DNA from: Eledone cirrhosa | Lineage: Eukaryota | DNA length: 64,000 nucleotides | Assembly: GCA_964016885.1 (NCBI GenBank) | Contig: OZ024748.1 | Location: forward strand, 33,604,001 to 33,668,000 | Direction of reading: 5' to 3' | Shown: positions 1 through 64,000 of the stretch, in pieces | Position numbering within the stretch: position 1 is the stretch's first letter | How the letters are laid out: the number at the start of each line of letters is the position of its first letter | Translations under genes and position numbers: made by a program | The notes under the pieces: model-generated | Seen by the model: the letters and a program-made list of their open reading frames with translations, nothing else | The model's database searches: none | What the model was told of the DNA's origin: nothing

Positions 1-3000
1 GAGCATTCGCCTTTCCCGGAATGTATTTCTAACTGCAGTTGCACGTGCAGCGCAAACTGATGAACAATATTCTCGACGACGAAGCAAAAATGCGGCCTCC
101 ACTGTTGCAGCGCGTACTGGTGAGGATGAAGAACAGCGTTCCAGACGACGTGGAAGAGATGCCGCCTCAACTGCTGCGTCACGTGCTGGTGAGGACGAAG
201 GGCAGCGTTCCAGACGCCGCCGTACGGACGCCGCTTCAACCACTTCTGTGCGCGCGTCAGAGACTGCGCAAATTCGATTACACAGACTAAACGCCAATGC
301 ACTCCGCAGGAGTGCTCAACGAGGTTCTCCGAGGGTCAGTTGTACTCAGTGGTCTCATAAGGCTTTCCACTATGACCCAACAGTTAACTATGCACTGCTG
401 CCAGAAGTTCAGATTGGATCCATGTCCGTCATTTGCCAATCTTGCCGGGCAAAGAAATGACCTGGGGAGACTTCAGGGATGTGCTGCTCTGACGGCAAAT
501 TTTGCTGTTATAATCGACGCCGACAGGAAACCACTAGGTTCCCACGCCGGCCGTTTTAACGCTCCCATGTGCAATGAAATAGCTGTGCTTCTTCATGGAG
601 AACAGTACAACAAGCGGGATATCATACTTCAGTGTAGGGACAATAGTCTGCAACGGATCAGCGAGACGCATAGGTCCTACGACGCATTCCAATATCCCCT
701 TCTTTTCCCATTCGGTGATGACGGATACCACTTTGGAATTCCTTTGTGCAACAGCAACAAAACTGTTTCCTGTATGCAATTCTACGCCTACCGATTCATG
801 GTCCGCGAAGGCTGCTTTAACCACCTCCACCGTGCAAGAGTACTCTTCAACCAACTTGCTGTAGACACGTGCGCAAAGATGGAATCTGAAAGGCTGTGCT
901 ACATAAGGAACAATCAAGCACGCCTTCGTTCGGACAGCTACATTCACTTACGGGATGGAGTAAGGAATGACGTCGATCCCGAGAACCTAGGAAAACATTG
1001 TATCCTTCCGTCGACCTTCATTGGGAGTCCCCGATACATGAGTGAACGCACACAGGATGCTATGACTTACGTGCGTCTCTATGGCAGACCGGATCGCTTC
1101 ATCACTTTAACTTGCAGCCCTAAGTGGACTGAAATTACAGCGGAATTATTCCCCGGACAAAGAGCGGCAGACAGACACGACCTTACTACACGAGTACTTA
1201 CTACTTGAAATTGACAAAACTTATTGAACTCATACAATCAGGTAAGGCCTTTGGACCTGTTAGGTGCTACGTATACACCGTTGAGTGGCAAAAGAAAGGC
1301 CTGCCACACGCCCACCTACTCATTTGGCTAATAACGAAAATCAACGCAACCAGCATTGACAGCATTATTTCAGCAGAAATATCCAACCCGAAATTGGACA
1401 GAGAACTCCACAACATCGTCACTGCTCACATGGTTCACGGGCCATGCGGAAACGGTTTCAACATGAATTCGCCATGCATTAAAGAAAGAAGGTGCACCAA
1501 GAGGTATCCAAAGCCATTTCTCCGAGAAACTCAGACAGGTGGCGACGGTTACCCATTATACCGCCGCAGGGACCCAGCGGACGGAGTAATTGTTGCGAAA
1601 ACCCCACATCCCCACATCGACAACCGGTGGATTGTACCCTACTGCCCACTTCTGCTTAAAATGTTTAACGCCCACATTAACGTGGAAAACTGCCACTCCG
1701 TCAAATCAATAAAGTACGTCTGCAAGTACATCAATAAGGGGTTCATTGCTGCGTCCTTCGGTCTTACAATGGAGAACAGCCGAGATGAAATCACTCGATG
1801 CCAGGTCGGCCGATACATCAGCAGTAATGAAGAGTTCTGACGATTCTTCCACTTTGCAATACACCATAACTATCCCCCAATAAAATAGTTGGCGGTGCAC
1901 TTTGAAAACGGTCAAAGAGTCTACTTCACCGCCTCTACCGCTGCTGAGATAGCAGAGGAACCTAAGGACACCATACTTACGGCATTTTTTAAGTTATGCC
2001 GAAACGATGCCTTCGCCAAAACCCTCTTCTACTCTCAGGTGCCATCATACTACACTTGGAACACAGACAACAGCATTTGGTTAAGAAGGGTGAAAGGACA
2101 ACCTGTCGAGGGACATCCAGACATTAAAATCTCCCCTACCCTTGGGAGAGTGTACACAATTCATCCTAACCAACAGGAATGCTTTTATCTCCGCCTTCGA
2201 CTGCATGAGGTGGTAGGACCGATATCTTTCGACGATCTGAAAACAATCAACGGAGAGGTTTGTACTTCATTCCGCGCAGCCTGCCTTAGACGGGGTCTAC
2301 TGGAAGATGGCGCTCAGTGGGATGCAACATTGGCAGAGGCAGCTACAATACGCTCAGCGCGAAGTCTTTGGCAACTCTTTGCGGTGCTACTGCAGACATG
2401 CGAGCTAAGCGACCCTGTATCTTTAAGGGAGAAATACAAAGAGGACCTTTCCGAGGACTACATATATCAAGGACAACTGATACTCCCTCACTCAGACGTA
2501 CGACTCAGCGACGAATTCTTCAACAAAGCTCTCATTGACATCGAGGACAAAATGCTAATTCCGGCGGAAATGACCTTCCATTCTATGGACTTCCAAAAGT
2601 TCAGCGAACGGGCTCGGACAAACTTCCGACGGGCATTTTTCAGGAAACTGCCTACGACGTCGGCGCACTCGAACTGTTCATCAACGAAAACGAGCCAAAA
2701 TTGTTGCAGGACCAACGGTGGGCGTATGACACAGTTTGCACTTCCATTCGTCAACGCACAGGAGGTATCTTCCTTTTGGACGTCCCAGGAAGAACTGGTA
2801 AAACATTCGTCACTAAAATCCTCCTCGCCAAAGTGCGACAGCAAAAAGGAATCGCCCTGGCTGTGGCTTCTTCTGGGATTGCCGCAACTCTGCTGCCCGG
2901 AGGTAGGACAGCTCATTCCGCATTTAAACTACCATTCAACGCGACTTTAGACGACACAATAACCTGCAATATCACCAAGGACTCTGACAAAGCAGAAGTC

Positions 3001-4220
3001 TTGAAAAGATGCCAGTTAATTGTGTGGGACGAATGCACAATGGCCCATAAAGAGCCCGTTGAGGCGTTAGACAGGACCCTGCGAGACATCAGGGAATGGA
3101 ACCAGCTGATGGGAGGAGTACATCTACTGCTCTCTGGTGATTTTCGACAAACTCTTCCAATTGTTCCAAAAGCCACCAGGGCTGACACTGTGGGGGCTTG
3201 CATTAAGTCATCTCCCCTGTGGTAGGAGGTGACAATTCTGACCCTCACAACAAATATGAGAGCCCAACTGTTCGGCGGCCACTTATCAGCCGACTTCTCG
3301 AAGGACCTCTTAACAGTTGGTCGCGGCACTGCACCTTCAGATGCAGCTGGAGAAATGGCAGTCTCGCAAGTAAGCACCGTTGTCGACACTGTTGACGACC
3401 TCACAGCCTCTGTCTTTCCCGATATGGCCATCAACTACAAAAGCACGAGTTGGCTGTGCGATAGAGCCATATTAGCTCCAAATAATGTCTCTGTTGCAAA
3501 AATCAATGAGGACCTTCTGAAACGCATTCCTAGAAACCTCCATACCTACAAATCTGTAGACACAGTTGTGGACAAAGATGAGGTAGACGATTTTCCCACA
3601 GAATTCCTCAATTCCTTGGACCTCTCCGGACTGCCACCTCATGAACTGCGCCTCAAAGTTGGGACTCCAGTGATGCTGTTGAGGAACCTGGAACCACCGT
3701 GTCTCTGCAATGGAACACGGTTAGTGGTAAAAAACCTCCTGCCGCATGTAATTGAAGCCACAATTCTCACGGGCTGCGGCGCTGGAGAAAACGTTTTTAT
3801 ACCCATAATACCATTAACTCCATCAGGTAAGGAATGTCCTTGTACTCTGTGCCGACTTCAATAAACGGTTAAACTTTGCTTCGCGATGTCAATCAACAAA
3901 TCTCAAGGCCAAACGCTAACAACGGCAGGCCTCCATTTAGGACAGCCGTGCGTCTCACACGGCCAATTATACGTCGCATGCTCAAAAGTCGGATGCAAGC
4001 AGAACGTATTCATACTTTCGCCCAAAGGCAGAACAAAAAATGTGTTCTACATAGAGGTGTTGTGACTCCTCTATTCAGCACCACTGCAGTCTTGCCTGTG
4101 TGACATATGGTGAGTAGATGCTATTGTTGTATATTTTCAAACTTACACATATTTACTTACCCATGCCGTAGGAACACGTTTATTACCTAGCCGTAGGAAC
4201 ACGTGCAACCCTGTAGCTAG
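1..4220 (+). mobile_element. Helitron (rolling-circle transposon), decayed Rep/Helicase with 3' CTAG terminus
   Basis: The ORF chain 297-4065 carries Rep motifs (ILPSTFIGSPRYM, YGRPDRFITLTC, VEWQKKGLPHAHLL, DNRWIVPY, IKYVCKYINKG) and PIF1-like helicase motifs (GRTGKTF, GGRTAHSAF, WDECTM, GDFRQTLP, NGTRL, SINKSQGQT). It has multiple stops and frameshifts. It ends CTAG|T at 4217-4221. Confidence 0.95.
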
Positions 4221-4221
4221 T

Positions 4222-4662
4222 ACTAACTGTAATTGTAGGAATCGGGTTGACTGCCCCCTAATCAGGAAATGCCTCTCTAGTAACATTGTCTACAAATGTA
4301 AGGTTGAAGCACCCACGTCCCGTAGGGCCTACATAGGGTTAACCGACAATAGATTCAAGCAGCGTCTTTACATGCATACCCATTCTTTTCTTAAGCCTTT
4401 AAGAAGGAATATGACGTCACTTTCAGCTTATATCTGGAATCTAAAAGACAACCACACCCAATATAAGTTACACTGGGAGATCCTAGTTAAGGCTAGATCG
4501 TATAACGGAAATAAAAGACCATGTGATCTCTGCGCTGCTAAGGCCCTGGAAATACTCTACGCCAAAGACCACATCTTAAACAAAAAGTCTGAGGCAATTT
4601 TGGCTTATAAATATAAATTGCACAAAAACGTTCCTATATTACAGCCCCACATTATACCCTAA
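4222..4662 (+). pseudogene. Penelope-like element C-terminal GIY-YIG endonuclease fragment
   Basis: The frame from 4222 reads TNCNCRNRVDCPL...NIVYKC...AYIGLT...FKQRLYMH...LSAYIW...CDLC. It is homologous to the endonuclease at 36050-36481. Confidence 0.9.
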
Positions 4663-5341
4663 CGGATAGTACGAACTATACGCGGATATTTTACGTCTTG
4701 ATGTGGTAGCTAAGTATATGTTATGTTTATACCATTGGTATAGGTAAGTATATTTTACCTGTATGTTTTGTGAAGGTACGTATACTTTCTCGTACCTATA
4801 TTTGCTTGTATATGTTATGTCGTATATATTATATATACTGGTACATGTGCATATGGTTATGCGTATACGTGAGTTTTGCGTCTGCGTGAATATGCGGGTT
4901 CGTACGTATGTAGGGTGTGTGTATATGTGTACTTTGTGTTTTGGTTGACGTACGTCCGCGTACATACGTGTATTTACAGGTGGTATGTGTGTGAGCGCGT
5001 TTATACTTAGTTATGTGTGTATATTTCTATACGTTTATATAATTATATGTATACACGCACGCCCACATATATATATATATATATATATTTTATATATTTT
5101 TTTTTGTGTATTTTGTGTATACATTCGTAGTGTGCGGGTACAGGCGTTGCGTCGTGTCTGTATGTGCGTGCGTGTGTGTTTTTTTTTGTACGTGCTTGTA
5201 TTGGCATACCCATTGAGGGTGTTTTCGCGTATGCTTGTGTATGTACGTATATGGTTGCGTGTATGTATATATTTAATTTCAATTACCTCTGTAATTTATT
5301 TACTTTATTCTTAACTCTGAAGCCGGGAATCATTCGGTTTC

Positions 5342-5622
5342 CTAATAGAATTTTAGTCTACGAGTTCAGTTATACCATATACGTGGTTTTGTCTTTGCGT
5401 GTACTTGTTCTTAATGGTCCACATAATGACGTATTATCTTTGTTTTTCCCGTTCATTGCCAGAGAACGTCTCCACGAACCATCTAATAGAATATTAGTCT
5501 ACGACTTCATTTATACCATAAACGTGGTTCTGCTTTGCGTGTAATTGTTTTCACCGCTCCAAATTATGACGTATTATCTTTGACTTTATCCGTTCTTTGC
5601 CAGGGAACGTTTCTACGAACCA
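5342..5622. repeat. ~140-bp diverged direct tandem duplication in the PLE 3' region
   Basis: ctaatagaa..ttagtctacga...gacgtattatctttg...cgaacca occurs at 5342-5480 and 5483-5622. Confidence 0.8.
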
Positions 5623-5696
5623 AAGTATCGTCTTCCTGTCTCCCTTCGGTTGCAACGTTTTTCGAAATATTTACTTCTGCGTTCACAGATGGATTT

Positions 5697-5750
5697 TTTA
5701 GTTTCAGAAGATCCCGTTAAGGGTGAAAGCAGCGATTCTTTGCTTAAACT
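5697..5750 (+). ncRNA. Degenerate hammerhead-like motif (second copy at ~37508-37560)
   Basis: agttt cAgaaga tccc-gttaa-gggt gaaa gca...tgc tt aaact. Hammerhead topology, but the core reads CAGAAGA instead of CUGANGA in both copies. Followed by AATAAA. Confidence 0.35.
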
Positions 5751-5857
5751 TTAATCTGTTATTTTAATAAATATTTGCTCTACGGTTCTTATATATTTGA
5801 TATATATTTATCCTTATCGAGTCCTCTTTCGATTTTGGTCTTCAAATTTATTATTAT

Positions 5858-6278
<421 letters not shown>

Positions 6279-6463
6279 TTACATTTAAGTAAGTGACGTA
6301 CTAAGAGTGAGAAATGAAATTTCGTTTCATTCTATTCTATTTATCGTTTTCGGTGCGCCGGGTCGACTAAACTCACTTGATATGCAAATTAGGCTGTTCA
6401 GCCGTTAATATGCATAAGGAAAGTATATACTTTCAGACGTTCAACCATCTGGCAGGAAGGTAT

Positions 6464-6506
6464 ACGATGCTGACGATAGCTAATAAGCTTGAAACTAGTA
6501 TATAGT
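6464..6506 (+). ncRNA. Minimal type I hammerhead ribozyme, family A
   Basis: acgatg CTGACGA tagct-aata-agctt GAAA ctag TA tatagt. The core is intact, stem III is the palindrome CTAG, the cleavage triplet is GUA, and stem I is imperfect in this copy. Confidence 0.8.
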
Positions 6507-6829
6507 TCCTGTGTCAGTGTTGAACAAAAAGGTGACGTGGTTGCCTAAACACTGTACGGCGTAATTCGGGCTGTTTATTTGTTTACAAACAAACAAACCG
6601 AGAATTATAATAAATGTTCGGTAAACCGATACGTGCATATATATATATATATGTGTGCATTTATGTATATATATACATACTACTGTCCGTCTGTATACAT
6701 ATATGTATGTACGCATACATACATTTAAGTAACTGCCGTACTAAGAGTGAGAAATGAAATTTCGTTTCATTCTATTCCATTTATATATATATCAACCTGA
6801 ACTGTTGACCTTTCAACATGACTGCAATT

Positions 6830-7358
6830 CACACACACATCCCTACTGACCATTATCACAACAATGAACCTCTTTACTACACACACACACACACACATAT
6901 TTGTCTTAAAAGACTTATTTTTCAGTGACTTCTCAATCAGGCGAAAAAGATACTCTTCGACAAACCTACATTTGGCGCAAAATCAATTTTTAACATTCAC
7001 GTGACCTCTACCGGCCAATCAAAATTGTTTTGACTACAAGAATTTTTGCAACACGAATTGGCGCGAAACTTATAGTACTCATTCACGTGACATTCAACAA
7101 CCAACCAAATCTTAATACCTCTGGAGCCACTTTTTTCACATAAAACAGGTAGAATTTCCAAAACTGATCAGATTAGAGCAAACATCACGGGTGCTCTATC
7201 TCAAAATTATTTCTGAAAAGCATTAGAAATGCGCAACCGGTAAAAACTTAAAACTAAAACTGAATACTAACCAATACTTATTACTAATTTTTACTTATTC
7301 CTAATTAAACTATTTTTCACTGGGAACAAATTGTCAGCATTTTCTTTTCCTTTTACTA

Positions 7359-7399
<41 letters not shown>

Positions 7400-7808
7400 T
7401 ACATTATACAAGATACATTCAACTATCAGTTTGACAACCCCCTTCCTTCCTAATAGATTTTTATACCATTTCTACTAACACCTTTCAACCATTCCTTTCA
7501 AAGGGTCATGACCTCAACTAAAGTGTATTACTTTTCATCTTAACACCATAAGAAAAAAACAATTTGTTTCGTTAGTTCTTCAACTACCTCCAAATATGGA
7601 CATGAAACTAATTCTGAGTAAAATTATTATTGCTTTTGAAAACAGCTGGTGATATGCATGTAAGTAAATATTCTCTCTATCTGATAGTTTGTAAACTTAC
7701 ATAGATTATTAGCTGAGTATAGATACAATGTATTATCACCATCTAGAAACGATTGTAAAGCAGTGAAGTATATCTCTAATGACTTAATTTTTTATTTCAT
7801 TGTTTTAA

Positions 7809-7880
<72 letters not shown>

Positions 7881-8480
7881 AAAGAATAGAGGTGTAACAC
7901 ACAAGTTATTATATATTGGTAAACGGAATAGAAAATGCTGACAAATTGTTCACAGTTGAAAAATGGTTTAATTAGGAATAAAAGAGTATTAGTGATTGTA
8001 TGGGTTAGTATTCAGTTGTGGTTTTAAGTTTTTAAGTTTTTACCGGTTGCGCATTTCTAAATGCTTTTCAAAAATAATTTTGAGATAGAGTGTCCGTGTT
8101 GTTTGCTCTGATCTGATTAGTTTTGGGAATTCTACCTGTTTTTATGTTAAAAAAGTGGCTCCAGCGTTACTTTGGTGTTGCAAAAATTCTTGTGGTCAAA
8201 ACAATTTTGATTGGTCGGTAGAGGTCATGTGAATGTAAAAAATTGATTTTGCGCCAAGACTCTTTTCATGTTAAAAAAGTGGCTCCAGCGCTACTTGGTG
8301 TTTGCAAAGATTCTTGTGGTCAAAACAATTTTGATTGGTCGGTAGAGGTCATGTGAATAAAAAATTGGTTTTGCGCCAAGATTGAGAAATGACTCTTTCA
8401 CAACAAATATGTGTGTGTGTGTGTGTGTAGTAGTAGTAAGGTGTTCGATGTTGTGATAATGGTTAGCAGGGATGTGTGTC
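6830..8480. repeat. Diverged inverted repeat (6830-7360 vs 7910-8480), PLE 3'/pLTR-like sequence
   Basis: ctggagccacttttt / aaaaagtggctccag, gaaatgcgcaaccggtaaaaac / gtttttaccggttgcgcatttc and cattatcacaaca / tgttgtgataatg occur in opposite orientations. Confidence 0.8.
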
Positions 8481-8706
8481 AAATGGCTATTAAGATAAGT
8501 GTGTGCGTGTGTGTGTGTGTGTGTGTATATAGCAGAGTAATTCGTGGTAGCAGGGATGGTCAGTAAGAATGTGTCTGAAAGCAATGGGGGGTATTTTAGC
8601 ATGTCAAAAGATATTTTTCAGCTTTTGTCTTATACGGAGAAGTGCGCGTGTGTGTGTGTGTGTGTGTATAAGTCTCTTTGTATGTTAATGTACGCGTGTG
8701 TATGTG

Positions 8707-8761
<55 letters not shown>

Positions 8762-8909
8762 GTGGACCAGTATTTTTTCCCCCTGGTAAAATGGTGTACA
8801 TTATTCGATTTTTTCAGTAAAATCGGTTCTCTTAATAGAACATTAAAAATCTTAACAATAAAAGGTGTGAAATGATATTCACTATATATATATATACACA
8901 TACATATAT

Positions 8910-8993
<84 letters not shown>

Positions 8994-9151
8994 CACATAT
9001 ATATATATATACATACATATATATACACATATATTTTTTTGTGTTGCACCATAGAGCATGTGTGTTCACGTATGTCATTGTGTTTATATGTGGGTAGAGA
9101 TGTGTGCTGATGTAGGTATGTATGTTGACGTGTGTATGTTGTGGGTTCGTC

Positions 9152-11007
9152 TTAGGGAGAAGTGTTTAGACGGGGTCCGTATTTGTTAATGAAGTAAGAT
9201 TCCCTGCCGATGCGCTGGGTGTGGGTGGCATTATCTTTAAATTTGTAGAGAGGAAAGATTCTGAAGTTGGGATGATTTTGGGCGGGACAGGTATCAATGT
9301 GTTCACTCAGTGGTATTTTCCTGTATTCCCGTATTTTAATTTGGGATCTATGGACAGTCATGCGTTGGCGGAGGCTGTTTTTGGTCTGGCCTATGTATTG
9401 TTCTCGACAACCTGAGCAAGGTAATACATATATTAGATTTTCCGATGCACATGTGAAATTGTGTTTTACTATAAAACGTTGTCCATCTTTGAAATAGAAT
9501 TCCGAACCCTCTATTAGGTTGATGCAAATGCCACAGTTGGGTCTATCGCATTTTTTTACTGTGGGTTTCGTTGTTGTGGTTGGCAGTACTTTGGCATGTG
9601 TTAGGATGTTTTTCATTGACTTGGATTGTCTTTTGCTCTTTATGATATCGTGTGTTCGTAGAATTTGGTTCATTCTATGGTCCTTTTTCAACACAGGGAT
9701 GTTCTGGAGGATGGTGTCAAAGGCCTCATTGTTGAGGGGGTTGTGTGTGGAGATGTATGGAAGAGCTTTTAGTTTCGGTTGATTTACTTTAGGGTGTCTA
9801 AGATCCTGGGTACTGAGTTTTAGGGCACGTTGGATTCCATTGTCAATTAATGATGCAGGGTAGTCCCTGCCTATGAGTGTGTCCTTTAGTTCTTGTAGCC
9901 GTAAGTGGCAGATGTTTTTATTGGAGACTATAGTACAGATTCTCTTGGCTAAGTTGTAGGGAATATTAATTTTAACGTGTCTAGGGTTGCAAGAGTTGAA
10001 GGGTGGAGTCTGTGGGCTTGTAGTATATGTCTGTTTCTATTTTTTTGTTATGGATCTTAATGAGGATGTCGAGGAAGGGGAGTTGTTGATGGCTGTATTC
10101 CATCGTGAAGTTAATATTCGTGTTGAGCCCATTTATAAGGGTGTGAAATTCTTTAAGTTTTTCGATGTTTTCGTGCCAAAGGATGAAGCAGTCATCTAGA
10201 TATCGCTTCCAGTTCCTTTCAATGTGTAAGTGAAGGGTGTTTCCAAATTTGTTTAGGACTTTAGTGTAGAGGGTGATTTCCAGGTATCCCATGACTAGGT
10301 TGGCATAAGTGGGGGCTGTTTTCGTTCCCATAGCGGTCCCAGATTTCTGCCTGTAGGGTTTGTTATTGAAAACGAAGTAATTGTTCTCCAAGATAAATTT
10401 GAGTCCCTCTATCACGAATTCTTTTTTGATGCGTTGTGGGAGTTCATTGTGGAAATTATCCAGCCAGAATTGGATAGCTTCTATTCCTAGGTTGTGGGGG
10501 ATGTTGGAGTATAGGTTGACTACATCGAACGTCACTAGTAGGGTTTGTTCAGAAAGTGGCATATTAGGGAGGTGATTGAGCATATCTAGGTCGTCCCTTA
10601 TATAGCTTTTGATGTGTTTGAGGAAGGGTTTGAGAAGGGTATCAATGAAGTTGCTAAGACGGTGCGTTTCGCAAGCGGGCCTGCTATTATAGGTCTTAAT
10701 TTGAGATCATTGGGTGAGGGGACATTGATGACTATGTCTGTGGCTTCCTTGCATGCCTTACTTATTGATTCGCTTTTATGTACTTTAGGGATACCGTAGA
10801 AAAGGCTGGATTTACTTGTGAAGTCTGTGATGAAGCTGAATTCCTTGTTAGTGAGTCCTTCTTTGTATTGGTTGATTAGAGTTTTTAGGTTTCTCATAAT
10901 TTTCTGTTGATTGTAGTGTTCAGCCTTTTCGTAGTATGTTTCGTTTTCCAAAGTGGAGAGCGCTAAGTTGATATAGAATTCTGTCTCCATTAGGACTACT
11001 GTACTCC

Positions 11008-11010
<3 letters not shown>
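9152..11010 (-). mobile_element. Penelope-like element (RT + GIY-YIG, Neptune-type), 5'-truncated at (TA)n
   Basis: FYGIPKVHK, LRPII, FDVVNLYSNI, GTAMGTKTAP, WKRYLDD, LPFLD, then CDRPNCGIC and NLIYVLPCSGCREQYIGQT. Frameshifted. Confidence 0.93.
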
Positions 11011-11094
<84 letters not shown>

Positions 11095-11096
<2 letters not shown>

Positions 11097-11404
11097 AGTA
11101 TGTATGTATACGTAAATACATATATGTATACAGACGTACAGTAGTATGTATATATATACACACATATATATATGCACGTATCGGTTTACCGAACATTTAT
11201 TATAATGCTCGGTTTGTTTGTAAACAAACAAACAGCCCGAATTACGCCGTACAGTGTTTAGGCAACCACGTCACCTTTTTGTTCAACACTGACACAGGAA
11301 CGATGTACTAGTTTCAAGCTTATTAGCTATCGTCACCATCGTATACCTTCCTGCCAGATGGTTGAACGTCTGAAAGTATATACTTTCCTTATGCATATTA
11401 ACGG
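11095..11404 (-). repeat. Second copy of the hammerhead-bearing family A element (inverse of ~6402-6720)
   Basis: High-identity reverse complement of 6402-6720. It abuts a (TA)n tract. Confidence 0.9.
11300..11342 (-). ncRNA. Minimal type I hammerhead ribozyme, family A (core C->G)
   Basis: The minus strand reads acgatg GTGACGA tagctaataagctt GAAA ctag TA catcgt. Stem I is a perfect 6 bp; the first core base is mutated. Confidence 0.75.
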
Positions 11405-11605
11405 CCTAGTGGTAAGAGTCTTGGACTTACAATCATAATTTCACGTTCCTCCAGTATACTCAAATAGAAATGAGTACCACCAATAGCTGCGATGGACTGG
11501 CGTCCTGTCCTGGGGGGAGTCTTGTACTCTCAGTCACTTCACGCCATGAAACTGGGATAAACACCGGCCAAATGAACCTTCTTGCTTAAGACAGACTTTA
11601 GACTT
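11403..11605 (+). mobile_element. SINE-like element (tRNA-like head, V-domain-like core)
   Basis: ggcctagtggtaagag A-box-like start, followed by aaatgagtacc and gctgcgatggactggcgtcctgtcc. Confidence 0.55.
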
Positions 11606-11936
11606 TATATATATGACTAGAGGGTTATATATATACATATGCGTGTGTGTATGTGTGTGACTAAACCGCAGAATATGGTCTTTGTTGTCGTAAGACAATA
11701 GAGGCACTCTGTAAACCAGCACAGCTGGGGATTATCCTCCTTGACTGCTAAACGACAGCCAAGAAGGACAATGGGTAGGTTCTCACTCCACCACTGCTGG
11801 TCAGGATAAGCAGGCAAGGGGGCCTTTATTGGTAGTGTAAGCGTTCTACCATATCGTTGGAAGCTGGATGGTAGCTGGCAATCCAAATGTGCTGTACTCC
11901 TAAAATCTTTGAAAGCTCCAGGAAAAGATGAGACTC

Positions 11937-13313
11937 GGTGGTGACAGTGGTAGGAACACCGTAACATGATATCCAACCACTGTCCACCATGGTCAGTGGT
12001 GACAGTGGTAGGAACACCGTAACACGATATCCAACCACTGTCCACCATGGTCAGTGGTGACAGTGGTAGGAACACCGTAACATGATATCCAACCACTGTC
12101 CACCATGGTCAGTGGTGACAGTGGTAGGAACACCGTAACATGATATCCAACCACTGTCCACCATGGTCAGTGGTGACAGTGGTAGGAACACCGTAACATT
12201 ATATCCAACCACTGTCCACCATGGTCAGTGGTGACAGTGGTAGGAACACCGTAACATGATATCCAACCACTGTCCACCATAGTTGGTGGTGACAGTGGTA
12301 GGAACACCGTAACATGATATCCAACCACTGTCCACCATGGTCAGTGGTGACAGTGGTAGGAACACCGTAACATGATATCCAACCACTGTCCACCATGGTC
12401 AGTGGTGACAGTGGTAGGAACACCGTAACATGATATCCAACCACTGTCCACCATGGTCAGTGGTGACAGTGGTAGGAACACCGTAACACGATATCCAACC
12501 ACTGTCCACCATGGTCAGTGGTGACAGTGGTAGGAACACCGTAACACGATATCCAACCACTGTCCACCATGGTCAGTGGTGACAGTGGTAGGAACACCGT
12601 AACATGATATCCAACCACTGTCCACCATGGTCAGTGGTGGACAGTGGTAGGAACACCGTAACATGATATCCAACCACTGTCCACCATGGTCAGTGGTGAC
12701 AGTGGTAGGAACACCGTAACATGATATCCAACCACTGTCCACCATGGTCAGTGGTGACAGTGGTAGGAACACCGTAACACGATATCCAACCACTGTCCAC
12801 CATGGTCAGTGGTGACAGTGGTAGGAACACCGTAACATGATATCCAACCACTGTCCACCATGGTCAGTGGTGGACAGTGGTAGGAACACCGTAACATGAT
12901 ATCCAACCACTGTCCACCATGGTCAGTGGTGACAGTGGTAGGAACACCGTAACATGATATCCAACCACTGTCCACCATGGTCAGTGGTGACAGTGGTAGG
13001 AACACCGTAACACGATATCCAACCACTGTCCACCATGGTCAGTGGTGACAGTGGTAGGAACACCGTAACACGATATCCAACCACTGTCCACCATGGTCAG
13101 TGGTGACAGTGGTAGGAACACCGTAACATGATATCCAACCACTGTCCACCATGGTCAGTGGTGACAGTGGTAGGAACACCGTAACACGATATCCAACCAC
13201 TGTCCACCATGGTCAGTGGTGACAGTGGTAGGAACACCGTAACATGATATCCAACCACTGTCTACCATAGTTGGTGGTGACAGTGGTAGGAACACCGTAA
13301 CACGATATCCAAC
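11937..13313. repeat. 58-bp tandem minisatellite (~24 copies) derived from the Gypsy integrase core
   Basis: Unit ggtcagtggtgacagtggtaggaacaccgtaacatgatatccaaccactgtccaccat. The minus strand encodes GWISCYGVPTTVTTDHGGQ. Confidence 0.95.
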
Positions 13314-15770
13314 CCGATACCAGGGCTCGCGTTACAGATTCTGCTTAAATGCACTTAAAGGAATAGCTTCAGGCCAATATGTGAAGCGGTTGATACAGGT
13401 AAGCAGATATGTGAATCCCTGGCTGACTGGACAAGGTCCAACAAGATCAGTATGCACATGGCTGAAACAAGCGTTTGGATTGATAAATGTGCCGAGAGGT
13501 GCGCAAATATGTTTATGCACCTTCGACTTCTGACAAGACAATCATGAACGTGACCAAGCAGTGATATCACGTCTCATATTCGGCCAGAAGAATCTAGCCG
13601 AAATGGGTTTCACTGTGGTGGAAATTCCGGGTGTGCCAGATTGTGTAGAGAGTCGAAAAGTATTTGACGATGAGCCTCTGGGACCAGAGGGAGAGATAAA
13701 TCTGTCGTAATATCACACAGAATCTGAGAGTCTGAGGTGGGTACAGGCAGGTATTTGAATTTTCAGGTTGCTAATTCTGGCAAAGAGAGATCCAACGACT
13801 CTAGGGTGGGCTGTTCTGCAGCAAGGGGATGCAAGTCAATATTCGCAGGTGCTGACAATTAATTGATGGGCAGGCGAGACAGGGCATCTGCCATTTTATT
13901 TTGTTCACCAGGGATATGACGAATGTCATTCGTAAACTGGGAAATGAAGTCCAAATGACGAGTTTCCCGAGGCGAGTATTTGCGCAATGGGACATAAATC
14001 GGTGGTAGTAATTCAAGAGAGCAAGGAACTGCCGCAGCTGTCACAAGGAAGTAGGCGGAGGGAGTTCTTGAAGAGCCTTCACTTTATCAGGAAGTGGTGA
14101 TATTCCCTCTGAGTTGATAATGTGGTCCAAAAAGACAAGTGAAGCAGCGCTGAAAACATACTTTGCAGGGTTAATACATAGACGGTAATCCTGAAGCCAC
14201 TGGAAAAACAGCTTTAAATTGTGAATATGTTCTTCAGCAGAAGAACTGGCAATCAGCAGATCATCGATATAAACATAGACAAAGTCCAAACCACGAATGA
14301 CCTCGTCTATAAATTGTTGAAAAGTGCTAGTGACATTTCTGAGGCCAAATGGCATTGTCAAAAATTCAAAAGAGCCGAAAGGTGTTGTTATTGCTGTTTT
14401 TGGAATATCCTCCGGGTTAACTGGAATCTGATGGTAAGCTCGTACAAGCTCGAGCTTAGAAAATACTGTGCTTTCTTGTAACGAAGACGAAATATCCTGG
14501 AGATGAGGAATAGGATATCTATCAGGAACAGTCATGGCATTGTCTTCTAAAATCGCTCGTAGGTCTCCAATCTCCAGAGCTCTTGGGAACCATATGCAGT
14601 GGAGAGACCCAAGGACCATTGGATGGAAGAATAATTCCCAGTTGGAGCATGTGATCAAACTCTGCTTTTGCCCCCTTGAGTCTGTCCGGAGGTAAATGAT
14701 GAGGATGAGAATATACTGGAGCTCCGTTTGTAGAGATGAAATGTTTTGTAGAGTGAGCAGGACTATCCACTTGGAAATTTAAGTTAGTAAGCGCCGGAAA
14801 AGAGTCCAAAAGTTTATGATATTCATCTCCTGTAGCAGTGATGAAAAATGTCGGGCTAACCGAAGGAGCACTGGAATTTTTGTCACAAATTGAAAAGTTG
14901 GTAGTATTATCCAGGTAAGCTATAACAAATATCCACTTAAAGTCGCAATTTAGAAAGTGAGATCTAAGCAAACGTTTTGATAGGCAAATGATTCACTGCA
15001 GGGTAATCTCTGAAGGAAGGGGAGTGTCCTTAAAGAATTTCACAGGACAAATACTGCAAGAAGCCAGAATCCACTAGAAATAGCTTGCGCAATACAAAAT
15101 CTTCCACGAAACATGCATGGTTAGGAAGATGTGTACTGGAGACAGCTGTCATGCTCAGTGTCCCATGCTTGCGTTTCCTGGTTTGACATAAGAACAGGGT
15201 TTAATGCACCTACGAGCTCTTTCCGCGAAACACTCGTGGTACCAGCAAATTAGATGAAGAAGCAGGAAAAAAAGAATGGTATCCCAATGAGGAGGGACGA
15301 CTGAACGATCGTTGTCGCCCCTAGCGGGAATCCTCAGAAGCATGCATTTCCTTTATCTCACGAGTCAACTCCAGGATGGCCTATAACATTACTGAATCGA
15401 CGTTGGGAGTAGCTGCTGCCACTGTAGCAGGTGGTAGAGACGAGCAGTACATATTTTCAAAAAGATGCGGTCCGAATGGAATAATACGACAAAGGCGAGA
15501 AAAATCCTCAAAATACAGGATTGACCAATACGGCAAAGAAAATATCCTAAGCGACCTGTTAAGTTCTTTTCCCAAATATTTTAAAAATACCAAATGAAAA
15601 CAAAACAGAATTAAAATTTTTGCCAATAGCGGTGAAGGTGAAAAATTACCTTCAGACTGTCGCACCATGCGCAATTTTTTATATCCTCTAGTGTAGTAAT
15701 TTCAAACTTAAAAATGTTTTCTTCAAGGAATATTTAACACAGAAATATTCCTATGTCGGTAGGTCACCAC

Positions 15771-16174
15771 TTTAGCAGATGAAGGTATTTAGAATAATAT
15801 TTTTGGTTGTTCGCTGTATTTCATATTGGGGCAGATATGATTCGAAAGAGATGATATGTTAAGGCTGCGTGTTTAAGGTCGGTAGTCCATGTGAGAGGAT
15901 CAGAGAGGAAAGAACCGCGAGGATAATTAACATAGGATTTATTTTTTTCTTAAAATATTACAATAAAATGCTAGGGGCTGTTGTGGCATATATCTAGGTA
16001 AGGGGTTGCTGGGCCCTTGTCGAGAGGGCCAAAGATCCAGTTGCCAGTTACTCCAAGGAAGGGATTTATATAACCTTGTTTTAAGGAGAACTGCAACTGG
16101 TTTTTTTTAAAGTAAAAAATAAGACGCAAGTTTTTTTAGTTGGGCGGAAGTTGTTTCTCGGTATTTCTACTACA
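15771..16174 (-). repeat. Putative 5' LTR of the decayed Gypsy
   Basis: The minus strand starts TGTAGTAG at 16174, has TATATAAA near 16065-16072, and ends just before the TGGTGACC PBS. Confidence 0.6.
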
Positions 16175-16419
16175 CTGACTTAGAGGCCCGGTGATTTACC
16201 AAACACAACCCAATTGTTCCACTGCGGTAAGTAGTGCCTTTGTTTACTACAGCATCTTCTCCTTCCCACCTTTGGACTAGTTCCACCAGGGAGTTGGATG
16301 AAGCTTTACTGAAGTGGAGAGAGCTGGGTTTGTCAGCCCCAGTTACTGATGAGGATAGACGGAAGCAGAGAGTATAGAACAATCTTTATTCAAGGGAAAC
16401 TTTCAACTCTTTCTTTGAT

Positions 16420-17290
16420 CTTTCCGATCAATTTTCTATGTCCTGCTTACTTTCTGCTAGCACAAAGTTATCAGGGGACAGGATTGATGCCCTGCCTGTG
16501 GCCAACATTGGTGGCTTTCTCAGTCAGGATGCACTCCACATCTCCATTGCACTTTGTATAGGAGCTGACGTCTGTGGGGGTCTGAGATGCTGCTGTGGTA
16601 GGTCACTCGACTCCACAGGTTTACATGGTTTGTCATGCCACCTGAATGCTGGTCATTTTGCCTGTCACACCGAGTTAAACGGTGCCCTGGCTCAGGTAAA
16701 TATCCCCCCAGTTCTGGAGCCAGCTGGGTTATCCAGAAGTGAAGGGAAGAGACCAGACAGTCTTACCCTTTGTCCCTGGGTGAAAGGTAGATGTCTCATC
16801 TGGGATGTGACAGTCAGTGACTGTTTTTCCCCCTCCCACATCATGGACGCCGTGGTAAATGTGGGGGTCACTGTTTCTGTTGCCGAACAGAAATACCAGG
16901 ACTTATCACATAATTATTTTTCCCAGTCTGTGGCATTTGAGAAGTTCAGTGGAGTCGGGTAGGTGTCAGCGAAGTTCTTGTCATCACTGGTGGCTCACCT
17001 TAGTGAGGTGTCAGATGATGTCTGTGAGGGTACCTGGTTATTTCAGTACCTTAGCCTCACCTTACTGAGGTGTCAGGTGATGTCTGTGAGAGTACCTGGT
17101 TATTTCAGTACCTTAGCCTCACCTTACTGAGGTGTCAGGTGATATCTGTGAGGGTACCTGGTTATTTCAGTACCTTAGCCTCATCTTACTGAGGTGTCAA
17201 GTGAGGGTACCTGTTTATTTTAGTACCTTAGCTTCACTATCACCTGTCGTAATAATGCCAGTGTGTTGGCTTGCCTCAAAGTGTGTAGTT
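16420..17290 (+). mobile_element. 3' fragment of an RLE-type non-LTR retrotransposon (CRE-like)
   Basis: LDSTGLHGLSC...HTELN...EPAGLSRSEGKRPDSLTLCPW..GRCLIWDVT (zinc knuckle plus PD..D restriction-like endonuclease). Contains a ~59-bp tandem array at ~16995-17235. Confidence 0.75.
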
Positions 17291-17385
17291 AACCCCTAAG
17301 GTGGGAAGTGGGTGGTGAATTGCCCACACCATTTTTCTTTCTTTCCTTTATCATTGTTGTTCAATGAACTATATTATTATACACG

Positions 17386-17480
17386 GTTAACTTTGCCTTT
17401 CATCCTGACGGGGTCGATAAAATATAGTACCAGTAATGTACTGGGTATTTGCTGGCCTTGTGCCTAAAGTAGAAACAATT
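17386..17480 (+). mobile_element. 5'-truncated tRNA-derived SINE (Nin/Deu-domain)
   Basis: actttgcctttcatcctgacggggtcgataaaat..agtaccag, flanked by the direct repeat attatacacggtt. Confidence 0.8.
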
Positions 17481-18193
17481 ATACACGGTTTAGACATTAT
17501 ATTTGTAATGTTCTTCACAACGAATTGCGAGTAATTTATAATGATATTTACATATTTGTAATGTTATTCAGCTGTAAATTTATACAATTGTAAATAAAAT
17601 GAAGTTTTGACTGTTAAATTGATATAACTGAATGTATTAAATTATCTCGGGGACTTTCAACGTGTAACACCGGTTTCATTATGAGCGGGGAAACATTGTC
17701 AACGATACCACGTACCTGGTATCTTAATTATAAATTTAATTAATTTAATTATATATTGTGTAACAATTATCTCATGTTAAGGCGAAAGTTAATATTCTGT
17801 AGATAACATAGAGTGAGCTACATGTTTTGGGGTAGGTGTTCCATCACCTACATGATTAAATATTTCATTTCATGAGAAACTAGGTTACATCGTGAATTGG
17901 TTGTTCCACATTTTACAGGACAGTGAGAAATAGGTTTAAATCACCTACATCTGAACAATTAGCTTTCCTGGTCTTTCTTGACTTTACACTTGGACTTGAA
18001 ATATAAAGTACGTATTATTTGTATTGTTAACACAGCATATATTGTGTACTTTTCTACACTACAGGTAAAACAATCCTCATTTATTAAGACACAAACACAC
18101 ACACACACACTCTCTCTTACACTTTCTTATACCGACATCAGACTTACACAGTCATATATCTTCAGAACTTCGAAGAATTGTTCAAGAATTACT

Positions 18194-19443
<1,250 letters not shown>

Positions 19444-20194
19444 TAAAATAAACACAAAATAACACACACTGGTGAAAAACCTTTTACACAGTGTAATATG
19501 TGGGAAATGTTTTTTTCTAACAGTTACTTAGACACAAACACACAGAGGAAGGAAAGTTTTTAACTGTGAAACATGAGATATCCTTCCTCTTACAAATCTC
19601 AACTTATTTTCCACCAATATCAAATGTGATTACTTGGCAGTTTGATAGACTCCAAACATTGCTGGCCATTTTCACAAATATATTTTCATTTGAAGTTAAA
19701 ATCTTTCTCTGATCTATTCTTCACTTTTTGAATTAATTTTAAATCTATGCCAGAAATTTCAGCATTGGTTTGTTAACACCAACATTCCCTGTTATAGCGT
19801 GTGTAATTAAGGGACCCTCTATCACCTGAGGTAATGTCTTCTCTGCTATGATAAATATTAGAGGCCTACACCAATATTCCCTGTTGTAGTGTGTAATTAA
19901 AGGGCCCTCTATCACATGAGGTAATGCTGTGAGTGTCTAGTCTCAAAAATTTTAGAGGGTAACACCAACATTCTCTCTTATAGTAATTGAAGGAGTAGTT
20001 TTACCTGTTTTTGTTTTTCTTTCTGACTCCCTCTTTTATTGATTTTATTGTTTTGTAAATAATTTATTAATTTTTCATAATAAATTTTATAAAGTGTATT
20101 TATGTCCAAAATTTCATTCTATTTGTTGTTAATAAAAGAATTATATTTAAGGAATTTATCAAGTCTGTAACTTCAACTTTTTGTTATTTTGCCA

Positions 20195-20750
20195 CCTAAA
20201 TCTCTGTTACACCATATGTAATGATATCACCTTGTAAGTAGTTTTAATACATCTAACACCCATCTAAATCTCTGTTATTAACACCATATATAATGATATC
20301 ATCTTGTAAGTAGTTTTAATACATCTAACACCCATCTAAATCTCTGTTATTAACACCATATATAATTGTTTCTACTTTTGGCACAAGGCCAGCAATTACC
20401 CAGTTCATTACTGGTACTTTATTGTTATCGATCCCGTAAGGATGAAAGGCAAAGTTAACCTCGGCAGGATTTGAACTCAGAATGGCAAGGACCGTAACTC
20501 TATGCGTCAAAGCATGGCGTCCGACCCTCTACCGATACTGCCAATCCACCGCCCTTAACACCATATATAATGATATCATCTTATAAGTAGTTTTAATACA
20601 TCTAAAACCCATCTAAATCTCTGTTATTAACACCATATGTAATGATATCACCTTGTTAGTAGTTTTAATACATCTAACACCCATCTAAATCTCTGTTATT
20701 AACACCAAATATAATGATATCATCTTGTAAGTAGTTTTAATACATCTAAC
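20195..20750. repeat. ~64-bp tandem repeat interrupted by a SINE
   Basis: Unit ccatctaaatctctgttattaacaccatatataatgatatcatcttgtaagtagttttaatacatctaacac. Confidence 0.85.
20364..20554 (-). mobile_element. Full-length tRNA-derived SINE (Nin/Deu-domain)
   Basis: Reverse complement of the 39628-39811 copy, flanked by the TSD ttaacaccatatataat. Confidence 0.88.
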
Positions 20751-21821
20751 ACAAACACTTCAATTTTTTTAAATGATTAAAATTCTATCACTCTTCGTAT
20801 ATTTTACAACTGAAATTTAGAAATTTGACAATATCCTGGTTATAGGGCCATAATTTTGGTTCTATCATTGTTTCCCTAAAGTAACAAGAAAAATTAAAAC
20901 TTTAGTCATAAAAGATCACAAACTGTTGAAGTATTAGTTTTTTGTTGTTGAACTTGTAGTAATGGAGATTTCTGGCATTCTTGGTCCCTATACCACCTCC
21001 CTACTAACTGTTATCAGGGTGGAGTAAGCCACCCACAGGAATGTCTTGTTAAACTATAGTGGTGGAGACAATTGTCAGACTTGGTCCCTAAACTATCTCC
21101 CTACTAACTTATTAGGGTGGAGTTGGCTACACACAGGAGAGAGCCCCACAAGTTTTAAAAGCTATTGCAACACATCTGACCTGCTGTCCCCCAGGGTAAC
21201 CCCCTTTCACCATTTTGTCTTCTCCTGGGACCATAAGGTAGCTGGTACCTAGTGCTCTCCATGCCAGAGAGAATTCTCCCACACTGTCCAGGTTTGTATC
21301 ATTGGGGGTAGTGATGGTATAGTTTACTGATTGTTGTTAGTCACAGTCCATTATAAGAAATGTTTCAAGAAATATGAAACAATAAATATTATTTGCTAAA
21401 ACTAGTTAAATCTCTATTGATTTGTAAATTAGGCTCAAGAGCAGCAGATTTAGGAGAGGGGAAAAGTTGATTAAATCAACCCCAATACATTACTGGTAAT
21501 ATATTTTATCAACTCTAGAATGTTGAAATAATTATTTGACCTTGGTAGGATTTGAACTGAGAATGTTAAGAACCAGAACAAATACTGCAATGATATTTTA
21601 TCTGACGCTCTACCAATTCTGCCATTCTACCATCTTTGTTTAAATCTATATTAAAGTAAATGTAGAATATGTCCATCTACCATTTGAAATTCTACTGAGA
21701 TAGGCCCAGAACAGCACAGTAGTGTTTCATTAGAACACATACACACACACTTTTTCTTACCTAAATTTCAGTCTTACACTAATATCAATTCTCAACTTTT
21801 AAATATACTTCAAGAATTACT

Positions 21822-22860
21822 ATGGAGGACGTTAAACATTTCTAACGCTTCTGTTTCTACCAATATAGATACAGTTACACAGACATACTGTGGTGAAATA
21901 TGTGGGAAATATTTTGCTTCTAACAGTAATTTAACTGTACACAAAAGAACACATACTGGAGAGAAATCCTTCCACTGTGAAATATGTAGGAAATCTTTCT
22001 CTGAAAATTCTAGTGTTGTAGTTCACAAACGAACACACACTGGTGAAAAACCTTTCAATGTGAAAAATGTGGGAAATCTTTTGCTTGGAATGCAAATCTT
22101 GTTAGCCATATACGTAGCCACACTGGAGAGAAACCTTTCCATTGTGACATATGTGGGAAATCTTTCAGTGAGACAAGTAAGCTTGTTGGGCATATACGTT
22201 TCCACTGTAAAATATGTGGGAAATCTTTTGACAATAGCAGTAATATGATTAAACACAAAAGAAGTCATACTGGAGAAAAACCCTATCATTGTGAAATATG
22301 TGGAAAATATTTCACTGGGAATGTTAGTCTTGTAGTTCACAAATGAACACACAGCGGACAGAAACCTTTTAAATGTGAGAAATCTTTTGCCACTAGCAGT
22401 CATTTAACTGTCCACAAAAGAAAACATACTGGAGAGAAACCTTTCCACTGTGAAATATGTGCAAAATCCTTTGCCACTAGCAGAGAATTGACTGTCCGCA
22501 AAAGAAAACATACTGGAGAGAAACCTTTCTATTGTGAAATATGTGGGAAATCTTTTGCCACTAACAGTCATTTAACTGTCCACAAAAGAACACACAGCGG
22601 AGAGAAACCTTTCCACTGTGAAATATGTGGGAAATATTTTGCCAGTAGCAGTCAGTTAACTGTCCACAAAAGAACACCCACTGGAGAGAAACCTTTCCAT
22701 TATGAAATATGTGGAAAATATTGTGCCACTAACAATAATTTAACTGTACACAAAAGAATACATGCTGGAGAAAAAACCCTTCAACTGTAAAATATATGGG
22801 AAATCTTTTACACACAACTCTGACCTGGTTGACCATGTATGCAGCCACACTGGTAAAATC
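21822..22860 (+). pseudogene. C2H2 zinc-finger pseudogene, paralogue of 18194-19363
   Basis: Same start context (caagaattactATGgaggacgttaaac). TGEKP fingers are broken by frameshifts and stops. It shares 3' flank sequence with 19560-19740. Confidence 0.88.
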
Positions 22861-23264
22861 CCTTTTGTAGCTGATATAGTCACAAACAAATATTTATGCA
22901 TGTAACCGAATGTGAGACTGTAAGACAGACCCCTCTCCCCATCTTGTCTGGGAAGATGGAAGACCCACTTTAGTACTGACTTGGACTATGTAGACCTGTT
23001 CAACCCTTGTTAACAGGGAAAGTGGGCTTTAAACAATGAAGATTATAATCACAAACACACACACTTGAGGGAAACCTTTTAAGTATAAAATGTCAAACAT
23101 CCTTTTACAAATCTAAAGCTATTGTCCACCAACATTGTGAGGGAACCCTTAGCAGTTCTATAAAGTCCAAACATTGCTTGTCATTTTTGTAATGATATTT
23201 TTAGTTGGAATTATATTTTTATTAATATCTGATTCTTGTCTTCTTGAATTCATTCTTAATCATA

Positions 23265-23640
23265 ATCATCATCATCATTTAACATCTATCTTCCACGCTA
23301 GCATGGGTTAGATGGGAATTGTCCCACTTGAGGCAAGATTGATTGGGTGACCGTGTCTTGCTCGTATAGGACTGTATCTGGCAGGGTTTCTACGGCTGGA
23401 TGCCCTTCCTAACAGCAACCATATTTACAGTGTGGACTGGGAGCCTTTTCACTGCGTCTCCTACAGGACAACTTAACAGCATGGACTAGGTGCTTTTTTG
23501 TTGTGACACCTATGCAACCTCTTTAGTTTGGACTGGATGTTCTGTGGTAGCAACATAACTTTACAGAGAAAGGGTGGGGTTGGTGGGAGTGGGACGATGG
23601 AGTTGGGTTGTATATTTGGTTAAGAGGTGCCTACTGCTAG
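23265..23640 (-). mobile_element. SINE/LINE-tail repeat (related copies at 47310-47610 minus and 51240-51540 plus)
   Basis: (cat)n tail, aacatctatcttccacgctag and ctacggctggatgcccttcc are shared between the copies. Confidence 0.65.
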
Positions 23641-23689
23641 TAAAAACCTACTGCTAAGCTACTGGTTAAAATATTTGTTAATCATGTAA

Positions 23690-24010
23690 GAGTGTATAGC
23701 TCGGAGATCAGATAGTCGCTCCAGGTAGAGCCGCTACTTCTCTGAATTGAGAGACCACAGTTCTGATACTATGGACATATGGTCAGAATATTTCAGGAAA
23801 GAATTGCTGGACAGATTTTACAGGCAAAACAAACCGGCAGGTCACCCAGAGGTAGACTCCGAGCAAGATGGTTGGATAACGTCTATGAACTTGGCTGGTC
23901 TCAGTTAGAGATTCAGCTGTATCAGTTGAAGATGGTTGCTTTAGACAGGATCCACTGGAAGGAGTGTTTGTGGACTTTGCCCCCACGACACCCTCAGGAA
24001 TAAGTGGGCG
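23690..24010 (+). mobile_element. LINE RT C-terminal fragment (related copy at ~25905-26690)
   Basis: RPQF*YYGHMVR...GRSPRGRLRARWLDNV. Confidence 0.7.
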
Positions 24011-24059
24011 ATACATCCGCAGTTCCATGCTTGTATGGATTTGAAGGGTCATTTTCAGC

Positions 24060-25895
<1,836 letters not shown>

Positions 25896-26824
25896 CGGGT
25901 TGGAAGTGGTATGACGACTGGTGGGTGTAAAAGTAGTTGGCTAGAATTTACAGATAACATGGTGTTATTTAACTCAACAGAAAATGATCCCAGATGTGAA
26001 CTTGATAGGTTTGCTACCAAGCCCTGCATGACAGGACTAAAAACTGGTGCTGTGAAGACTGAGATACTCCTCCTCTCAGGGAAGCCTGCACAGTACACCC
26101 TACATGTGAGTGGAGTTCCACTGAAGCAGGGGGAGTAGTTCAAGTATCTAGGGTCTGTGTTCATGAATTGATGAAGGCAAGAGGCAGAATTAAATGCAAA
26201 AATTACAGGAGCTAGTGCAGAAATGTGTCAGCTTCAACATTCAGTATCAGAAGAAGGGAGGTAGGTGTAAAAGTAAAACTCACTGTCTTCAATTCAGTAT
26301 TTGTGCCAACCCTTACCCTTGGTAATGAATCTTGGGTAATGACCAAAGTATCTATGGTGTAATGTTACTTGACATAGTACGCAGCTCAGAGATCAGAGTT
26401 ACACCAGGTAGAGCCACTACTTATCTGAATTGAGATATCACAGGTCCACTGTTATGGACAAGTGGTTAGACTGTCTCAGGAAAGAATTAGTGGACAGATT
26501 TTATGGGCAAAACCAGCCTGCAGGAAACCTAGGTGTAGACTCCAAGCCAGATGGTTGGATAACATCCATGAGCTTGGCTGGTCTCGTTTGGGGCTCCAGC
26601 CAGATCATTGGAGAGGGTTCCTTCTAAGAGGACTTGCTGGAAAGTATGGTTGAGGACTCTGCCTCTATAACCTTCCAGGAATAAATACGTGAAGAAGATG
26701 AATATCACCAACATTCTCTGCTGAGCAGTTTATGGAAAGCAAGATGGGAAAATTGCTTTGTCTCTTCTGCCATTAAATTGATATAAATTCTCCATTACAT
26801 ATATCTATATATGTATATGTGTAT

Positions 26825-28705
26825 CATCATCATTTTACAGCTGCTTTTCCCTGCTTGCAAGGGTGGGATGCGTCCTTTTCAGCACAGCATCTCTCCATTT
26901 GTCAAGGTCCCTCATCATCTCTGTGAGCTTCAGTGATCTGAGGTCAGCTCTCACCACCTCTGCCCATGATTTTCATGGTCTTCCTCTACTGCGACTTCCT
27001 TCTACTGGGATTTCTTGGCACTTCTTTACCCAGTGGTCATCCTCCATGCACATCACATGTCCATACCAACGCACTCTTCTCTCATGCACACTACAGCTTA
27101 TCCCTCTTATACAGTTTCTCTCTCAACTCAGCTATGCTTGGTCGTTCACACACATTGACATTGCACATTCAACAGAGGATGCTTGCTTCATTTCTCTCCA
27201 GCCATTGCATATCCTCCACAGTTGCTGCTCATGTCTCGCTACCATGCATCATATAAGCAGCCTTTCATTCGTAGGGAGAAACCCTTCTTTGTCAACAGTG
27301 GAAGCAGCTCCCTAAACTTCTTCCAACCCATCCTTATTCTAGATACTATGGCCTCGGAACACCCTCCTCCCTTGCTAATCTGATCACCTATTGTGTCCTT
27401 GAGCAAGACACTTTATTTCACATTGCTCCAATTCACTCAGCTGTAGAAATGAGTTTCAATGTCACTAGTGCCAAGCTGTATCAGCCCTTGCCTTTCCCTT
27501 GGACAACATCATATATAGAGTATATATGGTATGTATACATTGTATATACAGAGTATATAGTGTATATATTGAGTATGTAGTGTGTATATAGAGAGTATAT
27601 AGTGTATATAGAGTATAGAGGGTGTATATAGAGAGTAAGCTGTATCAACCATTGCCTTTCCCTTGGACAACATCAGTGATGTAGAGGGGAGACTGGTATA
27701 TATGGGGAACTGCTGGTCTTCCACAAACAACCTTGCCCAGACTTGTGCCTCAGAGGGGAACTTTCTAGGTTCAAATGGTATGGACACACATGTCCATACC
27801 AACACAGTCTTCTCTCCTCCACACCACCTCACATTCCTCTTAAACCCAACTTATCACTCACCTTGTCCAACATCTACCTTTCTGTTACACTTACATTCCA
27901 CATCAAACAAAACATGGTTGCTTCATTTCTCTCTGGTCTACACATGTCCCCTGCAGTCACAGCCCGTGTTTCACTACCATGTAGCACCACATGTCCCCTG
28001 CAGTCACAGCCCATGTTTCACTACCATGTAGCCCCACATGTTCCCTGCAGTCACATCCCATGTTTCACTACCATGTAGCCCACATGTCCCCTTTTGTCAC
28101 AGCCCATGTTTCACTAGCATGAAGCACAACATGTCCCCTGCAGTCACAGCCCATGTTTCACTACCATGTAGCCCCACATGTTCCCTGCAGTCACAGCCCA
28201 TGTTTCACTACCATGTAGCCCACATGTCCCCTTCTGTCACAGCCCATGTTTCACTACCATGAAGCACCACATGTCCCCTGCAGTTACAGTCCATGTTTCA
28301 CTAGCATGTAGCACCACATGTCCCCTGCAGTCACACCCCATATTTCACCACCATTTAGCACCACATGTCCCCTGCAGTCACAGCCCATGTTTCACTACCA
28401 TGTAGTACTGCACTCCTCATCAGCCTTCCTTTTGTACTTAGGGAGAAACCTTTTGTTGTCAACAGTGGGAGTAGTTCTCTAAACTTCTTCCATCTTATCC
28501 TTATTCCAACTATTATACTCTCACAGCACCCTCTGTTAATTAGGTCACCTAGATAGTAGAAGCTATCAACCACTTCTATAGATCCTACCTGTGACTAGAA
28601 GAGGTTTATATCATTGGTAGTCTTCTTCTTGATTACTCCTGTGTATTTTCTACATACAAAGTTATCCCTTCCTGTTAGTCTACTTGTTATCCCACTATTT
28701 ACATT
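26825..28705 (-). mobile_element. Stacked RTE-type LINE 3' fragments with an intervening SINE (27390-27780)
   Basis: GWKKFRELLPLLT.KGFSL and LHGSETW motifs occur twice. SINE core tgtgtccttgagcaagacacttt...cagctgtagaaatgag. Confidence 0.75.
27940..28403. repeat. ~45-bp tandem minisatellite (~10 copies) derived from LINE RT sequence
   Basis: Unit cacatgtcccctgcagtcacagcccatgtttcactaccatgtagc; the minus strand encodes LHGSETWAVTAGDMW. Confidence 0.9.
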
Positions 28706-29019
28706 GCGTATGCCCTCCCACCCTAATTATCCACCATAACATAATCCAATAAAAGTACAGGAGAGTAACCTCTTGTCAGTCTAATGCCATAACCTACACA
28801 CCCAACACCCTACTGATAATACCTGCACCACCAACACACACTCCACTACAACTGAGACCTTCATCATGTCACCCCACCATTATCACTGGCTGGTAAGAAA
28901 TATAATAAACAAGGTCACGATGGGAATGTCCATCTCTAGGTCACCATGCCAACCTTCTGCTTTTCAAACATGGAAAGCCAACACCAAGCCATCTTCCACC
29001 CCTAGGCAGAGAGTACCCC

Positions 29020-31350
29020 CTCCCCAAGATTTCAGAGCCACAACCATCAATGTAGGATGCTGAAAGTTAGGTGAGGTGAGATTGTGGAGATGCTTGAGTG
29101 AAAGAAAGTTGATGTATGCTGTATACAAGAGATCAGGTGGAGAGGAGAATCTTCCAGACTTCTAGTAGGCAGAAAATTTAAATTCTTCTGGAAAGGTAAC
29201 AACAGCGAGCTAGGAGGTGTAGGTATTATGTTAGCAGAAAGATGGGTGGACAAGGTAATCACATTAAATAGAATGACAGAATCATTAGACTTAGGCTCAT
29301 CTTAAATAGAACAATGGTATCAATCCTGTCTATTTACCCTAATGTGGTCGGCCAGATGAACAAAAAGTCTTCTTCTATGAGTCTCTAATACGTGAAACCT
29401 CCCAAACCAGAAAAACTTTTCCATTATTGAAGGTGACTTCAATGGACATGTGGGGAGACAAAGTGATAGGTACCATACGGTCCACAGAGGTTTCAAGTTT
29501 GGCACAATAAACGAGGAAGAGCTGAGACTCCTGGAATTCTGTGACATCAACAAACTGACTATCTGCAATACAATCTTTAAGAAACCAGCAAATCAACTGA
29601 TCACCTATAGTTCAGGGGAGCACACAAGCCATATTGTCTATATCTTCACAAGAAGACAAGATAAAGGGATGGCCATAAACACAAAAAGCATCCTGGATGA
29701 GGATTACACCTCCCAACATAACCTGGTAGTCATCATCTTTAGAGTCAGAACCAGGCAGTCCCAGAGATGGAGGGCAACCTGGAGGAGAAGGATATGGAAG
29801 TTGAGGGAGCTCCCAGCTCATAACAAATTCAGGAGATTCTTACTTGATGTCTTTGATAGCAAGGAAGAAGAAATAAAGACGATATAGAGGAGCAGTGGGG
29901 GTTTCTGAGAGATAACCTGCTGAATGTGACGAGATCTGTGGATGGAACAAGGCCTCAGGGAGGAGAAGTAGAGGCACGTGATGGTGGAATATTAAGGTGG
30001 ATGAAGTAATTAAAGCCAAAATACAGCCATGGAAAACAGAGGTAGCAGGTACCCATATGAAGAAGCTAGGAGAGAGGCTAGGTGGAAAGTATACCAGGCA
30101 AGGAGAGAAGCAGAAAATGAAAAGTTTAAGTATGTTTTAGAATGTGAGGACCAAAAATGAGAGGTGTTCAGGATTGTAAAGCAATGTGTCAAGGAAAACC
30201 ATGATGTTATTGGGGAGAAATACATTCCTAACAAGAATGGCTCCTCTTACCCTCACTGACACTGAAAAGAAAGCTGCTTGGAGATGCTGCTATGAGAAGC
30301 TGATGAACAAGGAAAATACATGGGAGGTAAACAGCCTGCCCCATGTGAACACCCAGCAGAAGGCCCAACTGTAAGTAGCAGCCTAGTAAGTAAGGCAATT
30401 AAGAAGATGAAGATGGGCAAAGCAGCCGGGCCATTGGGAGTAGTTGCTGAGATGGTGGGACACCCTAACCACCCTTGTTGTAAACCAAGTAATACAGAAT
30501 GGTATCATTCCCAGTGACTGGAATAACAACATCATCGTCAACTGTTACAAAAGAAAAGGAGATGCCCTAGAGAGAACTACAGAGGTATCAAGCTGATTGA
30601 GCAGGTCATGAAAGTTATAGAAAGAGCCATTGCACAAGTTTCCTATCATTTGAGGGCTAAGATCTTTGATACTTACATCCTACCAGTTGTGTTATATGGT
30701 CTTGACTGTGGTAACTGGATGACAAGGTCGCTTGAGAAGCTCTCTACATTCCAGAACCACATCATGAGACTTATGACTGGCAAGTAGCTCAGCATCTGTA
30801 TCAGTGAGCTGCTCAACATTACCAGGCTTAGACCAATTACATCAATTGTCAAGTCAAGAGTACTCAAACTATATGGTCATATAAAAAGATCAACTCGTGG
30901 TGTGAGTAGGTTATGTCTGGAATGAAGGTTGGCTGGTAAGAGAAGCAGGGGCCAGCAGCCAAATCAATGGCTTGATAATGTCAACTTATGGACTGGACTT
31001 GATCTTTGCTCTTTAAACTCTGCTGTTGGTGATGGAACTTTGTGGAGAAAAACATCTCATGTTGATGCGCAGTCTGCAACTGGGAGTTTAGCGTCGTGAG
31101 AATTGCACAACTAATTAGTGATTGTAAACACCTAAATGGGATGCAGTTTGGATTTGTGCCAGGAAAAAGCACACCTGAGGCCCTCTTATTTGTGAAGCAA
31201 ATGCAGGAGAAGTAACTGGGTAAAAGCAAGCCACTCTACTTAGTGGGCCTAGCGAAAGTGTTTGACAGAGTCCCTCGACCCTTAATCTGGTGGGACCTCA
31301 GAAAACAAAGGGTAGATGAGTGGCTCGTGAGATCAGTATAAGTAATGTAA
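29020..31350 (+). mobile_element. Decayed RTE-type LINE (APE endonuclease + RT)
   Basis: ATTINVG, DVCCIQEIRW, GDFNGHVG, LLEFC, NYRGIKL, QFGFVPGKST, FDRVP. Confidence 0.85.
30639..31101 (+). mobile_element. Nested 5'-truncated LINE fragment with 9-bp TSD
   Basis: TSD attgcacaa at 30630-30638 and 31102-31110. The insert encodes ILPVVLYG...LKLYGHI...KRSRG..WLDNV. Confidence 0.75.
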
Positions 31351-31779
31351 GGGGGGGGGGGGCACCACATCACTCTGCACACACACACACCACATCATTA
31401 CACCATTGGTCTTTCCAATTGATATAATCTACAATCTACCAGTTGTAACTCTTGGCAGATAGAGCAAGGTGAAATAAAGTGTCTTACTGAAGGACTTAAC
31501 ACATCACCTAGTCTAGGAATTGAACTCAGAACCTCATGGTTGTCAATCCAACTCTTACCACTAAGCTACATGTCTTCCAATGTTTTAGTGATAGTGGACA
31601 ATGAATGATGATGATGATGGTCATTTTATTTGATAGATTGACCAGTTGATCATCTCAATGGTGTATTATTGCCTTTGTTTTCACAGGGTCTCTTGAAGTC
31701 ATGAGTAAAAGGTAATAGAGTATTGGTTAGGGTGTTGGACTCAATGATAAACCCATCTCCCTCACCCCTCCCTGCGCCC

Positions 31780-34180
31780 TATCCTTCCCACCCACCAAAC
31801 GCAATCCCAAACTTCAGAGTTGGTACCATGAATGTAGGTACCTTAAAAGGTCGCTCTAATGAGGTTGTAGAGATGCTTGAACGTAAGGAGGTTGATGTTT
31901 GCTGTATTCAAGAGACCAGGTGGAGGGGTGGATCTGCTAGATTCATTGTGGGTAAAAAACGATGCTATAAGCTTTTCTGGGTGGGAAATGACAATGGACT
32001 AGGTGGAGTAGGAATCATGCTAGCAGAAAAAAGGGTAGATAAGATAATAGACGTAAATAGAGTGAACGACAGAATAATTAAAGTAAGACTTGTCCTCAAT
32101 AGAACTACTGTGACAATAATATCTGCGTATGACCCCAACCCGGACTGCCTGGCATTATAAAAGACAGATTCTATGAGTCGTTAATGCTCACTACCTCCCA
32201 AATAACCGACAGTGACTATATAATTATTGCTGGCGACCTAAATGGTTATGTTGGACAACACTGTGACGGCTATGACGGAATCCATGGAGGCTATGGGATT
32301 GGTACTAAAAATGAGGAAGGCTCCAGAATCCTGGAATTCTGTGACGCAAATAACCTAGCTATTCTGTAACACAAACTTCAAAAAACGAGACAATCACTTG
32401 ATCACCTATAGATCAGGGGAACACGCCAGTAAGATAGATTATATCCTTACCAGAAGACGTGACAGAGTGTCTGTTGTAAACACTAAATCCCTCCCCCATG
32501 AAGAATGTACCTCCCAACATAGCCTCATAGTTAGCGACCTCATAGTCAGGACGAGACGTACTCGACAACAGAGGAGGACTATCCTTATGAGAAAAATATG
32601 GAAGCTAAAGGACCCCACAGCGAGTAATAAATTTAAAAGCATATTACTTGATGCTTTTGACAGTGAGGAAGAGCAATTAGAGTCGTACAATATAGTGGGA
32701 ACAGTGGGAATTCCTGAAAGCTAACCTGCTGAAGGCGACAGATGAAATCTGTGGCTGGAGCAGACCTATAGGCAGGAGGAGAGTAACTTGGTGGTGGAAC
32801 AGTAAGGTGGAGGAGTCGATCAATGCCAAAAAGCAGGCTTGGAAAGTATGGCGGGGTGGGGGAAGTAGAGAAGACTATCAAGTGGCCAGGAGGGAAGCTA
32901 GGAGACAGGTGTACTTCGCAAGAAGGGAAGCAGAGGAAAGAAAGTTCAAGCATGTTCTACAACGCGAGGACCAAAAACGTGAGGTGTTCAGGATTGCTAG
33001 ACAATGTGTCAAGGAGAACCGTGATATTGATGGGGAGAAGTGTGTCCGTAATGATGATGGTGTACTTGCCATCACTGACGCCGATAAGAAGGTAGCTTGG
33101 AAGTGTCACTACGAAAGGCTACTAAATGAGGAGAATAAATGGGAACAAGATAGTCTCCCCCACATCGATCCAATAGAGGGACCAGCAGTGCAAGTTGAAG
33201 GTAGTATAATAAGTAAGGCAATCAAAGATATGAAGACGGGAAAGGCGGCTGGGCCTTCGGAAATAGTTGCTGAAATGCTGAAAGCATCTGGAACGGTGGG
33301 ACACACTATGGTCACCCGGATAGTAAACCAAGTTATACAGACTGGGGTCGTACCAAAGGACTGGCGTAGCAGCATCATCATCAAATGCTACAAAGGTAAA
33401 GGAGATGCCCTAGATAGGGGATAATATAGAGGCATTAAATTAATTGACCAGGTCATGAAGGTCACAGAAAAAGTAATAGCGCAACTAATCAGAGAGCGAA
33501 TTGATCTAGATGAAATGCAGTTCAGGTTTATGTCAGGTAAAAGTACCACAGACGCTCTTTTCATTGTACGACAACTACAGGAGAAGTACCTAGCTAAAAG
33601 TAAACCCCTATACTTAGCTTTTGTAGACCTGGAGAAAGCCTTTGACAGAGTCCCCCGCTCCATTATCTGGTAGGCTCTTAGGAAACTAGGTGTAGATGAA
33701 TGGCTTGTGAGAACGATACAAGCCATGTATAAAGAAACAGTCAGCAAGGTTAGAATTAACAACAAATATAGTGAAGAGTTTAGCGTAAAAGTTGGTGTTC
33801 ATCAGGGCTCCGTCCTTATCCCCCTCATATTTATTATCGCCCTCCAAGCTATAACGGAGGAGTTCAAGACCGGCTGCCCATGGGAACTTCTATACGCAGA
33901 TGATCGAACGCTCATAGCCGAATCAATGGCTGAACTAGAGAAGAAATTCCAAACATGGAAGCATGGCCTAGAATCAAAAGGCCTTAAAGTTAACTTGTCT
34001 AAGACTAAAGTTCTAATATGTAGGAAGAAGAATAGGGCACTGGTCCCATCTGGGAAATGGCCATGCTCAGTGTGTAGGAAAGGAGTAGGCAGAAACTCCA
34101 TTTTATGTCCCAAATGCAAAGTATGGGTGCATAAAAGATGTAGTGGGATCACAGGTAAGCTAACTAAGAATATAGATTTC
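31780..34180 (+). mobile_element. RTE-type LINE (APE-EN, RT, PHD-like Cys/His motif), 3'-truncated by a PLE
   Basis: GTMNVGTL, CCIQETRW, AGDLNG, IDYIL, FVDLEKAFDRVP, GVHQGS, LLYADD, WPCSVCRKGVGRNSILCPKCKVWVHKRCSGI. Confidence 0.92.
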
Positions 34181-37100
34181 ATCCCTAGGGTCCGATGGAA
34201 GGCTTACCACTTCGACAAAGGACCAGCTATTAACACAAGAGAATTTTCTAAGGAGAATTACGGATTCAAATCCTGCAAAAACCCTCCAAACGACCCCATA
34301 CTGGATGCCTTCGAGCTGGACCTTATGAATATGATAAGTGGAGCTAAATTCAAAAAAAGAACACACCACAACAAATTACAAAATGACATCAATACACTAC
34401 TAAAAAAACTAAAAGACACCAACGGTATCATAGTAAAGTCAGACAAAACATCAAACGTATATTCTATGGACCTTAACACATACAATAATTTCATTCAGCG
34501 TGAACTACACAAAAAATACAAAAAAAAACAAATGAATCCACACTCACCAGCATTAACGTAGAGGGCCTTAGAATAGTAAATAAACTCGGAATATCCGATA
34601 GAACTGAGCCTCTAACCCCATGTAACCCCACATTCAACCTTAAGGATCACAAAAATAATTTTGAAACAAATCCTACTATCAGATTAATATGCCCATCTAA
34701 GTCGGATATAGGTAAAATCAGCAAGAATATTCTAGATAGGGTAATCGCACAAATAAAAGGAAAACTAGAAATCAATTTATGGGGAAACACTAACGAGGCG
34801 ATAGAATGGTTCAATAAAATAAGAAATAGACAGACATGTAACTTCATACAATTCGATATAAACGATTACTACGCGACCATATCCCCAGCCACCCTGGATA
34901 AAGCGCTTATATTTGCCCCAAATAACTCCGATCTTACCCCTGATGAAATTGAAATAATAATAGCGGCTAGAAGGACTATCATAAAATTTGAAAATAGCTA
35001 CTGGGTAAGAAAAGATAGGATAAACAGCTTTGATATCACAATGGGATCGAACGCAAATCACTGACGTCGTGGCGTTATTTATTACACACAACCTACATAA
35101 ATAATTCAGTAACCTCCAAGGAGGGATTTATAGAGATGACACGCTCCTTATAGCTAGGAACTTAAATAACCAGAGCATGGAAAGATTAAGAAAAAACATT
35201 AGAACATTCTTAAAAAAACTAGGCCTAAGTATTATCTACGAACTGAATCATAAACAGGCAAACTTTCTAGATGTGACTCTAAATCTAAAAACGGGATTAA
35301 TAGAACCCTTCCACAAAAATAATGAGAATCTGGCCTACATTAGTTATAATTCAAACCACCCCAGATCCATAATCAGATCCATAGCACGTAGTATATCCCT
35401 TAGAATATCCCGCTTATCCTCAAACCTATAAATTGTTAATGAACATGCTAACTATTATAACGCGGCATTACATAGGGCCGGACACAAAGAAAAGCTGCAG
35501 TTTATAACGGATAAGGACAACTCAAACAAACCTACTAACACTGACACCAACCGCTCACACAAAAATAGAGGTAACAGGACTAGACATAGAGTTAGGCACG
35601 TAGCACCTAGAGTAAGTGGTCCAAACACCAATAATGTAAACCCTGAGAACAATAGAAGAATTAGAGAAAGAAAATACCTGTGGTTCAATCCAATCTTCAA
35701 CTCCTCTGTAAAAACTAGACTGCCTTCTACGTTCTTTAAACTAATAGATAAACACTTCCCTGCATCACATAGCTATCATAAGATCCTCAATAGAAAAACT
35801 ATAAAACTCTCATACTCTACGGCTGCAAATATAGAATCCCACATACGCAAGATCAACCACAGAAATACCTCTAGGGAAACCGCTCCACCTATGCGCAACA
35901 GAGCACCAGATTCTAAACATAAACACATCACAGTATCACAACCGCAAATGCATACAAGCACGCAGCAGCAAAATTTCAACGGGCACGAATCACAACCCAC
36001 TTATAGCAGTGTACAAAACAGCAGTGCGAAAGCTGCACGGAATAACACCTCAAACTGCAATTGTCACCTACCAGATAGGTGCCCATTGGCGAACAGATAC
36101 CTTGATTCGAGCCTAGTGTACATGTGTACGGTGAACTCGGGCAACTCCACTTGGCATTACATTGGATCCACCGCGTGTACTTTAAAAAAAAGATGGTATG
36201 TGCACAGACACTCGATGAAGAACCGTGCACTAATAGGTTCTGCAGCCCTCGCCAAAAAAATCTGGGAACTTAAGGACAATAACATCAACTACAATATCAA
36301 CTGGTCGAGGTTGTCGGCCGCAAGGGCATATAGTACCGGTATGTCCTATTGTAGGCTCTGCGACCTTGAATTACTGTATATCCTTAGGAACGAAAAAAGG
36401 TTACTCAACAACAAGATAGAAAGTTCAATTTTCTGCAGACACAGGATCGCTACTAAATTCACAAGATTTAAGCAACCGTGAATCGAACCAACATAACTTA
36501 GCATTCAACATATGAAATCTACACTCTCACACAGACCACCACAGAACTATAATATTCTTTAAGCAGCTTCTAGCCACCTTAATTCTATACCATAGTAATG
36601 TCTGCAAATATCTTATCAACCCATAAATATATCCTTCTCAGCTGCTGTCAACACAACTTCCTCACCCTTGGTTCTCAACAGATGAACTTAAATCCAAGTA
36701 CATTATTATAATACTACCACAGCCCGTAAAACATCACCTTCCTCCTGTTGTTATAATTGTAGTCAGCATGTTTTCTCTATATATATATATACTGCTTCCT
36801 TAACCTCTGTATTAACCTACCTATTATATTGCTACTATGTTGGTGTTATCTTATACATGCATGTTATTGATGATGTGAGAGCTAAACAACCCCATAATTC
36901 GAACTAACAATCCCTTCACTTAAATATTGAATCCGCTTTACACCACATAAAAATTACTATCCTCACTACAATGAAAAAAAATGTTATCTGTCAGATAATA
37001 AATAATTCTTACGGTCAGCAAACCTACGGTAAAGGAAATGGTACATTGTTTAAAGCCCCGGCTTATCTCTACACTATATATAATACACCCCATGACAGCT

Positions 37101-37575
37101 TTTACATGTTAATTTCATACATCTGCCTCATATCAGCTCGTTTTACATACTAAAGTTATAAGTATACTTTATGTCTTACCTAGATTGATGTTGTGATTAT
37201 TTCAACTAATTTATTGCTAGCATTGTTAGTATTGTTATTATTGTTGTTATTGTTCTGATTTAGTGCCACTACTATATATAGACGCCATGCCTGTGTATTC
37301 CCTTCATTCTCGCATGCTCTGATGAATTGACTGGTTATAACTATGTATTGGTGATCGATTGACGCAGAAACAGGCGCGTTGCGATCTCTAGACCTACCAG
37401 TTCAGAGAAACAATTGTCAGCAATGTGATTAAAGCCCTTATTGTATAGCAAACCGTGTCACTCTTCTTTCTTGATATATATATATCTGCGTTTACAGATT
37501 GACTTTGTTAGTTTCAGAAGATCCCGTTAAGGTGAAAGCAGCGATTCTTTACTTAAACTTTAATCTGTTATTTTA

Positions 37576-37580
<5 letters not shown>
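34178..37580 (+). mobile_element. Penelope-like element (RT + GIY-YIG with CxCx5C, Naiad-like), frameshifted, with hammerhead-bearing 3' region
   Basis: RWKAYHF, KSDKT, LKDHK, RLICPSKS, FDI..YY, MGS, YRDD, FLDV, WFNP, CNCHLPDRCPL, LVYMC..YIGST, CRLC. Confidence 0.92.
37311..37427 (+). ncRNA. Type I hammerhead ribozyme, family B, with extended stem II
   Basis: cgcatgct CTGATGA attgactggt...(~60 nt)...accagttcaga GAAA caattg TC agcaatgtg. Palindromic CAATTG stem III; GUC cleavage after 37418. Confidence 0.75.
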
Positions 37581-37633
<53 letters not shown>

Positions 37634-38235
37634 TTATATATACCTCACTCAAGCGGAAGAAATATACTCCCATATATCGAAGATTACGACAATAACTATA
37701 GGGAGCGGGGGCACAATATATGCTGGACATTGCTACTGAGGGTAGGATGACCTGATGAGCTGGCTCCTGTGGTCGATACCTAAACATAGTAAGATCCTAG
37801 TGGGATGACCGAGATTGACCTACATAGATCAGATGTCTAAGGATGTCCAGCTGGAGATTAATGATCTAAAAAAGGAGAGTAGAATTGTTCTGGCCAATCC
37901 ACCTGACCTAATAAATGATAATTATAATAATATATATTAATGAACATTTATTATGGTGAAATATGTTGGAAATCATTCTCACAGGTTTTGTATTGTAATC
38001 CACAAATACTCTCTGTAGAAAGTTCCACTTCATTGGATTGACAGTATCGGTAGAGAGTCGGACGCCATGCTTTCCAGCATAGTTACGTCCCTTTACGGTC
38101 TATTACTATTTCATTATAATATCATTATAATTTTAAAGGATTGTAAATAAAACGAGTAAATCAGACAAAGTTGGAATTCCTTTTATTAATATATATATAT
38201 ATATATACATATATATAGTTATGTAATAAACACAC

Positions 38236-38292
<57 letters not shown>

Positions 38293-39627
38293 GGAAGTTA
38301 TAGTTCACTTGAAGCATTGTGTAATGAGGTATAAACGTTTGTATTTGTTAAGCCAAGACAATACAGGTATGGACATAGAATAAAGAATGCAAATGCAAAA
38401 GATATTGTTGACAATTAGTCTTTTACCTTAGATTTATTTAAATGTCCTTAATTTTCGAGATAATATCTCTTCTTCGGAGGGAAGTAAAGCGGTTAAACCA
38501 GTGTTCTAAATAGCTTGCTGACAGCATGCTGACAGGAAATGGTATAGGGTATCTGTTCTATCTCTAATGTCAAAGAGTTCTATCTCTAAGAGTATCTGTT
38601 CTATCTCTAAAGTCAGTGCTATATTTTTCCTCTATTTCTTGGTAGAGTATCCTATTACAGAGTTCAAAAATAATGCTAACAAGAAATGGAAAAATAATAT
38701 ACATAATACCAAAAATAGGACAAAATACATATAGAAACCAAATATAATATCACGACAAAAAGTTCATCAAGCAAACACCAACAGGAATATAAATCCTGAA
38801 CAGAGAAAAATCTATTTTTTAACGTCAGGACAACAAAAACCGGAAAAAGAAAAACTCCAGGAGGAAACATACCCAAAACAACTGCACAGGTAGATCCTAA
38901 AATAATTAATTTATCCAAAAGAGATCTTGACAATGATGAAATGCAAATTCAGTCAAAAGGACTGAAATTCACACCGACTCCAACAGTCAACCACCAAGAA
39001 CTGAAGAATTCTGTCGAAAATTACGTCTTGTAGAATTCTTCGCTGATAAAAGTAATGAGAGTGATGAATCACTAGTAAAGAATAAATCAAATTTCACTCC
39101 GCCAAAAGGAAGAAATATCTATCTAGACCAATACATTGACATCCTGTCTAAATTTCCTCTTAGACGTAATACTAATGTTAGGCCAAACATTAACAAATTA
39201 GAAATGTCTGCACAAAATGATAAAACAATAATAATTAAACAAGCAGATAAAGGGGGTGCAGTTGTTATAATGGATGCTGAATACTACAAAGATTTGGTTG
39301 AGGAACAACTGAAAGACACAACATTCTATCATGAAATACCGTCAAATATAGACCACAACATCATGAAGAAGATCAACAACCTGGCTTCAAAATACCACAA
39401 CTCATTTACTGATAAGGAAAGAGACTACATCACCAATTTTGAGCCAAAACCCAGCAACCTGTATGGCCTACCGAAAGTTCATAAGTCAAAAGAAATACAA
39501 CTGGCAGTAAAAGAACAAAACAGTGAGTACATTAAATTACTACACCCAAAAGACTTAAAACTTAAACCTATCCAACATGCCCCACCCACCGTCTAATCAA
39601 TTTTGTTGACATTATTTTGAAATCATG

Positions 39628-39811
39628 GGCGGTAGATTGGCAGTATCGGTAGAGGGTCGGACGCCATGCTTTCCAGCATAGTTACGTCCCTTTACGATCT
39701 GAGTTCAAATCCCGCCGAGGTTGACTTTGCCTTTCATCCTTACGGGGTCGATAAAATAAAGTACCAGTAATGCACTGGGTAATTGCTGGCCTTGTGCCTA
39801 AAGTAGAAACA
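39628..39811 (+). mobile_element. Full-length tRNA-derived SINE (Nin/Deu-domain)
   Basis: ggcggtagattggcagtatcggtag...gagttcaaatccc (A/B boxes), ctttgcctttcatccttacggggtcgataaaataaagtaccag. TSD attattttgaaaYca at 39611 and 39812. Confidence 0.9.
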
Positions 39812-41280
39812 ATTATTTTGAAACCACTATGTATTCACATACCCAGTTTCATCCGGGATGATATCGACTTCCTGTCCCATCTTTTCAAAACCACAGAAAC
39901 GAACTCACTTCTACTTAGTTTTGACATGGTAAGCCTTTACACCAACATTACACATGATTTAGGAATAAAGGCGGTTAAATACTGGGTGGAAAAACATAGA
40001 GAAGTGATTCCCATCAGATTCACAGCGCCATTTATATTAGACGCAGTTAAACTTATTCTGGAAAACAACACTTTCTTCTTCAATGGAAAGAATTGCATCC
40101 AAATTAGAGGCACAGCGATGGGAACGAAGTTTGCTCCCGTTTACGCGAATTCTGTAATGGGATACTTAGAACAACAATTCTACCAAGAAATAGAGGAAAA
40201 ATATAGCACTGACTTTAGAAAGTACATTGAAAAATCTTGGAAGAGATACCTTGACGACAGTTTCATCATCTAGACAGAATCTCTAGATACTCTGGATGAG
40301 TTTAATATCCTCCTGAATAACCTACACCCATCTCTCCAATTCACAAAAGAGATGAGTAGTACCAAATTACCATTCCTAGATATAATGATAATCAAAAACG
40401 ACACCACCATTACCACGGATATATATTATAAACACACAGACACCCATCAATATCTGAATTTTAAGTCGTGCCATCCACCTCATACAAAACGCAACATCCC
40501 ATACTGCCTAGCCAGAAGAATTTGTACCATTGTAGAAGATACGAATACCAGGTACAAACGCCTAACAGATCTAAAAGAATTTTTGCTCATACAAAAATAT
40601 CCATCTCTAAAATGGCATACAGCGGACTATAAAAACAACTATACAACAACTTAGAGAAGAAGAAACAACCCAAGGAAGAAGAAACCAAGAACTGGTCATA
40701 CCATTTATAATGACACACAACCCATGTCACCAGAATATCTTCAACACTGCCAAAGCAAACCTACCGATCATTGCTCAAAGTAATGAATTAAAGGCTTAAT
40801 CACAGATCGATCTTTGACTCTTAGTACAAGACAGCCGAAAAATTTGAAGCAATTGCTAACAAAAGTAAAGTTTGACCTTAACAACAAAGACCAATCATTC
40901 ACTGTATCTAAATGCAATGATAGTCAATGTGGCACATGTTAATCCATACACGCCGGTCAATATATGAAAACAAAAACTGGAAAAATATTCCCAAATGCAA
41001 ATATCAACTGCAAAAGCAGAAATCTAATTTACTGCATTAAATGCCCGAATTGTGAAGAACTATATGTCGGTCAAACTGGAAATGCACGGGTACACCAAAC
41101 AGCAAATCAGAGACCCAAATGTCCGTCAGATACCCCTAAGTAACCATCTAGCAACATGTGGTCAGGGAATATTTATAATATTCCCATTCTACAAATTACA
41201 CAGCCCAAGTGAAATCAAAAGAAAAATCAAAGAAAAGAATTTTATTGATAAATTCAAACCCAAGCTAAATGAGCAATAAT

Positions 41281-41470
41281 AATTGTTTCTACGTTAGGCA
41301 CAAGGCCAGCAATTACCTAGTGTATTACTGGTACTTTATTTTATCGACCCCGTAAGGATGAAAGGCAAAGTTAACCTCGGCGGGATTTGAACTCAGAATG
41401 GCAAGGGCCGTAACTCTATGCGTCAAAGCATGGCGTCCGACCCTCTACCAATACTGCCAATCCACCGCCA
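41281..41470 (-). mobile_element. tRNA-derived SINE, same family
   Basis: Reverse complement of the 39628 copy. TSD aaatgagcaataat at 41267 and 41478. Confidence 0.88.
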
Positions 41471-41886
41471 TTTTTAGAAATGAGCAATAATAATGGGATA
41501 TTAATCCTACTATGACTACGACCACTAACAACAACAACAATTATAATAATAAAAGTGATGTTGATGGTGATGATTACTAGAACATGCTATTTTCATCATT
41601 TCTAAAAATAGCAAAACAATTGATGCTTTGGATTGTGTCAATTAGTAGTCGTTAGACATGCTCAACCAACCGTGACGCCTAAACCAATCAGCTTTAGTAA
41701 TCCAGTGAAACTACACACCTATTTGTCGAAATACAGTTTGCAAGATTTAGCATTCTGGAGCCACTTTTCATTGTATATAAGGCACAACATTTACCCATCT
41801 CATTACAGGTAAATAAAACGAGTAAATCAGAGAAAGTTGGAATTCCTTTTATTAATATAATCTTTTATACACAATCATACACACCC

Positions 41887-41978
<92 letters not shown>

Positions 41979-42272
41979 ACTAGGAATTGATCAACATATA
42001 TATAAATAAATATAAACATGAAAAATCACAGGAGATAATTTCTTCAAGCGTGTAACCACGCATGGCTAGTAGGTAACAAGTAAATAAAGTTAACTAGAAC
42101 TTCAAAAATATATACCTTTGTAAGTATATATGATTATATTAATATATTTTTCTATATAAAAATATATATTTCTGTTAAATTGACCGGTAGGATTTGAACT
42201 CAGAACGCAAAGGGCTGTAACTCTATGACACTAATCATGTTGTCACACGCTCTACTAATTACTGCCAAGCCC

Positions 42273-42331
<59 letters not shown>

Positions 42332-42445
42332 CATAATAACGTGTCTATCTATCTATCTATGCATTTCAATGAGTTTTGCATCTTTATATACATGTATATA
42401 TTTATTATACATACATACATATGTATATGTATATATATATATATA

Positions 42446-42598
42446 TAGTTATGTAATAAACAACATAAGATAATTATTTCATTTACCAGTGGTTTCCTGA
42501 AAGCAACCAAAATTGCTTTCATTCATCAGAATTTTGGTTGCTTTCAAGAAACCACTGGTAAATGAAATAATTATCTTATGTTGTTTATTACATAACTA
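42446..42598. repeat. Fold-back palindrome (~69-bp arms) built from a hammerhead element
   Basis: 42446-42514 is the reverse complement of 42530-42598. Confidence 0.92.
42477..42532 (-). ncRNA. Minimal hammerhead ribozyme, family C
   Basis: The minus strand reads att CTGATGA atgaaagcaa-ttttgg-ttgctttcag GAAA ccactgg TA aatgaaa. Stem I is shortened by the fold-back. Confidence 0.75.
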
Positions 42599-42879
42599 AT
42601 AACCTTACATAGAGCACTCTTTTTTCCTGGACCTTTCCGACAGAATTACTTCATTCACACACACACACATATATATATATTTATACACGTATCTAAACCG
42701 ACAAAAGCTATAAATTTAGTGTATATGCACTATTCTGTTCCCATTTCTTTAGAAATTAACTGAAGATATATATATTCTTACATACAATTACAGACAAAAA
42801 AAATGGAGTCCAACAAAAACTAGTTTTGTTCAATGAAAGAATTAATAAAATTCAATGTGCGTGTGTGTATATATATATA

Positions 42880-43470
42880 TTGTTCTCGTATGATTTGAAC
42901 TAGTGATCTTGGACTTCATAGATGGGCAACAAGAGTAACTGATCTTAACTACGTTCCTATTAAATATCTTATAATATCTATGATTAGGAGGAAAATGTTT
43001 GTCTAAGAGTTCAAAGAATTTCCTTCCTACATTAGTTTTGACAGTTAGAGAGAAGGAGGGGGGGGGGTGAACCAAATAATTTTCCTTTTCCTGTTATTGT
43101 GGTTAGTTTTAGGGGGGGGGGAGTAGGTAAATAAAAAAATGTTTCTGTAAAACCGCTGTTCTTAAGGGCTTTATTATAATAAGGGGCGGCTTTATTAAAA
43201 ATGTCTATAGACGAAGATAAGGTAAAAATCCTACGGCTAATGTTAGGAATAAGATTATTAAAAACTATAAGGGGATGGCAAGACTCTTTGTGTATATACC
43301 TAAGATTTTCATTAGGTTTATGATAAGGTTTAAAAGAGGCGGTAAGTAGATCAAGATTAATATCAAGAAAGTTAGCATTGGTAAGGTTCGTATCTATAGT
43401 GATTTTAAGGTTAAGATTAGCAAAAGTATTGATTAAATCTTTACGGAATTTATCAAGGTTAGAGCCACTT
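42880..43470 (-). pseudogene. Penelope-like element internal fragment
   Basis: NFLDI, Y.HKES.HP, KIIWF.PP, TNVGRKFFELLDKHFPPNH..KIFNRNVVKISYSC. Confidence 0.85.
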
Positions 43471-43755
43471 CTGCTTGCCTAAACTCAAAGACCGAGATCT
43501 TCAGATGTTGTCCTCATCTGAAATCACATCTGATATGTAACTGGATTGACACTCCTATGATAAATCAACCGCCTTGAACGCCTTCTCTGCTCTTTACTTC
43601 TACTACGGTTTTTTTATTTGCTGAATCCACGTTCTGTACTCTTGTATTCTTTTTCTTCCTTATCTCCCCTTATATTTCACCTTTCCTATGTCTTCTCCCC
43701 CCCCCCCATATATTCTTTTTGCCTTACCCTTCACATACCAAAATGTATGTGCATG

Positions 43756-43826
<71 letters not shown>

Positions 43827-43858
43827 ATATATATATATATGTAGATAGACCAGGTTTT

Positions 43859-43919
43859 TTTCATTCTGATGATTGAAGGCAACATTTTTTTGCTTTTAAG
43901 AAACCACTGGTGAATGGAA
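43859..43919 (+). ncRNA. Minimal hammerhead, family C (cleavage triplet mutated to GUG)
   Basis: tttcatt CTGATGA ttgaaggcaa-catttt-ttgcttttaa GAAA ccactgg TG aatggaa. Confidence 0.75.
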
Positions 43920-43997
43920 TAATTACCTTATGTTGTTTATTACATTACTACTATATATATGTATATATAAGGTTCATATGAATTATCTAAGATTGAG

Positions 43998-44128
<131 letters not shown>

Positions 44129-44518
44129 TATTGTGTATGCATTTGTGTATGCGTATGTATGTGTTTATGTATTTGTATATGTATATTTATGTGTGAGAGT
44201 GTGTGTATGTATTTACTTTTTCGTACGTATGTGTACGTGCATTTGTGTGTATTGCTTACCACGCGTGTCTGTTCATTTATTCGTCGCTTGTATCACTGTC
44301 AACTGTATAATAGTCTTTATTATTTTATTTTTTATATATATTTTTTCTTATATTTATTTGCGTGTGTGAATATGTAGAGGTGTGTATATTTTTCTAATTT
44401 TGTACATGCATATGTATGCATTTATGTATGTGTATGTATGTACGTGTGTATATAGGTATGATTGTGTGCATGTATGTATGTATATGTATGTGTGTATGGC
44501 TATGTATGTGTATGTGTA

Positions 44519-44577
<59 letters not shown>

Positions 44578-44909
44578 GTATATGTGTGTATATATATGTG
44601 TGTGGTTGTATATATGTATGTGTATGTATGGATGTGTTGATATTTATGTGCGTATGTATGTATGTGTATATGTATGTGTATGTGTGTATTTATATACACA
44701 TATATATATGTATATGTGTATGTGTATGTATGAGTGTATGTATATATATATACATATATGTGTGTATGTATGCTTTTGTGTGTGTGTGTGTGTGTTTGCA
44801 TGTGTGGTTTTATTTTATTTTTCCTTTCTTTCTTCTTTCTCCAGCCTCACTTTCATATAGATTGCATTTTTGTTTTTAAAATCCAAATTCAATAAACAGA
44901 CCAGGATTT

Positions 44910-44969
44910 TTTCATTCTGATGATTGAAAGCAAAATTGTTTGCTTTTAAGAAACCACTGGTAAATGGAA
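44910..44969 (+). ncRNA. Minimal type I hammerhead ribozyme, family C (intact)
   Basis: tttcatt CTGATGA ttgaaagcaaa-attg-tttgcttttaa GAAA ccactgg TA aatggaa. 7-bp stem I, 11-bp stem II, GUA cleavage after 44962. Confidence 0.88.
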
Positions 44970-44994
44970 TAATAGCCTTATGTTGTTTATTACA

Positions 44995-45048
<54 letters not shown>

Positions 45049-45171
45049 GGAGGTGAGTTTTATTGTAGTACAATAAAGCAATGCAGATATCGGATAAGAA
45101 GCACTCTACAGTTTGTAGGACTGGAGTATGCATAATATAAGATCAAAAGATGGTTAAAGGAGTTCAATGTA

Positions 45172-45237
45172 TTTTATTATGGCATTTCAAAAACAAACAT
45201 CATCATGCAATAATATTTGTGTTTTCATCAGATAAAA
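45172..45237 (-). ncRNA. Minimal hammerhead, family D (1-nt deletion in stem III)
   Basis: The minus strand reads ttttat CTGATGA aaacacaaatattatt-gcat-gatgatgtttgttttt GAAA tgcca TA ataaaa. Confidence 0.8.
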
Positions 45238-46990
45238 CAGGAGAACATGATATGAAGGCTAAAAAACACTTGTGGATAGTGCAGTTTTAAATCAACATAT
45301 GAAAAGTGGTTTTAGATTGATGTGTGATATTGGGAAAAAATATTTTATTTAGAGAGGGGGGGGGGTTGGAAAGGATGAAAAGGGAAGGAGATGAGAGGGA
45401 GAGATGGGTGATAGAGAGAAAGAGATAGTTTTTATAACTGAGAGGAGATATATTTTTTACATAGAGAGGTTGAAAACCGTTGGAAGATACTGTATAAATT
45501 AAAAATTTTGAAAATTAACGAAGGGAGGATATGTGCGAGGAAAAAATATTTTATTTAGGGGGGGGGGGCGGTGAAAAAAAGGGGGAGGAGATGAGAGTGA
45601 AGGTGGAGAGGGAGAGATGGATGATAGAGAGAAAGAGATAGTTTTTATAACTGAGAAAAAGATATATTGTTTTAACATAGAGAGGTTGGGAACCGTTGGA
45701 AGATAATGTATAAATTAAAGGAATTTGAAAATTAACGAAGGGAAATTATGTATGAAGATAGAGAGAAAAAAATAATAATTGTGGATGAATATTCTAACGT
45801 CAAAAAAAGAAATGTATGTATTGTGGCAATTTCAAAATTAACGAAGAGAAAAATTATTAAGGTTTGTGTGTAGAAGGATTTGAGAAAAATAATGTGAAGT
45901 TAAAGTTTGTATATTGGTTGAATTGATAATATATGCGAATAAAGAGTTAATATGTATTAATAATGAGTTCGTTGATGGGGAGAAAAAAATAATAAATTAA
46001 GGATGAAATTGAGATTAAAAAGATTTATGATAGAGAGAAAAAATAATAATGATTGCGGATGAATATTCTAACGTCAAAAAACAACAAATGTAACAAATTA
46101 CCCTTATTCTATCTTCACCTCATAACATACACATTTGTTGTTTTTTGACGTTAGAATATTCATCCGCAATCATTATTATTTTTTCTCTCTATCATAAATC
46201 TTTTTAATCTCAATTTCATCCTTAATTTATTATTTTTTTCTCCCCATCAACGAACTCATTATTAATACATATTAACTCTTTATTCGCATATATTATCAAT
46301 TCAACCAATATACAAACTTTAACTTCACATTATTTTTCTCAAATCCTTCTACACACAAACCTTAATAATATTTCTCTTCGTTAATTTTGAAATTGCCACA
46401 ATACATACATTTCTTTTTTTGACGTTAGAATATTCATCCACAATTATTATTTTTTTCTCTCTATCTTCATACATAATTTCCCTTCGTTAATTTTCAAATT
46501 CCTTTAATTTATACATTATCTTCCAACGGTTCCCAACCTCTCTATGTTAAAACAATATATCTTTTTCTCAGTTATAAAAACTATCTCTTTCTCTCTATCA
46601 CCCATCTCTCCCTCTCCACCTTCACTCTCATCTCCTCCCCCTTTTTTTTTCATCCTTTCCACCCCCCCTCCCTAAATAAAATATTTTTTCCTCGCACATA
46701 TCCTCCCTTCGTTAATTTTCAAAATGTTTAATTTATACAGTATCTTCCAACGGTTTTCAACCTCTCTATGTAAAAAATATATCTCCTCTCAGTTATAAAA
46801 ACTATCTCTTTCTCTCTATCACCCATCTCTCCCTCTCATCTCCTTCCCTTTTCATCCTTTCCACCCCCCCCTCTCTAAATAAAATATTTTTTTTCCAATA
46901 TCACACATCAATCTAAAACCACTTTTCATATGTTGATTTAAAACTGCACTATCCACAAGTGTTTTTTAGCCTTCATATCATGTTCTCCTG

Positions 46991-47057
46991 TTTTATCTGA
47001 TGAAAACACAAATATTATTGCATGATGATGTTTGTTTTTGAAATGCGCATAATAAAA
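46991..47057 (+). ncRNA. Minimal type I hammerhead ribozyme, family D (intact)
   Basis: ttttat CTGATGA aaacacaaatattatt-gcat-gatgatgtttgttttt GAAA tgcgca TA ataaaa. Palindromic TGCGCA stem III; AUA cleavage after 47051. Confidence 0.88.
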
Positions 47058-47089
47058 TACATTGAACTCCTTTAACCATCTTTTGATCT

Positions 47090-47134
<45 letters not shown>

Positions 47135-47221
47135 AATTAAATGAAGAATTAGAAATAGAAGCCAGGACTATACATCATCAATGATCTACTAGCCATCATA
47201 GGTATTTCTTCGCATTAACGA

Positions 47222-47311
<90 letters not shown>

Positions 47312-47609
47312 CATCATTGTTTAACGTCTATCTTCCACGCTAGACTGTATCTGGCAGGTTTTCTACAGCCGGATGCTCTTCCTAACACCAACCACATTTA
47401 CAGTGTCGGCTGGGAGCCTTTTTTACCGTGTCTCCTACACGACCACTTTACAGCGTGGAATGGGTGCTTTTTTGTTGTGACACCTACACGACCTCTTTAG
47501 TGTGGACTGGATGTTCTGTGGTACCAACATAACTTTACAGAGAAAGGGTGGTATTGGTGGGAGGATGGTGTAGGGGTAGTGGGTTGATGTGTATATGTGG
47601 TTAAGAGGG

Positions 47610-50030
47610 GCCTACTGACTGTATGTTTCAGTTTGTACGTAGGCAAGGCGGGTCTTCTGTATTACTGTGTAGCGCCAAAGGTCTCGATACAGTGACATCG
47701 TCTTAGAGAGGTGTAAGTGTGCAAGGTTGGATTTTATCATCTCGTCCCATGTTATTCTGGGTCTACCTACTCCGTAACTTCCATCAATGTTGATCACCCT
47801 GCACTTTTTTTATACAGCTGTCATCTTTCATGCGCATCACATGACCATAGCAATGTAATTTTCTCTTAAGTAAACAGCATCTGATCCCTTTGCCGTCTCA
47901 ATGTCATGTAACATTGCTGTTCGTATACAGGCATCATACAATCTGCCTTTCATTTTTAGAGAGATACCCCTTGTGGCTAACAGTGGTTATAGCTCTCTGA
48001 ACTTTTTCCATTCCGTTCTGACTCTGGCTACTGTACTTTCAAAACACCCTCCTCCACTGCTGATTCTGTCACCCATGTAACGGAGAGTGTCCACTATTTC
48101 TATAGAACCATCTGAGCAATAGAAGGAGCTAGTGTCCTCTGGGCACTTGCTACTTACTGCACCTGAGCATTGGTCACACATAAAATCTACATTTTTAGAT
48201 AGCTTACCTGTGATCCCACTACATCTTTTATGTACCCATAGTTTGCATTTGGGGCATAGAATGAAATTTCTACCTACTCCTTTCCTACACACTGAGCATG
48301 GCCATGTCCCAGAGGGCACCCATGCCCTATTCTTTCCTTTCTACATACTAGAACTTTAGTCTTAGATAAGTTAACTTTAAGGCCTTTTGATTCTAGGCCA
48401 TGCTTCCATGTTTGGAATTTCTTCTCTAGTTCAGCCAAAGATTCAGCTATGAGAGTTAGATCATCTGCATATAGAAGTTCCCATGGGCAGCCGGTCTTGA
48501 ACTCCTCTGTTATAGCCTGAAGGGCAATAATAAATAGGAGGGGCCTAAGGACGGAGCCTTGATAAACACCTACGTTTATGCTAAATTCTTCACTATATTC
48601 ATTGTTAATTCTCACCTTGCTGACTCTTTCTGTATACATGGCTTGTATAGCTCTCACAAGCCATTCATCTACTCCTAGCTTTCTAAGAGCCCACCAGATT
48701 AAGGTGCATGGGACTCTGTCAAAGGCTTTCTCGAAGTCAACAAAAGCTAAGTAGAGAGGTTTACTTTCAGCTAGGTACTTCTGTAGTTGTCGTACAATGA
48801 AAAGGGCATCCGTGGTACTTTTACCTGGCACAAACCCAAACTGCATTTCATCTAGATCAATTCGATCTCTGATTAGTTGTGCAATAACTCTTGCTGTGAC
48901 CTTATGACCTGGTCAACTAACTCAATGCCTCTATAGTTTCCCCTATCTGGAGCATCTCCTTTACGCTTGTAGCAGTTAATGATGATGCTGCTACGCCAGT
49001 CCTTTGGTATGACCCCATTCTGTATTGTTTGGTTTACTATCCGGGTGACCATAGTATGTCCCACCATTCCAGATGCTTTCAACATCTCAGCAACTGCCTC
49101 TGAAGGCCCAGCTGCTTTGCCTGTCTTCATATCTTTGATTGCCTTACTTATACTACCATTAACTTGCACAGCTGGTCCCTCTATTGGATCGATGTGGGGA
49201 AGACTATCTTGTTCCCATTTATTCTCCTCATTTAGTAATCTCTTTTAGTGACACTGCCAAGCTACCTTCTTATCAGTATCAGTGAGGGCAAGTACACCAT
49301 CATCATTACGAACACACTTCTCCTCGACAAAATCACAGTTTTCCTTGACACATTGTCTTGCAATCCTGAACACCTCACGTTTTTGGTCTTCACGTTGTAG
49401 GACATGCTTGAACTTTCTATCCTCTGCTTCCCTCCTTGTAAGGTACACTTGTCTCCTAGCTTCTCTCCTGGCCTCTTGATAGTGTTTTCTACTTCCGTGA
49501 TACTTTCCAAGCCTTCTTTTTGGCCTTGATTGACTCCTCCACCTTACTGTTCCACAACCAAGTTACTCTCCTCTTGCCTAAAGGTCTGCTCCAGCCATCG
49601 ATTTTATCTGTCGCCTTCACCAGGTTTAACTTTCAGGAATTCCCACTGTTCCTCTATGTTGTACGTCTCTAATTGCTCTTCCTTACTGTCAAAAGCATCA
49701 AGTAATATGCTTTTAAATTTGTTACTAGCTGTGGGGTCCTTCAACTTCCATATTCTTCTCCTCGGGCTAGTCTCCTGTTGTCGAGTACGTCTAGTCCTGA
49801 CTATGAGGTCACTAACTATAAAGTTATGTTGGGAGGTGGATTCTTCATGGGGGAGTGTATTAGTGTTTACAACAGACTAGTAAGGACAAAATCTATTTGG
49901 CTAGTGTCTTCCCCTGATCTATAGGTGATCAAGTGATTGTCTCGTTTTTTGAAGTTTGTGTTACAGATAGTTAGGTTATTAGCATCACAGAATTCCAGGA
50001 TCCTGAAGCCTTCCCCATTTTTAGTACCAA
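47610..50030 (-). mobile_element. RTE-type LINE, 5'-truncated, same family as 31780-34180
   Basis: QFGFVPGKSTTDA, FVDFEKAFDRVP, LLYADDL, WPCSVCRKGVG, GRPRITWDE. Confidence 0.92.
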
Positions 50031-50149
50031 AATTAAAATTGCTAAGATAACAAAAATATCTTACCTTAGCAAATTTAATAATCCCAAATATTTTCAGGTT
50101 TAAAAACCCATTATCAAGGGAGCATCTCTATGATAGACTTAAAGGATCA

Positions 50150-50980
50150 ATCAGAGTTGACTTGTTTGGAAGGCAGATTTAAGTTAAATCTGCCTTCATA
50201 CACGTCAACAATTATTTTACCTCAATTGGCCCCACTTTCTTTAACTTTACACCAAAACACATTAAAACAGAAACAGACCCCATAAAATTCAACCAACTAG
50301 AACTTGACACCCTCAAATCCAACAGGTACGCCTTCAGTCTAGATGTAGTATCCCTCTACACATCGGTACCTTCACTCCTGGCAGTGGACATACTCACTGA
50401 ATTTGTCGGTTTCAGCGACCTGGATTGTTTCGGCCTCACCACCACCAACATCCTCCAACTCCTATCCATCATTGTAAACAACGCATTTTTCAACTTACTG
50501 GGACAAACCTACCGACAGACCTTTGGACTACCCAATGGATCCAGCCTCTCGGGTTTACTGGTCATTTCATATATGAACAGGCTTGAACGCTGAGTACTCA
50601 GCTCTTGTGACACCTGCACTTTCTTCACTAGATATGTGGATGATATACTCATCCTCACATCCACCAAGGACAATGCCAACAAGATTTTCGAATATTTCAA
50701 CAATGATGACAATAACATCAAGTTCAGCATCGAACATCCCACCGACTCCAGGTCCCTTGCTTTACTTGATTTCAGACTGAGCATCTCTGATAACGATGAA
50801 ATCCACACCAATTTCTACCACAAAGCGGCCAGCAGGGACCTGTTTGTGCATTACAAATCTGCCCTCCCCAACAGCTCCAAAAGAGGGTACATCTTCAACG
50901 AAATGGCTCGCATATGCAACAGATGCAGCAACGTTGCTAATATAACCACCCATATCAGACGATTCCACAAGGTACTCTGT
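50150..50980 (+). pseudogene. Penelope-like RT fragment
   Basis: FSLDVVSLYTSVP, YRQTFGLPNGSSLSG, FTRYVDDIL, IKFSIE, LLDF, FYHK. Confidence 0.8.
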
Positions 50981-51551
50981 CATACAATTCTAATTCGTCT
51001 TCTTTCTTTATATTTTAGTGAAATGACAGCTGCATAAAAAGGTGCAGAACACTAAAAGTTAATGGATGTCTTGGAGTGAGGAGACCCAAGAAGACCTGGG
51101 ATGATGTAATAAAAGCTGACCTTGCGCAATTGCACTTCTCAAAGGCGATGACATACGACTGTGACCTCTGGCGTCACGCAGTAATACAGAAGACCCAACT
51201 TCCCACGGGTACAAGCTGAAGCTGAAGCATATAGACAATATGCCCCACCCCCTCCCACTGTAAAGTGGTCGTGGAGGTATCACGACAAAAATCACCTAGT
51301 CCACACTGTAAAGTGGTCGTATAGGCGCCACGAAAAAAAAGCACCCAGTACTCACTGTAAATGAGTTTGGTGTTATGAAGGGCATCCAGCTGTAGAAATC
51401 AAGCCAGAATCAGTTCCATGTGAGCAAGACAAGGCCAGCCGACTGGACACTACCCACAACAGGACAACCAGTCTAACCCATGCTAGCGTGAAAGAATGGA
51501 CCTAAAACAGTGACGATGATGGTGATGATGATGATGAGGATATATATATAT

Positions 51552-51815
51552 ATGTTTATATGGTCGCAACTCCCAGACTGGAGAGTGTAGAGAAGAGAGA
51601 AAGCAGGAAGTAGGAAGAGAAAGCAGGAATCGTCTCTTGGTAAGGTCGAAGTGGTCTTTTTGGCTGCAGCGTAAGAAGTGAGATAGAACTCCTTAAGTTC
51701 TCAAATATATAGTCCCCAGGGGGGCGTTACTCCATTTAGCCACTGGGAGTCGCGACCGTCACAAAAGGATGCAACTCCTATATGTGCTGTGTTCCAGCCG
51801 TAAGGGGTCGCTACA
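51552..51815 (-). repeat. Solo-LTR-like segment (further copies at ~59581-59893 and ~61016-61327)
   Basis: The minus strand begins TGTAGCGACCCC, contains a TATA-like ctatatatt and ends in ..AACA. Three copies, each followed directly by the satellite. Confidence 0.55.
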
Positions 51816-54531
51816 AGTGAATCAGTGGTGGTGTGGTGGACATGAGGTAGAGTGAATGAGTGGTGGTGGACATTATGTGGAGTGAATCAGTGGTGGTGGA
51901 CATTAGGTGGAGTGAATCTGTGGTGGTGTGGTGGACATTAGGTAGAGTGAATCAGTGGTGGTGGACATTAGGTGGAGTGAATCAGTGGTGGTGGACATTA
52001 GGTGGAGTGAATCAGTGGTGGTGGACATTATGTGGAGAGAATCAGTGGTGGTGGACATTAGGTGGAGTGAATCAGTGGTGGTGTGGTGGACATTAGGTAG
52101 AGTGAATCAGTGGTGGTGGACATTAGGTGTAGTGAATCAGTGGTGGGGGACATTAGGTGGAAAGAATCAGTGGTGGTGTGGTGGACATTAGGTAGAGTGA
52201 ATCAGTGGTGGTGGACATTAGGTGGAGTGAATCAGTGGTGGTGGACATTATGTGGAGTGAATCAGTGGTGGGGGACATTAGGTGGAGTGAATCAGTGGTG
52301 GGGGACATTAGGTGGAAAGAATCAGTGGTGGTGTGGTGGACATTAGGTAGAGTGAATCAGTGGTGGTGGACATTAGGTGGAGTGCATCAGTGGTGGTGGA
52401 CATTAGGTGGAGAGAATCAGTGGTGGTGTGGTGGACATTAGGTAGAGTGAATCAGTGGTTGTGTTATGGACATTAGGTGGAGTGAATCAGTGGTGGTGGA
52501 CATTAGGTGGAAAGAATCAGTGGTGGTGAACATTATGTGGAGAGAATCAGTGGTGGTGGACATTATGTGGAGAGAATCAGTGGTGGTGTAGTGGACTTTA
52601 GGTAGAGTGAATCAGTGGTTGTGTTATGGACATTAGGTGGAGTGAATCAGTGGTGGTGGACATTAGGTGGAGTGAATCAGTGGCGGTGGACATTATGTGG
52701 AGAGAATCAGTGGTGGTGTGGTGGACATTAGGTAGAGTGAATCAGTGGTTGTGTTATGGACATTAGGTGGAGTGAATCAGTGGTGGTGGACATTAGGTGG
52801 AGTGAATCAGTGGTGGTGGACATTAGGTGGAGTGAATCAGTGGTGGTGGATATTAGGTGGAAAGAATCAATGGTGGTGTGGTGGACATTAGGTAGAGTGA
52901 ATCAGTGGTGGTGGACATTATGTGGAGTGAATCACTGGTGTTGGACATTAGGTGGAAAGAATCAGTGGTGGTGTGGTGGACATTAGGTAGAGTGAATCAG
53001 TGGTGGTGGACATTAGGTAGAGTGAATCAGTGGCGGTGGACATTAGGTGGAGTGAACCAGTGATGGTGGACATTAGGTGGAGTGAATCAGTGGTGGTGGA
53101 CATTAGGTGGAGTGAATCAGTGGTGGTGGACATTAGGTGGAGTGAATCAGTGGTGGTGGACATTAGGTGGAAAGAATCAGTGGTGGTGTGGTGGACATTA
53201 GGTAGAGTGAATCAGTGGTGGTGGACATTAGGTGGAGTGAATCAGTGGTGGTGGACATTATGTGGAGTGAATCAGTGGTGGTGGACATTATGTGGAGTGA
53301 ATCAGTGGTGGTGGACATTAGGTAGAGTGAATCAGTGGTGGTAGACATTAGGTGGAGTGAATCAGTGGTGGTGGACATTAGGTGGAGTGAATCAGTGGTG
53401 GTGGACATTATGTGGAGAGAATCAGTGGTGGTGTGGTGGACATTAGGTAGAGTGAATCAGTGATTGTGTTATGGACATTAGGTGGAGTGAATCAGTGGTG
53501 GTGGACATTATGTGGAGTGAATCAGTGGTGGTGGACATTATGTGGAGTGAATCAGTGGTGGTGGACATTAGGTGGAGTGAATCAGTGGTGGTGTGTTGGA
53601 CATTAGCTGGAGTGAATCAGTGGTGGTGGATATTATGTGCAGAGAATCAGTGGTGGTGTGTTGGACATTAGCTGGAGTGAATCAGTGGTGGTGGATATTA
53701 GGTGGAAAGAATCAATGGTGGTTTGGTGGACATTAGGTAGAATGAATCAGTGGTGGTGGACATTAGGTGGAGTGAATCAGTGGTGGTGGACATTAGGTGG
53801 AGTGAATCAGTGATGGTGGACATTAGGTAGAGTGAATCAGTGGCGGTGGACATTAGGTGGAGTGAATCAGTGGTGGTGGACATTAGGTGGAGTGAATCAG
53901 TGGTGGTGGACATTAGGTGGAGTGAATCAGTGGTGGTGGACATTAGGTGGAGTGAATCAGTGATGGTGGACATTAGGTAGAGTGAATCAGTGGCGGTGGA
54001 CATTAGGTGGAGTGAATCAGTGGTGGTGGACATTAGGTGGAGTGAATCAGTGGTGGTGGACATTAGGTGGAGTGAATCAGTGGTGGTGGACATTAGGTGG
54101 AGTGAATCAGTGGTGGTAGACATTAGGTGGAGTGAATCAGTGGTGGTGGACATTATGTGGAGAGAATCAGTGGTGGTGGACATTAGGTGGAGTGAATAGT
54201 GGGGGTGGATATTAGGTGGAGTGAATGAGTGGTGGTGGACATTATGTGGAGGGAATCAGTTTTGGTGGACATTGGGTAGAGTGAATCAATGGTGGTGGAC
54301 ATTAGGTGGAGTGAATCAGTGGTGGTGGACATTAGGTGAAGTGAATCAGTGGTGGTGTGGTGGACATTAGGTGGATTGAATCAATGGTGGTAGACATTAG
54401 GTGGTGTGAAACAGTGGTGGTGTGGTGGACATTGGGTAGAGTGAATCAGAGGTGGTGGACATTAGGTAGAGTAAATCAGTGGTGGTGTGTTGGACATTAG
54501 GGAGAGTAAATCAGTGCTGGTGGACATTGGG
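51816..54531. repeat. 30-bp G-rich satellite, block 1
   Basis: Unit gtggacattaggtggagtgaatcagtggtg, with 35-bp variants. Confidence 0.97.
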
Positions 54532-54962
54532 TGTTTAGGAAATAAATATCGGTGTACATGCAACATAATATAAAAGACAGTAAATACCGGCGTGTGGTAA
54601 TAAAGTTTTTACTTCATGGAAGTCAAAAGGCATTAAATATAAGGGTTTGTTACCCGATGGTCATAATACAAGGCTGAAGTTGGTAGAAACATCTTAGGCT
54701 CTCATCTCAGGCTGCAAGCTGCATTGTGCTTGGTAACGAAAGGGTCGTCAAGAAGGAATCACAAGCTATGGTCGAAGGTGTTACCACTTCAGGAATCAGG
54801 AGGCGAGAGAGAGATTTCGTGGTAAACCGCTCCTTTTATATCTGTTGACCGGAAGTGACCACCAGGGAGTCTGGTCAATCCCAAAGGGAAGCAACTCCAC
54901 CTACTTCCTGTCTAGAGAGCAGTGATGAGATTGTCATGGCAGGGGAGGCAACTCTTACTACA
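54532..54962 (-). repeat. 3' LTR of the young Gypsy element
   Basis: TGTAGTAAG...CCTAAACA on the minus strand, preceded by the PPT GGCGGGAGATAA. 54792-54962 is identical to 59190-59360. Confidence 0.85.
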
Positions 54963-55585
54963 TTATCTCCCGCCAGATTTTTAAAACATAAAAATCGAAA
55001 GAAGCATGCATGGAGTAAGATGGCGAGCATGTAAGAGGCATGAAAACTATGGTACATAGTAATGGAAGTAAGAGAAGAGGTCAAAAGTTCAAATATCTAA
55101 AATACAGTTAACATGTGTGCAGTCACATGACAGCAGTAAGGAATGTGTTCCAGAGAAAGAATGCAGGTGGTTTCTGGTCTGTGGTATAACATGAAATATC
55201 CAACTTCCGAAGGTAATTTCTCACAGGCAGAGTGCTGCAGAAATAAATTGTCTGGCTTGTTCTGCTGGTTTTAGTTGTTGATGAAGCTGTGTTGTTGTCG
55301 TTGATGTTGTGAATGCGTTGACCTGGAAGGGTCAAGAGGCCAGCGACCAGAGAAATAAGCATTCTTAATAAATGCGCGGTTATCAACGGTAAATTTACGT
55401 GGTAAATTTATAAACCGGCAAATAGAAGAATATAGCTTAAAATGTTCGTTGTAAAGGAAACGAAAAACATATATATACATCCAGTGAAATGGTAATGAGA
55501 GGTACATTGCAATACAAAAAATCAATAAATAACAAGAACAGCAAAAAAAAAATATATATATATATATAAGGCTCCAATGGCCAGT

Positions 55586-58450
55586 TCACATAAAAATAGT
55601 TTGGCAGAACTTTTTGGGCCAGTGGACTCTCCGACCGGAACGGGTCGTAGTCTTGTATGTAGGTGAAGGTGGGGCAGAAGGAGCAGGTGTATGCACAAGA
55701 GAGAAAGATTGGGGTATTTGTGGCTCGGGTGTATGAGCGTCATTGTGTGCCCTTTTCAGTCTATCCACCGAAATTGTCTCTCTGGACCCCTTAACGTCTA
55801 CAGTGAAATGTTTGTCAGTGCGTGTTAACACACGGTAGGGTCCAGAGTATGGTTGTGTGAGGGGTGGTCTCACAGCATCGTTCCTTACGAACACATGGGT
55901 CCACGAGGCAATGTCCCTCGGGACCGCAGGTTTTACAGTTTGCTTCCTCGTATCCATCGGTGGCAGGTCCTGTAAATAAGAACGCAGACGGGATACGTAG
56001 GAAAGCGGATCTTGGAAAGCAACATCAACAGGGGCAAACATTTGCCCAGGCAACGCTAGAGGAGCACCGTAAATTAATTCGGCCGGGGAGAACCCAAGGT
56101 CCTTCTTTATTGATGACCGAATTCCTAATAACACAATAGGAAGGTACTCGCTCCAACGTTGAGAGTCTGGATAGGCGCGAAGAGCGGCCTTTAATTGGCG
56201 GTGGAATCGTTCCACCATTCCATTTGAAGCAGGATGATAGGCTGTGGTCCGAATCCGTTGAGCTCCAATTATTTTGGTGAGCTCAGAGAAGAGATGGGAC
56301 TCGAATTGTCTACCGCGGTCTGTGGTGAGTGTAGTTGGTACCCCAAAGCGGGTAATCCACCCTGATACCAGGGCACGTGCTACAGTCTCAGCAGTCATGT
56401 CTTGTAAAGGGATGGCTTCAGGCCATCGCGAAAAACGATCGACACACGTCAATAGGTAGGAATATCCACTGCTGAATGGCCAAGGTCCAACGATGTCAAT
56501 GTGGATGTGTTGGAACCGAGCATCTGGAGTGGTGAAAGTACCCAGTGGAGTCCGGATGTGTCTATGGATCTTCGATTTCTGGCAAGCGATACAGGAACGG
56601 CACCAAGCAGCAATGTCGCGCCTCATATTAGGCCAGAAGAATCTGGCTGTTATGAGTTTAACTGTGGCAGCAGATCCTGGATGAGAAATGTTGTGCAGAG
56701 CCAGGAACACAATTCGACGGTGAGTCTCAGGAACAAGTGGTCGTGGTGCATCAGTGGATACATCACAAAGAATCTGCCTGTCGGTGGTGGACAAGGGCAG
56801 ATATTTGAAAATGCAAGTCGCAAATTCAGTAGAAAGAGTGTCCAACGATTGGAGTGCAGGTTGGTCTTCAGCTAAACGACCTAAGTCGATATCCTGGGAT
56901 GACGAGATGGAGCTAATTGGCAAACGTGATAATGCGTCTGCAACTATGTTGTGCGAGCCGGCAATGTGCTGGATATCGTTTGTAAATTGTGAAACGTAGT
57001 CCAGGTGCCTTGTCTCTCTGGGCGAATATCTGTCGGCTTTGGCCCTCAAAGCGAAGGTCAACGGTTTGTGGTCGGTAAAAACCGTAAAATTTCTCCCCTC
57101 AAGGATATGGGAGAAATGTTTCACCGACAGATATATGGCTAATAATTCCCGCCCAAACGTGCTATAACGCGTTTCTGCTGGTTTCAACTTCCTCGAGAAA
57201 AATGCCAAAGGTTGTTGGTTTTCAGCGTAAGACTGCTGTAAAACTGCTCCCACAGCGGTATCAGATGCATCAACACAAAGCGAAAGCTTGGCCTCTGGTA
57301 CCGGGTGGGCTAGCAAAGAAGAACTAGCGAGGGCTGTCTTGGCAGACTGGAAGTCCTGAAGCTGTCCTTGTGTCAAGGAAATGTCTTCATTCTTCTTACG
57401 ACGATTTTTTAAAATATCAGTAAGGGAAGATAGCCAATTAGCACAATGAGGAATGAAACGCGTATAGAACTTGATTAGGCCTAAGAAGTGACGCAACTGG
57501 TGAAGTGTAGTAGGCGGCGGTAACTCCTGTATGGCTTGAACTCGCTGAGGGAGCGGCCTAATACCTTCGGCGTCGATGAGGTGGCCTAAAAAATGTAGGG
57601 AAGTGGAACCGAAAACACACTTTGCAGGATTCACGCGAACGCAGTAATCCTGAAGTCGCCGAAGTAAGAGAAGCATGTGGCGCATATGCTCTTCCGGAGA
57701 GGAACTAGCGACGAGAATATCGTCTATGTAAGCATAGACGAAGTCCTGACCACGCGTGACCTCGTTTATGAACCGCTGAAAAGTGCTAGCGGCGTTCCTG
57801 AGTCCGAAAGGCATGGTCAAAAATTCGAATGATCCGAAAGGGGTTGTAATCGCAGTTTTCGGAATATCCTCCTTCCTGACCGGAATTTGGTGGTAGGCTC
57901 GCACTAAATCTAACTTAGAAAAAATCTTACACCCCTGCAGTGAAGATGCAAAATCGTGGAGATGGGGAATGGGATACCTATCCGGGACGGTCATGGCATT
58001 TAACCTCCTATAATCCCCCGTCGATCTCCAGTCGCCGGAAGTTTTGGGCACCATGTGTAACGGTGAAGCCCAAGGACTCGTAGATGGGCGAATAGTGCCC
58101 AGCTGCAGCATATGGTCGAACTCGGACCGTGCTGCCTTTAATTTTTCCGTCGGTAAGCGGCGTGGACGCGAAAACACTGGGGCACCGGTGGTGGAAACGA
58201 AATGTTCGGTCGAGTGTGTTGAGTCAGTGACTCGAAAATTTCCATCCGTGAGCTCCGGGAAAGAACCCAGTAACGCATGGTAAGCGTCACCAGCGGCAGC
58301 GATAAAGAACACGGAGCTGACTATTGGGGCATTGGCTTCCTGGCCATGAATTGAAAAGCCGGTGATGTTATCTACCAGGCGTTGGCCACGGACGTCCACA
58401 GTTAAAGAGAAGTTGTGGAGGAAATCCGCTCCTAAGATGGGATATGGCAA
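55586..58450 (-). CDS. Gypsy pol polyprotein (protease tail, RT, RNase H, integrase), uninterrupted 954 aa
   Basis: [43 protein letters not shown]...C..C, HIDIVGP, TDRGRQF, GMVER, GPY. Confidence 0.93.
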
Positions 58451-58455
58451 ATCGG

Positions 58456-59189
58456 CAGCAGAACAAGCCAGAGAATTTATTTTTGCAGCACTCTTCCTGT
58501 GAGAAAATCCATTCGGAGGTTGGAAATTTCACGATATACCACAGAACAGAAACCACCTGCATTCATTCTCTGGAACACACTTTCTTTCCTGCTGTCATGT
58601 GATTGCACACCTGTGAACTATATTTTGTACATTTAAACTTTGAGCTCTTCTCTTACTTTATTACATTGTATCTTTGGGTGATGGATAGATAGATGTCCAG
58701 TCGTTCTCTGGCCAAGAGCGGTTGGCTACCTTGACATCTATCATTGATTTTTGCAAACATTCTTTTGTCGTAATTTTCATGCCTGTTACAACATTCTCGC
58801 CAACTTGCTACATATGTCATTCGATTTTTATATTCTAAAATTCTGGCGGGAGGTTATGTAGCAGTAGCCTCCCTTGTGACTCACAACTCCAATAGATTAA
58901 CATCTAGACGGGAAGTAGAACCCTTTCTGTAACATCCGGTCAGAACCCTATAAAACTAACAACTTTAAGTTCTCACCCTCTCATTAGCCCTTCCGGCGCC
59001 TGGCCTTCGCCAGATGTCTTCTGCCAGCCTGCGTTTGCCTGGCAATCAAAACGGTAACTACTAACTTTGCTTCATTCTTTCGTTTATTCATTGACATGTC
59101 AACTATACTGTTAAATTGTTGATTAAATATTATACACACAAACCATGTCTCCTTGTTACATTTCATACAACCCAGTTTTACGCTATATT
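58456..59189 (+). mobile_element. Inverted 3' end (3'UTR + PPT + LTR) of a related Gypsy element
   Basis: 58456-58856 is a diverged reverse complement of 54963-55267. PPT ggcgggaggtta is followed by TGTAGCAG at 58857, with TATAAAA at ~58949. Confidence 0.8.
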
Positions 59190-59360
59190 GGAATCAGGAG
59201 GCGAGAGAGAGATTTCGTGGTAAACCGCTCCTTTTATATCTGTTGACCGGAAGTGACCACCAGGGAGTCTGGTCAATCCCAAAGGGAAGCAACTCCACCT
59301 ACTTCCTGTCTAGAGAGCAGTGATGAGATTGTCATGGCAGGGGAGGCAACTCTTACTACA

Positions 59361-62300
59361 GGTGGAATGAATCAGTGGTGATGGCCATTAGGTGGAGTGA
59401 ATCAGTGCTAGTGGACATTAGGTGGAGCGAATCAGTGTTGGTGAACATTAGGCAAAGTTTTAGAATGTTAGTATCAGTGTATATATATTATTAAAATAAA
59501 CAATAATTTTCAGATGCATGTTGTGACATAGTTGTACTTCACAGAAGTCAAATAAATTGATAGAAATAATTTTTACCACATGTTGATGGTGAGTTGGTCG
59601 CAACTCCCAGACTGGGGAGTGTTGAGAAGAGAGAAAGATGACAGGACTCATCTCATCATAAGAATGGAGTCATCTCTAGGGAGAGAAAGCAGGAATCGTC
59701 TCTTGGTAATGTCGAAAGTGGTCTTTTCGGCTGCGGCGTAGGAAGTGAGATAGAACGCCTTAAGTCCTCAAATATATAGTCCCCAGGGGGGCGTGACTCC
59801 ATTTAGTACATGGATCTGCCACTGGCTGTCGCGACAGTCTCAAAGGGACGGAACTCCTATACGTGCTGAGTTCCAGCCGTAAGGGGTCGCTACAAGTGAA
59901 TCAGTGGTGGTTGACATTAGGTGGAGTGAATCAGTGGTGGTGGGGTGGATATGAGGTAGAGTGAATCAGTGGTGGTGGACATTAGGTAGAGTGAATCAGT
60001 GGTGGTGGACATTAGGTTGAGAGAATCAGTGGTGGTGGACATTAGGTGGACTGAATCAGTGGTGGTGGGCATTATGTGGAGTGAATCAGTGGTGGTGGAC
60101 ATTATGTGGAGTGGACATTATGTGGAGTGAATCAGTGGTGGTGTGGTGGACATTAGGTGGAGTGAATCAGTGGTGGTGTGGTGGACATTATGTGGAGTGA
60201 ATCAGTGGTGGTGAGGTGGACATTAGGTGGAGTGAATCAGTGGTGGTGTGGTGGACATTAGGTAGAGTAAATCAGTGGTGGTAGACATTATGTGGAGAGA
60301 ATCAGTGGTGGTGGACATTAGGTGGAGTGAATCAGAGGTGGTGGATATTAGGTAGAGTGAATGAGTGGTGGTGGAGATTATGTGGATGGAATCAGTTGTG
60401 GTGGACATTGGGTGGAGTGAATCAGTGGTGGTGGACATTTGGTGGAGTGAATCAATGGTGGTGTGGTGGACATTAGATGGAGTGAATCAATGGTGGTAGA
60501 CATCAGGTGGTGTGAAACAGTGGTGGTGTGGTGGACATTGGGTGGAGTGAATCAGTGGCGGTGGACATTAGGTGGAGTGAAACAGTGGTGGTGTGGTGGA
60601 CATTAGGTGGAGTGAATCAATGGTGGTGGACATTAGGTGGAGTGAAACAGTGGTGGTGTGGTGGATATTGGGTAGAGTGAATCAGAGGTGGTGGACATTA
60701 GAAAGAGTGAACCAGTGGTGTTGTGGTGGACATTAGATGGAGTGAATCAGTGGTGGTGGACATTAGGTAGAGTAAATCAGTGGTGGTGGACATTGGGTGG
60801 AATGAATCAGTGGTGATGGCCATTAGGTGGAGTGAATCAGTGCTAGTGGACATTAAGTGGAGCGAATCAGTGTTGGTGAACATTAGGCAAAGTTTTAGAA
60901 TGTTAGTATCAGTGTATATATATTATTAAGAAAAACAATAATTTTCAGGTGCATGTTGTGACATAGTTGTACTTCACGGAAGTCAAATAAATTAATAGAA
61001 ATAATTTTTACCACATGTTGATGGTGACTTGGTCTCAACTCCCAGACAGGGGAGTGTTGAGAAGAGAGAAAGATGACAGGACTCATCTCTTCGTAAGACA
61101 GGAGTCATCTCTAGGGAGAGAAATAGGAATCGTCTCTTGGTAATGTCGAAGGGGTCTTTTTGGCTGTGGCGTAGGAAGTGAGATAGAACGCCTTAAGTCC
61201 TCAAATATATAGTCCCCAGGGGGTCGTGACTCCATTTAGTACATGGATCTGCCACTGGCTGTCGCGACAGTCTCAAAGGGACGGAACAACTATACGTGCT
61301 GAGTTCCAGCCGTAAGGGGTCGCTACAAGTGAATCAGTGGTGGTTGACATTAGGTGGAGTGAATCAGTGGTGGTGGGGTGGATATGAGGTAGAGTGAATC
61401 AGGGGTGGTGGACATTAGGTGGAGAGAATCAGTGGTGGTGGACATTAGGTGGAGTGAATCAGTGGTGGTGGACATTAGGTGAAGTGAATCAGTGGTCGTG
61501 AACATTAGGTGGAGTGAATCAGTGGTGGTGGACATTAGGTGGAATGAATCAATTGCGGTGGACATTATGTGGAGAGAATCAGTGGTGGTGGTCATTAGGT
61601 GGAATGACTCAGTGGGGGTGGACATTATGTGGAGTGAATCTGGTGGTTTGGTGGACATTAGATAGAGTGAATGAGTGGTGGTGTACATTATGTGGGAGTG
61701 AATGAGTGGTGGTGGACATTATGTAGAGTGAATCAGTTGTGGTGGACATTGGGTAGAGGGAATTAATGGTGGTGGACATTGGGTGGAGTGAATGAGTGGG
61801 GGTGGACATTAGGTATGATGAATCTGGTAGTTTGGTGGACATTAGATACAGTGAATGAGTGGTGGTGGACATTAGGTGGAGTGAATCAATGGTGGTGGAC
61901 ATTAGGTGGAGGGAATCAGTGGTGGTCGACATTAGGGAGAATGAATCAGTGGTGGTGGACATTAGCTGAAGTGAATCAGTGGTTGTGGACATTAGGTGGA
62001 ATGAATCAGAGGTGGTGAGGTGGACATTAGGTGGAGTGAATCAGTGGTGGTGGACATTAGTTGGAGTGCATCAGTGGTGGTGGACATTAGGTGGAGTGAA
62101 TCAATGGTGGTGTGGTGGACATTAGGTGGTGTGAATCAGTGGTGGTGGGCATTAGGTGGAGTGAATCAGTGGCGGTGTGGTGAACATGAGGTAGAGTGAA
62201 TCAGTGGTGGTTGACATTAGGTGGACTGAATCAGTGGTGGTGGACTTTAGGATGACTGAATCAGTGGTGGTGGACATTAGGTGGAGTGAATCAGTGGTGG

Positions 62301-64000
62301 TTGACATTAGGTGGAGTGAATCAATGGTGTTGTGGTGAACATGAGGTAGAGTGAATCATTGGTGGTGAACATTAGGTAGAGGGAATCAGTGGTGGTCGAC
62401 ATTAGGGAGAATGAATCAGTGGTGGTGGACTTTAGGTGGAGTGAATCAGTGGTGGTGTGGTGAACATGAGGTAGAGTAAATCAGTGGTGGTGGACATTAG
62501 GTGGAGTGAATCAGTGGTGGTTGACATTAGGTAGAGTGAATCGGGGGTGTTGGCCATTACCTAGAGTAAATCAGTGGTGGTGGGCATTAGGTGGTGTGAA
62601 TGAGTGGTGGTTGACTTTAGATGGACTGAATCAGTGGTGGTGGACTTTAGGTGGAGTGAATCAGTGGAGGTGGACATTAGGTGGTATGAATCAGTGGTGG
62701 TGTGGTGAACATGAGGTAGAGTAAAACAGTGGTGGTGGACATTAGGTAGAGTGAATCGGTGGTGGTGGGCATTAGGTGGAGTGAATCAGTGGAGGTGGAC
62801 ATTAGGTGGAGTGAATCAGTGGTGGTAGACATTAGGTGCAGTGAATCGGTGGTGGTGGCCATTAGCTAGAGCAAATCAGTGGTGGTGGACTTTAGGTGGA
62901 GTGAATCAGTGGTGGTGGACATTAGGTGGAATGAATCAATGGTGGTGGACATTAGGTAGCGTGAATCAGTGGTGGTGGACATTAGGTGGAGGGAATCAGT
63001 GGTGGTGGACATTAGGTAGAGTGAATCAGTGGTGGTGGACATTTGCTGCAGTGAATCAGTGGTGGTGGACATTAGGTAGAGGGAATCAATGGTGGTGTGG
63101 TGAACATAAGGTAGAGTGAATCATTGGTGGTGGACATTAGGTGGAGGGAATCAGTGGTGGTGGACATTAGGTAGAGTAAATCAGTGGTGGTGTGGTGGAC
63201 ATTAGGTGGAATAAATCAGTGGTGGTGGACATTAGCTGGAGTGAATCGGTGGTGGTGGACATTAGCCGGAGTGAATCAGTGGTGGTGGACATTAGCTGGA
63301 GTGAATCAGTGGTGGTGGACATTAGGTGGAGTGAATCGGTGGTGGTGGACATTAGGTAGAGTAAATCAGTGGTGGTGTGGTGGACATTAGGTGGAATAAA
63401 TCAGTGGTGGTGGACATTAGCTGGAGTGAATCGGTGGTGGTGGACATTAGCCGGAGTGAATCAGTGGTGGTGGACATTAGCTGGAGTGAATCAGTGGTGG
63501 TGGACATTAGGTGGAGTGAATCGGTGGTGGTGGACATTAGGTAGAGTAAATCAGTGGTGGTGTGGTGGACATTAGGTGGAATAAATCAGTGGTGGTGGAC
63601 ATTAGCTGGAGTGAATCGGTGGTGGTGGACATTAGCCGGAGTGAATCAGTGGTGGTGGACATTAGGTGGAGTGAATCGGTGGTGGTGGACATTAGGTAGA
63701 GTAAATCAGTGGTGGTGGACATTAGGTGGAGTGAATCAGTGGTGGTGGACATTAGGTGGAATGAATCAGAGGTGGTGAGGTTGACATTAGGTGGAGTGAA
63801 TCAGTGTTGGTGGGGTGGATATGAGGTAGAGTGAATCAGGGGTGGTGGACATTAGGTGGAGAGAATCAGTGGTGGTGGACATTAGGTGGAGTGAATCAGT
63901 GGTGGTGGACATTAGGTGATTTGAATCAGTGGTCGTGAACATTAGGTGGAGTTAATCAGTGGTGGTGGACATTAGGTGGAATGAATCAATTGCGGTGGAC
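59361..64000. repeat. 30-bp G-rich satellite, block 2, with higher-order units
   Basis: Same monomer as block 1. A ~1.43-kb unit is repeated from 59361 and ~60796, and 185-bp units occur at 63167-63540. Confidence 0.97.

Follow-up and report, generated by a model that had tools for sequence, protein, structure and literature searches.

A near-perfect 2-kb palindrome with hammerhead motifs in Eledone cirrhosa as a very probable head-to-head pair of Penelope-like element ends, with a candidate two-primer origin

The window that we analysed, a 64,000-nt stretch of the Eledone cirrhosa genome (contig OZ024748.1, positions 33,604,001 to 33,668,000), contains a palindrome of about 2 kb that bears a hammerhead motif on each strand. 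An earlier note on this DNA had taken it for a distinct non-autonomous fold-back ribozyme element. The locus thus raises two questions, namely to what kind of element the palindrome belongs, and how its two arms came to lie head to head.

We observed that the palindrome is real: in a pairwise alignment of the inverted arms 45132-46091 and 46131-47097, 951 positions match, 6 are mismatched and 13 columns contain gaps. It is also devoid of ORFs, as had been claimed, with no ORF of at least 150 aa overlapping it in a scan of the window, and the (TA)n tracts reported at or near its two ends were both found with TRF. The proposed start of the element, 45132, had to be moved. The true insert spans 45046-47097, with (TA)n on both sides, and an 86-nt tail at 45046-45131 had been overlooked. 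From left to right the order is (TA)n, the tail and the left arm on the minus strand, AACAA, the right arm on the plus strand, and (TA)n again (Table 1). The length of 39 nt given for the spacer between the arms was right, but 34 of these nucleotides (46097-46130) belong to the element and occur in the right copy alone, being missing from the left arm, and AACAA at 46092-46096 is the sole true filler. The palindrome is nearly symmetrical because its two 5' truncation points lie only 34 nt apart; in other head-to-head pairs of the family these points are tens to thousands of bases apart.

Table 1. Features of the insert and its flanks, in positions of the window
Feature	Position	Strand	Remarks
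(TA)n target tract, left side	44999-45045		TRF
86-nt PLE tail	45046-45131	-	Left end only; contacts (TA)n directly
Left arm: 5'-truncated 3' UTR/pLTR (very probable)	45132-46091	-	Reference about 2715-3690
Left hammerhead motif	45172-45237	-	Stem III palindrome short by 1 nt (UGCCA)
Junction filler AACAA, 5 nt	46092-46096		Makes a local AACAAAT duplication
Right arm: untailed, 5'-truncated 3' UTR/pLTR (very probable)	46097-47097	+	Reference about 2674-3690
CATATG containing A46928	46927-46932	+	Mirror copy 45296-45301
Predicted type I hammerhead motif, family-typical	46991-47057	+	Stem III is the UGCGCA palindrome, dimer type
(TA)n target tract, right side	47090-47132		TRF; element boundary ambiguous around 47097

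A search of the animal's own genome (3.0 Gb) recovered many copies of the arm at 92-100% identity, and other copies continue upstream of 46097 with common sequence that runs into an ORF. The other copies thus turned out to be 3' ends of an autonomous Penelope-like element (PLE), the outcome that the earlier note had named as speaking against its proposal, and a distinct non-autonomous element is not supported. The repeat unit of this PLE is 3,690 nt long, and the copy L075:5106-7520 encodes an unbroken ORF of 804 aa. Partial tandems that form pseudo-LTRs (pLTRs) are found in three copies (L064, L075 and L098), and in tandem copies the tail seen at 45046-45131 runs from the pLTR to the beginning of the ORF (L075 4969-5054, L064 4183-4268). 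The family inserts in (TA)n and bears its 3' hammerhead in sense orientation. It is young, with copies 92-99% identical and at least one unbroken ORF. The 3' UTR also holds an internal tandem duplication of ~200 bp (about 83% identical) together with shorter repeats, at 45333-45751 and in mirror image at 46471-46892.

The AlphaFold model of the 804-aa ORF, made with an alignment of 22 sequences, had a mean pLDDT of 82.9 and a pTM of 0.80, and Foldseek placed telomerase TERT chains at ranks 1-4. The ORF carries the motifs RWT, DKT, YRDD, CxC-x5-C, CxxC and CxH, in the forms RLRWT (a variant of RWK), HSDKT, CNCRIKNKC, CNLC and CLH; CNCRIKNKC is present in most copies, and the long copy of L075 has Y at the last C. 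Pfam gave no match to the ORF itself. Among the 22 aligned members, RVT_1 was matched in 3 and GIY-YIG, weakly, in 3, and the NLIYECK...TYFG motifs of the ORF align with these homologs. A PDB sequence search with the alignment returned just weak matches to retron RTs (E 0.016 or worse). Between the RT and the nuclease lies a disordered stretch rich in Asn, Thr and Pro (L075:6860-7090, residues about 585-661, pLDDT <50), which is reminiscent of the N-rich inserts of A. vaga Penelopes in the available text of PMC3846280.

By eye, the motifs of the ORF agree with the alignment rows of the Hydra clade, whose features (DKT, RWK, a CxCX5C linker, CxxC and CxH) are given in the available parts of Craig et al. 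2021 (PMC8557442). As described there, elements of this clade (C-terminal EN+; Hydra-1_Obim, Penelope-13_HM) resemble ours in having a single ORF with an RT and, as a putative feature in our case, a GIY-YIG-type domain at the C terminus, in DKT, CxCX5C and CxxC/CxH, and in a 3' hammerhead and insertion in (TA)n; Penelope-13_HM is also listed there with hammerheads on the two strands and with an inverted copy that is truncated at its 5' end. There are differences too. In the same source Hydra elements are generally <3 kb, a figure that is descriptive and not diagnostic, whereas the unit here is 3.69 kb with a 3' UTR of ~1.1 kb; the clade has RWK where our element has RWT; and PLE tails are usually 30-40 bp, compared with 86 nt here. 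Together, these observations make it very probable that the arms are the 5'-truncated 3' UTR (pLTR) of an autonomous, Hydra-clade-like PLE. The earlier pointer to PLE pseudo-LTRs, with dimer-type hammerheads and inverted copies, was right.

The plus-strand hammerhead that had been claimed at 46991-47057 has its motif parts in place: stem I (46991-46996/47052-47057), CUGAUGA (46997-47003), GAAA (47040-47043), UGCGCA (47044-47049) and an AUA site, with a cut predicted at 47051/47052. It matches the conserved core CUGANGA/GAAA/NUH with stems I-III, and its stem II is long (about 15 bp). The minus-strand motif, described as its twin, is damaged in the stem III palindrome, with UGCCA for UGCGCA. 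Among 70 distinct ends of the family, 62 have the core with UGCGCA, one has UGCCA (the left arm here), one has UGUGCA, and six are truncated or mutated. The predicted self-duplex of the UGCCA left motif has an energy of -0.9 kcal/mol, compared with -10.5 kcal/mol for UGCGCA. Rfam, which the earlier note had named as a check, gave no match to the hammerhead family at the gathering threshold or at E<=10, just chance matches to hairpins and miRNAs, and the ribozyme call therefore rests on motif anatomy and family context.

On that footing the right motif is predicted to be a type I hammerhead of the dimer form, intact in the form typical of the family. In the available text of Cervera and de la Pena 2014 (PMC4209133), the minimal hammerheads that PLEs bear in metazoans are likewise of type I, with a long stem II and a short palindromic stem III that implies activity as a dimer. 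The Hydra hammerheads listed in the accessible part of PMC8557442 are unlike ours in sequence. Dual hammerhead motifs on opposite strands, 100-700 bp apart, are described for S. mansoni in the same partial text of PMC4209133; the spacing here is about 1.8 kb, and the motifs are known from sequence.

We evaluated the abundance and pairing of the family ends using exact patterns for the 3' end. At least 8,500 ends were found genome-wide, 3,766 tailed and 4,806 untailed. Pairing was surveyed in the first-listed matches within the initial 100 Mb of C1, 81 of them tailed and 100 untailed, which form 127 clusters: 76 single, 50 head-to-head and one tail-to-tail. One tailed and one untailed outer end were present in 45 of the 50 head-to-head clusters listed (p=2e-9 against 0.5). 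The same-type pairs among these matches comprise three untailed/untailed and two tailed/tailed, and one untailed/untailed pair encloses a tailed/untailed pair. In a set selected by similarity, all 17 pairs had one tailed and one untailed end. Head-to-head pairs are therefore routine in this genome, and the arrangement is already published. In the available parts of PMC8557442 and PMC3846280, inverted copies truncated at the 5' end, with a tail on one side only, are presented as typical of PLEs. They are described, head to head and with short overlaps or palindromes at the junction, for D. virilis Penelope, A. vaga Pen2a and Naiads (PMC2377424, PMC3846280 and PMC8557442, each in its available text). 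Unlike those examples, the locus here has an ORF in neither arm, and its truncation points are so close together that a near-perfect palindrome results.

The family also yields a class of small palindromes. Among the 45 mixed pairs listed, 21 have 332-383 nt between their end motifs and are palindromes of ~420 nt, both arms of which stop near the CATATG equivalent of 46927-46932; genome-wide, 842 perfect palindromes are centred on CATATG. On C1, ~420-nt palindromes and short copies that start from one base, in many cases preceded by an additional G, are abundant (L081-L094 and L099-L130); they correspond to 46928-47097 plus the tail. Their varied junctions suggest that the short palindromes were formed anew at each insertion, and some of the ~420-nt palindromes may be self-propagating, non-autonomous units. 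Amplification of one MITE-like master was rejected as their source, since the junctions differ, although re-mobilised copies could be among the 842 perfect ones. The suggestion of a fold-back class of elements largely fails for the 2-kb palindrome and retains some ground in these small ones.

It could still be asked whether the 2-kb palindrome moves as a unit, as a distinct fold-back element with a self-cleaving, rod-like RNA. The near-perfect symmetry and the hammerhead motif on each strand would fit this, as would the many short palindromes of the family, some of which are possibly sources of further copies. We nevertheless consider it very improbable. When recurrence of the palindrome was checked, the junction at its AACAA centre was present at this locus alone among 40 scored candidates; arm lengths vary freely across loci, the short palindromes have varied junctions, and the left motif is damaged. 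As for the RNA, the arms are indeed predicted to pair as had been proposed, but this pairing would bury both hammerheads, and the viroid-like character that the earlier note had seen in such an RNA is not supported. In the predicted fold of a transcript spanning the palindrome, 66 of the 67 hammerhead bases on the plus strand and 66 of the 66 on the minus strand are paired with the far arm, and the ribozyme would therefore not fold in the read-through hairpin. We also rejected a non-LTR retrozyme. Retrozymes are similarly ORF-less and PLE-related with a type I hammerhead (bioRxiv 10.64898/2026.07.22.740005 and PMC7229834, as far as their available text goes), but the former source describes them as head-to-tail tandem arrays, whereas the palindrome is an inverted pair without tandem units, and TRF with periods up to 500 found no tandem array in 45046-47097.

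A fold-back read chimera, that is, an artefact of assembly, is very improbable. Long inverted repeats do trouble assemblies (PMC8557442, in its accessible part), and no independent read or contig is shown across the junction; pieces bridging 46092 were absent from four DNA runs (contigs and RAD-seq, with the same individual not established), a result that we regard as neutral. However, the arms differ by 6 substitutions and several indels, their asymmetry coincides exactly with the tail boundary of the family, the flanks are not mirrored, and the same architecture is found at dozens of loci.

We observed that the copies of the family begin at one preferred position. Copies starting exactly at A46928 number 2,111 after G, 1,581 after T and 570 after A, while 4,209 copies read through this position, and the neighbouring control positions have 391 and 20 copy starts. 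This common start of more than 4,000 copies, frequently preceded by an additional G, is new. The G:T ratio before A46928 is 4-fold above that at the next base (Fisher p=2.5e-9), the control being the first 100 listed of the 391 control copies. Upstream continuation was absent at all 30 G loci, and an inverted partner adjoins 29 of them, with L107 and L108 being one insertion. The partner arm also accounts for the G in 8 of the 30 G junctions, and the classification of filler at these junctions is crude, in that mismatches inflate the filler class. At L107/L108 a G-rich start lies at one base on both arms of one locus. Loose ends of independent RAD reads also lie at 46928 (run X19). In the available text of the respective papers, untemplated 5' G in L1 and SVA is ascribed to copying of the cap (PMC3287187), and PLE start sites are placed in the pLTR, with an internal promoter (PMC2377424, PMC8557442). 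We infer from these patterns that A46928 is a putative capped start of sense transcription.

Ribozyme cleavage was rejected as the origin of the RNA 5' end. A non-A base precedes the hammerhead cut site in just 38 copies, the visible junctions, and A-preceded junctions are invisible to this count. A pile-up of reads at 47042 was not taken for ribozyme cleavage, its most likely cause being a RAD restriction site that variant copies carry. Three tiny perfect palindromes are centred on the cut site (C13:11451385-11451432, C27:10621704-10621751 and C1172:29185-29232), and these could stem from occasional copying of cleaved RNA or from truncation by chance.

We further compared the two arms of individual pairs. 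Of 405 subfamily-informative sites, 11 differ between paired arms, compared with 74.5 expected from unlinked copies; this covers 21 comparisons, of which one joins two separate insertions (2 of its 6 sites) and in which two loci are counted twice. At the palindrome locus, 0 of 26 informative sites differ. This likeness could also be explained by two RNAs of one source gene, or by later gene conversion. Among 17 pairs, the arm that extends further 5' is the untailed one in 10, the palindrome locus being one of these, and the tailed one in 7. At six further loci an untailed copy has an inverted tail fragment alone as its partner. It is a new observation that paired arms have subfamily variants in common and that each arm often has sequence missing from the other.

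The published model for such pairs (Arkhipova et al. 2013; PMC3846280 and PMC8557442, in their available parts) is fold-back self-priming on an antisense template through a hairpin intermediate, with resolution by the endonuclease giving the one-sided tail. The variants common to both arms fit this model, as do the 842 perfect palindromes centred on CATATG. However, copying of the first arm cannot yield both a tail and extra 5' sequence, and each arm has sequence missing from the other at the palindrome locus and in 10 of 17 pairs. Since either arm may be the longer and tail-only partners exist, a fold-back of fixed order does not fit, and the G-rich start on both arms of L107/L108 fits a capped sense RNA. 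Trimming after the fold-back could rescue the model, and we regard self-priming as possible but doubtful.

The explanation that we favour, somewhat above an even chance, is a two-primer mechanism for the PLE inverted pairs. The nuclease of the element would cut both strands of (TA)n, and each DNA 3' end would prime a separate cDNA on one source RNA, with starting points at the end of the tail for one cDNA and 86 nt upstream for the other. The template would likely be uncleaved, capped sense RNA from A46928, on which a cDNA primed in the upstream pLTR would halt at the capped 5' end, and one primed in the downstream pLTR would halt early, at random points. At the palindrome locus both cDNAs would by chance have halted 34 nt apart. 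The cDNA 3' ends would then be joined via short filler or microhomology. The complete version, in which both (TA)n strands prime on one capped, uncleaved sense RNA at start sites 86 nt apart and this replaces antisense self-priming, appears to us about evenly balanced between true and false. In the available text of PMC11167929, a PLE protein acted on both strands in vitro, cutting and extending them with no need for ribozyme cleavage; it used uncleaved RNA, initiated internally at two sites bounding the tail, and was predicted to dimerise.

Against the two-primer mechanism stand the 5 same-type pairs in 50 and the 76 single exact-match ends in 127 clusters, among the matches listed. Moreover, in two of three measured copies that are both inverted and tandem (L075 and L098), the upstream pLTR starts about 630 nt above the equivalent of A46928, at reference 2895 and 2891 respectively, and read-through RNA or a template jump would therefore be needed. 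In the twin priming of L1, cDNA synthesis on a single RNA is primed from both strands of the target, and an inversion results. The proposed PLE pairs are alike in having two target strands prime on one RNA, but in L1 the pieces derive from different parts of that RNA, whereas here the same 3' region is present in both arms, which differ by the tail. We found no paper with a two-primer model of PLE inversions in the open-access literature, subscription journals being mostly outside the search. If the mechanism is true, a single process would account for the inverted repeats in head-to-head order, for the tail on one side and for the large group of ~420-nt palindromes that end at the cap, and the thousands of junctions in the family would be a record of how PLEs integrate.

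The window holds further repeats. A second PLE lies at 5955-6720 and 9152-11405, with Pfam matches on the minus strand to RT at 9981-10703 and GIY-YIG at 9152-10033; inverted pieces nearby adjoin TA-rich tracts (I6, I9 and I12), and this region is possibly an insertion of the same inverted kind. Degenerate ORF pieces on the plus strand, at 34504-36481 and 4114-4662, have the Hydra-like motifs LKDHK, RLI.PSKSD and a CNC linker, and probably belong to other PLE families of the Hydra type. A cluster of C2H2 zinc-finger arrays occupies 17963-25724, with an 84-bp repeat and HTGEKP linkers. Elsewhere (55586-58528 on the minus strand, 291-3864 on the plus strand, 51833-54533 and 59895-64000) are a 980-aa ORF and other fragments, which from their motifs we take to be LTR-retrotransposon pol-like and Helitron-like (Rep/helicase) respectively, and long satellite arrays with a 30-bp repeat.

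As a PLE insertion this locus is ordinary, and it is most likely an inert copy, dead on arrival, which would at most be a source of dsRNA and siRNA if it is transcribed through. The family is more informative. The formation of inverted repeats and tails is named as unresolved for PLEs in the available text of PMC8557442, and this family, which is young and very abundant, gives unusually clean statistics on the process. It also offers a precise start site and a pair of priming sites, all of them predicted, together with a candidate protein. Small-RNA silencing from inverted Penelope copies is described in Drosophila (PMC3681739), and in this genome hundreds to thousands of hairpin-forming inserts could feed such silencing.
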